64,000 nucleotides of DNA from an uncultured Clostridia bacterium (GTDB lineage: Bacteria > Bacillota > Clostridia > Oscillospirales > CAG-272): assembly GCA_944391805.1 (NCBI GenBank), contig CALXUY010000065.1, positions 3,437 through 67,436 on the forward strand. Reading direction: 5' to 3'. How positions within the stretch are numbered: position 1 is the stretch's first letter; the number at the start of each line of letters is the position of its first letter. Below the pieces are notes generated by a model, which had not been told where the DNA came from, did no database searches, and saw nothing but the letters and a program-made list of their open reading frames with translations. Both the position numbers and the translations under genes were made by a program. This document shows, piece after piece, positions 1 through 64,000 of the stretch.

Positions 1-1578
1 CTGGATGGGATCGTTGTATCCATCATCGGGTTCTCCATCAACTTTGCCGTCTATGTCTCCGAAATGATCCGCACCGGAATCAACGCCGTGGATCCCGGAC
101 AGTGGGAGGCCGCATCCGCCATGGGCTTCGGCCGGTGCAAAACCTTTACGAAAATTATCGCGCCCCAGGCTGCGCGCCATGTTTTGCCGGTGTACAAGGG
201 CGAGTTCATCTCGATGGTCAAAATGACGTCGGTGGTGGGCTACATCGCGGTGCAGGACCTGACCAAGGTCACCGATCTGATCCGCAGCCGTACCTTTGAG
301 GCATTTTTCCCGCTGATATTGACTGCGGTTCTCTATTTCCTGCTGGCCTGGTGCCTGACGCTTCTGCTGGGACTGGTGGAGAGGAGAATCGACCCTCAGC
401 GGCGGCGCCGGGAGCTCAAGGGAATCAATCGGGAGCTTGCACCGCAGGCTCCTGCGGATGAAGGGCCGAAGACCGTGCAGGATGGGGATCCCGTCATTAC
501 CATCTCTCATTTGAAAAAGGTGTTCCCCAACATTACCCCCCTGAAGGACGTCAACGCCGTGATACAGAAGGGCGAAGTCATCTCCATCATCGGTCCCTCC
601 GGAACCGGTAAAAGCACCCTGCTGCGCTGCATCAACCGCCTCGAAACGCCGACGGAGGGACAGATTGAGGTGTTCGGGCAGCCGGTGACCGGCGTGAAGC
701 CGGCGAAGCTGAGCGCCGTGCGCCGCAGGATGGGGATGGTCTTCCAGAGCTTCAACCTGTTCGCCCATCTGACGGTCATTGAAAACATCATGCTGGGGCC
801 GGTAGAGCTGCTGGGCTGCACCCGGCAGCAGGCATACGAACGGGGCATGCGCTTGCTGGCCAGCGTGGGGTTGGCGGAAAAGGCGCTGAATTATCCGGAT
901 GAGCTCTCCGGCGGGCAAAAGCAGCGCGTCGCCATTGCCCGCACCCTGGGGATGCAGCCCGAAATCGTGCTCTTTGACGAGCCCACCAGCGCGCTGGATC
1001 CTACCATGGTGGGAGAAGTGCTGGCGGTCATCCGCAGCCTGGCCGGGCAGGGGCTGACCATGCTCATTGTCACCCACGAGATGAAATTCGCCCGGGATGT
1101 ATCCACGCGGGTGTTCTACATGGACGAGGGCATTATTTATGAAGAAGGCGCTCCGGAGCAGGTGTTTGAGCACCCGAAGACCGACCGGTGCCGGGCGTTT
1201 GTCCAGCGGCTGAAGACCTTCCATCTCGATATTTCCTCCAAGGCGTTTGACTTTATCGGCGCGGCGGCCGATATCGACCGCTTTGCCCGCAGGCAACTGC
1301 TCGGGGCGCAGCAGTCGCTCAAGTATCAGCAGATTTTTGAGGAGCTGTGCGTGACGAGCATTCTGCCCGTACTGCCGGATGATGCGTGCAGCCTGAGCTT
1401 TGACGCTCTTTGCAGTGAGGACGGGAGCGTTTGCGAGGCAATTATCCGCTGGCAGGGAGAAGCCTTCGACCCATTGTCCCAGGGAGATGCGCTGAGCGTG
1501 ACTCTGGCGGTCAGCCGGACCAGGAGCAGCGTACATGCTTATGCCGACGGGGTCAACACGGTGACCGTTGTATTTTAA
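1..1578 (+). CDS. Polar amino-acid ABC transporter permease + ATP-binding fusion with C-terminal degenerate HATPase/RsbW-like domain (5' partial)
   Basis: Frame open from base 1. Permease EAA loop ([23 protein letters not shown]), Walker [31 protein letters not shown]. The last ~120 aa contain EELCVT...GEAFDPL...YADGVNTV. Confidence 0.9.
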
Positions 1579-1770
1579 GGCAGCACCGCGCAATTCACGG
1601 TTCGCACCTTGACTGCACAACTTTTTGCATCTTTTTCGCCAAACTGCACAAATCTCCTTGTCAATAGATCTACTATTGCCTGCTGTCAAAAAATTCTTTC
1701 AGAATTGGTTTGTTTGACGATAAATCTGACGGCAGATTTGCGCAGTCAGAATTGTGCGGTGTTGCCTTAA
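1575..1770. mobile_element. MITE copy 1 (TTAA-flanked, ~22-bp TIRs)
   Basis: Ends TTAAGGCAGCACCGCGCAATTC ... GAATTGTGCGGTGTTGCCTTAA. Internal sequence is shared, inverted, with 16647-16878 and 52407-52644. Confidence 0.85.
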
Positions 1771-1796
1771 GCGAACAGATACAGGAGGAGATGCCC

Positions 1797-2840
1797 GTGA
1801 TACAAGATGTAAAGGAGATTATTCCCCGCATCCTGCGGGATATGAACGACGGTGTTCTGGTTCTTGACCGGCAGGGGCAGATCCTGTTCCTCAATGAGCA
1901 GGGACGGAAGATGCTGGGAGAAAGCCAGGACATGACCGGCCAGAACTATGCGGCCGCTTTTCTGGAGCAGGATATGGAGGGGGCAAACGACGCCTTCCAT
2001 CAGTTTGTGCTGGACGCCGTGTATGATAAGGATCACGCCCACAGCGGGGAGGCGGATTACAGAGCTCACAACCGGGAAACACGCCGGTTCAGCCTGACAT
2101 CTTCCTTCCTGCGCAGTGAGGACGGTGTGACTCCCATCGGCATTGTGGTGCTGTTTTCGGATGTCACGGAGATTGCACGGCTCAATCGCCAGCGACGGGA
2201 GTCCTCCACGATTTTCGCGGTGCTGATGATCTGTGTGTGCCTGTATCTCTTCCTGTGGAGCTTGCTGCGCTATTTGGACGCCGAGCCTCCGGGATGGGTA
2301 ATGAACCTGATGATCGAGGCGATTTCCGTTGTCATGTTCGTCATCATCCTGAAAACCACCAGCTTTTCCATCCGGGATATCGGGCTCCGAGTCACCAATG
2401 CCAGGGCCACCTTTTTGCCAGATATTCTCATTACTATTGTTGGAACCGTTGTGCTGATCCTCGGAAAGGTTGTTCTTTTGCGCGTGGCGCCCAACTTTTT
2501 TCCGGAGGGAGCGCCTTTCTGGGACTGGAGCGTTGGAACTCCTGCCGATATCATTTATCCGTTGACGGTCATCCTGCAGGAATTCCTGGCAAGAGGCGTT
2601 ATGCAGGAGAATCTGAAGCGTATTTTCACAGGGAAATACGCCGGCGCGATGTCCATCGTTGTTTCCGCCCTGGTATTCGGTGTACTCCACATCGCCTACG
2701 GCCTTCCCTATATGTTGGGGGCTACGCTGCTGCTGGGTGTCCTGGGTGTCTTTTATCATAAGCAGGGCAACATCTGGGGCCTGTGCATCATTCACTACGT
2801 ACTGGGGGAGGTGGCAACATTTCTGCGCTATCTGATTTGA
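1797..2840 (+). CDS. PAS domain + CPBP (CAAX/Abi-family) intramembrane protease fusion
   Basis: PAS (ILRDMNDGVLVLDRQGQILFLN...VVLFSDVTE) followed by multiple TM helices with QEFLARG, FGVLH, IIHY. Start taken as GTG 1797 (alternative ATG 1791) after AGGAGG; the ORF-finder start at 1710 lies inside the MITE. Confidence 0.8.
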   Translation: MIQDVKEIIPRILRDMNDGVLVLDRQGQILFLNEQGRKMLGESQDMTGQNYAAAFLEQDMEGANDAFHQFVLDAVYDKDHAHSGEADYRAHNRETRRFSLTSSFLRSEDGVTPIGIVVLFSDVTEIARLNRQRRESSTIFAVLMICVCLYLFLWSLLRYLDAEPPGWVMNLMIEAISVVMFVIILKTTSFSIRDIGLRVTNARATFLPDILITIVGTVVLILGKVVLLRVAPNFFPEGAPFWDWSVGTPADIIYPLTVILQEFLARGVMQENLKRIFTGKYAGAMSIVVSALVFGVLHIAYGLPYMLGATLLLGVLGVFYHKQGNIWGLCIIHYVLGEVATFLRYLI

Positions 2841-3658
2841 CCATTTCGGTGTTCAACGGGACGTGGTGGGTCGTCATGGCGGTGATAACAGCGCTGGCCG
2901 TAGGCATATGGTACGCCCGCGGCAGGCCGCTTCCCGCCTCGGAGGCGGTAGAGCCTCCGGCAAAGGATAACCGGAAATTCCTGGCGGCGCTGGCGGCGTT
3001 CACCGTCGTCTATCTGGTGGCGTATAAAACCCTGCTGGCCTTCAGCCCGGATTTTGCGTTTGCATTTTGGAATGAACTGCCCCTACAGCCGTGCAACGTG
3101 GTGGCAGTGCTGGCAATACCCGCCTCCCTGCTCCGGGGGCGGATCGGCCGCCTGCTCAAAGGGTTCTGCTTTTACGGCGGTATTGTATTCGCCCCGGTGG
3201 CGCTGGTCATGCCGGTGGACGGGTTTTCAGGCGTGCCGCTGCTTTCGGTGAACGCCATAGGCTTCTACGGTTTCCACGGCCTTGTGCTGGCGCTGTCGGT
3301 AAGCTTCGGGACGCTGAAGGTTTACCGCCCAGGGTGGCGCGATATTCCGGGGGTGCTGCTGGTACTGGTTCTCCTCGCCTTACCGGTCCACGGCGTCAAT
3401 ATGCTACTGCGGGCTACCGTGTATCCGGAGGCAAATTATTTTTATACCTACGGCCTGGAGGGAAATCCGGTGCTGGAGGGACTGAAGGGCTGGATACCGA
3501 TACCGCTGGTTTATGAACTGCCGCTTCTGCCAGTTATGGGGATTCTTTGCGCTGTTATCAACTTGCTGTTTCAGGCGGGATGGAAAATTGCCGCTGTATG
3601 GAGAAAAGAGAAAGCTCCTTATCAAACAGGAGACGAAAGAAAGGAAGAACGGTTATGA
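2837..3658 (+). CDS. YwaF/TIGR02206-like integral membrane protein
   Basis: NELPLQPC motif, FYGFHG, ANYFYT and multiple TM helices. TTG start overlaps the upstream TGA (start uncertain). Confidence 0.65.
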   Translation: MTISVFNGTWWVVMAVITALAVGIWYARGRPLPASEAVEPPAKDNRKFLAALAAFTVVYLVAYKTLLAFSPDFAFAFWNELPLQPCNVVAVLAIPASLLRGRIGRLLKGFCFYGGIVFAPVALVMPVDGFSGVPLLSVNAIGFYGFHGLVLALSVSFGTLKVYRPGWRDIPGVLLVLVLLALPVHGVNMLLRATVYPEANYFYTYGLEGNPVLEGLKGWIPIPLVYELPLLPVMGILCAVINLLFQAGWKIAAVWRKEKAPYQTGDERKEERL

Positions 3659-4077
3659 AAATGAGAAAAATGAGCGTCTGGATGATGCTGGCAGCACTGT
3701 CGGTTGCGCTGCTCCTGTCCGGCTGCGGGCAGCAGGACGGACAGACAACCGAGATGGTTTACCACGTATACTTCGGGTTGAACGATGCGGACACCGGCGA
3801 GCAGGAGGTCACGCTGGACGACGCTTCCGCGTACATCCGGGGCGTGATTGAAAGCTATGGATATGGGTATACCGAATACCGCACCTATGGCGCCTATACG
3901 GAAAACGGGGAAAGCAAGGGCAACGACACGTTGGTGTATATGATGGCCTTTGTGGAGGAAGAAAATGTAGAAAAGATTGCAAACGAGGTCATCGAACATC
4001 TGAATCTGGCGTCGGTCCTCTGCCAAAAAGAGGAGATGCCCTATACCTTTTATGTCGGCGAAGAAAAACAGTCGTAA
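3655..4077 (+). CDS. Small lipoprotein, DUF3574-like
   Basis: Lipobox LLSGC; YFGLNDADT...GYTEYRTYGAY pattern; ATG overlaps the upstream stop (ATGA). Confidence 0.6.
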   Translation: MKMRKMSVWMMLAALSVALLLSGCGQQDGQTTEMVYHVYFGLNDADTGEQEVTLDDASAYIRGVIESYGYGYTEYRTYGAYTENGESKGNDTLVYMMAFVEEENVEKIANEVIEHLNLASVLCQKEEMPYTFYVGEEKQS

Positions 4078-4122
4078 ACCCGGCTGTCAATTCTACCATA
4101 ACAAGAAACTGGAGGTAATCAC

Positions 4123-4419
4123 ATGAACATCATCAAAACAAAAGAGGGAAGCACGCTGAATCTCGCCCTGGAAGGGCGGCTGGATACCACCACGGCTCCG
4201 CAGCTTGAGGCAGCGCTCCATGGCGCTATGGAGGGCGTTACCGAGCTGAATATGGATTTTGAAAAGCTGGAATATCTGTCCTCCGCCGGCCTGCGGGTCA
4301 TCCTTGCCGCGCAGAAGACGATGAACAAGCAGGGGAAAATGGTGATCCGGCACGTCAACGAAACCATACGGGAAGTGTTTGAAGTGACAGGATTTATCGA
4401 CATTCTCACGATTGAATAA
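4123..4419 (+). CDS. STAS-domain anti-sigma factor antagonist (RsbV/SpoIIAA-like)
   Basis: LEGRLDTTTAP, phospho-acceptor motif YLSSAGLR, VFEVTGF; RBS GGAGG. Confidence 0.93.
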   Translation: MNIIKTKEGSTLNLALEGRLDTTTAPQLEAALHGAMEGVTELNMDFEKLEYLSSAGLRVILAAQKTMNKQGKMVIRHVNETIREVFEVTGFIDILTIE

Positions 4420-4431
4420 GAGGCGCGCGGG

Positions 4432-5406
4432 ATGAAGGTTGCGGTAATAGGAAACGGAAACGTGGGGATGGCCGCCTTTGGAGAGCTGCTGCGGATGCCG
4501 GAAATCCGGGAACTGGCGCTGGTTGGCAGAAACGTGGAGCGCGTCCGTGCCGAGGTGGACGACTATGCGGACGCGCAGGTTCTCCATTTCGTCCCCGGCG
4601 TCAGGCTCTCCGGCGGCGGTTATGAAAAAACAGCGGGAGCGGATATCCTCCTCTATGCCGCCGGCGCGGCGCAGAAGCCGGGACAGTCGCGGCTGGAGCT
4701 GGCCGCGGAAAACGTGCGCATCACACGGCAGATTTTCAGCGAGGTCAATCGCTATAACCGGGACGGCATTGTCATCTGCCTGAGCAATCCGGTGGATCTG
4801 ATCACCGCCGCGGTATGCGAGTGCACGGGTCGGCCGCCTGAAAAGGTCATTGGCACGGGTACGCTGCTGGATACCGCCCGGCTCAAAAAGTATCTGTCAA
4901 ATCTCCTGGATGTGTCGCCTGCTTCGGTGACCGCGTATGTGCTGGGGGAACACGGAGACAGCTCCTGTGTCATCTGGAGCGCAACGCGGATCTCCGGCCA
5001 GCCCGTTGACAGCTTTCTTTCTTCCGCCCTGGAGGACGAGGCCCATATCCGCCGGCAGGCAATGGCAGGCATGGTGCGCGGCAATGCCGGCAAAATCATC
5101 CGCGCCAAGGGGTCCACGGCTTACGGCGTAGCCGCTGCGGCCGGCCGGCTGGTGCAGGCCATCATTCATGACACGAGGGAGATCCTGACCGTGTCGGTGC
5201 GGCTGGAAGGCGCATACGGGAAAAACGGGTTTGCCATATCGGTTCCCTGCGTTGTGGACGGCCGGGGCGCCCGTGTGGCGGCGGAGCTGCCGATGTCGGA
5301 GGAAGAGAAACAGGCGTTTGATGCTTCCGCGGATGTGGTCGCTGCCGTGACAAAAGAATTTGTAGGAAACGGAGCCGAACGGAATGATGAAAATGAAATC
5401 GAATGA
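4432..5406 (+). CDS. L-lactate/malate dehydrogenase family protein
   Basis: GNGNVG Rossmann motif, QKPGQSR loop (Gln, LDH-type), SNPVD, LDTARL, GEHGDS. Confidence 0.9.
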   Translation: MKVAVIGNGNVGMAAFGELLRMPEIRELALVGRNVERVRAEVDDYADAQVLHFVPGVRLSGGGYEKTAGADILLYAAGAAQKPGQSRLELAAENVRITRQIFSEVNRYNRDGIVICLSNPVDLITAAVCECTGRPPEKVIGTGTLLDTARLKKYLSNLLDVSPASVTAYVLGEHGDSSCVIWSATRISGQPVDSFLSSALEDEAHIRRQAMAGMVRGNAGKIIRAKGSTAYGVAAAAGRLVQAIIHDTREILTVSVRLEGAYGKNGFAISVPCVVDGRGARVAAELPMSEEEKQAFDASADVVAAVTKEFVGNGAERNDENEIE

Positions 5407-6586
5407 AGTTGCGTTATCCAACAGCTTGGCCTGCGCTGTGAATGCGCTGCAGGAGGTGGAGCAGGCGTCCGGGCAGGCGGGGCTGAACCGGGAACAGGCC
5501 AACATCATGCGGCTGTTGACCGAGGAAATGATCGCTATGACCACCGATATCCTCCAGGACTGCAAGGGTTCCTTGTGGATGAAATGGCAGGGAACAGACT
5601 GTGAGCTGCATCTGACCGCAGTGGCGCCGATCGAAGAAGAGGCAAAGGCGGCTTTCATCGAAGCCTCCAAGGCCAAAGCGAACGCGCCTGTCAAAGGGCT
5701 GAAGAACAAAATCAGCGCACTGCTGGCGGGAATGCTCAGCAGCGGGAACTATCCTGAATTATATGCCTCGATGGGCGCCGGCTTTATCGGCGGTATGCCG
5801 CCCATCGGCATGCCTTTCATGCGCATGGCGCCGACCTGGTCGCTGGCGGCTTATACGGAAAGCCGGAAGAAGGAACAAAAGGATGCGAAGCTGGAAGGGG
5901 TGGAAAAATCCATTCTGACCGGCCTGGCAGACGATGTAGTGGTATCCGTGAAAAGCCACTGGGTGGAGCTGGTGGTCAAAAAAACGTTTGACGCGCCCGT
6001 GCAGGCCGCTATGCCAAAGTTTACAGGCCTTTCTCATGTCTGTATTTTTGTGGACGATATGATGGAGGCGGTTGCCTATTACCGGAATCTGCTGGGAGTG
6101 ATACCGGATCATTACCTGTCCCATTGGAAAAACGAGGGCTTTTTCAAAGCCGGCGGCTTTATCAAAGAAGCGGCGGAGGGGGACGTTTCCATCGCCTTTG
6201 TCAATGTTCCCGGCACCAAGCTGACGCTGGAGCTCATGCAGTACCACTATCCGGAGGGGCGCAAGGAGCCGGTGGATTTCGCCGCCAACGATGTCAGCGG
6301 CGCCCGCCATGTGGCGCTGAAAATCACGAACATCGACGAGGCGTTTCTGCATATCCGTTCTATGCCGGATACACGGCTCATCAATGAAACCGGAGATTAT
6401 CGGGTCTTTCAGATCAGTGAAACCAAGCCGGACGAAGTTCGCTTTTTTGACCAGGATGTGCAGGAAATCGATGAGAGGAACGTACAGACCGCCAAAATTC
6501 TCAGCGGGGTAAGATATTTCTATTTTATCGATAAATATGGTCTTCAGTGGGAATTTGAGCAGGGACACTCCGATATTGGAGATTAA
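5384..6586 (+). CDS. N-terminal degenerate HATPase/RsbW-like domain fused to VOC (glyoxalase/epimerase-like) domain
   Basis: The C-terminal half has the VOC metal-ligand pattern SHVCI / LELMQY / RHVAL / WEFEQ. The N-terminal half has RLLTEEM...DDVVVSV (RsbW-like assignment is inference). Three candidate ATGs at 5384-5393. Confidence 0.7.
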   Translation: MMKMKSNEVALSNSLACAVNALQEVEQASGQAGLNREQANIMRLLTEEMIAMTTDILQDCKGSLWMKWQGTDCELHLTAVAPIEEEAKAAFIEASKAKANAPVKGLKNKISALLAGMLSSGNYPELYASMGAGFIGGMPPIGMPFMRMAPTWSLAAYTESRKKEQKDAKLEGVEKSILTGLADDVVVSVKSHWVELVVKKTFDAPVQAAMPKFTGLSHVCIFVDDMMEAVAYYRNLLGVIPDHYLSHWKNEGFFKAGGFIKEAAEGDVSIAFVNVPGTKLTLELMQYHYPEGRKEPVDFAANDVSGARHVALKITNIDEAFLHIRSMPDTRLINETGDYRVFQISETKPDEVRFFDQDVQEIDERNVQTAKILSGVRYFYFIDKYGLQWEFEQGHSDIGD

Positions 6587-6841
6587 AAACGGCTGTGCAG
6601 CAGAGCGTATGCCTGCGGATGACGGACAGATTGGCTGAAGCGTTCCGCCGATCTGTCCTTAGCCTGCCGAAGGTCTGTCCGGAACAGGTAAGCGCGCATA
6701 GACCGCCCTTCGGCCGAAACCGGCAGTGACCTGGCCGCAACTGCTGCCGGGCAAGGAGGCTGCTCTTTTTTGATTTGCGGCGGATTTTATGGCGAGCGTC
6801 GCATGGGCTGTCGGTCTGCAAAGGCGATGGGCGCCACGTCG

Positions 6842-6872
6842 GGCATTCCGTTACGCGTTCCCTGCATCCCCT
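6842..6872 (+). promoter_or_regulatory. Putative LytTR-family response regulator binding site upstream of cstA
   Basis: Imperfect direct repeat GGCATTCCGT / TGCATCCCCT with 21-bp period, resembling the YpdB-type GGCATTTCAT repeat. Confidence 0.45.
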
Positions 6873-6975
6873 GAGGAACCGGACGGTGAATCCAATCAAG
6901 CAGGCTGATTTTGTGACGCAGGCAATGGATCATCTGTTGCCGAATGCGGAGAACCAGAAAGGGGGCTAAAAGCCC

Positions 6976-8406
6976 GTGATTACATTTTTTTGCGCGATCA
7001 TTCTTCTCATCGTCGGTTATTTTCTGTACGGAAAGCTGGCGGAAAAGGTGTTCCGCCCCGATGACAGGCCAACGCCGGCGGTGGATCACCCGGATGGGGT
7101 GGATTATGTACCCATGAAAACCTGGCGGGTATTTCTGATCCAGTTACTGAACATTGCCGGAACGGGTCCTATTTTCGGAGCGTTGATGGGCGCGGTGTTC
7201 GGGCCGGTGGTGTTTTTATGGATTGTGTTCGGCTCCATTCTGGGCGGCGCCATACACGACTATATGAGCGGTATGATCTCTGTGCGTATGAACGGCGCCT
7301 CTGTATCTGAAATTGTGGGGAAATATCTGGGCCGGGCCGCCAAGCAGGTGATGCGGGTATTTTCGGTGGTGCTGCTGGTGCTGGTGGGTGCCGTGTTCAC
7401 CACCAGCCCGGCGGCGCTGATTGCCCGGCTCACCCCGGAATGGATGAACACCACTTTTTGGGTGATCGTGATTCTGGTCTATTACCTGCTGGCCACCCTG
7501 CTGCCCATCGATAAGGTGATCGGCAAGCTGTATCCCGTATTCGGCGGAGTGCTGGTGCTGATGGCGGTGGGGATCATCGGCGGACTGATTGCCGGAGGGT
7601 ATCGTCTGCCGGAAATCTCCTTTGTGAATTAGCATCCGGAGGGCCAGCCGGTCTGGCCGTTTATGTTCGTCACGGTGGCCTGCGGAGCGGTATCCGGATT
7701 CCATGCCACCCAGTCGCCCATGATGGCCCGGTGCCTCAAGCGGGAAAAGGACGGGCGCAAGGTGTTTTACGGCGCCATGATTGCGGAGAGCGTCATCGCC
7801 CTGATCTGGGCGGCGGCCGGAGTGGCGTTTTACGGCGCTACCGGCGGCCTGCAGCAGGCGCTGGCCGAATTGGGCCAGTCGGGGGTTGTGTACGATATTT
7901 CGGTGTCCCTGCTGGGGGTATTCGGTGGTGCTTTGGCGATTATAGGCGTGGTGGTCTGCCCGGTTTCCTCCGGCGATACGGCCTTCCGCAGCGCCCGGCT
8001 GACCATAGCCGACTGGTTCCATATCGATCAGACCAATTTGCTCAAGCGTTTGGCGATCACCCTGCCCCTGCTGGGGGTGGGTGCGCTGCTGACCCAGCTG
8101 GACTTTGATATCGTATGGCGGTATTTCTCCTGGAGTAACCAGACGCTTGCCATGATCACCCTATGGGCGGCTGCCATGTACCTGGCCAGGCACGCGGAAA
8201 AATGGTGGTATTCGGCGCTGTGCGCGGTGCCGGCCGCCTTTATGTCCGGGGTGTCCTGCACCTATATCCTCATGGCGGAGGAGGGCTTCCGGCTCTCCAT
8301 GAATGTCGCATATCCCATCGGCGCGTTGTTTGCACTGGCCTGCACGGTGCTCTATGTGTTCAGTGCGGGAGGAAAGAAGAACCGGCAGCTGCGGGCCGGG
8401 CAATGA
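6976..8406 (+). pseudogene. cstA: Carbon starvation protein A (peptide/pyruvate transporter), interrupted by in-frame TAG at 7630-7632
   Basis: DGVDYVP, QLLNIAGTGPIFG, VACGAVSGFHATQSP, WRYFSWSNQ. The two ORFs share a frame and read FVN*HPEGQPVWPFMF across the stop. Confidence 0.85.
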
Positions 8407-8608
8407 GAACGGTGTTGGGGGGATGCTTTTGAGAACCGTGTCCGCTCAGGAGATGCTTTTGTAAACTCTATTTCAATTTGGCATTACCGCGCGAATTGCC
8501 CAAAGGGATAGAGGTTGCGGCTGAAATGTGGAATTGTCAAGAAATGCGGAGTCGAAAAATCTCCTAAATATGCAAAGCTGTTTCAATCCACTGTTATAAA
8601 CAGTTGAC

Positions 8609-9748
8609 CTATTCGGTCATCACACTTTTCAGCGACAGTTTCTTTATTCTCAAAGAGAAAAGCGCCATTGCTAATTCATATACAACAACAAACGCCGCCA
8701 ATGTCATCAGTAAATTGAACCAATTGAAGTGATATTCAGGCATATTTTCAACATTTGAGAAAACGAACGTCATGATCAATTTGAGCAGTCCGTACTGATA
8801 AAGAGTGCCGATGATAAATCCGACGCAGGCGAACGGACGGTATGCGCCGAGTACCGTATTGCTGCAAGCGGTATTGTCATAACCCATCACGCGCATCATG
8901 GCAACTGTTTTTGAATTGCCTTTGACAACCTCGGAGAGCGACAGGAGCAATGACAAAAAAGCGAGTATTAACCCTATCATAAATACCATCCACGCAAATG
9001 TTTCGCTTGCCAGGTCTATCATGGATATGGACATCTGAACCATTGCCGAAAAGCTGAACGCCGCAAATGTGATAAAAAATGCGAGAACCTTTTTGCTGCG
9101 CAGAGTTGCACGTTTCAGGCTTTGTAAAAAAGATAATTTTTTTGCACTCTCTTTCCCGCTCTTTATTTTTGTTTGTTTGCGTTCGTACATGAAATCCAAT
9201 GCCGGACTCTTTAATTTCAGAAATGCATACAATACGGAGAACACGGTAAAGCTGACCGCCGGAACAATTACCAACAATAGCAACAGTGAAAAATGGAACC
9301 GCAAAGGAATATCAGGCAAAAGCCCATCCGCATTCTGCGCCGCATAAAAATTTGGGAGATAGGCATATGCCGCACAAAAACCTGCAACACAACCGACCAA
9401 TACGCTCCATCCGAATACCCAAAAATATTTGGCAACAGAGAGGTTGGAGTAACCCATTGCCTTCAATATCCCCAATTCTTTGCCGTGCGCGTCGATATAA
9501 TTTTTGATGTAAAAGACGAGCAATATCAGAGAAGTAATCCCCAGACAGCCGCCCGTAACGGCAACGGTGATTTTGCCCATAGAAATTTGCGCCTCATAAA
9601 TTGCTTTTCCGGCCGCTGATAATGTCGAGCCGTCAATTGCCGCCAAGTCAATATGATAACTGAAAAACATCGTGCAAACGAATACGGCGCAACAGGTAAC
9701 GATGGAAATGCCGAACAGTTTGGCAATGTCTTTTAAGCTGATAATCAT
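8609..9748 (-). CDS. FtsX-like ABC exporter permease
   Basis: Two FtsX-type motifs (ELGILKAMGY, VAMMRVMGY) and multiple TM helices. Confidence 0.85.
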   Translation of the reverse strand: MIISLKDIAKLFGISIVTCCAVFVCTMFFSYHIDLAAIDGSTLSAAGKAIYEAQISMGKITVAVTGGCLGITSLILLVFYIKNYIDAHGKELGILKAMGYSNLSVAKYFWVFGWSVLVGCVAGFCAAYAYLPNFYAAQNADGLLPDIPLRFHFSLLLLLVIVPAVSFTVFSVLYAFLKLKSPALDFMYERKQTKIKSGKESAKKLSFLQSLKRATLRSKKVLAFFITFAAFSFSAMVQMSISMIDLASETFAWMVFMIGLILAFLSLLLSLSEVVKGNSKTVAMMRVMGYDNTACSNTVLGAYRPFACVGFIIGTLYQYGLLKLIMTFVFSNVENMPEYHFNWFNLLMTLAAFVVVYELAMALFSLRIKKLSLKSVMTE

Positions 9749-9751
9749 ACT

Positions 9752-10444
9752 TTACCACCCGATTTCATATGCCGTCTTTTGAACGGGATTGATGAAAACT
9801 TCTGAAATCTTACCGCTGTTCATTTTTATCACGGTGTTTGCCATTTCGGCTATGTTTTGATTGTGGGTAACCATAACAATCGTAAAGCCGCTTTCGCCAT
9901 GCAACTTTGATATGTAATCAAGCACCTGTCTGCCCGTATTTTCGTCAAGCGCACCCGTTGGTTCGTCTAAAAACAGCACCTTTGGCTTTTTGGCAAGTGC
10001 GCGGGCAATGGCCGCTCTCTGTTGTTCGCCGCCCGAAAGCTCGCTCGGATATTTCTTTGCCTTGTTTTCAAGCCCGACGGCCTTTATCATTTCGCCGTAC
10101 TCTTGATTGTTTGCAAGGTCTGCGCCCATGCGAACATTCATTTCAATTGTCAGATTGGGAAGCAAATAGTATTGCTGGAAAATAAACCCTATCATGTCCT
10201 TGCGAAATTTTGTCAGCTCCGCATCCGACAGCAATGTAATATCTGTTTCGTCGTAGAGGACAGAGCCGCTGTCAACGCGTTCAAGACCGGACAATACATT
10301 GAGCAGCGTAGATTTTCCCGAACCCGACGCGCCGAGTATGGCGACAAAATCTCCATCGGATATTTTGATATCAATGCTTTTCAGCACCTCCGTGCGGTTT
10401 TCTCCTATTCCATAAGATTTTTTCAGTTTGATGGCGTTAATCAT
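9752..10444 (-). CDS. ABC transporter ATP-binding protein (LolD/MacB type)
   Basis: [29 protein letters not shown]. Confidence 0.93.
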
Positions 10445-11024
10445 CAGATACGCTCCTTTTGATTTGATTGAGGACGGCGATACGCAATTCTGTAAGCATT
10501 TTCCCTGTTTCTTCCGGCGTAAAAGTACACATATTCGTAGCGATCAGCGCGGCAATGCCGTGAGTATATACCCATAAATGGCGATAAAGTTTTTCCGCGT
10601 CGTTTTGTGTAAGATTATAGCATTCTTTTACCGATTTCAAAATGACGGGGTAGTTATCGTCAATGACAGGAAGAACATTCTCCATCGTAGGATTCTGCGT
10701 TTGTTCCGTCATGAAAAGCAATTGAAACAGTTTGGGTTCACGAACGGCAAAGTTCAGATACTGCATCCCAACGCCTTTGAACGCGGGCGTAGCCTTTAAG
10801 CCTTCTTTTACATACGATTTGTATAGCGCCTTTGCCGCCTTTACGGTTTCGGTCAGCACTTCTTCCATATTGTCAAATACGGTAAAAATGGGACAGGCAG
10901 AACTGCCAAGCCTTTTCCCCAAGGATCTCGCCGTTAATTCGGAGGGGCCGTTCTCCCTGATCATGTCTAACGCGGCATTCACTATCTGTTCTTTTGTAAA
11001 TTTCGCTCTCGGTGGCATTTTCAT
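10437..11024 (-). CDS. TetR/AcrR family regulator
   Basis: N-terminal HTH (QIVNAALDMIRENG...LTARSLGKRLG...PIFTVF) and WVYTHG C-terminal motif. Confidence 0.9.
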   Translation of the reverse strand: MKMPPRAKFTKEQIVNAALDMIRENGPSELTARSLGKRLGSSACPIFTVFDNMEEVLTETVKAAKALYKSYVKEGLKATPAFKGVGMQYLNFAVREPKLFQLLFMTEQTQNPTMENVLPVIDDNYPVILKSVKECYNLTQNDAEKLYRHLWVYTHGIAALIATNMCTFTPEETGKMLTELRIAVLNQIKRSVSDD

Positions 11025-11048
11025 TACCTCTATTTAGATTGAATGTTC

Positions 11049-11092
11049 TATAACACTTGTTATATTATAACATCATCCTTCCTGATTGTCAA
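11049..11092 (-). promoter_or_regulatory. Sigma-A promoter with palindromic TetR operator
   Basis: TTGACA (11087-92)-17 bp-TATAAT (11064-69) on the minus strand; palindrome TATAACA-CT-TGTTATA at 11049-11064. Confidence 0.8.
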
Positions 11093-11199
11093 TACTTTCA
11101 ATAAAAAATTCCTCTGCTTACAAAGGCAGAGGAAAATCAAGAGAGTCAATGAATACATATTTGTTTGAGAAATTTCCAAGCGGAGCCATATTTGCCGTC

Positions 11200-11670
11200 A
11201 TGCCGGCAGCTTCACTTCAAGCCCCTCGGTGGTGTGATGATAAACAAATCCGAGCTTTTCCTGAACACGCGGCTTTTGATGTTGCCGTCGTAATGACTGC
11301 ATCAGACAGAACGCATATGAAGCTCTTCAAAAGCGTGACGAAGCAACTCGTGAGAGGCTTCGGGAATCAATCCCTGTCCCCAGAACGGCTTGCCGATCCA
11401 AAAACCGAGTGCGCACTCGTCGTCCCGATCGGTCATGTCCGTGTTGCCATTCAAATGAAACGCGACACTTCCAATCGGAGCTCCGTCCTTCAGACAACCC
11501 GCGTAAATTTCGGGCTTTGAAAGAACATTTTTGATAATATCGCGACTATTCTCCACACTTGTGTGCGGTGTGCAGCCTGCAGGCGGTCCGACATCCGGAT
11601 CGCCTGCATATCTGTACAGGTTTTCCGCATCAACCACTCGCCACGGGCGAAGAAGCGTCCGTTGTTCACT
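11200..11670 (-). pseudogene. GNAT (RimJ/RimL-type) acetyltransferase pseudogene
   Basis: LLRPWR..DAENLY, LGFWIGKPFWGQGL; in-frame TGA at 11302-04 where Trp is expected; a frameshift before RVQEKLGF; no intact start. Ends approximate. Confidence 0.75.
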
Positions 11671-11753
11671 TTTTCATCCGGATCGCCGCCGAAGATGCGG
11701 AGCATAATTGCGGGTGTTGGTGCTGCCCATGCCGATGAACACTTCGTCATTTT

Positions 11754-14700
11754 TTAGTCCTTTTTAAAATACAGATCCGGTAAGAGCACTGCCGTTTCTT
11801 CCGTATCATCCTCACTCTTCCATGCAACAACAAATCTTACCTCCCCGCCGCATGGGCGATACCCTTTTGCAGACAGCTTATCGAGTTCCGCCATTCGTGA
11901 CTTTGAAAATTTTGCTACTCTTACTGTGCGCCCTTCCGGCTCTGCATACAAAAATCCGTCCTTCACAGACAGCTGCATGCCGCTGTGCAACCGGAAGATC
12001 AGTTCCTTTTTATCCTTGAAAAAGTCAAGAACAACATCCTTATGCGTCAACTGAAGGGTGATTTCTTTCGGTTCCGGATACTGCGTTTCGTCAATCAACC
12101 GTTCAACATCGGTGATCTGATACCCGTCAAATATGCCGTTATTGCAGTGAATATACAGATGATCCTTTGCTCTTGTCATACCGACATAGAGTCTCCGTCG
12201 ATCCGCATCGCTGCGCAGAACTGTATGATTGAGAAGAAGCCACACACTTTCAAATTCTCTGCCTTTGGATTTATGGATCGTCGAAACAAAGAGCGTTTCG
12301 CGGTCATCGGTATAAAAATCCTCTAACTGTGATTCCTTGATAAATTCTTCAAGATCGGTCCTGTACTTGCTGTACGGATTGATCTTCTCAAAATCCGAAA
12401 TCATATTCATGACGTTCTCAAGGCAGGCGCTGTCAGAATAAACACGTGCAAGCTCTGTCTTTACCTGCTTCCACAGGTCGTTCCCGATGACGGGCGTTTT
12501 CAGATTTTTATCGATGATACGCAGGAAATAGCGCACCTCCGCAAGGTTATAAAGGCGGAAGCCGTCAAGAGACTGTATGAGCTTTGCGCGAACGCCGTTT
12601 TTCACCAGCAATCCGACCACGCGCAGGGCTTCTTCATTTGTTCCCGTGAGCACACAGGCTTTTCCGCCGTGATCGCTTTCTATGATCTGACGGACGATTG
12701 CCTCCTCCATATTGTCGGACGTATGCCGCACGATCTGCACGGTTCCGTTTTCAGACTGTACCGCTTCGATCGGATGCTGTTTCATGCGTTTTCCGATACT
12801 TTGGGCAAACCGGTTGGCAAGTGCGACGATATTCGCTTTGCTGCGGTAATTTTCAACCAGCTCATAGCGCACGGCACCGTATTCTTCGATCAGACTTTGC
12901 ATATAAGCGGAATCCGAACCGCGAAATTCATAGATGTTTTGATCGTCATCGCCTACGGCAATCACACGCATATCGTCATTATTTTGCATCAGCGCGCGGA
13001 TCAAAGCGAACTCATTGGCGTCCATATCCTGCGCCTCGTCAATAACGAGAACGCTCTTTGTGATTTTTCCTTGTTCCACCTCGCCGTTTGCAATCATCTG
13101 AGCAGCGTCGTGAACCACATTTTCCACACCGTCAAGACTTCCGATCTTACCGAGAAGATCAAAGCAATAGGAATGGAAGGTCTTGATCTCCACAAAGTTT
13201 GCCGCATTCCCGATCAAGGTCATCAGCCGTTTTTTGAATTCAGTCGCTGCGGAACGGGAAAATGTCACCATCAAAAGCTGCTCATGCTTGACATCCTCCA
13301 GAAGGAGCAGGGAGGCCAGCTTATGCACAAGCACTCTTGTCTTTCCGCTTCCGGGACCTGCCGCCACTACGATATATCGGGAGTCCGCGTCATTGATAAT
13401 CTGTGACTGCATGTCGGAAAGTTCACCAAACAACTGACGGTACTTTTCCGGCGTAATGTTCCGATCGATTTCCCTGGCACGTTCCCCCTTGAAATATTTT
13501 GCGATAAAACGCTTAAAGTCCATCTCAAAATAATCATGTACAAACTGCAAAGCGGCGTTATAGTCCTTTACCATCAGATTCGCATACTCACCGACTATAT
13601 GAATCTGTTGAATTTTTTGCTTGTAATATTCGCTCAGTGAACAATAGTCCTCCGCCTTATATCGGATTTTGTTGTCAAGAATCATACGCTTGACCTCCAT
13701 ACCGTTATAAAGGACCAAAAAGCCACCCTCCAGCCTCATGGAACCGATCTTTGATAAATACAGCAGGGCGTCCTCTACATCGGAAAGGCTTGTTTCCCCC
13801 ATGCAAAAATCCATCTTGGGTGTTTCCGTGTATTTGCGATAAACATCAACAAGCGAAAACTGCACCGACGCCTCCGCTTTCCCGCTTTCCGAGGGTTGTG
13901 CGATATCATAAAAATACGAAACAAGAAAACGGCAAATATCAATTCTGCGGTAAAATTTATCCAATAGCTTGGGGATTTCCATCGTGGGAGCAGCCAATGC
14001 ATGTTGGTTTGGTTCGGATGTATCATCTTCCGGATCCGGCTCTTTGCTTCCTTTTGAAATGTATCCCTTTATTGTCAGATAGTAAAGCAGTGTACGGATA
14101 TTTTTAACCGAGGAGCCTGTGATTCCCGCGTCAAGTGCCGCTTCATTGATTTCCTTCAGAGAAAAATCCGAGCCCTGCTCGGTTATGCGGTTCAGAAGAA
14201 ACTCCTCCAGCTTCGCAAACCGGTTCAGAATCTGTGCGGAACGGTTTTCGGTATCCGATTTCAAAATGTATGCGGACATATCCATGCTGTCGGCAAGAAG
14301 TCCTTCCTGCCGCATCAGATTGACAGACTCAATCACATCCTCTTTTGGAATTCCCAGCATATCCGCAAGATAATCCACCCGCGATTCCGCATCGTCATTT
14401 CCGGCAGTTGCAATGCTTCTGCTGGATATGAGAGATTTGATAATCCTCTTGGCATTTTCTTTCTGCTTCCCATAAAAAGCCGAAGAACGCTCGATTTTGA
14501 ACGATGCCTCCGCCATATCCTTTGCAAGGATGCTGGTGGCATACACATGTGGGACATTCCTTCCGCGTTTCACGTAGCCGGCATTTTCAAGCGCCGCAAC
14601 TGCTGTTTTGACGCGTGTTTCAATTTCTTTTACAGAGTCGTCCCAGCCGGCCTGTCTTGCGATCTCCAGCGCGGAGCAGCAAACCCAAGGCTTCTCACGC

Positions 14701-16580
14701 GTCATGTCCTTGAGCGCCTTCCAGACCTGCTGAATTTCACTGATACTGAGCTTTGTCTGATTGAGCAGCATGAAATGCTTGTCGAGGTCATTGTCATTAA
14801 ACAAAACATAGCATTCCGCAAGCAAACTCGGATCCCGTCCGGCACGTCCTGCCTCCTGCACATAGTTTTCAAGCGAATCGGAAATATCATAGTGAACAAC
14901 CAGCCTGACGTCTTTTTTATCAACACCCATACCGAACGCAGAGGTGGCGACAATGATTTTTATTTGATTGTTTATGAACGCTTCCTGATTTGCTACCTTT
15001 TCATTCGGATCCATTTTCCCGTTGAATGGCTTTGCGGGGAAGCCGTCGCTCGTCAGCTTTTCCGCGAGCCGAATCGTTCGCCCTGTGCGAGAAACGTATA
15101 CGATGGTCGGGCAATTCTTTTGCTCGATCAGAGAACGAAGCGCATTATATTTTTCCTCATCCGTTTCCTTGAAGAGAACCGTATAATGCAGGTTTTCGCG
15201 ATCCGCCGTCGATGTGAAAAGCTCAAGCGGCAGATCCAGCTTCGCGCGGAAATAATCGCAGATGTCCGTAATCACCTTCTGCTTTGCCGTGGCGGTAAAG
15301 CATGACACAGGTATGGGATTTTTCAGCCGTTTCTTTTTCTGGTATTCACGGATAAAATCCCCGATATAAAGATAGTCCACGCGGAAATCCTGTCCCCATG
15401 CCGAAAAGCAGTGCGCCTCGTCGATGACAAAACGAACCACGTTGCGGGAGAGGAGCAGTTTTTCAATTGTCCTGGAGCGCAGCTGCTCCGGTGATATGTA
15501 TAAAAGTGTGGCAAGACCGCTGGCAACACGGTTAAAAGACTCTGCGCGTTCAATCGGGCTGAGAAGGCCGTTTACGGTAACCGCATCGATCAGTCCCTTT
15601 TCGTTCAGGTTATCCACCTGGTCTTTCATTAATGACTGAAGCGGAGAGATCACGACCGTAAGCCCGTGCGCACATTCTCCGGCCATGAGAGCCGGGAGCT
15701 GAAATGTAATGGACTTTCCTCCTCCGGTTGGAAAAACGGCAAGCAAGGATTTTCCGTCAACCGCGGCCTGCGCCGCCCTTTCCTGCAAGGGCTCTCCTGC
15801 ATATGTGCGGAATTTATCATATCCAAAGAACTGTTTGAGCTTCTTATGAATATTCAGCCTGTCATGGCAATACGCGCACCCCTCTTTGCACGGAGTATGG
15901 CAAAGATATTTTACCACATTATCAATTTTCGGATAGTTTTTCGTCAGCCAAGGCGGAGTAACCGAGTGATAATCGGCTGCACTGATCAGAGCAAGCGCAT
16001 AGGCAAGCTCTACCGGGTAATGCTGAATCATCAGCTCCACATCGGCATGAGCACAGATTTTTCCGTCATACGCTTCCCGAATCAATCTGGGAACATTGGA
16101 TCTGTAAGGCACAAATCCAACATAATCAAAAAATCCCTTAAACTCCGGCTGACGGTACAATAGGCAGCAATACACCTGTTTCATTTCCGATGAAAGCCTT
16201 AGGAAGGCGTTCACCTCGTCTGCGAACAGATGCATTGCCTTTTCAGCATCGTTGAGAGGGTTATTAAGTTGATCGGTTTGCAGCTTATCATCTTTGAGAA
16301 GCCGATGATAGGGGCGGCATGGAAACAGGAGCGGAGACAGATAGAGCGTATCAATCGGCTCGGCCCGAAGCGGTTTTTCAAAGCGCGGAGTCAGATATAC
16401 AAGGTCATGATGAACGATGTTGTGTCCGCAGACAAAATCCGCATCGGATATAAAGGCATAGAAATTCCGTACAGACGGCGCGTGAAAAGAAGAACGATCA
16501 CTCTTTATCGCTCCTAAATCTTTGATTTTCTGATCCTCAATTCCGATTTCGCTATCGATATAAACGATGGATTTTGTCAT
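11754..16580 (-). CDS. Exonuclease-like + RecQ (SF2) + UvrD (SF1) fused helicase, 1608 aa
   Basis: N-terminal IDSE/GHNIVHHD/DTLYLS/NDA (DEDD-like). RecQ motifs PTGGGKS, DEAHC, AFGMGVDK, QEAGRAGRD. UvrD motifs AGPGSGKT, DEAQD, VGDDDQNIY, ENYRS, TIHKSKGREF, YVGMTRAK. Confidence 0.9.
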   Translation of the reverse strand: MTKSIVYIDSEIGIEDQKIKDLGAIKSDRSSFHAPSVRNFYAFISDADFVCGHNIVHHDLVYLTPRFEKPLRAEPIDTLYLSPLLFPCRPYHRLLKDDKLQTDQLNNPLNDAEKAMHLFADEVNAFLRLSSEMKQVYCCLLYRQPEFKGFFDYVGFVPYRSNVPRLIREAYDGKICAHADVELMIQHYPVELAYALALISAADYHSVTPPWLTKNYPKIDNVVKYLCHTPCKEGCAYCHDRLNIHKKLKQFFGYDKFRTYAGEPLQERAAQAAVDGKSLLAVFPTGGGKSITFQLPALMAGECAHGLTVVISPLQSLMKDQVDNLNEKGLIDAVTVNGLLSPIERAESFNRVASGLATLLYISPEQLRSRTIEKLLLSRNVVRFVIDEAHCFSAWGQDFRVDYLYIGDFIREYQKKKRLKNPIPVSCFTATAKQKVITDICDYFRAKLDLPLELFTSTADRENLHYTVLFKETDEEKYNALRSLIEQKNCPTIVYVSRTGRTIRLAEKLTSDGFPAKPFNGKMDPNEKVANQEAFINNQIKIIVATSAFGMGVDKKDVRLVVHYDISDSLENYVQEAGRAGRDPSLLAECYVLFNDNDLDKHFMLLNQTKLSISEIQQVWKALKDMTREKPWVCCSALEIARQAGWDDSVKEIETRVKTAVAALENAGYVKRGRNVPHVYATSILAKDMAEASFKIERSSAFYGKQKENAKRIIKSLISSRSIATAGNDDAESRVDYLADMLGIPKEDVIESVNLMRQEGLLADSMDMSAYILKSDTENRSAQILNRFAKLEEFLLNRITEQGSDFSLKEINEAALDAGITGSSVKNIRTLLYYLTIKGYISKGSKEPDPEDDTSEPNQHALAAPTMEIPKLLDKFYRRIDICRFLVSYFYDIAQPSESGKAEASVQFSLVDVYRKYTETPKMDFCMGETSLSDVEDALLYLSKIGSMRLEGGFLVLYNGMEVKRMILDNKIRYKAEDYCSLSEYYKQKIQQIHIVGEYANLMVKDYNAALQFVHDYFEMDFKRFIAKYFKGERAREIDRNITPEKYRQLFGELSDMQSQIINDADSRYIVVAAGPGSGKTRVLVHKLASLLLLEDVKHEQLLMVTFSRSAATEFKKRLMTLIGNAANFVEIKTFHSYCFDLLGKIGSLDGVENVVHDAAQMIANGEVEQGKITKSVLVIDEAQDMDANEFALIRALMQNNDDMRVIAVGDDDQNIYEFRGSDSAYMQSLIEEYGAVRYELVENYRSKANIVALANRFAQSIGKRMKQHPIEAVQSENGTVQIVRHTSDNMEEAIVRQIIESDHGGKACVLTGTNEEALRVVGLLVKNGVRAKLIQSLDGFRLYNLAEVRYFLRIIDKNLKTPVIGNDLWKQVKTELARVYSDSACLENVMNMISDFEKINPYSKYRTDLEEFIKESQLEDFYTDDRETLFVSTIHKSKGREFESVWLLLNHTVLRSDADRRRLYVGMTRAKDHLYIHCNNGIFDGYQITDVERLIDETQYPEPKEITLQLTHKDVVLDFFKDKKELIFRLHSGMQLSVKDGFLYAEPEGRTVRVAKFSKSRMAELDKLSAKGYRPCGGEVRFVVAWKSEDDTEETAVLLPDLYFKKD

Positions 16581-16646
16581 GGTGTCTGGTATAATTCAAT
16601 CAACCCCCAGCAAGTGATTCAATTACACAAAAACCTTTCATAAAAT

Positions 16647-16878
16647 TTAAGGCAACACCGCACAATTCTGACTGCGCGCCGCCTGCGGCTCTCTGCACGT
16701 CAGATTTTTCGGGGCAAACCAATTCTGAAAGAATTTTTTGACAGCAGGCAATCGTGGATCTGATTGCAACAAGCTACGCTGTAGGAGATTTGTGCATGCC
16801 CCCAGCCTGTCGGCGAAAAGATGCAAAAAGCTGTGCGGTCAATTGGTTTGATCCGCGAATTGCGCGGTGCTGCCTTAA
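16647..16878. mobile_element. MITE copy 2
   Basis: TTAAGGCAACACCGCACAATTC ... GAATTGCGCGGTGCTGCCTTAA; inverted relative to copy 1. Confidence 0.85.
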
Positions 16879-17037
16879 GAATGTGATATAATAGAATTGC
16901 TTTTACCGCATCGGAGGACAGGGCAACGCTGGGGAGCGACCTGAGCGCCGATACGGGTTTGGCGAAGGGGGATAAACCCCGAATACGGGTAAGGCACATC
17001 GCCCTCCTTACCCAATCAGCAAGAATTGCTCCCAGAT

Positions 17038-17066
17038 ATTATACCATATTCTGCACAAAAATGCAA
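17038..17066 (-). promoter_or_regulatory. Leftward sigma-A promoter (toward the helicase gene)
   Basis: TTGCAT-17 bp-TATAAT with TG extension on the minus strand. Confidence 0.6.
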
Positions 17067-17198
17067 CTGTCCGAACAGAAAACGGAAATTATCCGGATAT
17101 GGATGCGTATGATCAGCCGGAATTTGGTCTGAAAGGGGAACCGCGCTGGGGACAAGCAGGGAAGGCGGCAGTCGGAGGCAAAAAATTGTGGATACCGC

Positions 17199-17227
17199 TT
17201 GACGAAGCCGGGGATTCATGATATAAT
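17199..17227 (+). promoter_or_regulatory. Sigma-A promoter of tyrS
   Basis: TTGACG-17 bp-TATAAT with TG extension. Confidence 0.75.
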
Positions 17228-17271
17228 ATAGGAAAAATCAGAATGTGCAAAAGAAAGGATTTCCTTCACCG

Positions 17272-18495
17272 ATGACTCTTTATGAAGATTTGAAATGGAG
17301 AGGCCTGATTCAGGATATTTCCAGTCCGGATCTGATCGATAAGCTCAATGCCGGAGGCATGACCTTTTATATCGGCACCGACCCGACGGCCGATAGCCTG
17401 CACCTCGGGCACTATTCCTCCTTCCTCATTACCCGCCGCCTGGCGGCCGCGGGGCACACGCCGCTGCTGCTGGTGGGAATGGCGACCGGGCTGATCGGCG
17501 ACCCGCGCGGAACCGTGGAGCGCAAGCTCTCGAACCGGGAGGACGTGATGCACAACTTCGAGTGCCTGAAAAACCAGCTTCAAAAAATCTTCCCCTATGA
17601 GGTGGTGAACAACTACGATTGGGTGAAGGATCTGACGATTATCGAGTTTTTCCGGGACTACGGAAAGTATATCAACGTTGGCTATATGCTCAGCAAGGAC
17701 CTGATCCGCCGCCAGATGGAGACCGGCATTTCCTACGCCGAGTTTTCGTATATGCTGATTCAGGGGCTGGATTTCAAATACCTGCATGAGCACCGCGGGG
17801 TGGATCTGCAGGTGGCCGGCTCCGACCAGTGGGGCAATATGACCACCGGCATCGAGCTGATCCGCAAAACCACCGGCGATGAGGTGTATGCCATGACCAT
17901 GCCGCTGGTGACCGATTCGCACGGCAACAAGTTCGGCAAGAGCGAGGGGAATGCGGTCTGGCTGGATCGCAACAAAACCAGCCCTTACGAGATGTACCAG
18001 TTCCTGATCAACTCCGAGGACAGCAAGGTGATTGACTATCTCAAGCGGCTGACCTTCCTTTCCCGCGAGGAAATCGAGGAGATTGAGCGGCAGCATCTGG
18101 ATGCCCCCGAAAAACGCTTGGCGCAAAAGGCGCTGGCGCATGAGATTCTGCGCGACCTGCATGGCGAGAGCGCGTATGAGGAGGCGGTCCGCATCAGCGA
18201 GCAGTTGTTTGCCGGCAACATCAGGGAAATTCCGGTGCGTGATCTGCTTGCGGGGCTGAAGAATGTGCCGCACTTTACCACTTCTGGCGGCCCGCTGGCC
18301 GATGTGCTGGTGCAGGCCGGAGTTTGCGCATCCAAGAGAGAGGCAAGGGAATTTCTTTCCAACGGCGCGCTGACGCTCAACGGAGAAGCGGTTACCGACC
18401 CTGCTACGGAGATCACCTCCGATTCCTGCATCGCGGGCAAATATCTGGTGGTGCGCCGCGGAAAGAAGAAGTATTACGTCGGCGAGATCGCCTGA
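17272..18495 (+). CDS. tyrS: Tyrosine--tRNA ligase
   Basis: GTDPTADSLHLGH, GSDQWGN, KFGKS and a C-terminal S4-like domain (VVRRGKKKY). Confidence 0.97.
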   Translation: MTLYEDLKWRGLIQDISSPDLIDKLNAGGMTFYIGTDPTADSLHLGHYSSFLITRRLAAAGHTPLLLVGMATGLIGDPRGTVERKLSNREDVMHNFECLKNQLQKIFPYEVVNNYDWVKDLTIIEFFRDYGKYINVGYMLSKDLIRRQMETGISYAEFSYMLIQGLDFKYLHEHRGVDLQVAGSDQWGNMTTGIELIRKTTGDEVYAMTMPLVTDSHGNKFGKSEGNAVWLDRNKTSPYEMYQFLINSEDSKVIDYLKRLTFLSREEIEEIERQHLDAPEKRLAQKALAHEILRDLHGESAYEEAVRISEQLFAGNIREIPVRDLLAGLKNVPHFTTSGGPLADVLVQAGVCASKREAREFLSNGALTLNGEAVTDPATEITSDSCIAGKYLVVRRGKKKYYVGEIA

Positions 18496-18524
18496 TGGGG
18501 GAAGAAAAGATCTCGAAAAAAGGA

Positions 18525-19114
18525 AAGACCTCGAAGGGAGGGCACCTCTTGAAAGAGGCGCCCTCCCTCCGAGCCTCCCACCTCCGAGAACTTCCCCGGC
18601 ACAGGCTCCGGTTTTGGAATTTGCTTGTGGAAAAGCGGTGGCTGTGGAGCCTGCACCGGGAAAGCCCTGCTCGGGGCAGGCGCGGTTTCGGGCTTCGGGG
18701 GATCGCATATGGTTATCCGGCGATCATCCTTTGATTGGGCTTGACAGTCGCTTTTGAACCGTGAAACGGACATGCCGCAAACGGCAGGTGCCCGTTTTTT
18801 TGTTTTCCAATCGTGCTTTGCCGGCATCCGACGGCAGGAAGTGCGGAAAGTCCGGTTTTTGTTCTGCGTTCGCTGTGTGCTTTGGTCGGTACCGCTCCGG
18901 GCAAGCAAGCGGTACTTTGAAGCGGCCATGCGCCCACGCTCATCATTCCGCTGTCTGCCTCTCCTGAACGGGATTTTCCCCGATGCTGCCCCTGTCGGCT
19001 GATTCTCGCATATCGGTATGCAAAAGCCGGGGCAGCATCGGGGAAAGTTCTCGGGGGAGGGAGGCTTGGAGGGAGGACGGCCTCTTTCAAGAGGCGCCCT
19101 CCCTCCAAGGTCTT
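18525..19114. repeat. Inverted pair of ~90-bp REP-like palindromic units (REPIN/MITE-like element)
   Basis: 18525-18615 (AAGACCTCGAAGGGAGGGCACCTCTTGAAAGAGGCGCCCTCCCTCCGAGCCTCCC...GAGAACTT) is a near reverse complement of 19021-19114. Confidence 0.75.
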
Positions 19115-19123
19115 CATCTTCCA

Positions 19124-19489
19124 TCATTTCGGTTTCCCTCTGAAGATCAGGCAGGCAAGGTATCCGAACACCAGCGCGGCGGTGATGCCGCCGGCCGTGG
19201 CCTGGAGCGAGCCGGTCAGCGCGCCGAGCAGTCCCTGTTCGGCGATGGCCCGCTTGACCCCCTTGGAAATTGCGTAGCCGAAGCCGGTCAGCGGCGTGGT
19301 GGCTCCGGCACCCCCGAAGTCCACAATCGGCTGATACAGGCCGACCGCGCCGAGCAGAACGCCGGCTACCACGTATACCACCAGAATCCGGGCGGGAGTC
19401 AGTTTGGTTTTGTCGATCAGGATCTGCGCGATCACGCAGAAGCACCCGCCCACAAGGAAGGCGCGGAGATAAGGCAATATCATATCCAT
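19124..19489 (-). CDS. spoVAE: Stage V sporulation protein AE (SpoVAC/AEb family)
   Basis: AFLVGGCFCVIAQILIDKTKLTPARILV, GAGATTPLTGFG. Confidence 0.92.
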   Translation of the reverse strand: MDMILPYLRAFLVGGCFCVIAQILIDKTKLTPARILVVYVVAGVLLGAVGLYQPIVDFGGAGATTPLTGFGYAISKGVKRAIAEQGLLGALTGSLQATAGGITAALVFGYLACLIFRGKPK

Positions 19490-19493
19490 GGCG

Positions 19494-20519
19494 TCAGCTC
19501 CTTTCGGTTTTTGGCAATTTGGGGCTTTCCAGCTCGAGCAGATGAGCGATGGCAGGGATGTTTTCCCCCTGCTTGATGCTGTCCGGGCTCATCATAGCGC
19601 CGGTGCCGAGAAAGAGGATTCGTCCGAGCGCTCCGGACTGCAGCCGGGGCAGAAGATAGGCCGAGAGGACCACCGCCGAGCAGCCGCAGCCCGAGCCGCC
19701 GCCGTGCACATCCTGGCCCTTCCGATCGTAAATCAACTGGCCGCAGTCGGCGTAGCGGTCGGTGATGTCAATCCCCTTGGCGCGCAGGAGATCGCACAGG
19801 ATGCTTCCTCCCTCAAAGCCGAGGTCGCCGGTGACAATCAGGTCGTAGCGCTTGGGCGTGGCTCCGGTGGCGGACAGAAAGCGGCAGAGCGTGTCAGCCG
19901 CAGCCGGAGCCATCGCGGCGCCCATATTGTTTGCATCGTTTATCCCATATTCCTGCGCCTTGCCGGGCATTCCGGCGCGGATGCGCACCCGTTCGGGGTA
20001 GGCGTCGGACCGTCCGACGAGAAACGCGCCCGAGCCTGTCACCGTCCACTGTGCCGTGGGAGGACGTTGGGAGCCGTATTCCAAGGGCGTGCGGTACTGG
20101 CGCTCGGCGGAGCAGTAATGCGAGGAGGTCACGGCGCCGCAGAGGGAACAGGCCCCGTAGCTCACGGTCAGCGAGGCCAGCAGCAGCCCCTCGGCGCAGG
20201 TGGAGCAGGCGCCGTACAGCCCGAAATAGGGAATGTCAAAGCCAAGCAGGCCGTATGCCGAGCCGACGCATTGGTTGAGCAGGTCACCGGCGAACAGCGC
20301 GCCCACCTCCCGGTCGGTCATTTTGGCCTTGGAGAGCGCGATGTTAAAGGCCATGCGCTGCATTTCGCTCTCGGCGCCCTCCCATGTTTTTTTTCCGAAT
20401 TTGTCGCTTGCGTCGTGCAGGTCAAAGCAGCAGCCCAGCGGTCCCTCATGCTCTTTTTTGCCTACCGCGGAGCCGGACGCCACGACGGCTGCGTCCAGAC
20501 GCATCCATTCCTGATTCAT
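19494..20519 (-). CDS. spoVAD: Stage V sporulation protein AD
   Basis: VGKKEHEGPLG, GDLLNQC, GLYGACST, NNMGAAMAP, GGSGCGCS; ATG 20519 follows AGGAG. Confidence 0.93.
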   Translation of the reverse strand: MNQEWMRLDAAVVASGSAVGKKEHEGPLGCCFDLHDASDKFGKKTWEGAESEMQRMAFNIALSKAKMTDREVGALFAGDLLNQCVGSAYGLLGFDIPYFGLYGACSTCAEGLLLASLTVSYGACSLCGAVTSSHYCSAERQYRTPLEYGSQRPPTAQWTVTGSGAFLVGRSDAYPERVRIRAGMPGKAQEYGINDANNMGAAMAPAAADTLCRFLSATGATPKRYDLIVTGDLGFEGGSILCDLLRAKGIDITDRYADCGQLIYDRKGQDVHGGGSGCGCSAVVLSAYLLPRLQSGALGRILFLGTGAMMSPDSIKQGENIPAIAHLLELESPKLPKTERS

Positions 20520-20554
20520 GCAAAGCTCTCCTGTGCAATCCATCGATTTTTTGT

Positions 20555-20583
20555 TATTATGTGCGTTTCCGCTTGCATTATTC
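20555..20583 (-). promoter_or_regulatory. Forespore sigma-G/F-type promoter of spoVAD
   Basis: GAATA-17 bp-CATAATA on the minus strand matches GHATA-N17/18-CATAHTA. Confidence 0.65.
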
Positions 20584-20703
20584 CGCCCGATGTGGTACAA
20601 TAATATTTGATCAAAAACTGCGAAAAAAAATTGCGGCGGCAGCCGCGCGGCAAAGCGTGTGCGGCGCCGTTTCGATAGACAAGAGAGAAATGAGGAGGCA
20701 TGT

Positions 20704-21579
20704 ATGCTGTATACCATTCAGAATCAGAATTTGACGGTAGTCCTGTCGGACCATGGCGCAGAGCTGCAGTCGGTACAGAGCACAGACGGAACCGAGTGGC
20801 TCTGGCAGGGAGACCCCGCGTATTGGGAGCGCCGCGCGCCTGTCCTGTTCCCGCACTGCGGGCGTTTCTGGAACAATCTGGTCACTGCCTATGGCGTGCC
20901 CTGCAATCCCGGAATGCACGGATTCCTGCGGGATCAGCCGACCGTGGCGGAGGAGGTGAGCGGAAGCTCGATTGTCTTCCGGCAGACCGAGAATTCCGAA
21001 ACGCTGGGGCGCTATCCCTTCCCGTACGAGGTGCGTATTTGCTATGCGCTGGAGGAGGATACGATCACGGTGCGCGGCGAAATCAAAAACACCGGAACCC
21101 GCACCATGCCATACGGATACGGCGGGCATCCCGGCTTCCGCGTCCCGTTCGCGGGGGGAGACCTGGAGGATTACTACATCCGGTTCTGTGATAAGAGCGG
21201 AGCTGAGGCGCTTTGCTTTGATGCCGACAACTGCTTTATCACCGGGGGCTCGCGGCCGTTTCCGCTGCGGGACGGAGACCGCTTTGACCTGTGCGAGGAC
21301 TTTTTTGCCAACGGCTCCACCTTTTTGTGCCATATGCCGCCCGAGGTCACGCTGATGACCGACCGATCCGGTCGGCATATCACCCTGCGCTATCCCGGAT
21401 TCCCGTATCTCGGACTTTGGAAGGCGCCGGGCGGGGCGTTTCTGTGCATCGAGCCGTGGTGCAGTCTGCCCGCAACCAGTGGGCAGAGCACCGAGCTGAC
21501 CGAAAAAAGCGATCTGCTCCGCCTGGAGCCGGGACAGACCCATACACACACCTATTCCATGCAGTTTTCTGTAAGATAA
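20704..21579 (+). CDS. Aldose 1-epimerase family (LacX-like mutarotase)
   Basis: GAELQS, WQGDP..W..RAPVLFP, HGF, GGHPGF, FLCIEPW; RBS GAGGAGG. Confidence 0.9.
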   Translation: MLYTIQNQNLTVVLSDHGAELQSVQSTDGTEWLWQGDPAYWERRAPVLFPHCGRFWNNLVTAYGVPCNPGMHGFLRDQPTVAEEVSGSSIVFRQTENSETLGRYPFPYEVRICYALEEDTITVRGEIKNTGTRTMPYGYGGHPGFRVPFAGGDLEDYYIRFCDKSGAEALCFDADNCFITGGSRPFPLRDGDRFDLCEDFFANGSTFLCHMPPEVTLMTDRSGRHITLRYPGFPYLGLWKAPGGAFLCIEPWCSLPATSGQSTELTEKSDLLRLEPGQTHTHTYSMQFSVR

Positions 21580-21595
21580 GAGAGGAGAGAACGGT

Positions 21596-22366
21596 ATGCT
21601 CACACCCGAACGCAAGCCCTTTCACATTCCGACCGAACGGGGGAAGGTCGGCAGATATTGTATTTTGCCCGGCGCGCCCGAACGGGTGCCGTTCATCGCA
21701 TCCATGCTTGATCGGCCCGAACACATCGGCGCCAACCGGGAGTTCACGGTCTGGAACGGCTGGCTGGGGGAGACGCTTGTCACGGTCTGCTCCACCGGAA
21801 TCGGAGGTCCCTCCGCCGCCATCGCCGCCGAGGAGCTGGCCGACTGCGGGGCGGACACCATGATCCGCGTGGGAACCTGCGGGGGCATCGCGCTGCCGGT
21901 GCGGAGCGGGGATGTGGTGATTGCGTCCGGCGCGGTCCGGCAGGACGGTACCTCGCACGAGTATGCGCCGCCGGAATTTCCGGCCGTGGCCGACGCGCGG
22001 GTGCTCATGGCGCTGGTGCGGGCTGCGGAGGCTGAGCGGCTGTCCTTCCACGTCGGTGTGGTGCAGAGCAAGGATTCGTTTTACGGTCAGCATTCGCCCG
22101 ACCGGATGCCGGTTGCATCGGCGCTGCACGAAAAATGGGAGGCGTGGCGGCGCTTGGGCGTGCTGGCAAGCGAAATGGAGGCCGCGGCGCTTTTCACGGT
22201 GGGGGCGTCCCGCGGGCTGCGGATGGGCGCGGTTTTTCATGTGATCTGGAACCAGGAGCGCGCGGCCGCGGGGCTGGATACAGACGCACAGGAGAGTCAC
22301 GATACCGCACGCGCCGTGCGCACGGCCGTGGCCGCTGTACGGCTGCTGGCACAGGCCGATGGCTGA
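21596..22366 (+). CDS. udp: Uridine phosphorylase
   Basis: STGIGGPSAAIAAEEL, IRVGTCGG, DSFYGQH, SEMEAA. Confidence 0.92.
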   Translation: MLTPERKPFHIPTERGKVGRYCILPGAPERVPFIASMLDRPEHIGANREFTVWNGWLGETLVTVCSTGIGGPSAAIAAEELADCGADTMIRVGTCGGIALPVRSGDVVIASGAVRQDGTSHEYAPPEFPAVADARVLMALVRAAEAERLSFHVGVVQSKDSFYGQHSPDRMPVASALHEKWEAWRRLGVLASEMEAAALFTVGASRGLRMGAVFHVIWNQERAAAGLDTDAQESHDTARAVRTAVAAVRLLAQADG

Positions 22367-22454
22367 AGCATCCCCAGTATATGGAACTGTTTCCGAAATT
22401 CGGCGGGGAAAGCAGAAAATGCTTAAAAATTTTTGGAAAAATCCGAAAAGAACA

Positions 22455-22483
22455 TTGACAAGTATTTCTTTCTATGCTACAAT
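22455..22483 (+). promoter_or_regulatory. Sigma-A promoter
   Basis: TTGACA-17 bp-TACAAT with TG extension, ~200 nt upstream of the SH3 lipoprotein gene. Confidence 0.75.
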
Positions 22484-22681
22484 ATTAGGTAGACACTTTT
22501 GAATGTTACGGGAGGTTCCGCAAAGAGCGCCGCAAGGCAACCGGCGCCTCGCTTTTTTGTGCGGCGGCCGGCGTTTTGCAAGAGAAGACCGCCTTCAGGC
22601 CGGGGTCGTCCGGATGATGGAGCCGTCCCGATGAAGATTGTTTCGGAAAACAGATTGATTGCGAAAGGATGTAGAGAATTC

Positions 22682-24202
22682 ATGAATATCAAAAAAAATA
22701 TCAGCCTGATGATTCTGGCAGGCGTTTTGGCGGCAAGCCTTGCCTCCTGTGCAGTGTCCTCCGATAAGGAAGGCGACCAGACGCAGGGAAGCGTTGAGCC
22801 GCCCCAGTATACAACAGGCGGGGGAGGGGATATCACACTTCCGACGACCGATCCCGAGGATGTGACCTATGAGACACGCAACGAGACGGTGTACGTGATC
22901 TCGAAAAATGCCACCTTCCGGCAGGTCAGCGACACTACCCAGACCGCCAAGTTCGGCCTGATTACCGAGATGACCCGCACCGGCTACAGCAGCTCCTGGA
23001 GCAAGGTGCAGTATGAGGGAACCGAGTACTATGTTGCCACTAGTGCGCTGACGGCGGACGATTTGCTTGGCAAGTCCTTTACCTCTTGTAACAAAACGAT
23101 GTATGCGACAACAGACAATTTGAATGTCCGTAAATATGCCTCTGCGGAGAATAGTTTTTCCACCAGCTTGACCACTCTTGACAAAGATGATGCAGTAACG
23201 GTGATAGCGGAAGGCGAGACAGCGGAAGGCGAGACTTGGTGCAAGGTGGAAGTCAAGGATGGTTCCTCTACGATTACTGGGTATGTCAACTCTAAATATC
23301 TGAGTGACAGCAAAGTTGGGGATTTTCTCAAATATTTTGAGGATCTGGATGAGCCTATAACCATGTATGTTGCTACGGATCATGCAAATATGCGTGAAAT
23401 GCCGTATGCGGATGATCGTGGTACGATCGTGATTTTGGAAGGCGATCAATATAAAAATGGATTGCCAAAGGGAACCGCAGTAAAGGTTGTGGCCAAAGGA
23501 ACAGTGGAGAATGTCCGGTGGTGTGCAGTGGAGTGGAAGGCAAGCGCCGGCAGCCCTGCACGGCAGTACTACATTGCAGAAAGCACACTGACAACTGATC
23601 CCGGCCCTTCGGCGTCGTTGGAGGATATTCTTGCTGCATATCCGGAACTGGAAGAATATGACGAGGCAAAAACGCTTTACATCAACAATACAGTGGAAGG
23701 GGAGGCATTTGGACGTTCCACCCCCACAAGGGAAAATCTGGATAATGTTGTCAAACTCCTTCGCAGCAAGGATGCTGTGACAGCGTATGCTGTGGGAACC
23801 ATTGTGGGCGAAACCTCGGAAGGAAAAGCAGAGAGCCGGACTTGGTGCTTAGTACAGGACGAGGAAGTAGGGTTTTACTTTGTATCATATGATATTCTGA
23901 CAACCAATTCGGACGGAACTCCCGAAGTCATTCCGGTGTCTCTTGATGAACTGATTAAAAATTATGGATTTGAGGAAGTGACGTCCAATCCGCCGATGGA
24001 GGCAATAGAGGATGTGCACCCGTGGAGCGCACCGGACAGCAGTGGAACAGAATTGAGCAATGTGACCATCTCTGCCGGAACGACAGTTACGGTTCGTGCA
24101 AAGGGAACAACAGTGGATGGTTCTGTAGAAAATAAATGGTATATTATCGAGTATAACGGAAATTTCTATTTTGTGATTCAGGACGCATTCGAAATTGCTT
24201 AA
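22682..24202 (+). CDS. Lipoprotein with tandem bacterial SH3-like domains
   Basis: Lipobox LASC; repeated SH3b-like motifs (WSKVQYEGTEYYV, LNVRKY...WCKV...GYVNSKYL, WCAVEW, WCLVQ, WYIIEYNG); no catalytic domain recognised. Confidence 0.75.
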   Translation: MNIKKNISLMILAGVLAASLASCAVSSDKEGDQTQGSVEPPQYTTGGGGDITLPTTDPEDVTYETRNETVYVISKNATFRQVSDTTQTAKFGLITEMTRTGYSSSWSKVQYEGTEYYVATSALTADDLLGKSFTSCNKTMYATTDNLNVRKYASAENSFSTSLTTLDKDDAVTVIAEGETAEGETWCKVEVKDGSSTITGYVNSKYLSDSKVGDFLKYFEDLDEPITMYVATDHANMREMPYADDRGTIVILEGDQYKNGLPKGTAVKVVAKGTVENVRWCAVEWKASAGSPARQYYIAESTLTTDPGPSASLEDILAAYPELEEYDEAKTLYINNTVEGEAFGRSTPTRENLDNVVKLLRSKDAVTAYAVGTIVGETSEGKAESRTWCLVQDEEVGFYFVSYDILTTNSDGTPEVIPVSLDELIKNYGFEEVTSNPPMEAIEDVHPWSAPDSSGTELSNVTISAGTTVTVRAKGTTVDGSVENKWYIIEYNGNFYFVIQDAFEIA

Positions 24203-24213
24203 GGTATAAAATA

Positions 24214-24251
24214 ACTGGGCGGCTGCTTTTTTCAGCAGCCACCCAGCTTTT
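24214..24251. terminator. Terminator between convergent genes
   Basis: CTGGGCGGCTGCT...AGCAGCCACCCAG hairpin followed by CTTTT. Confidence 0.65.
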
Positions 24252-24252
24252 C

Positions 24253-25587
24253 CTACTTTGTTTTCCGCCGCGCCGCCTCCAGCAGCGCGGTTTTTTCGTT
24301 TGGCAGACGGCCGTCCACAACGGCGTCCAGCAACGTGCGCAGCAGCGCACCCATCCGTGGACCGGGCGGAATGCCCAGCGCCAGCAGGTCGTCCCCCTTC
24401 ACGGCTAAGGTTTTCAGGGAAAGGCAGGCTCCCTCGGCCCGGATCTGCTCCACAAGGAGCGGGATTTGGGCCAGGGCAGGGGAGGGGACGTCATAGCCCG
24501 GCGCGTGGGCAAGCCGGTCGCAGCGGGCAACCTCCAAAAGGCAGTACAGCTCGTGCTCGGTCAGCTTTTGCAGCAGCCGCTTGACCTGCCGCAGCTCGGC
24601 CTTCAGAGGGAAATCGTGCATCCGCACCAGCTTTTTCACGCTCTCCTGCGTGGCATTGTCGTAGCGCAGGCGCTGCATGATCTGCTCGGCAAGCTGTACG
24701 CTGATCTCCGCGTGTCCGCGGAAGTGGCCGCCCTTTTCGTCCTCGGTGTAGGTGGCGGGCTTGCCGATGTCGTGCAGCAGAATGGTCAGCCGCACCAAAA
24801 GCTCCGGCGAGCTTGTCTCGTCCAGCGCGCGCAGCGTATGCTCCCATACGTCGTAGCAGTGATAGCGCGAGTTCTGCGCAAAGCCGACGCAGGGCGCCAG
24901 CTCCGGCATGATCTGCAGCGCCACATCGGTGAACTCCCGCAGAATCCCGGCGGCGCGCCTGCCGCACAGCAGTCGGTTCAGCTCCTCCCGCACACGCTCC
25001 CGCGCAATGTTGTCGAGCAGCGCCCGGCAGGCGTGAACCTGCGAAGCGGTTTCTTCCGCAATCGAAAAATCCAGCGCCGAGGCGAAGCGCACGGCGCGCA
25101 GAATGCGCAGCCCGTCCTCCTCAAAGCGCGTGCGGGGATCTCCCACACAGCGGATCACACGCGCGCGCAGATCCGAGAGACCGCCGAACAGGTCCACCAG
25201 CCCCCGCTCCGGGTGGTAGGCCATGGCGTTCACGGTAAAATCCCTGCGCGAGAGGTCGTCCGACAGCGTCCGCGAAAAAGTGACCTCCACCGGGTGCCGG
25301 TTGTCGGCGTAGGCGCCGTCCCGGCGATAGGTGGTGATCTCCAGTGCCTCTCCCCCGATCAGCACTGTCACGGTTCCGTGCCGGATGCCGGTTTCAATCA
25401 CCCGGCAGTCTCCAAAGCAGGCCGCCGTTTCCTCCGGAAGCGCGCTGGTTGTCAGGTCCCAGTCATGCGCAGCCCGTCCCAGCAGCGCGTCCCGCACACA
25501 TCCCCCAACCGCATAGGCCTCAAAGCCCTGCTCCTCCAGCCGCCGCAGCGCCGCGGCCGCACCGGCCGATAATGTGATTCGGTTCAT
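24253..25587 (-). CDS. cca: CCA tRNA nucleotidyltransferase with HD domain
   Basis: VGGCVRD, DWD, RRDFTVNAMA, EDGLRILRAVRF, ERVREE, LHDIGKP. Confidence 0.9.
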   Translation of the reverse strand: MNRITLSAGAAAALRRLEEQGFEAYAVGGCVRDALLGRAAHDWDLTTSALPEETAACFGDCRVIETGIRHGTVTVLIGGEALEITTYRRDGAYADNRHPVEVTFSRTLSDDLSRRDFTVNAMAYHPERGLVDLFGGLSDLRARVIRCVGDPRTRFEEDGLRILRAVRFASALDFSIAEETASQVHACRALLDNIARERVREELNRLLCGRRAAGILREFTDVALQIMPELAPCVGFAQNSRYHCYDVWEHTLRALDETSSPELLVRLTILLHDIGKPATYTEDEKGGHFRGHAEISVQLAEQIMQRLRYDNATQESVKKLVRMHDFPLKAELRQVKRLLQKLTEHELYCLLEVARCDRLAHAPGYDVPSPALAQIPLLVEQIRAEGACLSLKTLAVKGDDLLALGIPPGPRMGALLRTLLDAVVDGRLPNEKTALLEAARRKTK

Positions 25588-25680
25588 GTGTGTCTCCTTT
25601 CTGCGGTGGTGAAATGCCTGCGCCGTTCCGTCAGCAAATCAGGACCAGCGGGTCGGGGTGAATGCCTGCGCCTGCACGGG

Positions 25681-26202
25681 TCAGAACGTGTCCGACCGGA
25701 ATATCCGTTTCCCGTATCTCCTGAGCGCAAACAGCAGGACCATACCCAGCACGTAGGCCGAGAGGATCTCGCCAATACCGACCGTCAGCATCAGATAGGG
25801 GATGCCGCCCTCCGCATGGTAGGCATAGGCCAGGATGAAGGGGACAATGATGATATTGGCCGCCACGGTGGGAAGCGGAGCCAGCCACGGAGAGAGGCGG
25901 CGCAGCAGCCAGGCGCCGAGCGCGCCGAGCAGAGTGGCGACGGGGCCGAACAGGATGTCCTGCCAGACGCACCCGGTCAGAAGATTGGAGAGCAGGCAGC
26001 CGACGGTCAGACCGGGAATGGCGGCGGGCATAAAAACGGGAAGGATGCACAGTGCCTCCGAAATGCGGAACTGAATGGCGCCGTTGGCAAGGCCGAACGC
26101 GCCGATCAGGCAGGTCAGAACGGTGTAGAGCGCGGCGACAATGCCGGCCTGGCAGATGTAGCGGATCCTTCCACGATGGGATCGGAACGATGCGGTGTTC
26201 AT
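25681..26202 (-). CDS. queT: QueT queuosine-precursor transporter
   Basis: AALYTVLT, IQFRISEAL, PGLTVGCLLSN; preQ1 riboswitch directly upstream. Confidence 0.9.
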   Translation of the reverse strand: MNTASFRSHRGRIRYICQAGIVAALYTVLTCLIGAFGLANGAIQFRISEALCILPVFMPAAIPGLTVGCLLSNLLTGCVWQDILFGPVATLLGALGAWLLRRLSPWLAPLPTVAANIIIVPFILAYAYHAEGGIPYLMLTVGIGEILSAYVLGMVLLFALRRYGKRIFRSDTF

Positions 26203-26210
26203 TTTGTTTT

Positions 26211-26254
26211 CTCCTTAGTTTTGTTTAACGTGAGGATGGTTACGAACTCACGTT
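26211..26254 (-). ncRNA. PreQ1 class I riboswitch
   Basis: AACGUGAG-UUCGUAACCAUC-CUCACGUU-AAACAAAACUAAGGAG: P1 stem, conserved loop and an A-rich tail overlapping the queT SD. Confidence 0.92.
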
Positions 26255-26417
26255 TGCCCGCCTACGGGCAGGGCGGAATCGGGTGAGCGGTATACGCGCC
26301 TTCCGCAGAGCGGCATACCGAGAGCTGCGCTCCTGCCCGGGGGGGGGATTGGGAGGCAGCCCGCCGCCGGCAGCTTTTACAGCGCCGGGCTTGGGGATAT
26401 GTGTCCCGATCGGCGCC

Positions 26418-27698
26418 CTACAGGCATTGCGCAATGGCGTCGGTCAGTGAGCGGTAGAGGTAGAGCGAGCCGAGGCAGATCAGGGGCCGCCCCTCGGCGC
26501 GGGAGTCGGCGATGGCGGTGCGCACGCAGTCGGCAAGACTGTCAAACGCACGGGCAGGGATGCGGTGCGCCTCAAAGTGCGCGGCGTATTCGTCGGCGGG
26601 CAGCGCACGCGGATTTTCGGGTGTGACGGTATAAGCGCAGGCGGCAATCGGCCGCATGGCCTCAATCATGCCGTCATAGTCCTTATCCGCCATGACGCCT
26701 GTCAGAATATTGACCTTTTGCTCGGGGAAATATTCACGCACGCTCCGAACGGCAAAGGCCACGCCCTGCGGGTTGTGCGAACCGTCAAAAACAATGACCG
26801 GATCGCTGCCGTGCAGCAGCTCAAAGCGGCCTTCCCAGCGCACGGTGGCAAGTCCTTTCCGAATTGCCCGTTCGGGGATGCGCAGATCGCCCTGCCGGTT
26901 CAGAATTTCCATTGCCGTGAGCACGGTTGCGGCGTTTCCGGGCTGATAGGTGCCCAGCAGAGGCAGATGCAGCGCGTGCCATTCCCCAAAGTCGAACTCG
27001 GTTCCGGTCAGCGAATAGCTGCCGACCCGCAGGCGGCTGCTGTCCACGGTGTAAAATCTGGAGCGGCGGCCTGCCGCAATGGCGGTCAGGGTGGCGCAGG
27101 CAGAGTCGTCGCTCCCACCGTACAGCGCGGGGTGCCCCGGCTTGATGATCCCTCCCTTTTCGGCCGCAATGGCCTGAAGGGTGTTGCCGAGCAGCTCGGT
27201 ATGGTCGAAATCGATGCCGGTGATAACTGCGAGCAGGGGATCCTTGATGACGTTGGTGGGGTCCAGTCGGCCGCCCAGCCCCACCTCCAGCACCACAAGG
27301 TTCACCCTGCATCGCCGGAAATATTCAAACCCGACAGCGGTGATCAGCTCGAATTCACCCGGAGGAGTGGGCAGGCGGTCGGCCTGTTCCCTGACAAGCT
27401 CCGTGATTTCGGCTAGCGCCTCCGGCGGGATCGGCTGACCGTCCACGCGGATGCGCTCCTCAAATTCCCGGATGAACGGAGATGTAAAAAGCCCTGTCCG
27501 GTAGCCTGCCGCACGCAGAATCGAGTCCGCCATGGCGCAAAAGCTGCCTTTGCCGTTGGTACCGGCCACATGAATGCAGCGGTAGGCGTTTTGCGGGTTG
27601 CCCATCGCGGACAGCAGCGCACGGATGTGATCGAGGTTTGGGTGCCCCGGATTGTGGCGCAGGGAGTGAATATAGCGCAGGGCTTCTTGATGTGTCAT
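26418..27698 (-). CDS. folC: Folylpolyglutamate/dihydrofolate synthase (copy 2)
   Basis: HVAGTNGKGS, FTSP, EVGLGGRLDPTN, IDFDH, GRFE, DGSHNP, GSLYL. Confidence 0.93.
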   Translation of the reverse strand: MTHQEALRYIHSLRHNPGHPNLDHIRALLSAMGNPQNAYRCIHVAGTNGKGSFCAMADSILRAAGYRTGLFTSPFIREFEERIRVDGQPIPPEALAEITELVREQADRLPTPPGEFELITAVGFEYFRRCRVNLVVLEVGLGGRLDPTNVIKDPLLAVITGIDFDHTELLGNTLQAIAAEKGGIIKPGHPALYGGSDDSACATLTAIAAGRRSRFYTVDSSRLRVGSYSLTGTEFDFGEWHALHLPLLGTYQPGNAATVLTAMEILNRQGDLRIPERAIRKGLATVRWEGRFELLHGSDPVIVFDGSHNPQGVAFAVRSVREYFPEQKVNILTGVMADKDYDGMIEAMRPIAACAYTVTPENPRALPADEYAAHFEAHRIPARAFDSLADCVRTAIADSRAEGRPLICLGSLYLYRSLTDAIAQCL

Positions 27699-27819
27699 GA
27701 TTCAGTTCTTCCTCATTGTAAGTAAATTTGAACAGGGGGAAGGGAAATACACAGGCAGCTCCGGCCGCGATGCGTGCGGCAGGCCTTGGAAACCGAAATG
27801 CTCCGCAGGAATCACGGGA

Positions 27820-29106
27820 TCAGTGAAGGCTGCCGGAATCTGCCCGGAGCGCTTTTTTGACGTCGGCATACATGTAGAGCGAGCCGATGCACAAAAGCGG
27901 AGCTGATTGTTCCTTGCACTGCTTCAGGGCTGCATGCACCGCACCGGGGATTGTCGGGTATGCATCTGCCGCGGTGCCGAGGCTGCGGAAGGTTTCGGCG
28001 TATTGCTCTGCTGCAAGCGAGCGCGACTGATTGGGCGTCAGACAATATACATGGCTGGCGATCTGTGCGATGCTGCGTGCAATATACGCATAGTTTTTGT
28101 CGGCCATCACTCCGGTGACAACGCAGAGCTTTTCGTCTCCGAAATAGGCTTTGACGCTTTCCACCGCGCTGTCAACCCCTTCCGGATTGTGTCCGCCGTC
28201 ATAGATGACCACCGGATTCCTGCTCATCAGCTCAAATCTTGCTTTCCACTTCGCGCTTGCCAGCCCGGCGTACAGCGCTTGGTCACTGATCGCCGCACCC
28301 AGCCTCCGCAGAATTTCAACGGCGCAGATGACATTTGCCGCGTTCTGCACCTGGTATAACCCGAGCAGGGAAATTTTGAGGTTCCTGTACCCGCCGAAAT
28401 CGAACAGCGTTCCGTCAATCCCGGCGCTGCCGATGCGGATTGTGGAGCGGTCCACACGGTACAGCTCCGCGTGCATTTGCTCTGCCTTGCTTCGGATGAC
28501 GTCGTCCGCCGCACGTTGATTGCCGCACCACAGGCAGGGGGTGTTTTCCTTCAGGATCCCGGCCTTTTCCGCGGCAATGTCCTCAATTGTACTGCCAAGA
28601 AACCGGGTGTGATCCAGCGAAATTCCGGTGATGACCGAGAGCAGCGAACGGTTGATGACATTGGTCGCGTCCTGTCTGCCGCCCATCCCGCACTCCAGAA
28701 TGACATAATCGCATCTCTCACGGGCAAACCAGACGAATGCCATTGCGGTGTACAGCTCGAACTCGGTTGGCAGATCGGTCATGCTCTGCACATATGGCCG
28801 GATCGATTCGGTCACGCCGGCCAGATCTTCGTCCGGTATGTCCCTGCCGTTTCGCCGGAAGGTCTCATTCAGGCGCTCCAGAACAGGGGAGGTGAACGCC
28901 CCGACCCGATACCCGGCGTGGGACAATACGGATTCCAGCATGGCGCAGAAGGAGCCCTTGCCGTTGGTGCCGGCCACGTGTATGATGCGCAGCCGCTCTT
29001 GGGGATTGCCGAGCTTTGCGAGCAATTCGGCAACCCGTTCAAGGCCGGGCTTTGAGCCTTGGCTCTTGAAGGAATCGATATAATCCAATGCCTGTGCGTA
29101 TGTCAT
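27820..29106 (-). CDS. folC: Folylpolyglutamate/dihydrofolate synthase (copy 1)
   Basis: HVAGTNGKGS, ECGMGGRQDATN, ISLDH, DGGHNP, GSLYM; ATG coupled to the folT stop (TGATG). Confidence 0.93.
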   Translation of the reverse strand: MTYAQALDYIDSFKSQGSKPGLERVAELLAKLGNPQERLRIIHVAGTNGKGSFCAMLESVLSHAGYRVGAFTSPVLERLNETFRRNGRDIPDEDLAGVTESIRPYVQSMTDLPTEFELYTAMAFVWFARERCDYVILECGMGGRQDATNVINRSLLSVITGISLDHTRFLGSTIEDIAAEKAGILKENTPCLWCGNQRAADDVIRSKAEQMHAELYRVDRSTIRIGSAGIDGTLFDFGGYRNLKISLLGLYQVQNAANVICAVEILRRLGAAISDQALYAGLASAKWKARFELMSRNPVVIYDGGHNPEGVDSAVESVKAYFGDEKLCVVTGVMADKNYAYIARSIAQIASHVYCLTPNQSRSLAAEQYAETFRSLGTAADAYPTIPGAVHAALKQCKEQSAPLLCIGSLYMYADVKKALRADSGSLH

Positions 29107-29681
29107 CAATCACGCCGTTCCTTTCCGCTTTTGATTCTGTCAAACTGCGAGGAGATGCTTTTGTTCTTCAGCAGAATATAGATAATGGTGGTTTCGCAGG
29201 CTGCAAGAATCGCGTAGTTTGCCAGCCGGATCAGCATAAGCTGATACAGAGGCCAGGAATAAAACGCCGCCAAGCCGATGCTTTTGATGACAACCGAGCC
29301 GATCAGATGCGCCACGCCCACGGACAGCGCTACCTGAAGCAGGGAAAAGCGCTTGATCAGGAAATGAGAGCATACCCCCGCCAATGCCCCGATCGTGATG
29401 CTTCCGATTGTTACGACCGGATTGATCGTATATCCGACCAGAACACACCCGATGAGATCCGCCACGCCTCCAACCACTCCGCCGACAATCGGACCAAATA
29501 CGATTCCGGCCATCAGGATCGGCAGGTTTTCAAGGCTGAAGCGCAGCACATCGATGTTGAGCAATGGAACGTATTTACCGAACACAATGCTCAGGGCAAT
29601 GAATATGGAAGCGCAAGCCATGATCCGGATACTGCCGAAAATGGCTACGCTGTTCTTCCGTTTTTCGCTTTTTTGATTCAT
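29106..29681 (-). CDS. folT: Folate ECF transporter S component
   Basis: LRFSLENLPI, FGPIVGGVVGGVADLIG, six TM helices, THF riboswitch upstream; ATG 29681 follows AGGAGG. Confidence 0.9.
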   Translation of the reverse strand: MNQKSEKRKNSVAIFGSIRIMACASIFIALSIVFGKYVPLLNIDVLRFSLENLPILMAGIVFGPIVGGVVGGVADLIGCVLVGYTINPVVTIGSITIGALAGVCSHFLIKRFSLLQVALSVGVAHLIGSVVIKSIGLAAFYSWPLYQLMLIRLANYAILAACETTIIYILLKNKSISSQFDRIKSGKERRD

Positions 29682-29772
29682 AAAAAATTCCTCCTTTTCC
29701 ACCCATATGGCAGAACAGGAGGACAATTCCGGCAAACCTCTGGCCGGAACCGACTTCCGCAATCAGCCGTAT

Positions 29773-29886
29773 GAAGCGGGATGCAAAGCATGAACCGTCG
29801 CTTGCGCTGTTCGTCCGTCTGACAACTCCCCGTTCAGGCGGCACTGGCGGAGCTGGCTGGCTCCTACGCCCATGCTTTTACTCTTC
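29773..29886 (-). ncRNA. THF (tetrahydrofolate) riboswitch
   Basis: GAAGAGUA...GCGU..AGUG CCGCCUGA ACGGGGAGUUG UCAGACGG ACGAA...CGGU...GCAUCCCGCUUC. A downstream UCCUCCU can pair with the folT SD AGGAGGA. Confidence 0.9.
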
Positions 29887-29921
29887 AATCAAGTTTATTT
29901 CCGCGGCCGCGGATACCTTTC

Positions 29922-29950
29922 ATTATAACCGCAGAAGCGAAAAAAGTCAA
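29922..29950 (-). promoter_or_regulatory. Sigma-A promoter of THF-folT operon
   Basis: TTGACT-17 bp-TATAAT on the minus strand. Confidence 0.75.
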
Positions 29951-30168
29951 GTTCTTTTTTGCATATCATTTCCGCAAAATTTGTCCGTAAATTTGGATAT
30001 TCTGTCGGGTGCCGGAAGGGAAGAAAAAAATTTACTTCTGATGGTACCGAATTTTTGCTTGTACTCTTGCATTCTGTCGCTGTTTGTGATACAATGATAC
30101 GGATGACAAACGGCGGGAGCCCGGGCGCACTTTTTTACTTGCATTCACGGCACCGAAAGGAGATTGAT

Positions 30169-31605
30169 ATGGTTTTTTCCAGTTTGTTTTTTGTGTTCTT
30201 CTTTTTTGTGCTTTGTATGGCGCTGGTGCTCACGCGCAAGACCGTAAAGGGGCAGAACACGGTTCTGCTCATTTTTTCCCTGTTGTTTTACGCATGGGGC
30301 GGACCGGTTCTGCTCCTGCTGCTCTGCGGCGTCACCTTTATCTGTTGGCTGGGCGGACGGGTGATCGGGTGGCTGCAGCGTCCCTTCTACCGCAGGCTGA
30401 CGCTGTTCATGACGGTGGCGATCTGCATTCTGATATTTGTGTATTTCAAATATACCAATTTTCTTGCCGAGTCCTTCCGGTGGATTTTCCGGTTTGACAC
30501 GGTGCTCCCGGAAATTGTTCTGCCCATCGGCATCTCCTTTTATACCTTTCAGTTGCTCTCTTATGTGGCGGATGTCTATCGCGGAGAGGCAGAGGCGCAG
30601 CCGAGCTACCTGCGGCTGCTGCTGTATGCATCGCTGTTTCATCAGTGCGTGGCAGGGCCGATTGTGCGCTACAGCGATGTGTGCGCCGAGCTGGATCAGC
30701 GCAGCATCACGCTGCAGGATCTCTCCTCCGGTGTGACGCGCTTTGCGGTCGGCCTGGCCAAAAAGGCAGTGCTGGCCAATTACTGCGGCTCGCTGGCTTC
30801 CACTGCGCTGGCAGCGAACGGGCTGGCAGAGGCCTCCTCCGGAACGGTTTTTCTGGGCGGACTTTTCTACATGCTGCAAATTTATCTCGATTTTTCGGCC
30901 TACTCGGACATGGCCATCGGTATGGGGAGAATGTGCGGTCTGCACTACTGTGAAAACTTCAACTATCCCTATATTTCGGGGTCTGTGACCGAATTCTGGA
31001 GGCGGTGGCACATCTCCCTCTCCACCTTTTTCCGGGACTATGTGTACATCCCGCTCGGCGGAAACCGCCGGGGGCTTGGACGGCAGATCCTGAACCTGTT
31101 GGCGGTTTGGGCGCTGACAGGTCTTTGGCACGGCGCCTCGTGGAACTATGTGCTGTGGGGACTTTACTATTTTGTGTTCCTTGTCATCGAAAAGCTGTTT
31201 TTGCCCAAGCTGACCGACAAGACGCCGCTCTGGAGCCGTATTCTGCGCCATGTCGGCGTGCTGGTGATTGTGTGGTTCGGATGGATGCTGTTCTATTTTG
31301 AGGACCTTTCCGTATTCGGTACGGCAATCGGCTCGCTGTTCTGCGCCAATGGCAACGTGTTCTGGGATATGAACGCCCAGTTGATGCTGCTCAACAATCT
31401 GTTCTTCCTGATTGTGGCGATTCTGGCCTGCACACCGGTGGTTCCCTTTCTGCGGCGCAAGCTGGCAGAGGCAGGAAAGTCCAGCCCCGCGTGGGCGGCC
31501 TTTGGCAACGGCGTGGACGCCGCTTTTCCGGCCATATTGCTGTTTGCTTCCTTTGTGTCGCTGATCGGAAATACCTATAACCCCTTCCTCTACTTCCAGT
31601 TCTGA
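30169..31605 (+). CDS. MBOAT O-acyltransferase (AlgI/PatA/DltB-like)
   Basis: LPIGISFYTFQ, AGPIVRY, QIYLDFSAYSD, ENFNYPY, FWRRWHISL, GLWHGA, NPFLYFQF. Confidence 0.93.
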   Translation: MVFSSLFFVFFFFVLCMALVLTRKTVKGQNTVLLIFSLLFYAWGGPVLLLLLCGVTFICWLGGRVIGWLQRPFYRRLTLFMTVAICILIFVYFKYTNFLAESFRWIFRFDTVLPEIVLPIGISFYTFQLLSYVADVYRGEAEAQPSYLRLLLYASLFHQCVAGPIVRYSDVCAELDQRSITLQDLSSGVTRFAVGLAKKAVLANYCGSLASTALAANGLAEASSGTVFLGGLFYMLQIYLDFSAYSDMAIGMGRMCGLHYCENFNYPYISGSVTEFWRRWHISLSTFFRDYVYIPLGGNRRGLGRQILNLLAVWALTGLWHGASWNYVLWGLYYFVFLVIEKLFLPKLTDKTPLWSRILRHVGVLVIVWFGWMLFYFEDLSVFGTAIGSLFCANGNVFWDMNAQLMLLNNLFFLIVAILACTPVVPFLRRKLAEAGKSSPAWAAFGNGVDAAFPAILLFASFVSLIGNTYNPFLYFQF

Positions 31606-31722
31606 CAATCCGCCGCCGGAGTTTGCCTCCGGGATCCCGGCTTCGGAGCAGCTTTCATGCTGTGAACCGGAGCCAAATTACATGTGGACAGGAATGCTTC
31701 TCCTGTCCCGGAAAGGTACATC

Positions 31723-33396
31723 ATGAATCAAATGCCAAACAAACCCCGGTCGGGGGAGTCCTCATCGGAGCCGTACATTGGTCAGACGGCGGAAACGCGT
31801 TCCGAGCCCTACCGCGTGCGGCAGGAAGCCGGACATGCCGCCGCAGGTGAGCCGCATGTTACCCGGATGGCTGGGGATCGCACAGACCGGCGTGCCGGAA
31901 TGACCGCCGCTCATCCGACGGAGCCACGGGACAGCGCCCGCTCCGCGGCCTCTCCCGGCGGGTCGCAGGGAGAAGAATCTGGGGGAGGTGTGGGAACGGT
32001 CGTACGGCAGGCCGGCGCGCCGGCGGAAAGCACAGGTGCTTCCCGTTCTGCCGCGGCTTCTGCCAACCCCCGCGCCAATTCCAACAAGACGAATGCTTCG
32101 GCACGCAAGGATGCGGTCAAAATCTATGTGTTTGCCGCGATGCTGATTGTGTTTTTTGTGGTCGGCCTGCTCTTTTTCCTGCGTCCGTCGGTCTCTGAAA
32201 CCGAAAAGCGTCAGCTCACCGAGTTTCCGAAATTCACATGGGAGAGCTTCTTGAGCGGGGAATACTTTGCTCAGATTTCCACATGGTATTCCGATACCTT
32301 CCCGGGGCGGGAGACCTTTATTTCGCTCAATCAGGCTCTGAAAAATCTTTACGGGATCCGCACCATGCAAATCGTGCAGAATCCGCCATCCGGAAACAAC
32401 AATCCCGACGATCCGGGAGGCAACGACCCTCTGAACCCGGGAAATGAGGATGACGACACGCCGGTGGAGCGCTTTGATACGGTGTTCATCAAGGGAGACC
32501 GCGCGTTTGAGATTTACAAATTCAGCCAGACCGCCTCCGACCGCTATGCTTCTATCATTAACTCTGCTGCCGACAAGATGAACGGGGTAGAGGTTTACAA
32601 CATCATTGTACCGCTCTCTTATTCGGTAAACCTGACCGAGCGGGAGCAGCAGAGCATCGGCGCCTCCAATGTGGAGGACGCCATTTCCTACATGTACGGG
32701 AAAATGAACGATCGGGTTCACACGGTGGAGGTGCTTTCGGGACTGCTGGAGCACAAAGACGAATATCTGTATTTCCGCACCGACCATCACTGGACGGCCA
32801 GAGGCGCATATTATGCTTACGAGGCATTTTGCCGTGCTTCCGGGCAGGAGCCGCTCCCGCTGGACAGTTGGCAGCGGGTGGAGTTCAGCGGATTCCTCGG
32901 CACCTTGTATGCCTCGGCAGGCCAGCCGCCGGCACTGGCGCAGAACCCGGACTATGTGGAGGCGTGGATCCCCCATTCCACCAATAAAATGATTACACTT
33001 TACAATGGCGGCAGCGGCAGTAACTATCACGAGACGGAACAGTTCCCGATTATTCAGACCAATCCGAATTACTATCAGGCGGCAGGCTCCAAGTACAACA
33101 CCTTTATCGCCGGCGACCACCCGCTGATTACCATCAAAAATCCGAATCCCTCATCCACCAACGGCAAGAGCATTGTGGTGGTCAAGGAATCCTATGGCAA
33201 CGCTTTTGTACCCTTCCTCGTCGACCAATATGAGACGGTTTACGTGGTGGATTACCGGTATTTCCAAAAGGCTGTCGACAAAACCCTGCCCGAATTCGTT
33301 TCAGAGGTGGGAGCCGATCAGGTGCTTTTCCTCAATTACATCTACTCCACCGCCGAAAATGCCCGCCTGAACGAGCTGCAGGCGCTGATCGGATGA
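31723..33396 (+). CDS. DHHW family (AlgJ/AlgX/PatB-like) O-acetyltransferase partner
   Basis: SETEKRQL, YFRTDHHWT, FLGTLY, KESYGNAF, VVDYRY; long low-complexity N-terminus followed by a single TM. Confidence 0.85.
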   Translation: MNQMPNKPRSGESSSEPYIGQTAETRSEPYRVRQEAGHAAAGEPHVTRMAGDRTDRRAGMTAAHPTEPRDSARSAASPGGSQGEESGGGVGTVVRQAGAPAESTGASRSAAASANPRANSNKTNASARKDAVKIYVFAAMLIVFFVVGLLFFLRPSVSETEKRQLTEFPKFTWESFLSGEYFAQISTWYSDTFPGRETFISLNQALKNLYGIRTMQIVQNPPSGNNNPDDPGGNDPLNPGNEDDDTPVERFDTVFIKGDRAFEIYKFSQTASDRYASIINSAADKMNGVEVYNIIVPLSYSVNLTEREQQSIGASNVEDAISYMYGKMNDRVHTVEVLSGLLEHKDEYLYFRTDHHWTARGAYYAYEAFCRASGQEPLPLDSWQRVEFSGFLGTLYASAGQPPALAQNPDYVEAWIPHSTNKMITLYNGGSGSNYHETEQFPIIQTNPNYYQAAGSKYNTFIAGDHPLITIKNPNPSSTNGKSIVVVKESYGNAFVPFLVDQYETVYVVDYRYFQKAVDKTLPEFVSEVGADQVLFLNYIYSTAENARLNELQALIG

Positions 33397-33409
33397 TAAG
33401 GAGAAAACC

Positions 33410-34078
33410 GTGAAGCTGAATGACGATATTCTTTCGGGCCTGCCGTTCTGGGGGCAGCTTTCTACCTCGCAGCGTGCAGAGGTCGCGGAGATGACCTATA
33501 CCCGGCTTTACTCCAAGGGGAGTATTGTCGGGTGTGGCTCCAACTGTCTCGGGTTGATTCAGGTGCTGCGAGGGGGCACACGGGTGTATCTGCTCTCACC
33601 CGAGGGGCGGGAGGTGACGCTTTACCGCCTGGGCGTAGGGGATTGCTGTGTGCTCACGGCCTCCTGTGTGATGAGCCAGATCACGTTTGAAACCAACATG
33701 GTGGCGGAGGAGGAGACCGAGCTGCTGATTCTTCCGGCCCACACCTTTTCCCGGCTGACCGGAGAGAATATTCACGTCCGGTGCTTTATGTACGAGCTGG
33801 CCACCCGCCGCTTTTCGGCGGTCATGTTCTCGCTCCAGCAGGTTCTGTTTGCCCGCTTTGACCGCAGGCTGGCCTCCTTTCTGCTCTCCGAGGCCGAGCG
33901 TACCGGCTCCCGGGAGCTGCGCCTGACGCATGAGGAGATTGCCCGGCAGGTCAGCTCGGCCAGAGAGGTGGTGGCGCGCATGCTCAAGCGCTTTGCGTCC
34001 GACGGGCTGGTCAGCCTGCGGCGGGGTGTGATCCGCATTGAGCGCCCGGCCGAGCTGAAAAAAATTTTGTCAGAATGA
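33410..34078 (+). CDS. Crp/Fnr family transcriptional regulator
   Basis: GREVTLYRL..GDCCVL, LTHEEIA...SAREVVARMLKRF. Confidence 0.92.
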   Translation: MKLNDDILSGLPFWGQLSTSQRAEVAEMTYTRLYSKGSIVGCGSNCLGLIQVLRGGTRVYLLSPEGREVTLYRLGVGDCCVLTASCVMSQITFETNMVAEEETELLILPAHTFSRLTGENIHVRCFMYELATRRFSAVMFSLQQVLFARFDRRLASFLLSEAERTGSRELRLTHEEIARQVSSAREVVARMLKRFASDGLVSLRRGVIRIERPAELKKILSE

Positions 34079-34141
34079 TACCTCGTCACATTTTTCCGCT
34101 CCGGAGTGTGATATAATAGGGACACAGAGGAGGTGATTTCC

Positions 34142-34342
34142 GTGAAGATTATTCAGAACCCGGATGCCGAAATCGTCAGAACGGTGAAGGACGGGCTGAA
34201 GCGGACGGGAGGCTATTGCCCCTGCCGGCTGGAACGCACCGAAGATAACAAGTGTATGTGCCGGGAATTCCGGGAGCAGATTGCCGACCCGGATTTTGAA
34301 GGCTACTGCCACTGTATGCTCTATTACAAATCCAAGGCCTGA
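34142..34342 (+). CDS. Ferredoxin-thioredoxin reductase catalytic subunit-like protein
   Basis: CPC / CMC / CHC triad; GTG start after GGAGGTG. Confidence 0.88.
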   Translation: MKIIQNPDAEIVRTVKDGLKRTGGYCPCRLERTEDNKCMCREFREQIADPDFEGYCHCMLYYKSKA

Positions 34343-34378
34343 AGCAAAGACAGGCCGGAAGAAAAGGGGGATTGAAAG

Positions 34379-34708
34379 ATGGCTGAAAAGAAAATTACCG
34401 CAGGCAATTTTGAACAGGAGGTTCTGCGCGCAGAGGGGACGGTACTGCTGGATTTCTGGGCGCCGTGGTGCGGACCCTGCCGGATGTTGGGGCCGGTGCT
34501 TGCCGAGCTGGCAGAGGAGAATGAGGGCAGCCTCACGGTCGGCAAGGTCAATGTGGACGAGGAGGGGGCGCTGGCCGCGCAGTTCGGCATTGCCAGCATT
34601 CCCACACTCATCCTGTTCCGCGCAGGCGTTCCGGTGGCGAAGCAGATCGGTTTTGTGCCAAAGGAGAGGCTGGAGGCATTTTTGCGCACACCCAGTCCGG
34701 AGGCCTGA
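34379..34708 (+). CDS. trxA: Thioredoxin
   Basis: DFWAPWCGPC, SIPTL. Confidence 0.95.
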   Translation: MAEKKITAGNFEQEVLRAEGTVLLDFWAPWCGPCRMLGPVLAELAEENEGSLTVGKVNVDEEGALAAQFGIASIPTLILFRAGVPVAKQIGFVPKERLEAFLRTPSPEA

Positions 34709-34875
34709 CCCGAAGCGGCAGAGCAGGCGGCTCACGGCAGTGGAGCGGGGCGCAAAAACGGTGCTGCTGCGGCCATGGCGCACCTGCTCCTTTGCCGATT
34801 CTGTTTGCAGCAGGGAACCGCGTGGGAATCCGCCAAGTCAAAATCGGTTTTTCGGGAAAATGTGAGAAAAAACAC

Positions 34876-34904
34876 TTGACAAGCCTTTTCAAACATGATA
34901 TGAT
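34876..34904 (+). promoter_or_regulatory. Sigma-A promoter of rubrerythrin
   Basis: TTGACA-17 bp-TATGAT. Confidence 0.7.
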
Positions 34905-34940
34905 AATAAGGAAAGTGACGATCAATGAAAGGAGACAGCC

Positions 34941-35603
34941 ATGAAAACCTACCAGTGCTTGGTTTGCGGCGAGGTGTTCACCGTTGCCGAGGGAGAGGAA
35001 CCGGTTTGCCCCAGATGCAGGGCAAGAGGAAATAAACTGAAGGAAATCAAGGAGGAAACAGCAATGAACAACAAGTATGCAGGCACCAAAACCGAACAGA
35101 ATTTGCAGGCCGCCTTTGCGGGAGAATCACAGGCCAGAAACAAGTATACTTACTTTGCGTCGGTGGCAAAAAAGGAGGGCTTTGAGCAGATTTCTGCGCT
35201 GTTCCTCAAGACTGCCGATAACGAGAAGGAGCATGCCAAGATGTGGTTCAAGGAGCTCCAGGGCATCGGATCAACTGCCGAGAATCTGGCAGCCGCCGCA
35301 GACGGCGAGAACTATGAGTGGACCGATATGTACGAGGGCTTTGCCAAAACCGCCGAGGAGGAGGGCTTCCCGGAGCTGGCAGCCAAATTCCGCTTGGTCG
35401 CGGCGATTGAAAAGCATCATGAGGAGAGATACCGCGCACTGCTGAAGAATGTGGAGACCGCCGCTGTATTTGCAAAGAGTGAGGTCAAGGTTTGGGAGTG
35501 CCGCAACTGCGGACACATTGTGGTGGGAACCAAGGCGCCCGACGTCTGCCCGACCTGCGCGCATCCCCAGAGCTACTTTGAAGTGCACGCAGAGAACTAT
35601 TGA
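34941..35603 (+). CDS. rbr: Rubrerythrin with extra N-terminal rubredoxin-like domain
   Basis: [26 protein letters not shown]-terminal CRNC..CPTC, N-terminal CLVC..CPRC; second RBS and ATG at 35064. Confidence 0.92.
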
Positions 35604-35658
35604 GGCTGTTTTGATCGGAGACGGATGAAATCCGTGCCAATCTGAAACCTGATAGAGA

Positions 35659-35704
35659 GAGCAGGGGCTGCTGCCCGTTTTGGACAGCAGCCCCTGCTCG
35701 TTTT
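35659..35704. terminator. Intrinsic terminator
   Basis: GAGCAGGGGCTGCTG...CAGCAGCCCCTGCTC followed by GTTTT. Confidence 0.8.
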
Positions 35705-35785
35705 GATATGAATTGATCGGAATGCACGTCACATCGGAAGCCGGTGCGGCTCTCCCGCACGGTGTTACCGGGGGAGCGTGTCCGG

Positions 35786-36232
35786 TCAAGGCGAGGGCGC
35801 TTCGGTAACGGTCACGGCAACCGAAGTCTCCAGATCAAATTCCGTGCCGTTGACTTCAAACCAACAGGATGCCCAGACAATATAGCTGCCCGGCTCGAGA
35901 AACTCTGTGTTCAGTGTTTTCTCAATGGTTTCGTGGGGTTGAAGCTCGGTGGTGAAGGCGGCTGACCCGAAAATCTTTTCCCGCGTCTCCCCCTCCGGGT
36001 ATACCTGCACCGAAATCAGGGGCCATGCGTGCTCCAATGCATAGCGTCTGCCCGTGAGGCTGCGGAGCTCCGCCCGATATGTGACCGGCTCCCCGACCGC
36101 AACGGTGATCTGCGGGTCGGCGACGGTCAGCGAAAAATCCGTTTCCTGCGGGGTGTGCAGGCAGGAGGCGAATGGCAGGAGCTGCGCGCCGAGCAGCAGA
36201 AGAAGGAACAATCGATATGCTGTCTGTTTCAT
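35786..36232 (-). CDS. Small putative lipoprotein with Ig-like domain
   Basis: Signal peptide ending FASC; beta-rich (VGEPVTYRAEL...PGSYIV...VAVTV); RBS GGAAAGG. Confidence 0.55.
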   Translation of the reverse strand: MKQTAYRLFLLLLLGAQLLPFASCLHTPQETDFSLTVADPQITVAVGEPVTYRAELRSLTGRRYALEHAWPLISVQVYPEGETREKIFGSAAFTTELQPHETIEKTLNTEFLEPGSYIVWASCWFEVNGTEFDLETSVAVTVTEAPSP

Positions 36233-36383
36233 TTGCCTTTCCTGTATCCTTTGATATTGATATGTATACATGATGCTGAAGGCGGTATGAATATCGGCCG
36301 TGTTCAGGGCATAGGCGGTTTTCCGTATGCTGCCGTTTGCAGCTCTGCTGCGACAATCTGATTGCCTCGGCGGCAATGTCTGT

Positions 36384-37787
36384 TCAACTCTTGCTGCGCA
36401 GGTAGCGCCGGATGATTCCGATCGCAACCAGTCCGACGGGAATCAGAACGATGAAGGTCACAATCCAGAAAATCAGCACGGTGTTGGTGGCCTCCAGCAG
36501 CGTGGAGGGGATGGAGGTGCTCGGGATGTTCAGGGCTTCGGTTCCGGAATCGGCCATCCAGCGGATGGTTTGCTCGGCAAAATCAAAATCCACGCCGCCC
36601 GAAAGACCGTTGGCCAGCGCATCCAGCGGCATCGCAAGCCACACCAGCCGGGTGTTTCCGGATTCGGCCGCAACGCAGAACGAAAAGCTGCCGGTCTCCG
36701 GCTCCGCGTCCTCCTCGTTTGTCACGTTATAGGCGCTGCTTGAGGTGCGCAGCAGCACCGAATGCGTCACACCGTCGGTTTCGGTGGTCTGAATGCTGTG
36801 CGCGTATGCTGCCAGAAACTCTCCGTCATAGCGGTCGAGAATGGGGTGATCGCCCTCCACCGCGTAAAACATCTGATAATTGCCGTCATAAAGCACGCTC
36901 TCCTCGGTTGGAGAGGAAAGCCCGTAAACCTGCAGCACCGATGCAAGATTGGGGGTATCCGGAGCCTGGTAGTTGGTGGTGAGCAGAACAGCGCCTCCGC
37001 CGGCGAGATAAGACGAGAGCGTTTCGGCCTCGGTTTCGGTCAGATCCGCGGCCGCATAGAGATAGAGCGCTTCGCAATCGGCGGGAACGGTGTTGAGATT
37101 GGAGAGCGCCTGCACTGTATAGCCTGCCTGCTCGAGCTGCTGGCGCAGAAGCTGGTTCATATCGCCCGATCCCCCTGCCGTGTAAACGCACACCATCGGC
37201 GTATACTCGGCCAGCACATAGCGGATGGCGCCGGTCAGATTGGCGTCGCCCGAGAAGTAAGCCGAGAGCGTGGAGGAATTGTAGAGCGTGAGCAGAGATT
37301 CGGAAATGCTTTCGTCGGTAGTGGTGGAGATCAACTGAAGAATGGCGGCATATTCGATGGATGAGAGCGCCTCGCCGGTCATCGTATTCAGAAAATAGTA
37401 GAGATTGATGGCGTGCAGCGTCCGGCTCCGACGGTCCGAACGGATCTCAATGCTTTGGTCGGCAGCCTGCGCCTCTTCCGCGTCAGCCAGTGTCACCCGG
37501 ATGTGCGGGCTGGCTTCGGCAAACTGCAGGAGGAACGGGTAAAGATCGCGGTCGGCCCCGGCTGTTCCGCCGGTGGCATAGTAGATGATCTCCACGTCCT
37601 CATCCACGGTGGAAAGGTAGCGCCGGGTGGCGTCCGAAAGCCGGTAGGTGGTGCTGCCCGAAACGTCCGGATATTTGGCCCGGAAGGGAAGAAACCCAAC
37701 CGCGACATTGATCAGCACCAGAATCAGAACCAGCGCGGTACATTTCAGAAAGCGCCGGCTTTTGATCATGTTCAGAATCCGCTTCAT
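36384..37787 (-). CDS. GldG-like ABC auxiliary membrane protein
   Basis: N- and C-terminal TM helices, DVSGSTTYRLS..T..YL, DLTETE..LSSYLAGGG; follows a GldA/GldF-like pair. Confidence 0.75.
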   Translation of the reverse strand: MKRILNMIKSRRFLKCTALVLILVLINVAVGFLPFRAKYPDVSGSTTYRLSDATRRYLSTVDEDVEIIYYATGGTAGADRDLYPFLLQFAEASPHIRVTLADAEEAQAADQSIEIRSDRRSRTLHAINLYYFLNTMTGEALSSIEYAAILQLISTTTDESISESLLTLYNSSTLSAYFSGDANLTGAIRYVLAEYTPMVCVYTAGGSGDMNQLLRQQLEQAGYTVQALSNLNTVPADCEALYLYAAADLTETEAETLSSYLAGGGAVLLTTNYQAPDTPNLASVLQVYGLSSPTEESVLYDGNYQMFYAVEGDHPILDRYDGEFLAAYAHSIQTTETDGVTHSVLLRTSSSAYNVTNEEDAEPETGSFSFCVAAESGNTRLVWLAMPLDALANGLSGGVDFDFAEQTIRWMADSGTEALNIPSTSIPSTLLEATNTVLIFWIVTFIVLIPVGLVAIGIIRRYLRSKS

Positions 37788-38662
37788 TTGCCCTTTCCCT
37801 CCTTGCGAACCGGTTTTGTTTGCAATTGAACGGTGAGAAAGACAAACAGCACGGCGATACTCAGGTAGTACACCCCGGTCGGAACATCAAAATGCCCGAT
37901 TGTAAAGCCATTGAGCAGGCTGACCAGGGAGCAGAAATCGAGCACAGCAGGCAGAAAATCGCTGTAAAAAACAGGGAGCAGGAAGTAGAGCAGCGTGAAC
38001 AGAACCAGCGGAATGCCCGCGGCCAGTACGCCGGGCAGCACCCGCCGGTAGCGGATGACCAGCCAGGCGCCGATTCCGGCGCAGATCAACCCGCAGACGA
38101 GGTACCCGATCCATGCGCGCCACACAAACAGGCTTGCCAGCACCGGTGCAAAATAAATGACGGCGCAGATCAGAATGCCTACGATGACCGAAACAATCCG
38201 GTTGTGCAGACAGGAGGCTGCAAACGCGCAGATCGCCAGCAGCGCGCTTCCCATCAGCACGTAGCCGGCCAGGGTGCAGTAGGCACTGCCGTAGGAGATA
38301 TTCCCGAGGTTATCCAGCAGGGGAGGAAACACGGCGAGCAGAGCGGTTGGGAGCAAAAACAGCAGAAGCATGGCGAAATATTTGCCCAGAATCAGGCCGG
38401 TACGCCGGACAGGCAGGCTGCGGAGCCAGAGCTCGTTTTGCTCTGCGCGTTCCTTGGTAAAGGTTTGGGAGGCAAGAAAAGGGAGCAGCACAATCAGCAC
38501 CTCGGGCAGCGTGGCAAAGATGGCAGAGAAATCGGTGGATCCGGACAGAATGTTCACTGCCGTGGAGAGCACTCCGCCGGCCAGCACCAGCACGGCAATA
38601 AAAATCCAGCCGAACATGCCGGTGAAATAATCGCGGAATTCACGCTTGAAAATCGCAGTCAT
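37784..38662 (-). CDS. ABC-2 permease (GldF-like)
   Basis: MTAIFKREFRDYF, LILGKYFA, FTIGHFD..YYLS. Confidence 0.85.
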   Translation of the reverse strand: MTAIFKREFRDYFTGMFGWIFIAVLVLAGGVLSTAVNILSGSTDFSAIFATLPEVLIVLLPFLASQTFTKERAEQNELWLRSLPVRRTGLILGKYFAMLLLFLLPTALLAVFPPLLDNLGNISYGSAYCTLAGYVLMGSALLAICAFAASCLHNRIVSVIVGILICAVIYFAPVLASLFVWRAWIGYLVCGLICAGIGAWLVIRYRRVLPGVLAAGIPLVLFTLLYFLLPVFYSDFLPAVLDFCSLVSLLNGFTIGHFDVPTGVYYLSIAVLFVFLTVQLQTKPVRKEGKGK

Positions 38663-39627
38663 TCGGTATCCTCCTTTCTGTTGCAGGCAGGGAAGGCGGA
38701 ACGCGCCATTCCGGCCGCGGATCTGCGCAGCGCCCGCTCGGCCTCTCCCGGTTCTTCTTCACTGATTTCGGAGACTGCAAAGCCTGCTTCCCGCAGTGCC
38801 TGCGCAATCGCGTCGCACAGGCCGGTGTGCCCGGCACGCAGCCGGAAGACCAGCTCGTCTTGATTTTCCGCTACCGGTCTGCAAGAGAGAATGTCGCCTG
38901 TCGCGGCGAGAGCCTGCTGCACGCCGGTGCGGTCCCCCTGCACCCGAAGCAAAAGGTTCACGCCCTGCAGCAGCTCGGCTGCCGGCGTCGGCGCGCTCAG
39001 TCTGCCGTCCTCCAATAAAAAAATGTCCTCGCACAGCTCCAGAATTTCCGAGGGAACCGAGGAGGCAAGGAAAACCGTTTTCCCACTCCCGGCAATTTCC
39101 CGGATCAGGCCGCGCAGCTCGCGTGCTTCGGTGGTGGAAAGCCCTTCGGTGGGGGAATCCAGCAGCAGAATCTCCGGATTTCCGATCAGGGCCTGCGCCA
39201 CGCCCAGCCGCCGCCGCTCGGCGTTGCTCAGGCGGGAGATCGGGCGGTTGCGCAGCTCGTTCATTCCGGTGAACTCCAGGGTTTCGTGCACGTGGAGAAA
39301 CCGGCGACTGTCCTGTACGCCGCGCGCGGATGCGATAAAATCCAGCAGCTCATACGGTGTCATGGCCTTGTAAAAGCCGATTGCCTGCGGCAGATATCCG
39401 ATGCATCTCCGGGCGGATACCGGCTCCTGCCGCATATCAAAGCCGTTGATGCGGATGCTGCCCGACTGCGGCGGAAGCCCGCCCGAGATCAGGGCGAGCA
39501 GTGTGCTCTTCCCGGAGCCGCTGCCGCCGTAAATTCCGTATCGCCTGCCGTTGTTGACCTTGAACGACACCCGGTCCAGCACCGGACAGCCTTTGTAAGC
39601 ATAGGAGAGATTGCTGATTTCAATCAA
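38659..39627 (-). CDS. ABC ATP-binding protein (GldA-like) with degenerate catalytic motifs
   Basis: GGSGSGKST, IGYLPQ, LSNAERRR, LLLDSPT; TTG start after GGAGGA. Confidence 0.85.
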   Translation of the reverse strand: MIEISNLSYAYKGCPVLDRVSFKVNNGRRYGIYGGSGSGKSTLLALISGGLPPQSGSIRINGFDMRQEPVSARRCIGYLPQAIGFYKAMTPYELLDFIASARGVQDSRRFLHVHETLEFTGMNELRNRPISRLSNAERRRLGVAQALIGNPEILLLDSPTEGLSTTEARELRGLIREIAGSGKTVFLASSVPSEILELCEDIFLLEDGRLSAPTPAAELLQGVNLLLRVQGDRTGVQQALAATGDILSCRPVAENQDELVFRLRAGHTGLCDAIAQALREAGFAVSEISEEEPGEAERALRRSAAGMARSAFPACNRKEDTE

Positions 39628-39670
39628 TTCCGGTTCCTCCGTTTTTCCCATTCTGTGGATATTACTAATT

Positions 39671-39699
39671 ATTATAATAAAATCCTGTCCTTCTGTCAA
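39671..39699 (-). promoter_or_regulatory. Sigma-A promoter of the Gld-like operon
   Basis: TTGACA-17 bp-TATAAT on the minus strand. Confidence 0.8.
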
Positions 39700-39901
39700 G
39701 GTGTTTTTTGGGGAATGTTTGTGAACAATTGCTACAGACACGGGTATAGAGCCATCACAAATGGGAAATCATAGGAAAGGAGGCGCAGCCTGCTTTTCAG
39801 GAGAAAGTGCGTTGTTCGCCGGAAAATGCCGGCATTAGCCGGACTTCGACGGCAGTGGCGCACGGCCACCTGAAAAATGAAACAAAAGCATGCAATATTC
39901 C

Positions 39902-39943
39902 GTCAATGTGTACATTGACAACGCGGTTGATTTGTGCTATACT
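39902..39943 (+). promoter_or_regulatory. Sigma-A promoter upstream of glgB with palindrome over the -35
   Basis: TTGACA (39915)-17 bp-TATACT with TG extension; inverted repeat GTCAATGT-GT-ACATTGAC at 39902-39919. Confidence 0.6.
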
Positions 39944-40250
39944 TTCAATATATCATAGAATATTTGAGTATAATGCACAAAATCGAAGGAAAAATTTGTA
40001 CAAATGAAAATGAACGCACCTTTCAGATTTCCGGACGCACCACCCGGTTTTTTCCTGTTTTCCGGAGGAGTTGGGACTTTGTGATGATCTGCAAGGAGCG
40101 CATTCGTGAATATTGCTGTTTTTTATGTGCGTTTCTACGAAAATGCCGGAATGGTATTTTATATTTTTATGTTATATGGTATAATCAATTTAGAAATTCA
40201 TGGAAACAGATGAAGAAAAAGGCGGGAAACCCGCGGAGGGGAGCAGCAAC

Positions 40251-42191
40251 ATGCCGGGATTGCGAAACCATCAGGATGAGTTGGCGGCGTATTATTTTCA
40301 CCAAGGCACGAGTGAGCAGGCGTTTGACTACCTTGGGGCGCACCGGGACGGTCCGGAAACCGTGTTCCGGGTCTGGGCGCCCAATGCCGACGAGGTCTCG
40401 CTGTGCGGAGATTTCAACGGATGGGACCCTTCGGAAAATCCCATGGAGCGTGTGACGCCGGGAGGCGTTTGGGAAACCAGCGTGGACAATACGCTGATTC
40501 CGGAGGGGATGCTGTATAAGTATTTTCTGCGCAACGGGGACCGGGAGTTTTACAAGGCCGATCCCTACGGCTTCCGGATGCAGTGCCCGCCCGAGACCGC
40601 GTCTGTTTTCACCGAGCTGGAGGGCTACGGCTGGCGGGACGGCGGATGGCTCCGCTACCGCCGCCGGCACTATACGCGGGAGCAGGTGATGGGGCAGGCG
40701 CTCAATATCTACGAGCTGCACCTCGGTTCCTGGAAGCGGCATGACGACGGCAGCTATCTGAGCTACGCCGAGCTGGCGCGGGAGCTGGCTCCCTACGTCA
40801 AGCAGATGGGATATACCCATGTGGAGCTGATGCCGGTGAGCGAATATCCCTATGACGGCTCCTGGGGATATCAGGTCTGCGGCTACTATGCCCCCACTGC
40901 CCGCTACGGCTCGCCAAAGGATTTTATGGCCTTTGTGGACGCCATGCACGAGGCAGGTGTCGGTGTGATTCTCGATTGGGTGCCGGCGCATTTCCCAAAG
41001 GATGCGCACGGACTGTATGAGTTTGACGGGCAGCCCCTGTATGAATATCAGGGCGCCGACCGCATGGAGCACCGCAGCTGGGGCACCCGCCGCTTTGACG
41101 TGGGGCGGGAGGAGGTGCAGAGCTTTCTCATTTCAAACGCCGTATTCTGGGCCGAAAAGTACCACATCGACGGCCTGCGGGTGGATGCGGTGGCCTCCAT
41201 GCTCTATCTCGATTACGACCGGGCGCCGGGGGATTGGGTGCCCAATGTGTACGGCGACAACCGCTGCCTGGAGGCCATTGCCTTTTTCCGCAAGCTCAAC
41301 GGCTGCATGGCCGAAAAATTCCCGGATGTGATGACCATTGCCGAGGAATCCACCGCATGGTCGAATGTGACCGGCTTTGAGAACGAGGGGCTCGGTTTTA
41401 CGCTCAAATGGAACATGGGCTGGATGAACGACACGCTGGCCTATGCCGCGGAGGATCCGCTCTGGCGCAGGGATCATCACAACCGCATGACCTTTTCGAT
41501 CGCTTATGCCTTTTCCGAGCGCTATGTGCTGCCGATCTCGCACGACGAGGTGGTGCACGGCAAGCGGTCCTTTCTGGATCGTATGCCCGGGGCCTACGAG
41601 CAGAAGTTTGCGGGAGCGCGGGTGTTTCTGGCCTATCAGATGACCCATCCCGGCAAAAAGCTGCTGTTTATGAGCAGCGAGATCGGGCAGTTCCGGGAAT
41701 GGGACTATGCCGGGCAGGTCGAGTGGTTTCTGCTGGACTATGAGATGCACGCCAAATTCCAGTATTATGTGGCAAAGCTCAACCGCTTTTATCTCGAGCA
41801 TCCGGCGCTGTGGGAGAAGGACGACGCATGGATTGACGGGTTTGAATGGATCGATGCGGACAACCGCGGGCAGAGCATTCTCTCCTACCGCCGCAAGGAT
41901 GCGAAGGGAAGCGAGCTGATTGTGCTGCTGAACTTTCTGCCGGTGCGCAGGGAATCCTTTCTGCTCGCGGTTCCGTTTGAGGGTACCTATGAGGAGGTGT
42001 TCAACTCGGATGCGGAGGAGTTCGGCGGCAGCGGAGCGGTGAATTCCGGTACCCGGAAGACCGAGCCCTGTCTGCTCCGGGGCTACGGCACCGCCATCCG
42101 CATCACGGTGCCCCCGCTTGGGGCAGCCGTCTTCCGCTGTGTCCGCCGGGCGCCCGGCCGCAGGCCGAAGGCGGAGGACGTGCCGCGCTGA
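40251..42191 (+). CDS. glgB: 1,4-alpha-glucan branching enzyme
   Basis: FRVWAPNA, IYELHLGSW, DWVPAHF, GLRVDAVASMLY, AEEST, SHDEVVHGK. Confidence 0.96.
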   Translation: MPGLRNHQDELAAYYFHQGTSEQAFDYLGAHRDGPETVFRVWAPNADEVSLCGDFNGWDPSENPMERVTPGGVWETSVDNTLIPEGMLYKYFLRNGDREFYKADPYGFRMQCPPETASVFTELEGYGWRDGGWLRYRRRHYTREQVMGQALNIYELHLGSWKRHDDGSYLSYAELARELAPYVKQMGYTHVELMPVSEYPYDGSWGYQVCGYYAPTARYGSPKDFMAFVDAMHEAGVGVILDWVPAHFPKDAHGLYEFDGQPLYEYQGADRMEHRSWGTRRFDVGREEVQSFLISNAVFWAEKYHIDGLRVDAVASMLYLDYDRAPGDWVPNVYGDNRCLEAIAFFRKLNGCMAEKFPDVMTIAEESTAWSNVTGFENEGLGFTLKWNMGWMNDTLAYAAEDPLWRRDHHNRMTFSIAYAFSERYVLPISHDEVVHGKRSFLDRMPGAYEQKFAGARVFLAYQMTHPGKKLLFMSSEIGQFREWDYAGQVEWFLLDYEMHAKFQYYVAKLNRFYLEHPALWEKDDAWIDGFEWIDADNRGQSILSYRRKDAKGSELIVLLNFLPVRRESFLLAVPFEGTYEEVFNSDAEEFGGSGAVNSGTRKTEPCLLRGYGTAIRITVPPLGAAVFRCVRRAPGRRPKAEDVPR

Positions 42192-42286
42192 TGCTTCTCC
42201 CGGCTCCGTCAGCAAGCGCAGACGGGCTGCCGGAAGCCGTTCTGGTTAATGTTGCTTTTGTCGATTTTCGCTCCGCAAAGGGGCAA

Positions 42287-42315
42287 TTCATAGTTTCCTC
42301 TGCATTCCAATATTT
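42287..42315 (+). promoter_or_regulatory. Possible sigma-E-type promoter before glgC
   Basis: TCATA-16 bp-AATATTT resembles ATA-N16-18-CATAcanT; weak match. Confidence 0.25.
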
Positions 42316-42335
42316 CATCGGAGGTTTTTGATGCC

Positions 42336-43517
42336 ATGATCAAGAAAAAAGAATGCGTCGCCATGCTGCTGGCCGGTGGGCAGGGCAGCAGGCTGTATGC
42401 ATTGACGCAAAAGACCGCAAAGCCGTCTGTTTCATTCGGCGGGAAGTACCGCATCATCGACTTTACCCTCTCCAACTGCATCAATTCGGGGTTGGATACG
42501 GTTGGCGTGCTCACGCAGTATCAGCCGCTGCTGCTCAACGATTATATCGGCAACGGCTTGCCATGGGATCTTGACCGCACCTTCGGCGGCGTCAAGATTC
42601 TGCCGCCCTATCAGGGCAAGGACGGCGCCGACTGGTACCGGGGCACCGCCAATGCCATCTGGCAGAATATGAACTTCATTGACCGCTACGGGGCCGAATA
42701 TGTGCTGGTGCTCTCGGGCGATCACATCTATAAAATGGACTATGCCGAAATGCTCGCATACCACAAGCAGCGGGGGGCCGACTGTACGATTGCGGTGATT
42801 GAGGTTCCGCTGGAGGAGGCGAGCCGGTTCGGTATTATGAGCACGCGGGAGGACGGCACCATTTACCGGTTTACCGAAAAGCCCAAGCAGCCGGATTCCA
42901 CCAAGGCGTCGATGGGAATTTATATCTTCAACCGGGATAAGCTGGAGCGCTATCTGCGTGCCGACAGTCAGGACCCCGCCTCCTCCAACGATTTCGGCAA
43001 GAATGTGATTCCCGCCATGCTTGCCGGGGGAGAGACGATGCTGGCCTATCCGTTCCACGGATACTGGAAGGATGTTGGCACCATCGATTCGCTCTGGGAG
43101 GCGAATATGGATCTGTTGGGGGAGCACCCGGCGCTGGTGCTGTCGGATGAGAGCTGGCGCATTTACAGCCGCCATGAGTCGGCGCCCCCGCAGTTTGTGG
43201 GAAAGGACGCGGCGGTGAGCAACTGCTCGGTCACGGCGGGCTGCGAGCTGTACGGCAGCGTGCGCAACAGCGTGCTCGGCAGCAATGTGCGCGTAATGCC
43301 GGGGGCCGTGGTGGAGGACAGCGTTCTGATGAGCGACGTGACGGTGGAGAGCGGCGCCTCGGTGCGCTATTCCATTCTCGATTCCGGCGTGACGGTCGGA
43401 GCGGGCGCCACGGTTGGTGAAGCGCGCGGAACCGCCTCCGGCATCGCGGTGGTGGGAGCAAATTACCGGATTCCGGTCGGCGAGACGGTGGCGGCCGGGG
43501 CCATGATATACGGCTGA
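42336..43517 (+). CDS. glgC: Glucose-1-phosphate adenylyltransferase
   Basis: [44 protein letters not shown]. Confidence 0.97.
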
Positions 43518-43538
43518 CGGCAGAGGAGGGAGCAACAC

Positions 43539-44672
43539 ATGAATGTAGCCGGTTTGATTTTTTCCAATATTCACGACCAGAGCATCCCGGAGCTGACCCG
43601 CATCCGCACGATGGCCAGCATTCCCTTCGGCTGCCGCTATCGGCTGATCGATTTTCCTCTTTCCAATATGGTCAACTCGGATATCACAACGGTGGGCATC
43701 ATCACCCACAACAATTACCAGTCGCTGATGGACCACATCGGCACCGGCAAGGACTGGGACCTTGCCCGCCGTTCGGGCGGCATCAAGCTGCTGCCCCCGT
43801 ATGTGGCGGCATATGAGAACACGGTAGCCGGCCGACTCTATTCCAGCCGGCTCGAGGCGCTCATCGGGGCGGAGAACTTTGTGCACCGCTGCCAGGCGGA
43901 TTATCTGGTGCTCTCGGACTGCGACGTGATTCTCAATATCGATCTGCGGCAGGTCATCGAGGAGCATATCCGTTCCGGCGCCTTCCTGACCGTGGTGACC
44001 AAGCAGCTTGGCTCTGTGGCGCACGGCTTTGACAGCCCCGTGGACGTGGTCCGCGTCGGTGAGGACGGCGACATTGAGGAGATCACCCGCGTCCGTTCCC
44101 AGAGAGGGGCGTGTGAGGTCAGCACCAACGTCATGGTGGTGCGCAGAAGTGATCTGCTCGCCATCATCTCGGAGTCACTCTCCCACGGATACACCAGCTT
44201 TTCGGGGGACGTCATCGGCCGGAACCTCGGCAGACAGCGCATCCGCGCCTACCGCTACACCGGCTGGTACGCGCACATCGATTCGCTTCCGTCCTATTTC
44301 GCGTGCTCGATGGAGCTGCTTACGCCGGAGGCCAGGGCAGGGCTGTTCCAGATTGCCGACCGGCAGATCTACACCAAAATCCGCAACAGCCCGCCCACAA
44401 AGTACGCCGAGGACGCGGTGGTGAAAAACAGCCTTGTGGCCGACGGCTGTATGATCGAGGGGCAGGTGGAAAATTCCATCCTGTTCCGCGGTGTGCGGAT
44501 CGGCCGCGGGAGCGTGGTGCGCAACTGCATTCTGCTGCAGGACACCTTTGTGGGCAGCGATGTGCAGCTGGGCTGCGTCATCACCGATAAAAATGTGGTA
44601 ATCAAGGACGGAAGAACCCTCTCGGGGCATGAGAGTATGCCGTTCTTCATCGGAAAAGGATTGATGGTATGA
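43539..44672 (+). CDS. glgD: Glucose-1-phosphate adenylyltransferase regulatory subunit
   Basis: ELTRIRTMASIPFGCRYRLIDF, GKDWDLAR, C-terminal left-handed beta-helix. Confidence 0.93.
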   Translation: MNVAGLIFSNIHDQSIPELTRIRTMASIPFGCRYRLIDFPLSNMVNSDITTVGIITHNNYQSLMDHIGTGKDWDLARRSGGIKLLPPYVAAYENTVAGRLYSSRLEALIGAENFVHRCQADYLVLSDCDVILNIDLRQVIEEHIRSGAFLTVVTKQLGSVAHGFDSPVDVVRVGEDGDIEEITRVRSQRGACEVSTNVMVVRRSDLLAIISESLSHGYTSFSGDVIGRNLGRQRIRAYRYTGWYAHIDSLPSYFACSMELLTPEARAGLFQIADRQIYTKIRNSPPTKYAEDAVVKNSLVADGCMIEGQVENSILFRGVRIGRGSVVRNCILLQDTFVGSDVQLGCVITDKNVVIKDGRTLSGHESMPFFIGKGLMV

Positions 44673-46291
44673 AGCTGAACAAGGATACAAGCAAAACGGC
44701 CGTGCCGGAGGCAGGGAAGGCTGCCAGGCAGACCGCCGGACGACCGGCTGCAAAGCCTGCGAAGAACACGGCCGCGCCGAATTCCAAAAAAACGGCGGGG
44801 AATCCCGGAAAGCCGGCCGAAAAAGCGGCCGTGCCGGATACAAAAGCGCCGGTCGGGCCGAAAATTCTGTTTGTCGGCTCGGAGGTGCTGCCCTTTGCCG
44901 CCACGGGGGGACTCGGCGACGTGCTCGGCTCACTGCCGGCGGCGCTCGCACAGGACGGTGCGGAGGTGCGTGTGGTGATGCCGCTCTACAGCAGCATCCC
45001 GGAGGAATGGCGGAGGCAGATGAAGCAGGAGGCGGTTTCCACGGTCCGGCTGTCCTGGCGGCGGCAGTACTGCGGCATCCTCAGCCTGCAAAAGGATGGG
45101 GTCACTTATTATTTCATCGACAATGAGTATTATTTCCGCCGTCCCGCCCTGTACGGGCAGTATGACGACGGGGAGCGCTATGCCTTTTTCTGCATGGCGG
45201 TTATGGAGCTGATGCGGCTGGTGGACTACTACCCCGACATTCTGCACGCGCATGACTGGCAGGCTGCCCTCTCGGTGGTCTATCTCAACTGCCTCTGGCG
45301 CGGCTGTCCGGGCTATGGGAACATCCGCACGGTGTTTACGATTCACAACATCGAGTATCAGGGGCAGTACGATTTTGCCATTCTGGGCGACGTGTTCGCG
45401 CTCGGGGAAAACGAGCACAGCCTGATGGAATACAACGGGTGTATCAATTTGATGAAGGCTGCCATCGAGTGCGCCGACCGGGTGACAACCGTCAGCCCCC
45501 GCTATGCGCAGGAGCTGCTCACCGACGAGTATTCCCACGGCCTGCGCAGCGCGCTGGAGCGCAATGCGGGCAAGCTCCGGGGCATTCTCAACGGCATCGA
45601 TTACGATTATTACAACCCCGCCAATTCCGAAGAATTGGCAGCCCCGTATTCTTGGGATCATCCCGAGGGGAAATCCGAAAACCGGGCGGCGCTGCGCCGG
45701 GCGGTCGGGCTGCCCGAGCGGGAGGAGGCGCCGCTGCTGGCCGTTGTCTCGCGTCTGGCCTCGCACAAGGGGCTGGATCTGATTGCCGAGTGTATCGGCG
45801 ACATCGTGACCGGGCAGGACGCGCAGCTCGTGGTACTGGGGCGGGGAGAGGAGCGGTACGAGCGCTTTTTCGCCGAGCTGGAGCGCCGGTACCCCGACCG
45901 GGTGCGGGCCATGCTGACCTACGACCGCGCGCTCTCCAAGCGCATTTATGCGGCGGCGGATATTTTCCTGATGCCCTCCCGCTCCGAGCCGTGCGGACTC
46001 TCCCAGATGATTGCCTCCCGCTACGGCGCGATTCCGGTCGTGCGGGAGACCGGCGGGCTGTACGATTCCATCAAGCCCTTCTGGATGGACGGGGAGCAGA
46101 TGCACGGCAATGGCTTTACCTTTGCCAATTATTCCTTTACCGAGCTGCGGGAGCGCACCGAGGCGGCCATTGCCCTGTGGCGGGATCCCGCTCTGCGGCA
46201 GAGGCTGGTCAGGCGCATCATGCAGACCGATTTCTCCTGGAGCATGTCGGCCGGGAGGTATCGGGCGCTTTATCAGGAGCTGTCCTTCTGA
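44669..46291 (+). CDS. glgA: Glycogen synthase
   Basis: SEVLPFAATGGLGDV, HAHDW, TIHN, MPSRSEPCGL, TGGL; ~62-aa K/A/P-rich N-terminal extension. Confidence 0.95.
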   Translation: MKLNKDTSKTAVPEAGKAARQTAGRPAAKPAKNTAAPNSKKTAGNPGKPAEKAAVPDTKAPVGPKILFVGSEVLPFAATGGLGDVLGSLPAALAQDGAEVRVVMPLYSSIPEEWRRQMKQEAVSTVRLSWRRQYCGILSLQKDGVTYYFIDNEYYFRRPALYGQYDDGERYAFFCMAVMELMRLVDYYPDILHAHDWQAALSVVYLNCLWRGCPGYGNIRTVFTIHNIEYQGQYDFAILGDVFALGENEHSLMEYNGCINLMKAAIECADRVTTVSPRYAQELLTDEYSHGLRSALERNAGKLRGILNGIDYDYYNPANSEELAAPYSWDHPEGKSENRAALRRAVGLPEREEAPLLAVVSRLASHKGLDLIAECIGDIVTGQDAQLVVLGRGEERYERFFAELERRYPDRVRAMLTYDRALSKRIYAAADIFLMPSRSEPCGLSQMIASRYGAIPVVRETGGLYDSIKPFWMDGEQMHGNGFTFANYSFTELRERTEAAIALWRDPALRQRLVRRIMQTDFSWSMSAGRYRALYQELSF

Positions 46292-46311
46292 AGCAGTACG
46301 GAAGCAGCATC

Positions 46312-46350
46312 GCAGCACCGCGGCATTCCGATTGTGCGGTGCTGCCTCAA
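46312..46350. repeat. Collapsed MITE remnant (two TIRs abutting, forms a hairpin)
   Basis: GCAGCACCGCGGCATTC-CG-ATTGTGCGGTGCTGCCTCAA; the right half matches the copy-1 end ATTGTGCGGTGTTGCCTTAA at 18 of 20 positions. Confidence 0.6.
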
Positions 46351-46396
46351 TTTCAAAGAAAGGCTGCCCCCGCCCGGCGGGGGCAAAGAACACAAG

Positions 46397-48820
46397 ATGA
46401 ATTACAATCCAAACAGTACCGAGGTCAGACAGCAGATCGAGGGCGTGCTGCAGCGGCATTTCGGCTGCACGGCAGCAGAGGCCTCGCGTGAGCAGATGTA
46501 CAAGGCAACCGCCATTACCGTGCGCAATCTGCTCAGCGATAAACGGTCGGCATACAAAAAGAAGATCAACGCCGCGGGAGCCAAGCGGGTTTACTACATG
46601 TGCATGGAGTTTCTGCTCGGGCGATCCCTGAAAACCAATCTGTGCAACCTCGGTCTGGACAGCGCCTACGCCGCAGCGCTGCGCGGCATGGGCTTTTCGC
46701 TGGAGGATCTGTACGAGTGCGAGCCGGACGCCGGGCTGGGAAACGGAGGACTGGGGCGCTTGGCCGCCTGCTTCCTGGATTCGCTCTCCTCGCTCGATTA
46801 TCCCGCCACGGGCTTTTCGCTTTGCTATGAATACGGCCTGTTCAAGCAGATGATTGTGGACGGCATGCAGGTGGAGCTGCCGGATGTTTGGCTGCCCGGC
46901 GGCGAGGTCTGGCTCATTCCGCGCACCGACCGCATTTACAAGGTGCATTTCGGAGGCAGAGTCAATGAGAACTGGAAGGACGGACATTGCGAAATCACCT
47001 ATGAGGGCGGTGAGGAGTATGAGGCCGTGCCCTATGACATGATGATTTCGGGCGCCGACAGCACGGCGGTCAGCCAGCTTCGCCTGTGGCGGGCGCGCAA
47101 TATTCAGAATTTCAACATGGGGCTGTTCACCCAGGGGCAGTATGCCCAAGCGCTGGAGGAGAGCAACAACGCCGAGATCATCACCAAGGTGCTCTACCCC
47201 TCCGATAACCACACCGAGGGCAAGCTGCTCCGCCTGACCCAGCAGTATTTTCTGGTGTCAGCCTCTGTGCAGAGCATTCTGCGCGACCACCTCGCGCTCT
47301 ACGGAACGCTGGAGAACCTTTCCGAAAAGGTTGCAATCCACATCAACGACACACATCCGGCGCTCTGCATTCCCGAGCTGATGCGCATTCTGATCGACGA
47401 GCACTTTCTGTCATGGGAGCGTGCGTGGCAGATTGTCACCGAAACGGTTTCCTACACCAACCACACGGTGATGCCCGAAGCGCTGGAGACCTGGAACGAG
47501 GATCTGTTCAAGCTCCGCCTGCCCCGCATTTATATGATTGTCAAGGAGATCAACGAGCGCTTCTGCCGGGAGGCATGGTCGGTGTTCCCGGGCAACTGGG
47601 GGCGCATCTCCAAAATGAGCGTGGTGGGCTACAATCAGGTGCGCATGGCGAACCTTTCGGTCATCGGCTCGCATTCGGTCAACGGCGTGTCAAAGCTGCA
47701 CTCGGGCATTTTGCGGGAATCCACCTTCCGGGATTTTTATAAAATGTATCCCGACCGCTTCTGCAATGTGACCAACGGCGTGGCGCACCGGCGCTGGCTG
47801 TGCTATGCCAACCCGAGGCTGGCCGAGCTGGTGGCCGACTGTATCGGAGAGGGCTACCGCCACAACCCGCAGGAGCTGAGCGAGCTGGCAAAGTTTGCCG
47901 ACGATGCCTCGGTGCTCTCGCGCCTGCGCGCCATCAAGCACGGGAACAAGGTGGCTTTTGCCGATCTGCTTTTCCGGCGCACGGGGCAAAAGCTGGATAC
48001 CCATTCGGTGTTCGACGTGCAGATCAAACGGATGCACGAGTATAAGCGCCAGCTTCTCAACGCCATGCACATCATCGGGCTGTATCTCGATCTGAAGGAT
48101 CGGCCGGATTTGGATATGCAGCCGCAGACGTTTCTGTTCGGCGCCAAGGCCGCGCCGGGCTACGATATGGCCAAGCGCATCATCAAGCTGCTGTGTATGC
48201 TCAGCAAGGACATCGGCCAGCATCCCCGCATCCGGGAAAAGCTGAATGTGGTGTTCCTGGAGGATTACAATGTGAGCATGGCCGAGGCCCTGATTCCGTC
48301 GGCGGAAATCAGCGAGCAGATTTCTCTTGCAGGCAAGGAGGCCAGCGGAACCGGGTGCATGAAGTTGATGCTCAACGGCGCGCTGACCATCGGCACGCTG
48401 GATGGCGCCAATGTGGAAATGCAGGAGGCGGCGGGCAGTGAAAATATGTTCATTTTCGGCCTGTGCGCACAGGAGGTGGAGCAGCTCTGGCTCTCGGGCT
48501 ATCGCTCCACGCAGTATTACACCTCCAATGAGCGGTTGGCGCGCATCGTCAATTACCTGTCCACCGGCTTTGCGGGCGAGTCCTTTGCGGATATTGCCTC
48601 CTATTTGCTCAATGGCCACGGCATCGCCGACCCATATATGTGTATGGCGGATTTTGAATCCTACCGCCTGACGCATGAACGCATGATTCAGGCATATCAG
48701 GACAAGGCGCACTGGAACCGCATGTCGCTGCTCAACATTGCGGCTGCCGGGCAGTTTGCTGCTGACCGCTCGATTGAGGAGTATGCCCGGAATATCTGGC
48801 ATCTGACCAAGGTCAAATAA
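46397..48820 (+). CDS. glgP: Glycogen/alpha-glucan phosphorylase
   Basis: DAGLGNGGLGRLAAC, INDTHP, KRMHEYKRQ, EASGTGCMK (PLP lysine), GTLDGANVE. Confidence 0.97.
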   Translation: MNYNPNSTEVRQQIEGVLQRHFGCTAAEASREQMYKATAITVRNLLSDKRSAYKKKINAAGAKRVYYMCMEFLLGRSLKTNLCNLGLDSAYAAALRGMGFSLEDLYECEPDAGLGNGGLGRLAACFLDSLSSLDYPATGFSLCYEYGLFKQMIVDGMQVELPDVWLPGGEVWLIPRTDRIYKVHFGGRVNENWKDGHCEITYEGGEEYEAVPYDMMISGADSTAVSQLRLWRARNIQNFNMGLFTQGQYAQALEESNNAEIITKVLYPSDNHTEGKLLRLTQQYFLVSASVQSILRDHLALYGTLENLSEKVAIHINDTHPALCIPELMRILIDEHFLSWERAWQIVTETVSYTNHTVMPEALETWNEDLFKLRLPRIYMIVKEINERFCREAWSVFPGNWGRISKMSVVGYNQVRMANLSVIGSHSVNGVSKLHSGILRESTFRDFYKMYPDRFCNVTNGVAHRRWLCYANPRLAELVADCIGEGYRHNPQELSELAKFADDASVLSRLRAIKHGNKVAFADLLFRRTGQKLDTHSVFDVQIKRMHEYKRQLLNAMHIIGLYLDLKDRPDLDMQPQTFLFGAKAAPGYDMAKRIIKLLCMLSKDIGQHPRIREKLNVVFLEDYNVSMAEALIPSAEISEQISLAGKEASGTGCMKLMLNGALTIGTLDGANVEMQEAAGSENMFIFGLCAQEVEQLWLSGYRSTQYYTSNERLARIVNYLSTGFAGESFADIASYLLNGHGIADPYMCMADFESYRLTHERMIQAYQDKAHWNRMSLLNIAAAGQFAADRSIEEYARNIWHLTKVK

Positions 48821-48874
48821 AGGCTGTGCCGCGGATTTTGTTGGCTGCGGCATTCTGTACGGCAGGCACAGGAA

Positions 48875-48911
48875 AGGCGGCTGTCCTTCCCGGGAGGGGG
48901 GACAGCCGCCT
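48875..48911. terminator. Hairpin/terminator between convergent glgP and pdxT
   Basis: AGGCGGCTGTCC...GGACAGCCGCCT inverted repeat. Confidence 0.6.
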
Positions 48912-49084
48912 GCTCTGTGCTTTCTCCATGTTATTAAAGGTTTTTGAGGATTGTCAAGGACGAACTGTTCCGCTTGCGGAAAAGTCGCGGGGGCTTGCCG
49001 CCTTGCGAGAGAGGGCTCCGCGCCCTCGATCCGGGGATTTTTCGGAGGGAAGAGAAGGGGCTCTGCCGCAGGGGCGGATGCTCT

Positions 49085-49669
49085 TCAGCACCGGACTGCC
49101 TGATGTGCCCGGACCATATCCGCAAAATATGCATGCACCGACAGATCGCGGTTCAGCTCGGGATGGAAGGCGGTGACAAGCTGGTTCCCCTGTCTGGCCG
49201 CAACAATCTTTCCGCCGCATTCCGCAAGAATCTCCACACCGTCCGATACCGAATCGATGTAAGGCGCGCGGATAAAGGTCATCGGCAGCCTTCCGAGCCC
49301 CCTGAAGCTGCCTTCGTGATAAAAACTCCCGAGCTGACGGCCGTAGGCATTTCGCACCGCGACAATATCCATCGTTGCGAGATAGCTGCGGTTGTCGTTC
49401 CGGATGGCTTTTGCAAGCAGCAGCAGGCCCGCGCAGGTGCCGAACACGGGGAGTCCGTTTTCAATCCGGCGCCGGATGGGGTCAAGCAGCTCCAGCTCAC
49501 GCAGGAGCTTTCCTTGTACCGTGCTTTCCCCGCCGGGAATGATCAATCCGTCAAAGGGCGTTTTCAGATCGCTTTTCCGGCGCAGCTCTGTGGCGGTGAC
49601 GCCCAGCGCGGACAGCATCCGCTCATGCTCGATGAAAGCCCCCTGTAATGCGAGCACCGCAATGTTCAT
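49085..49669 (-). CDS. pdxT: PLP synthase glutaminase subunit
   Basis: LALQGAF, PGGEST, GTCAG, RNAYGRQ, FIRAP, FHPEL. Confidence 0.96.
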
Positions 49670-50544
49670 GATTTTCCTCTTTCCGCCATGAGCAGCTCGA
49701 TTTCCTGCTCGTTGATTCCGACCATCGCTTCGCCGAGATCCTCGGAGAGCTCTGCCAGGAGCTTTGCGTCATTGAAATTGGTCACCGCCTTCACAATCGC
49801 GGCGGCTCTCTTTGCGGGGTTGCCCGATTTGAAGATGCCGGAGCCGACGAACACGCCCTCGGCGCCGAGCTGCATCATCAGCGCCGCGTCCGCGGGGGTT
49901 GCTACACCGCCTGCGGCAAAGTTCACCACGGGCAGTTTTTTGTGCTCGTGTACATACCGCACCAACGCAACCGGAACCTGCAATTGCCTGGCCGTGTCAA
50001 ACAGCTCATCCTCCGCCATGGAACCGATGCGGCGGATTTCGGCCTGCATCGCTCTCATGTGCCTGACCGCCTGAACGACGTCGCCCGTGCCCGGCTCGCC
50101 CTTGGTGCGGATCATGGACGCACCTTCGCTGATCCGGCGGAGCGCCTCTCCGAGGTCCCTCGCTCCACAGACAAACGGAACGAGAAATCCGGTTTTGTCG
50201 ATGTGGTATTTGTCGTCTGCCGGAGAGAGCACCTCGGATTCGTCAATGAAATCGATTTCAATCGCCTGCAGGATCTGTGCCTCGGCAAAATGACCGATGC
50301 GGCACTTTGCCATGACCGGAATCGAAACCGCCTGCTGAATTTCCCGGATCATTTTGGGGTCGCTCATCCGGGCAACGCCGCCTGCGGCGCGGATGTCCGC
50401 AGGGATTTTTTCCAGCGCCATTACGGCACAGGCCCCGGCCGCTTCCGCAATTTCTGCCTGCTCGGGGGAGGTCACATCCATAATCACACCACCCTTCAGC
50501 ATCTGTGCCAGATTTTTATTCAATTCATATCTGTTCTCTGCCAT
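49666..50544 (-). CDS. pdxS: PLP synthase lyase subunit
   Basis: [51 protein letters not shown]. Confidence 0.97.
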
Positions 50545-50638
50545 TTTTCAAAATCCTCCTTGATTTTCCGATAAAAACAGTATATAATATTTTTTGGCAT
50601 ATGAAAATAATCAGAATCGGAGAATTTTATATTACCAG

Positions 50639-51736
50639 ATGAAATACTGCGTTCATAAGCATGGCCCCGTTCCGGCCTATATTCAATTGTACAGACAGCT
50701 CTGGGATGATATTGTCGCCGGAAGCTACCCGTATCACACCAGAATGCCTTCCAAAAGAATGATCGCGGATGAAGTCGGCGTCAGTACCGTCACCGTGGAG
50801 CATGCATATGCGCTGCTTTGCGACGAGGGCTATGTTGAGGCCAGAGAACGCAGCGGATTTTTTGTGAGCTTCCGCGCTGACGACGGGTTTGCCGCCTGCT
50901 CCGAAGCAGAGGCCCCGCGCATGGTTGATCCGGTCTGTCGTCCGGATGACACGCCGCCGTTTCCCATTTCGGTGCTGACCAGAACCATGCGCAATGTCAT
51001 GAGCAATCTGGGGGAGGCGATCCTGCAAAGGTCGCCGAATCCCGGGTGTACCGAGCTTCGCCGGTCGATCGGGCAGTATCTTGCGAGAAGCCGGGGGATT
51101 GTCGCCGACACCCGGCAAATCGTCATCGGTTCGGGCTCGGAGTATCTGTACACGCTTATCGTCGAGCTGCTCGGCAGAGAACGGATGTATGCAATTGAGT
51201 CGCCGTCATATAAGAAGATCGAGCAGGTATACCGCGCGTCCGATGTCAGATATGAGATGCTTCGGCTCGGTCAGGACGGCATCGAGAGCGGCGCGCTCTG
51301 GACGTCGGGAGCGGACGTCCTCCATATCACGCCCTACCGCAGCTTCCCCAGCGGTATCACCGCATCGGCCTCCAAACGTCACGAATACCTGCGCTGGGCA
51401 GGCAGGGACGGCCGTTTTATCGTGGAGGATGATTTCGAATCGGAATTTTCGGTATCCAGAAAGCCGGAGGAAACCCTGTTCGGAAGCGCGGGGGATGAAA
51501 ATGTGATTTATATGAATACCTTTTCAAAAACCATATCCCCCGCCTTGCGCGTGGGATATATGGTGCTGCCCAAGCGGCTGGTTCCGGTGTTTGAAGAGAA
51601 GCTTGGCTTTTACTCCTGTACGGTCCCAACCTTTATCCAGTTTGTTTTGGCGGAGCTGATAGCAAACGGAGATTTTGAAAGGCACATCAACCGTGTCAGA
51701 AGATACAAGCGCAGGGAAGGCCTGACGAAGCCGTAG
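50639..51736 (+). CDS. pdxR: GntR/MocR PLP-dependent regulator (PdxR-like, short C-terminus)
   Basis: MPSKR...VSTVTVEHAYALL..EGY, VEDDFESEF, TFSKTISPALRVG; divergent from pdxST. Confidence 0.8.
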   Translation: MKYCVHKHGPVPAYIQLYRQLWDDIVAGSYPYHTRMPSKRMIADEVGVSTVTVEHAYALLCDEGYVEARERSGFFVSFRADDGFAACSEAEAPRMVDPVCRPDDTPPFPISVLTRTMRNVMSNLGEAILQRSPNPGCTELRRSIGQYLARSRGIVADTRQIVIGSGSEYLYTLIVELLGRERMYAIESPSYKKIEQVYRASDVRYEMLRLGQDGIESGALWTSGADVLHITPYRSFPSGITASASKRHEYLRWAGRDGRFIVEDDFESEFSVSRKPEETLFGSAGDENVIYMNTFSKTISPALRVGYMVLPKRLVPVFEEKLGFYSCTVPTFIQFVLAELIANGDFERHINRVRRYKRREGLTKP

Positions 51737-51865
51737 CGCCGCAGGGCGGTTGTATCGGTGGCGGAACAAAACACCGGCAACGGTAATGCGCAAAACGGAA
51801 AAATAGTAACAAATTTCAGTAACAAAATGAGCAAAAACAAGATTTGACAGGCATAATTGGCATGG

Positions 51866-51912
51866 AAAAAGCCCTTATTTCTCCCGAAATGACGGTGAAA
51901 TAAGGGCTTTTT
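51866..51912. terminator. Bidirectional terminator-like inverted repeat
   Basis: AAAAAGCCCTTATTTC / GAAATAAGGGCTTTTT, perfect 16-bp arms. Confidence 0.75.
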
Positions 51913-52015
51913 ACTTGTGCTTGAGGCTTGTTTTCGCTGTCCACTCAAACATCGGGGAATGAAGCATGGTATTTTGCCGTACATTCCCCGACTGTTGGGA
52001 GCGGCAGCTTGCCGC

Positions 52016-52107
52016 TGGCGGAGAAGGAGAGATTTGAACTCTCGCGCCGGTATAGCCGGCCTACACCCTTAGCAGGGGCGCCTCTTCGGCCTCTTGAGTA
52101 CTTCTCC
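52016..52107 (-). tRNA. tRNA-Ser (GCT)
   Basis: GGAGAAG...CGCCC-CTGCTAA-GGGTG, long variable arm, GAGAGTTCAAATCTCTC, CTTCTCC-GCCA. Confidence 0.97.
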
Positions 52108-52154
52108 AAATACTCCTGCGAGATGCCGGTTGCATTCTCTCGCAGATTTCTTAT

Positions 52155-52183
52155 ATTATACACATTTTTACCGGCTTTGTCAA
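52155..52183 (-). promoter_or_regulatory. Consensus sigma-A promoter of tRNA-Ser
   Basis: TTGACA-17 bp-TATAAT on the minus strand. Confidence 0.85.
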
Positions 52184-52406
52184 GAGCTTTTTGCATTTTT
52201 TCTTGTCTGCCTTTCAAAATGTTTTCCGATCGGCTGATGCCGGATGGCTGTACCGCTCGGAATGAATGTCGATTCCACTCATATATTGACCGCAGCGGCC
52301 TCTCACGGTTAAAAAAAGGCGCTTTCAGCAACGGATGATCCGATATCGAAGCTCCCATTTTGTAATAGCGTAAGAAAACGGGATGCTCGATATCGGATCG
52401 CGTCGG

Positions 52407-52644
52407 TTAAGGCAACACCGCACAATTCTGATTGTGCGCCGCTTGCGGCTCTCTGCATGTCAGATTTTTCGTGGGGCAAGCCAAAACGACGCTGGCAATA
52501 GTGAATCTGATTGCAACAAGCTGCGCTTGTAGGAGATTTGTGCATGCCCCCAGCCTGCCGGCGGAAAGATGCAAAAAGTTGTATCATCAATGGCGAAAGG
52601 CTTTCCTGCGGAAAGCCGCCGTGAATTGCGCGGTGTTGCCTTAA
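52407..52644. mobile_element. MITE copy 3
   Basis: TTAAGGCAACACCGCACAATTC ... GAATTGCGCGGTGTTGCCTTAA; internal blocks shared with copy 2. Confidence 0.85.
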
Positions 52645-53530
52645 GGATGAACCAACTTTTTTTGTGAAAAATATTCCTTTGGCGGAACGCCGACCACTCG
52701 CTTGAAGGCGCGGGTGTATGCCTGTGGATTGGCAAAGCCGATTTGATATGCCACATCGGTGATGGTCTGCCCGCTTTCTTCCATCATTCGGATGCTTTCC
52801 TCAATTTTCTTGCGGCAGATGTATTGCTGCAGTGTGATTCCCATTTGCTGCTTGAAGCAGTGCGACAGATAGGATGCGCTGTAATTGAATTTCTGCACAA
52901 TTTCTCCGATGCTCTGAATGGTCCGGATCGAGCTGTCGATGTAGAGCATGACCGCATACATCGAAATCCCGCCGGAGCCGTCGGCAATCTCGTTGCGGTA
53001 GTTTTTGCGGGACTGCGAAAGATAGATGCGCATGACAGACACCGCTAACTCATTGAGGCAGCACTCTATCATCAGGCTGTGGCAGAGCGAAGCATTGTAA
53101 TATTCGTTCAGACATCGGCTGAAAAGCAGCATGATCTCATGATCTCCCTTCATAATATTGACAGGGGGGCCTGGTAAAAGGAATCGATCAGCCGGGTATC
53201 GTCGTTCAGGGCACCGTTGCAAATGCTGAAGCCGATGAACATATACCGGAAATGGTGATTGGAAAATACCTCGTGCTGTACGCCGACCGGGGTGATAAAC
53301 AAATCTCCCTCATGCACCTCATATTCCTTCCCGTCAATCGAGGTCATTCCTTCTCCGGAAATCACGTAGGAAATTTCATAGCACCACTGTACGTGTGGAT
53401 CACAGCGATAGCCCGGCTCACAATCCTGTTCGCCAATCTGGTGGATCAGGTAGTTCCCGATTCGGTCCGGTTTGCCGATGAATTGTTTTTCATATCTGGA
53501 CCGGATTCCGTTCAAAGACGGTGGTTTCAT
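52641..53530 (-). pseudogene. AraC family regulator (cupin + HTH), frameshifted at C6 tract 53164-53169
   Basis: The cupin ORF (PHVQWCYEISYVISGEG...QHEV) ends at 53150; the HTH ORF (YLSHCFK...FANPQAYTRAFKR) is in another frame. One extra C restores ...YQAPPVNIMKG. Confidence 0.8.
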
Positions 53531-53966
53531 CTGACACTCCTCCTGTGTATTTGCTGCCATTTGAGGGAAGCGAGGCGGTGCGTGATCTCCTGTGGTTATG
53601 GCCGTGCGGGGATTTTGCACTTCCTTTTGCACACAATATGCTTCCTGCCATGAGAAACAACATTCCCTCTGAAAATATTATATCAAAAAAATATGGGATT
53701 GCAAGACAGAAAATGCGTAAAATATCCAAAATTTACGAAAAATATGGAGGTGCGGAAGAATGGGCAATTTGTCGAAAACAAAGGAAACAGATGATAAAAA
53801 CACAAATAATCGAGAAATGACATCCTGTTTTTGTTTGAAATCAATAAAAAGCAGATTGGGGTAAGTATAATGCCGCATTCGGGTATTGTATTTGCGAATG
53901 AACGGTGCTATCATTAAAGCATACCGGAAGCCGGAGAAGAACCGGCTCGGGAGAAAGGAGCAGAAT

Positions 53967-55511
53967 ATGATGAAACGATCCATTCTTACGTCGGTATTCC
54001 TGTCTCTTCTGGCGCTGACGCTGCTGCTGTCAGCCTGCGGTGACAAGGAAATCAGCCCGCCGCCGGATGCAACCCAGCCGTCTGACGTCACGACCGCCGG
54101 AGGCGATCCCGGAACCGGTGATGTGCCGGATATTCCGATTATGGATTTTGACGGCAGCGAGGTGGTGTTTCTGACACGGAATTCCGAGTGCGGGGACTTT
54201 GAAACCTGGGATTTGCTCGAAACCGACCTGCAGGGGGATTCCATGAACGCGGCAATTGTCCGGCGAAACAGCTATATTCAGGATACCTATGACGTTTCCA
54301 TCGTGCAGCGTCAGTATGGAGGCAGCGTCAACGAAGGGGAGATGTACACCGCTATCTATAACAACTTTTTCAACGGCGGCGCGGCGGCAGAGGATGCTTT
54401 TCACGTAGCCTACTGTGGCGTGACCGATGCCATTCGCTTGGCGGCCAGCGGTATTTTCTATGATCTGAGCGAGCTTCCGTACATCGATCTTGCCTCTTCC
54501 TGGTGGGATGCTGAGGCCATGAGCAGCCTCACCATTGCCAACCGGTATTATTTCGGTGTGGGGGATATTTCGGTACAGCTTTACGATACGCTTCCGTGTC
54601 TGGTATTCAATAAGATGATGGCGCAGGATTACACCACTCCCGACGAGCTGTATCGCATGGTGGAGGAGGGGAACTGGACCTATGAGGAATTTTACTCCAT
54701 CATTCGGGAGGTATACAGCGATGCAGACGATGTGGCCGGACCGTCTGTAGGGGACCGCTTCGGAGCGGGTGGACAGAATGACAACCTCTATTGCTTCTTT
54801 TATGGCAGCGGCTGCCGCACCGTGACGACCAATCAGAACGGAGATCCCGAGCTGACGATCTACAGCGAGCAGAATAACACCGTGTTTACCGATCTGTTTG
54901 AGCTGCTGACCGACCGAGAGGCCTTTTTCAACTGCAACGATTATGCCAACGTTCCGGGCTGGGAATCCTCACCGATCGAGTTTGTCATCGACGGCTTTAT
55001 CGGCGGCCGGGTGCTGTTCTATTCGGACGGTCTGCTGCATTTGCCCGAGCTGAGGGAGGCCAGCTTTGAGTTCGGCATTCTCCCGGTGCCCAAGTATACG
55101 GCCGGGCAGGAGTCCTATTATCACCTCATCGGTATGTGGGGAGCCACTCTGGTAACGGTGCCTGCCGGCTGCCCCGATGTGAAAATGACGGCTCTTTTGC
55201 TGGAGGCTATGGGCGCGCAGTCCGAAAAAACGGTTGCCACCGAGTATTTTGAGCAGAAGCTGGCGCTGCAGAGCGTGCGGGACAGTGAAAGCGCAGGCTC
55301 GCTTGGCATTATCATCGACACCAAGGGCTTTGATATGGGGCAGTGCTTCCGATGGAACGATCTCCATCTGATTCTGGGAGACTGCCTGACGCAGAAAAAC
55401 AATTCCTTTTATTCCAACTATCAGGGCAAGGTTTCCGGCATCCAGATTGAAATGAACAAAACCATATCCGCGTATCAGTCATTGCCGCATTACATTGAAT
55501 TGGAGGATTGA
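53967..55511 (+). CDS. Extracellular solute-binding lipoprotein (family 1-like, sugar)
   Basis: Lipobox LSAC; DLSELPYID..SWWD, FNK, VEEGNWT, FGILPVPK, VRD.ES. Confidence 0.8.
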   Translation: MMKRSILTSVFLSLLALTLLLSACGDKEISPPPDATQPSDVTTAGGDPGTGDVPDIPIMDFDGSEVVFLTRNSECGDFETWDLLETDLQGDSMNAAIVRRNSYIQDTYDVSIVQRQYGGSVNEGEMYTAIYNNFFNGGAAAEDAFHVAYCGVTDAIRLAASGIFYDLSELPYIDLASSWWDAEAMSSLTIANRYYFGVGDISVQLYDTLPCLVFNKMMAQDYTTPDELYRMVEEGNWTYEEFYSIIREVYSDADDVAGPSVGDRFGAGGQNDNLYCFFYGSGCRTVTTNQNGDPELTIYSEQNNTVFTDLFELLTDREAFFNCNDYANVPGWESSPIEFVIDGFIGGRVLFYSDGLLHLPELREASFEFGILPVPKYTAGQESYYHLIGMWGATLVTVPAGCPDVKMTALLLEAMGAQSEKTVATEYFEQKLALQSVRDSESAGSLGIIIDTKGFDMGQCFRWNDLHLILGDCLTQKNNSFYSNYQGKVSGIQIEMNKTISAYQSLPHYIELED

Positions 55512-55514
55512 GTG

Positions 55515-57317
55515 ATGAAAAAACTGCGTTTATTCAAGCCGCTGGCACTGCTGGGCATTGCCGCGCTCCTGCTGACATCCTGCGGCAGCCCCCAACCGGA
55601 GGAGAACAATTCCACATCCTCTATGGAGCCGGACGCCGGGCAGGAATCTGTACATAACAATCAGTTGTCCGAAAACGAGAACCACCCCAATCTGGCCGTC
55701 ACATATTCGGTCTCCAGCATGGAGGAGCTCAGGGCACTCCGGGCGGAGCAGGCCAATGCCACCGTGTATCTGCGCGGATACTATGAGCCGGGCGACGGCG
55801 GAGGCGGCAGCTTCTATTGGGATGCGGAGAGCCAGCTTCCGGATGACGGCGGCACCGTGATTCAGCCAGAGGGGGTGGAAACCGGGCGCTTTATCCGCCT
55901 GTGTGAGCCGAACCATCGCAACGTCAAATGGTTCGGTGCAGTGGGGAGCGGCAAAAAGGACGACTACGAAGCCATTCAGGCTGCCATCGACAGCCTGCCC
56001 CAGAACGGCGGTACGGTGGTGCTGCCCGGTGGAACCTATGCGGTCACAAAGACCATTCAGATCGGCAACGGCAACGGTGGTGAAACCTTTTCCAATCAGA
56101 ACGCCGTCAAGCTGGTGGGGCAGGGAGGCGGCTTCGCGGTGACGGGCGATGCGATCCCCACGACCATTGTGGCGGCGTCCGGCATGGCCGATCTGATCCG
56201 GGTCAATGGCCGGATCTCCGATCTGCTCTTTCAGGATCTCTGCCTGAGCGGCAACAATCAGGCGCAGGTCTGCCTTTCCATGACTGCCTTCAGCGGCACC
56301 ACACTGCGGGATGTTCGCATTCAGCAGTTCAGCCGCATCGGCCTGGAGATTATGGGGGGAGAAGAGCCGGTTGGCAACTACAACATTTCCAACCGGTTTG
56401 AAACCGTGCAGATTGTGGCGTCAATGGACAATACCACCTGCCTGCTGATGGACGGTGTGTACAGTGCAAACAACGACACCTGGCTCACCGTGTTCAACAA
56501 CTGCAGCTTTGATACCGGCTCCTGCGCGGGTGCCACCGGCGCATGGTTCCGGTTTGTAGACAGCAATTCCTTCTACCGCTGTCAGTTTGGCGGGAGCGGA
56601 GAGGGCAGCGTGGGAATTGTATTTGACGCGACGGCAAACCATGATTTTCCCTGCGGCATGGCGTTTTATGATTGCTCTGTGAGCAGCACGCAGGTGCTTG
56701 AGGACGAATCACACCAGATCCGCAAAAACTATTTCTATGGCTATTGTACCGCAAACGGCGAGGAGCTTCCCACCCATAACCGCCTGATCGGCATTACCGA
56801 TACCGGAGTTCCGTTCAATATGGAGGAGCTGACCATCGGAGGCGGGGGCACCAATCCGGGCGGATCGGGCCTGCCGGCCAAGCGGGGGGCTGTGGACACC
56901 TACACCGCTGCCGAATACAACCATCTCAATCTTGCCGAGACCGGAGACGAGGTGGGGATTCGCTTCAACGCGGGCGGAACCTTCCGGGGGGCCACCTTCT
57001 ACATGCCGAACTATGATAATAATCTCGGCTCCGCTACCATCAACGTTTACAAGTGGGATACCGATTACCGCCAGAGCAAGGCCGGAGAGGTGCTCTACAG
57101 CGTCACCTTTGAAAACTTTGACAACAACATCTGGAACCGTTTTGAAATGGCGGATGGGCTGCCTGCCGGTGAGTACCTTCTCACCATCACCGCCACGGCG
57201 CCCGAGGGAGATGCCGGCTGCGGTGTTTGGACCAAGGGGAAAACCGCAGTGGTGGAAACCTACCACAACGGGTATCTGGCCGAGTTTGGGCTGGTGGGAC
57301 AAATTCTGATCGATTGA
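55515..57317 (+). CDS. Lipoprotein with tailspike-like/Pectate_lyase_3 beta-helix and C-terminal beta-sandwich
   Basis: Lipobox LTSC; RGYYEPGDGGGGSFYWD...DDGGTVI...GRFIR; NVKWFGAVGSGKKDDYEAIQAAID...VLPGGTY. Confidence 0.75.
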   Translation: MKKLRLFKPLALLGIAALLLTSCGSPQPEENNSTSSMEPDAGQESVHNNQLSENENHPNLAVTYSVSSMEELRALRAEQANATVYLRGYYEPGDGGGGSFYWDAESQLPDDGGTVIQPEGVETGRFIRLCEPNHRNVKWFGAVGSGKKDDYEAIQAAIDSLPQNGGTVVLPGGTYAVTKTIQIGNGNGGETFSNQNAVKLVGQGGGFAVTGDAIPTTIVAASGMADLIRVNGRISDLLFQDLCLSGNNQAQVCLSMTAFSGTTLRDVRIQQFSRIGLEIMGGEEPVGNYNISNRFETVQIVASMDNTTCLLMDGVYSANNDTWLTVFNNCSFDTGSCAGATGAWFRFVDSNSFYRCQFGGSGEGSVGIVFDATANHDFPCGMAFYDCSVSSTQVLEDESHQIRKNYFYGYCTANGEELPTHNRLIGITDTGVPFNMEELTIGGGGTNPGGSGLPAKRGAVDTYTAAEYNHLNLAETGDEVGIRFNAGGTFRGATFYMPNYDNNLGSATINVYKWDTDYRQSKAGEVLYSVTFENFDNNIWNRFEMADGLPAGEYLLTITATAPEGDAGCGVWTKGKTAVVETYHNGYLAEFGLVGQILID

Positions 57318-57327
57318 GGAGCGGTCT

Positions 57328-58602
57328 ATGAAAAACGGAAAATTTTTTGGCGCACTGACTCTGCTGTTCGCCTTTGCACTGGCCGGAGCGGGCTGCACCG
57401 ACAAAGCCCCGTCGGGGGGAGAACCCACCGATACCGGCACGCAGACTCCGCCGGAGCCGGAAACCCCGCAGAGCGCCGCGTATGTGGTGGAAAGCGCCTT
57501 GGAGCTGCAGCGCCTGACCGGACTGCACGATGGCGACACGGTGCTGATGAAGGGCTTTTATCTCCCCGGAGACGGGGGAGGCGGAATGTTTGTTTGGGAT
57601 GAAGGCTCTGCGGCGGAAATCGATGGCGGCACCGTGTTCGGCGGTGGGAGCGATACCGGCCGCTTTGTGCGGGACTGTGAGCCGAACTACCGGAATGTCA
57701 GGTGGTTCGGTGCCGTTGGGAGCGGCAGCACGGACGATACCGAGGCCATCCAAAGGGCCATCGACAGCCTGCCCGCATCGGGCGGTACCGTTTCTGTTCC
57801 GGGCGGCAATTATCGCATCAGTCAGCCGTTGCAGATCGGCAACGGAGACGGTGCCAACCGGCACTCCACGGTCAACGGCATCCGTCTGATAGGCGAGGGG
57901 GGCGGCTTTGCTTCCGGAGGCACACAGTATCCGACCCGTCTCACGGCTGCTGTGCCGATGGAAACGATGCTCTCGGTCAACGGCAAAATCAGTGACGTGG
58001 TCCTGCAGGATATGTTCATCGACGGCAATTATATGGCGAATAGCGGAATTGTCATTCAGGCGGCCAGCGGTCTGACCGTAACCGATATTTCGGTTGGCGT
58101 TACGCTTGTGTACGGCATACAGGTTCTTGGCGGATCGGGTATCGGGACCGAAAATAAGCTGAACCGTTTTGAAACGGTTTCGGTTTACGCGGTGGAGGAG
58201 AAAACAATCTGCCTCTATATGGACGGCGCTACCGAGGGCACCCCCGGCAACAGCATGACAACCTTTGTGGACTGCAGATTTGACACTGCACAAACCGAAA
58301 ATTCCTACGCTGTCTGGATGCGCAGCACCACCGGAACCGATTTTTACCGCTGTCACTTCAACACCTATCAGGACAGCAGCACGGGACTGGTGCTGGATGC
58401 AACCAATTGCCACGGATACCCGTATGGAAATGTCTTTTACGATTGCTCCATCGTCTCGGTTGCGGTTCAGGAGGATCAGACCGGTTATATCGGCCGCAAT
58501 TTCTTCTACGGCTATGGCACCTATGATCTGGAGGATCTGCCGGAGCACCCGATGCTCTCGGGTATTACCGATGCGGGAATCCCCTTTAATCTCGGCTCCT
58601 GA
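57328..58602 (+). CDS. Paralogous tailspike-like beta-helix lipoprotein
   Basis: Lipobox GAGC; KGFYLPGDGGGGMFVWD...DGGTV...GRFVR; NVRWFGAVGSGSTDDTEAIQRAID; colinear with the upstream gene. Confidence 0.75.
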   Translation: MKNGKFFGALTLLFAFALAGAGCTDKAPSGGEPTDTGTQTPPEPETPQSAAYVVESALELQRLTGLHDGDTVLMKGFYLPGDGGGGMFVWDEGSAAEIDGGTVFGGGSDTGRFVRDCEPNYRNVRWFGAVGSGSTDDTEAIQRAIDSLPASGGTVSVPGGNYRISQPLQIGNGDGANRHSTVNGIRLIGEGGGFASGGTQYPTRLTAAVPMETMLSVNGKISDVVLQDMFIDGNYMANSGIVIQAASGLTVTDISVGVTLVYGIQVLGGSGIGTENKLNRFETVSVYAVEEKTICLYMDGATEGTPGNSMTTFVDCRFDTAQTENSYAVWMRSTTGTDFYRCHFNTYQDSSTGLVLDATNCHGYPYGNVFYDCSIVSVAVQEDQTGYIGRNFFYGYGTYDLEDLPEHPMLSGITDAGIPFNLGS

Positions 58603-58637
58603 AGGCGGCCGGAAATGCAATGAAAGGAAGGAAAAGT

Positions 58638-60062
58638 ATGAAACAGTTATTGGTTGTGGCGTTGATTCTTGCGTTGCTGCTCGGCCTATGCGTCATGGGA
58701 ACCGTGGCGGCCGAGGATCAATGGACGGCTACCGACCTCAATCCGGTGCCTCCTGCCGACGAGCATATCAAGATGCACGACGGCGTGAATGAAACAACCG
58801 TTGCCTTTCGTGCCGTCATCACCGGCGACTGGTATGGTGTTGCACCCTACGTCGGAGATTACGGCAACTATGGGCAGGATTTCACCATTTCGGTGTATGC
58901 GTGGGCAGGCAGCTACGAGCAAACGGTGGCGGGCGAGGCGCTGCGCCAGGGAACGGTGGGAGACGGCGACGAACTGGGCAATACCTATCGTGACTTTCTG
59001 TTCGATGCCCCGCTGGAGAAGGGGGATTATCTCGTTGTGTATCACAATGCCACCCCGGTAGACTGGGGCATTGCAACCTGGTTCTGTCCGTCGGCGGCCA
59101 TGGGCGTTGCGGTGTTCAAAAACGGCGAGGAGGTGCCCGACCGTTCGCTCGCGACCAGAATCTATGTGGATGCGCCTGCGGGGGAGGGCTTTTCGAGAAG
59201 TCCGCTGACAGACGGAGGCACATCGGTCCCCGAGCTGGAAAATCCCTATGCGCCGGCCACCGGCAATGTCAGCTTTGGCTATGCCGGCCCGCAGTGGAAT
59301 CCCAAAACGCCCATCCTGCTGACCGGCAGCACGGTTGCGGTCCGTATGGTGACCAAGGCCACGGTCAATGCCATCAGTGTATACGCCGGCTGTGAGGCGG
59401 GAGAGGGAGGCGGATTGATCTTTCGCGTATATCCATGGGCGGACGACTATGCCTCCACGTTGGCGGGAAACCCGTTACAGAGCTGGATGGTCAGCGGAAT
59501 CAAGGAGGGGGAGTACATCAACTTCCCGATGGAGGGCGGACTCGAGGCGGGGGATTATCTCGTGGTGATGTCCGATGCGTTCCATGCGATTCCGGGCAAG
59601 ACCGTCAGTCTCTGGGGCGGTCCGGCAGATACCGGGTTGGCCTATGTCACCTATGTGAACGGTGTGGAGAGTACCGAGCTGGATCTGTTTGCCCTGATTT
59701 ATGCGCAGGGCGCCGCGGGTGAGGCGCTTGCCCCGGCTGATATGCTGGTGCCCGGCGGGCAAACGACGGAACAGACAACAGAACAAACCACCGAGCAGCC
59801 GACCGAGCAACCGACTGAGCAGCCGACCGAGCAGCCGACCGAGCAGACCACAGACCGGCCGACTGAGCCGCTCACCGGAGACCCGACCGACACATCCGAG
59901 GAAGCTACTCCTACCGAAGGCGGAGAGGTTTCGGAAACACAGACAGGGGACGATCGTGGCGCGGGGGCAGGGTGTTCTTCGCTCATCGCCGGGAGTATGA
60001 CGGTCATATGCACGGCAAGCGTGCTCGCCGCGCTGGCTGTTTGCCGGAAAAAGAAGCGCTGA
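58638..60062 (+). CDS. Secreted surface protein: two repeated beta-sandwich modules, TEQP linker, Cys-TM-basic C-terminal anchor
   Basis: Signal peptide; VYxW...Y..T.AG..L...L..GDYLVV occurs twice; ends GAGCSSLIAGSMTVICTASVLAALAVCRKKKR. Confidence 0.75.
   Translation: MKQLLVVALILALLLGLCVMGTVAAEDQWTATDLNPVPPADEHIKMHDGVNETTVAFRAVITGDWYGVAPYVGDYGNYGQDFTISVYAWAGSYEQTVAGEALRQGTVGDGDELGNTYRDFLFDAPLEKGDYLVVYHNATPVDWGIATWFCPSAAMGVAVFKNGEEVPDRSLATRIYVDAPAGEGFSRSPLTDGGTSVPELENPYAPATGNVSFGYAGPQWNPKTPILLTGSTVAVRMVTKATVNAISVYAGCEAGEGGGLIFRVYPWADDYASTLAGNPLQSWMVSGIKEGEYINFPMEGGLEAGDYLVVMSDAFHAIPGKTVSLWGGPADTGLAYVTYVNGVESTELDLFALIYAQGAAGEALAPADMLVPGGQTTEQTTEQTTEQPTEQPTEQPTEQPTEQTTDRPTEPLTGDPTDTSEEATPTEGGEVSETQTGDDRGAGAGCSSLIAGSMTVICTASVLAALAVCRKKKR
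59763..59891 (+). repeat. 12-bp coding tandem repeat (TEQT/TEQP linker)
   Basis: ACCGAGCAGCCG-like units, about 10 degenerate copies. Confidence 0.85.
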
Positions 60063-60149
60063 CCCGAAACGGCGCAGCGTGTATCACGCGGAGCGGAATT
60101 CTGTCAACGGTTCCGCTCCGGATCCTGCTACGGAGGTATTATAACAATC

Positions 60150-61691
60150 ATGGTTTCAAACAGTGTGTCTTTTCAGACCACCGATTCGCTGGTGCAGGCC
60201 GTGTACAACGCGGCCGAGGACAAGGCGCGGCACAATCTGGTGCAGTTTGCAGGCCGACGGGTGCTGATAGAGGGGGGAGAATACCCGAACCTCTGGCTGG
60301 AGACCCAGCCCATGGGGGGAGAAATGTATGCCAAGCGTGACCCCGAGGCGGCTTACAACAACATCGATCTGTTTATGCGGGCGGCCGACAGCGAGGGGAT
60401 GATGCCCGGCATGATTTCGTATATCGACGGCGTTTACCGCGAGCATCACAATTTTATTCAGGGCTACTGCTTTCCGGTGCATGCGCTCAATCTCTATTAT
60501 CTGTTGAATTTGGACAGGGATTATCTTCTGCGCCTGTATGAGGCCTTACGCCGCTATGACGCATGGCTATGGGCCAGCCGGGAGAGCGACGGGGACGGGT
60601 GTCTGGAGGCCTGGTGCCCCTGCGACACCGGGGAGGATTATGCATCCAAGTTTTTCGGCGCTCCTCACTTCTGGGAGAGCAGGAATCCGCCCCACAGCCA
60701 CGAATATCACTTCCCGCGCGCCTCAATGGACCTCATGGGATACTCCTATGACGGCAGGCGGACTCTGGCACAGGTTTCGGCGCTGCTTGGGAATGGTGAG
60801 GAGGCATACTGGAGCGCACAGGCAGAGGAGATCAAACGCAAAATCCGGTCCTACCTGTGGCGGGAGGAACGGCATGCCTGCTTTGACCGGGACGAGAACG
60901 GCGCATGGCTGGAAATACTGACGCACAACAACCTGCGGGTGATGTACCACGGGGCCTTTTCACAGGAGATGGCCGACGATTTCATCCGGTATCATCTGGT
61001 CAATCCGGAGGAATTCTGGACGCCTATGCCGCTGCCCTCCACGGCCGTGAACGATCCACTCTTCCGCAACATTCCCGAAAATAACTGGAGCGGTCAGCCC
61101 GAGGGCCTGACCTATCAGCGTACCATCCGGGCACTGGAAAACTATCGGCATCATGCGGAAATTCCGCTGCTCGGCAACCACCTGCTCCGGGCCATCGGAG
61201 CCGAGGGCTTTTTTTCGCAGCAGTTTGATCCGTTTACAGGGGAGATCTCCCGCAAGAACAATCCAACCGGAGATTACGGCCCCACATTGCTGGCATGTCT
61301 GGAGTATATTTCCCGTATGTATGGCGTGCACCGGCAGTTCGATGAAATCTGGTGGGGCGCTTATCACGGGGGACACGACTGCTCGTATACCCAACGCTAC
61401 GGAGAGACGACCTGCTGCATCGGTCAGCGCGGCGGGCAGGCGGAGGGCTTTGTCAACGGCGTTTCGGTGTTCCGTGTCAGCGCAGGCTGCCGGGTGGAAA
61501 CCACACTTGCCGGTAAGGTCCTGCGTGTCACAAACATCTCGGCTGGCGCGCAGATTCAGCGTCTGGAAACCGAAGGAAAATGCATATCCCAACTGCTGGA
61601 ACCCAATCAGGCGCTGGTGCGCACAGCATCCGGGGATTTTGTACCGGATCGGAGCGTTCCCTTCACGCTTCCCGAGCCGGAGCGAGCCTGA
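60150..61691 (+). CDS. (alpha/alpha)6 glycoside hydrolase (GH63/MGH1-like)
   Basis: YPNLWLETQP, DGDGCLE...DTGED, EEFWTPMPLPS, NNWSG, SQQFDPFTG. Confidence 0.6.
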   Translation: MVSNSVSFQTTDSLVQAVYNAAEDKARHNLVQFAGRRVLIEGGEYPNLWLETQPMGGEMYAKRDPEAAYNNIDLFMRAADSEGMMPGMISYIDGVYREHHNFIQGYCFPVHALNLYYLLNLDRDYLLRLYEALRRYDAWLWASRESDGDGCLEAWCPCDTGEDYASKFFGAPHFWESRNPPHSHEYHFPRASMDLMGYSYDGRRTLAQVSALLGNGEEAYWSAQAEEIKRKIRSYLWREERHACFDRDENGAWLEILTHNNLRVMYHGAFSQEMADDFIRYHLVNPEEFWTPMPLPSTAVNDPLFRNIPENNWSGQPEGLTYQRTIRALENYRHHAEIPLLGNHLLRAIGAEGFFSQQFDPFTGEISRKNNPTGDYGPTLLACLEYISRMYGVHRQFDEIWWGAYHGGHDCSYTQRYGETTCCIGQRGGQAEGFVNGVSVFRVSAGCRVETTLAGKVLRVTNISAGAQIQRLETEGKCISQLLEPNQALVRTASGDFVPDRSVPFTLPEPERA

Positions 61692-61857
61692 ACCGAACTG
61701 TTTCCCGGAACGGCAGGGAGAGAGACGCGGGACCGATGGTGTTGCTCGCCGTGACGGCGGCTTCTGCCGTTCGGTTACCGGTCTGCACCGATTCCGACAA
61801 TTGCGCCTCCGGCAACGGCATATTGCCTGCCGGGGGCTTTTGCAGAAAGGCGAAAAG

Positions 61858-62715
61858 ATGATGAAAAAAATCGGGTTTATCGACTATTACCTTGACGAGT
61901 GGCATGCCGTCAATTACCCCGCGTGGATAAAGGAGGCGGTGCAGCGGCTGGGGCTTGCCTACGCAATTGACTATGCATGGGCTGAGTGTGAGCATTCCCC
62001 TGTCACCGGCGGCAGCACCGCAGAGTGGTGCGCCCGTTATGGAGTGAAGGCCTGCGGGAGTATGGAGGAGCTGTGCGGCAGCAGCGATGCAATTGTGATT
62101 CTGTCGCCGGACCATGCGGAAAACCACCTGCGCTATGCGCGGACCGCACTGCGCTATGGAAAGCCGGTTTATATTGATAAAACCTTTGCCCCTACCCTGA
62201 CGGAGGCAAAGGAGATATTTTCCATTGCCGGCCGTTTCGGTACGCCGGTCTGTTCCTCCTCGGCTCTGCGCTTTGCCGGGGAGCTGGAAACCGACAAGCC
62301 CGTGCGGGAGCTTGTCACCACCGGCTGCGGCTTTTCCTTTGATACCTATGCGGTCCATCAGGTTGAAATGATTGTGTACTGTCTCGGGACAGGCGCCACC
62401 AGACTGATGGCGCTGCAAAACGGTTCCGATAAGACGTTGGTCATCGATTATGCCGACTGCCGCAGGGCATTGCTCTGCCAGAGCATCGGCGCCGAGGCAC
62501 CGTTTACGGTCAGTATGGATTGCGGCGGGCCGCAGGCGGTCTACCGACCGATCACATCGGATTACTTCGGCCGTATGATCGGGGAAATGCTGCACTTTTT
62601 TGAAACCGGGGAGCCGATGGCTCCACAGGCGCAGACGCTGGAGGTGATGGCGATTCTCGATGCCGGCCGGCAGGCGCTGTGCACACCGGACATATGGGTG
62701 CCGGTTGCGCATTGA
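61858..62715 (+). CDS. Gfo/Idh/MocA family oxidoreductase
   Basis: KIGFID, SDAIVILSP..H, GKPVYIDKTFA, SSALRF, YAVHQVE. Confidence 0.8.
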   Translation: MMKKIGFIDYYLDEWHAVNYPAWIKEAVQRLGLAYAIDYAWAECEHSPVTGGSTAEWCARYGVKACGSMEELCGSSDAIVILSPDHAENHLRYARTALRYGKPVYIDKTFAPTLTEAKEIFSIAGRFGTPVCSSSALRFAGELETDKPVRELVTTGCGFSFDTYAVHQVEMIVYCLGTGATRLMALQNGSDKTLVIDYADCRRALLCQSIGAEAPFTVSMDCGGPQAVYRPITSDYFGRMIGEMLHFFETGEPMAPQAQTLEVMAILDAGRQALCTPDIWVPVAH

Positions 62716-62859
62716 TCATCACACCCGGCCGGTGGTTTCCCCGATCCGCAGGGAAGCGCAGGAGGCAGACGAGGAGCGAAGGGAATTCATCAAAAAAGCG
62801 GTCAATGGCTGCTTTTTCAGAGCCGGCCGGTACACAAAAAGCACCGAAAGGAGTCTTAT

Positions 62860-64000
62860 ATGAGCATTCAGAAACTGACGTTTGGCAAACCGGAGGCACT
62901 GACGCCTTCCCGGTTCTGTCCGGAATTCCGGGGATGCGGGGCGGACGAACAGCGGCTCCCCTCCGGAAGCCTCCCACCCATCGGGTTCCGGCAGACCCCG
63001 CGGGGATGTGTGCTGGAGCTGCCGTTTTCCGAGCAGGAGGAGTACTATGGCTTCGGGCTGCAGCTTCACTCCTTTGGTCATAAAAACCGCAAGCTCACGC
63101 TTCGCGTCAACTCCGATCCGCTCTTTTCAACCGGCGATTCCCACGCACCGGTGCCGTTTTTTGTCTGCACAGCAGGCTACGGCGTGTTTGTGGATACCGC
63201 GCGCTATGCCGAATTCTATATGGGAGTGCAGCGGGTGACCTCGGCCACGCGTGGGGAGTCCGGTCACAGTGCCGACAACACCCGGGAGCTTTACACCCTG
63301 CGGGACAGCGGAGACGAGCGGGTCATTGCCATTCATATCCCGTCGGCGGCAGGGGTCGATCTGTATTGGATTGAAGGGGAGAACATCCTTGACGTGGTCA
63401 GACAGTACAACCGCATGGCTGGCGGAGGACCGGAGATTCCGGATTGGGGACTGGGAACCTACTACCGCTGCCATCTCGATGCCGACGCACACAGCGTGAT
63501 GCAAACAGCGGATTACCTGCATGGGCATGGCTTGCCCTGCAGTGTCATCGGGCTGGAACCGCACTGGCAGACTCGCTCTTACTCCTGCTCCTATATCTGG
63601 TCGGAAAAATTCCCGCCCGACCTCCGCCGGAAAATGGAGGCGCATCTCGCAGGGCGGGGGCTGCACCTCAACCTTTGGCAGCACGCCTTTGTGCATCCCG
63701 ATTCACCGCTGTATGATGCCATCGGAGAAGGCTGCGGCAGCTACAAGGTATGGGGAGGAAAGGTGCCGGATTTTGCCGTCCCACACACGCAGCACGCTTT
63801 TGCGGCATACCAAAGCGAGGCTCAGGTGAGCGATGTGACCGACGGCTTTAAGCTGGACGAGTGCGACGGCAGCGATTACACACGGGATTGGAGCTTTCCG
63901 AATTGCTCGGAGTTTCCGTCCGGGCTGGACGGGGAGCAGTACCACAGCCTGTTCGGAATGCTGTATGCGCGTGCAGCACTGGCAGCCCTGTCAGGGCGAC
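62860..64000 (+). CDS. Glycoside hydrolase family 31 (3' partial)
   Basis: ATG after AAAGGAG, open to the window end (absent from the ORF track). YYGFGLQ, SHAPVPFF...GYGVFVD, PDWGLG, IGLEPHWQ, GFKLDECD (nucleophile motif). Confidence 0.85.
   Translation, partial: MSIQKLTFGKPEALTPSRFCPEFRGCGADEQRLPSGSLPPIGFRQTPRGCVLELPFSEQEEYYGFGLQLHSFGHKNRKLTLRVNSDPLFSTGDSHAPVPFFVCTAGYGVFVDTARYAEFYMGVQRVTSATRGESGHSADNTRELYTLRDSGDERVIAIHIPSAAGVDLYWIEGENILDVVRQYNRMAGGGPEIPDWGLGTYYRCHLDADAHSVMQTADYLHGHGLPCSVIGLEPHWQTRSYSCSYIWSEKFPPDLRRKMEAHLAGRGLHLNLWQHAFVHPDSPLYDAIGEGCGSYKVWGGKVPDFAVPHTQHAFAAYQSEAQVSDVTDGFKLDECDGSDYTRDWSFPNCSEFPSGLDGEQYHSLFGMLYARAALAALSGR

Follow-up and report, generated by a model that had tools for sequence, protein, structure and literature searches.

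gpPUL loci combine a regulator, a transporter and glycoside hydrolases, and an AraC regulator, a solute-binding protein (SBP)-like protein and exo-type glycoside hydrolases without signal peptides are the usual make-up of catabolic operons. Tailspike depolymerases of phages, such as Acinetobacter phage Fri1 gp49 (6c72), Belisarius gp86 (24qi) and Geobacillus virus E2 ORF18 (7chu), are of the PF27114 plus PF12708 type. A tailspike-like enzyme encoded by a cell has also been described: WceF of Pantoea stewartii is, as reported in PMC7949094, a trimeric tailspike-fold glycosidase for stewartan with no capsid-binding role, encoded in an EPS synthesis cluster of this Gram-negative plant pathogen, where it modifies the biofilm glycan of its own producer.

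The locus described here belongs to an uncultured Clostridia bacterium of CAG-272 (GCA_944391805.1, contig CALXUY010000065.1), of which a window of 64,000 nt (the whole stretch of DNA analysed) was examined. Genes for an SBP-like lipoprotein, two tandem lipoproteins (LipoA and LipoB), a surface protein, a GH63-like enzyme, a Gfo/Idh/MocA-like protein and a GH31 glycosidase followed each other on the plus strand (53967-64000), and an AraC-family regulator (52641..53632, minus strand; cupin sensor and HTH_18 domains in Pfam) was divergent from this operon. Pfam bore out the neighbours that an earlier note on this DNA had proposed, the match of the SBP being weak. That note had also seen no phage genes nearby, which agreed with the Pfam assignment of 14 upstream ORFs (29959-50544) to metabolic or other families (glycogen metabolism, PdxS/PdxT, ABC, rubrerythrin, Crp, MBOAT, DHHW). 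A prophage remnant or tailocin was ruled out by these metabolic neighbours and by the lipoprotein leaders of LipoA and LipoB. Because promoter-like sites (8 versus 5.2 expected) and terminator-like sites (8 versus 10.2 expected) gave no signal in 53400-64000, operon boundaries were left unset.

The locus resembled gpPULs in its divergent AraC gene, its SBP-like lipoprotein, its putative surface glycanases with lectin-like modules and its cytoplasmic exo-type glycoside hydrolases. It differed from them in lacking permease and ATPase genes, and its candidates for endo-action were homologues of phage tail proteins and belonged to no characterised GH or PL family. The PUL label given earlier thus fitted the regulator (frameshifted in this assembly), the glycoside hydrolases and the SBP-like gene, but no permease gene occurred in any cluster examined. 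None was found among the 78 ORFs of six related loci, and tblastn with six permeases of this genome gave no matches in 17 loci and the window, a search insensitive enough to miss also a permease-domain match at the window's own start. A permease adjacent to one SBP paralogue on contig C58 was ruled out as a partner, because it is part of a different type of SBP (SBP_bac_6/8), one fused to its permease. In the open-access literature searched, such a locus was not described.

The SBP-like lipoprotein (53967..55511, plus strand; 514 aa from the ATG at 53967) carried a lipobox LSAC with Cys24. Its SBP_bac_1 match (53886/53967-55511) reached 17.3 bits, below the cut-off of 26, and its assignment came from Pfam matches of homologues in loci L007 and L020 (31.5 and 30.7 bits, above the cut-off). 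A PDB sequence search with this protein returned nothing useful. Genome-wide, 59 matches to the SBP-like protein were counted against 15 permease-domain matches, and the 'SBP' may therefore not serve transport at all.

LipoA (55512..57317, plus strand; 601 aa) and LipoB (57328..58602, plus strand; 424 aa) both opened with a hydrophobic leader ending in a cysteine (by reading, Cys24 and Cys23, respectively), followed by a GDGGGG N-subdomain and a parallel beta-helix; LipoA ended with a lectin-like beta-sandwich (about aa 455-601). The motif stretch reads ...LRGYYEPGDGGGGSFYWDAESQLPDDGGTVIQPEGVETGRFIRLCEPNHRNVKWFGAVGSGKKDDYEAIQAAIDSL in LipoA and ...MKGFYLPGDGGGGMFVWDEGSAAEIDGGTVFGGGSDTGRFVRDCEPNYRNVRWFGAVGSGSTDDTEAIQRAIDSL in LipoB, so that both motifs reported earlier for the tandem lipoproteins were present as written. 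When 34 relatives were aligned, the motifs stood out as conserved columns, and they are therefore not a product of chance. PF12708 (Pect-lyase_RHGA_epim) matched LipoA with 45.1 bits and LipoB with 51 bits (gathering cut-off 27), spanning profile positions 1-63 of 213 only; the L007 homologues matched as far as position 203. PHROG phrog_4250 ('EPS depolymerase') was matched by LipoA (E 8e-21, aa 49-236) and LipoB (E 3e-14), and precomputed annotation placed PF27114 (Phage_tail_beta) on P0001, a cluster representative that shares 99% identity with LipoB, and on the majority of 89 homologue matches. A search of NCBIfam gave matches far below cut-off only.

Of 53 pattern matches in viral contigs, 12 encoded relatives of these lipoproteins that were 32-39% identical across residues ~53-420 of the query, nearly the whole of LipoB. 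In the six annotated viral loci, the relatives had tail-fibre N-termini and lay beside tape measure, tail J-like, endolysin, terminase or major head genes. Given this identity in viral contigs, the tail and lysis gene setting, the PHROG and PF27114 matches and the tailspike fold matches presented below, LipoA and LipoB are true homologues of phage tail proteins, and the tailspike affinity claimed for the motif pair is confirmed over nearly the full length. Nesting within the GH28, GH55, GH87 or PL families, with no tailspike affinity, was the outcome named earlier as contrary to this origin, and it was not observed: GH28, GH55 and AlgE sequences matched about 50-75 N-terminal residues only, and matches to GH28/GH55/GH87/AlgE-type enzymes as a whole spanned about 50-112, by which GH28/GH55/GH87 membership was ruled out at the sequence level.

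Common to tailspikes and LipoA/LipoB were a GDGGGG N-subdomain, entry into the helix through NVxxFGAxGDG, a parallel beta-helix and a cap at the C-terminus. Where the viral relatives have virion-binding N-termini, the two proteins carried a lipoprotein leader, and their genes were chromosomal, belonging to a regulated operon that also encodes an SBP-like protein and cytoplasmic glycosidases, with no phage genes around. The proposal of domesticated, cell-anchored tailspike-type proteins thus stood in part, for the homology, for the replacement of the N-terminus and for the conserved, catabolic-looking cluster.

The AF2 model of LipoB (pLDDT 89.3) displayed the tailspike-type fold, a right-handed parallel beta-helix with an N-terminal cap subdomain. 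In VIA-align, the top match was Fri1 gp49 (Z 31.1, rmsd 2.8, 337 aligned residues, model residues 51-424), followed by Belisarius gp86 (Z 30.3), GVE2 ORF18 (29.5), Depo32 (28.9) and WceF (27.8), while GH28, PL and AlgE structures scored Z 20-27 with alignments starting around residue 118. Among the solved structures listed, only tailspikes and WceF covered the N-terminal GDGGGG subdomain. Foldseek on PDB and BFVD, a comparison suggested in the earlier note, agreed in giving tailspikes as best matches. LipoB and WceF (6tgf) are thus alike as cell-encoded tailspike-like beta-helices; no sequence-level match to 6tgf was obtained in a profile search of PDB sequences.

A three-copy fold of aa 48-380 scored 0.62 (runs 0.62, 0.00 and 0.83), versus 0.00 for the best of three controls. 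Of proteins with solved structures, 20 of 30 in which one chain pairs with itself and one of 23 single-chain ones attained this mark, counts that are only rough for LipoB, which was folded with its own alignment and in three copies, and whose score may reflect tailspike trimers of solved structure that the predictor had memorised. Agreement between runs was at least 18% of contacts, partner pLDDT was at least 83, and the predicted interface recurred about every 30 residues along the helix, including residues 80-87 of the GDGGGG loop. The trimer predicted in this way has its chains side by side. LipoA is probably a tailspike-like trimer.

Within the family, LipoB and its subclade lacked a near-invariant Asp pair. 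LipoA D322 and D350 were family-conserved and corresponded to G307 and T335 in LipoB. In the column of G307, Asp occurred in 113 of 123 other rows (acidic in 92%), the residue being acidic in all 25 A-type rows and in none of the 27 B-type rows; in the column of T335, Asp occurred in 123 of 123 other rows (100% of A-type, 26% of B-type). LipoA N415 occupied a column acidic in 93% of other rows. The catalytic label for D322/D350 denotes conservation and one-helix-turn spacing only, and neither column was Asp in the alignment with 7chu, the closest solved relative. LipoB, in which the pair is lacking, may therefore bind rather than cut.

All close lipoprotein and secreted forms grouped into one clade adjoining the phage forms in both trees. 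In the FastTree phylogeny of 183 cores, 61 rows formed one branch (support 99) next to phage-type rows, comprising 39 lipoproteins, 11 signal-peptide proteins, 10 without a called leader and one other. The split was retained in an IQ-TREE quick tree of 80 rows (SH-aLRT 96), in which the 'cell' group had been chosen from the FastTree result. Five leader-bearing rows (P0140, P0154, P0168, P0180 and P0192) lay outside the clade. The comparison with phage forms proposed earlier therefore placed a cell-bound clade beside phage-type proteins.

Gene order recurred in 17 Clostridia MAG loci, where the beta-helix genes adjoined a GH63-type gene (12 of 17 loci), an SBP-like gene (11 of 17) or an AraC gene (10 of 17). 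Lectin-like modules were found in the surface protein (58620..60062, plus strand; 480 aa) as well, which displayed a signal peptide, two such modules, a PT/TEQ-rich linker (PT repeat in Pfam) and, at the C-terminus, a hydrophobic anchor with a KKKR tail. The LipoA C-terminus matched it twice by BLASTP (E 3e-9 and 3e-8), and its two repeats matched each other (E 5e-11). The modelled module (pLDDT 93.3) was closest in fold to the Cwp84 lectin-like domain (Z 12.6), with CBM36, CBM6 and CBM35 around Z 8.

The GH63-type (MGH1-like) (alpha/alpha)6 glycosidase (60150..61691, plus strand; Pfam 99.4 bits) had no signal peptide by reading, and its match to PDB sequences was limited to a weak one with YgjK (E 9e-4). 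In the short Gfo/Idh/MocA-like protein (61858..62715, plus strand; 285 aa), the Pfam GFO_IDH_MocA match began at profile position 41, leaving the usual N-terminal nucleotide-binding turn unmatched. The GH31 glycosidase (62860..64000, plus strand, by Pfam; 574 aa in full) ended 584 bases beyond the window in the contig. Over residues 50-559 it matched PsGal31A of Pedobacter saltans (4xpo; E 3e-94), a longer protein of 720 aa. PMC9491548 names a Trp and a Tyr as galactose determinants, which align with a W and a Y of the locus GH31 if a putative one-residue numbering offset is allowed for. The protein is closest to this alpha-galactosidase and is predicted to be alpha-galactosidase-like.

These results are best accounted for by a cell-surface glycan-harvesting system built on a phage-tail beta-helix module, a reading to which a probability of roughly 60% is given, and suggest that a device with which phages cut the surface sugars of bacteria has been co-opted for nutrition. 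Four proteins (the SBP-like lipoprotein, LipoA, LipoB and the surface protein) would be tethered outside the membrane. LipoA, probably trimeric, keeping D322/D350 and bearing a lectin-like module, would be the likely endo-acting depolymerase, while LipoB and the two lectin-like modules of the surface protein would more likely hold the polymer, unless LipoB uses other residues. The SBP-like lipoprotein would capture the oligosaccharides set free, a transporter whose genes lie elsewhere would import them, and the GH63-type, GH31 alpha-galactosidase-like and Gfo/Idh/MocA-like proteins would then trim them in the cytoplasm, with AraC switching on the operon. As substrate, a heteropolysaccharide containing galactose and glucose or mannose in alpha linkage is probable; a microbial surface polysaccharide or exopolysaccharide is the best guess, because of what phage relatives cut.

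The same machinery could instead act on glycans of dietary or fungal origin (side chains of pectins or gums, galactomannan or alpha-glucan). PF12708 also covers rhamnogalacturonases, GH28, GH82 and GH87 folds aligned with Z 21-24, and the GH31 alpha-galactosidase-like and GH63-type enzymes would suit plant or fungal alpha-glycosides equally well. The related loci came from rumen, caecum and gut MAGs, where plant glycans dominate, and in one of them (L006) the module was paired with a GH78 rhamnosidase and rhamnose-catabolism genes in place of the GH63-type gene, hence substrates differ between loci. This target is nevertheless considered unlikely, as the full-length relatives were phage tail proteins, plant-glycan enzymes matched no further than the N-terminal ~75 residues, and, of the solved structures listed, none but tailspikes and WceF had the N-subdomain.

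Comparison with WceF raises the improbable case that the beta-helix lipoproteins remodel or recycle the cell's own surface polysaccharide, the cytoplasmic enzymes salvaging the pieces. WceF provides a precedent as a bacterial trimeric tailspike-fold glycosidase (PMC7949094), aligned at Z 27.8 over residues 51-424, but the same paper places it inside an EPS synthesis cluster, whereas LipoA and LipoB come from a Gram-positive gut anaerobe and a cluster that looks catabolic. Neither the cluster nor six annotated related loci contained genes for glycosyltransferases or export, and a search of 150 further genomes of the family recovered the cluster only once. The AraC, SBP-like and signal-less exo-type hydrolase genes likewise argue for catabolism. 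Least credible is a role of LipoA and LipoB as non-catalytic adhesins or lectins like PfbA of Streptococcus pneumoniae, beside glycosidases belonging to no shared pathway. PfbA aligned with Z 24.6 and turned up in sequence searches, LipoB lacks the two conserved Asp, and lectin-like behaviour of WceF is reported in PMC7949094; yet the PfbA alignment began at residue 120, excluding the N-subdomain, both Asp were kept by LipoA and all 25 A-type rows, and the GH63-type association recurred in 12 of 17 loci.

Beyond the glycan-harvesting reading itself, a more tentative and rather doubtful extension is a single capture of a tailspike depolymerase lineage by gut Clostridia, with gain of lipoprotein leaders, duplication into a cutting LipoA and a holding LipoB, and wiring to AraC and cytoplasmic alpha-glycosidases for feeding on the capsules or EPS of neighbours. 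The SBP-like lipoproteins, which number about 57 per genome and hardly ever have a permease next to them, would then be Gram-positive counterparts of surface glycan-binding proteins, not classical transporter subunits. If true, this would represent a new glycanase family and a new Gram-positive glycan-use locus layout. If LipoA is active, a phage host-recognition enzyme would have been reused by a bacterium for nutrition, an uncharacterised glycanase family would be added to gut Firmicutes, and cross-feeding on bacterial surface glycans in animal guts would gain a concrete handle. The pairing of an active-looking with an Asp-less paralogue provides a natural test of the change from tailspike module to lectin, and so do the lectin-like module in its several copies and the SBP-like lipoprotein that lacks a permease.

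Short contigs from two metatranscriptome runs (X19, X20) of one study matched pieces of seven cluster genes (AraC, SBP, LipoA, LipoB, surface protein, GH63-type and Gfo-like) and left many cluster parts uncovered, a weak hint of cluster expression given that such libraries can contain DNA. In this assembly, the AraC reading frame was broken by a frameshift in a G-run near 53163-53170 into two overlapping minus-strand ORFs, encoding the cupin part (53632-53150) and the HTH part (53222-52641) according to Pfam. AraC was a single intact ORF in loci L005, L007, L014 and L020, and a contig from a DNA run (X9) showed one extra G behind 53163 in this gene.

A map built from the ORF listing, translation and Pfam confirmed the gene content that the earlier note had described at 53967-64000. 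On the plus strand, the gene of an SBP-like lipoprotein with a leader ending in LSAC (53967-55511) preceded those of the paralogous beta-helix lipoproteins LipoA (601 aa, 55512-57317) and LipoB (424 aa, 57328-58602) and of a 480-aa surface protein (58620-60062) displaying a signal peptide, a PT/TEQ-rich linker and a C-terminal hydrophobic anchor. A GH63-type, MGH1-like protein (60150-61691), a short Gfo/Idh/MocA-like protein (285 aa, 61858-62715) and a GH31 enzyme (574 aa, from 62860 onward) followed, the latter complete in the contig, which ended 587 bases later. Gaps amounted to 0-17 bases between the first four of these genes and to 87-166 bases at the last three, whose products lacked a signal peptide by reading of their sequences. 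The Pfam match of the Gfo-like protein began at profile position 41, leaving the usual glycine-rich nucleotide-binding turn unmatched; its gene also accompanied GH31 and AraC genes in related loci L009, L010 and L015. On the minus strand, an AraC regulator (53632-52641) was broken into two ORFs, one for the cupin part and one for the HTH part, overlapping at 53150-53222. Both lipoproteins carried the GDGGGG and helix-entry motifs reported earlier, identical to the letter, and the upstream neighbours (a tRNA-Ser gene, PdxS/PdxT, a GntR-aminotransferase fusion and glycogen-metabolism genes) included no phage gene, as had been stated.

The tailspike link of both lipoproteins was one of homology, beyond a common motif. 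Both were matched by PHROG tail-protein families, best by phrog_4250 ('EPS depolymerase'), spanning the GDGGGG region. A word-based search yielded 89 relatives, mostly Clostridia proteins of 420-640 aa with precomputed PF12708 and PF27114 (Phage_tail_beta), and a profile search against 1.84 billion cluster representatives yielded 360 at E <= 1e-30; many of the best 150 of these had 100-300 extra N-terminal residues and no signal peptide. On viral contigs, 12 loci encoded relatives 32-39% identical across nearly all of LipoB. In the six annotated ones the gene was surrounded by genes for tape measure, tail, endolysin, terminase or major head proteins, and its product bore a tail-fibre-type N-terminus. 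In sequence searches, GH55, AlgE and GH28 entries matched no more than the helix entry; the pattern that would contradict the earlier note, nesting within characterised GH28/GH55/GH87/PL families active on plant or fungal glycans without tailspike affinity, was therefore not found.

The AF2 model of LipoB (pLDDT 89.3), compared by VIA-align with 48,161 chains, best matched solved tailspikes, namely Fri1 gp49 (Z 31.1) and Belisarius gp86 (30.3), followed by GVE2 ORF18 (29.5), Depo32 (28.9) and WceF (27.8). Matches across model residues 51-424, N-subdomain included, were tailspikes and WceF, and the GH28, PL and AlgE rows started near residue 118. WceF is described in PMC7949094 as a bacterial tailspike-fold glycanase; such enzymes and Gram-positive glycan-use loci are already known. 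Three copies of LipoB residues 48-380 (leaving out the last 44 residues) obtained a trimer score of 0.62 (runs 0.62, 0.00 and 0.83); the highest of three controls scored 0.00. A score at this level was attained by 20 of 30 proteins whose solved structures are same-chain pairs and by 1 of 23 known as single chains, counts that hold only roughly for this three-copy case. A pass can also come from memorised structures of complexes, and tailspikes are among those already solved. Runs agreed in at least 18% of contacts, with partner pLDDT of at least 83. The predicted contacts repeated about every 30 residues along two helix faces, GDGGGG loop included, and their pattern in the model is that of a side-by-side tailspike trimer. 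The tailspike affinity proposed in the earlier note was borne out by the fold; for the trimer, score and contacts agreed with it, and one of the three runs did not.

A FastTree of 183 core domains placed the close lipoprotein and secreted forms on a single branch of 61 rows (support 99), neighboured by N-extended and viral rows, with five leader-bearing rows falling outside it. Within this cell branch, eight signal-peptide forms diverged first, and proteins of LipoA type (about 600 aa) and of LipoB type (about 420 aa) fell into separate subclades. A quick IQ-TREE of 80 rows retained the cell/phage split (support 96); its cell rows were chosen from the FastTree, so that it tests this branch rather than providing an independent count. 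Because phage-type rows flank both sides, a single capture from phage would be the simpler reading of these trees, both of which are unrooted.

Related loci, 17 in number and all from Clostridia MAGs, were searched by tblastn with the window's proteins. An A-type (LipoA-like) gene was found in at least 16 of them, an adjoining GH63-type gene in 12, an SBP-like gene in 11, B-type and AraC genes in 10 each, and Gfo-like plus GH31 genes in 3. Where others had the GH63-type gene, L006 harbored GH78 rhamnosidase and rhamnose-catabolism genes, in the order (12581-18526) beta-helix lipoprotein, small lectin-like protein, GH78 alpha-L-rhamnosidase, FGGY-family carbohydrate kinase, L-rhamnose isomerase and class II aldolase. 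Through the viral relatives, the tailspike fold and this recurring context, the earlier note's view of domesticated tailspike-type depolymerases or lectins that harvest other microbes' capsule or EPS was partly supported: a phage-tail module, cell-anchored, lies within a conserved, catabolic-looking cluster, and the depolymerase activity and the capsule or EPS substrate are putative.

Two Asp columns, 28 residues or one helix turn apart, were near-invariant across the family (Asp in 113 and in all 123, respectively, of the 123 rows that do not belong to the cell clade). Both were kept in all 25 A-type rows, LipoA included (D322, D350); in the 27 B-type rows the first was never kept and the second in 26%, LipoB displaying G307 and T335. 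The closest solved relative, 7chu, had no Asp at these two columns in the alignment, and at a third column conserved as acidic LipoA had N415. On conservation and spacing, D322 and D350 of LipoA would be the likely catalytic pair, and LipoB may be a binding or altered paralogue. The last ~150 residues of LipoA had homologues in two repeats of the surface protein and, in other loci, in small stand-alone proteins. The model of this lectin-like module was a beta-sandwich (pLDDT 93.3), closest to the Cwp84 lectin-like domain (Z 12.6) and a phage baseplate domain (Z 11.4), with CBM36/6/35 at Z about 8. The GH31 was closest (E 3e-94) to the alpha-galactosidase PsGal31A, in which a Trp and a Tyr determine galactose preference according to PMC9491548, and both residues were conserved.

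The source genome (94% complete) gave by tblastn 59 matches to the SBP-like protein, 62 to the AraC HTH and only 15 to permease domains. AraC lay within 5 kb of 35 of the 59 SBP-like matches and a permease within 5 kb of one; this permease, considered as a partner, belongs to a different SBP type. The remaining permeases belonged to phosphate or oligopeptide systems, except for two weak pairs of sugar type on contig C64, and Pfam detected no permease among 78 ORFs of six related loci. Given so many SBP-like matches with almost no adjoining permeases, either a small set of permeases serves many of these proteins or the proteins act in binding at the cell surface. Pfam matches among 63 ORFs beside SBP paralogues included BNR_2, GH31, GH39, BspA-type LRR, GDSL and esterase, and many ORFs had no match. 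L014 (751-3628) and L021 (851-2609) had a second such pair some 4 kb ahead of the main cluster, an SBP-like gene directly followed by one for a different PF12708 protein, and in L006 an SBP-like gene preceded a BNR_2 protein; the pairing of SBP-like lipoprotein and secreted hydrolase therefore recurs. A third PF12708 protein of the genome, read from a minus-strand open frame of about 1250 aa, lay within a stretch of contig C23 (8065-14326; G000; L004, L050) beside another SBP-like paralogue (8065-9474) and an AraC match (10205-10438); this stretch may represent a second locus of similar layout.

The AraC gene was split by a homopolymer frameshift at a G-run near 53163-53170, its homologues in L005, L007, L014 and L020 being single ORFs. 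The frameshift may be strain-specific or an assembly error, because a contig of DNA run X9 had one more G, behind 53163, along with G>T at 53168; among the contigs listed for run X7, none crossed the G-run. A tRNA-Ser(gct) gene (52016-52107, minus strand) lay just ahead of the cluster, GC was 0.45-0.50 at 52000-54000 against about 0.58-0.62 around, and of 150 other same-family genomes searched only 1 had the cluster, which was also missing from both genomes of its genus that were searched; the cluster may be an acquired island. Near-identical DNA (at least half of sampled words) occurred in 18 runs, most labelled chicken gut metagenome, and any part of this DNA in 20 runs from 8 studies, five of which runs may be its source. 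Short contigs from two metatranscriptome runs of one study matched seven of the cluster's genes, a weak hint of transcription. Elsewhere in the window (29959-33396), a gene for an MBOAT acyltransferase precedes one of the DHHW family that has a weak AlgX-like SGNH match; together they resemble a system for O-acylation of a surface polymer, unrelated to the lipoproteins.
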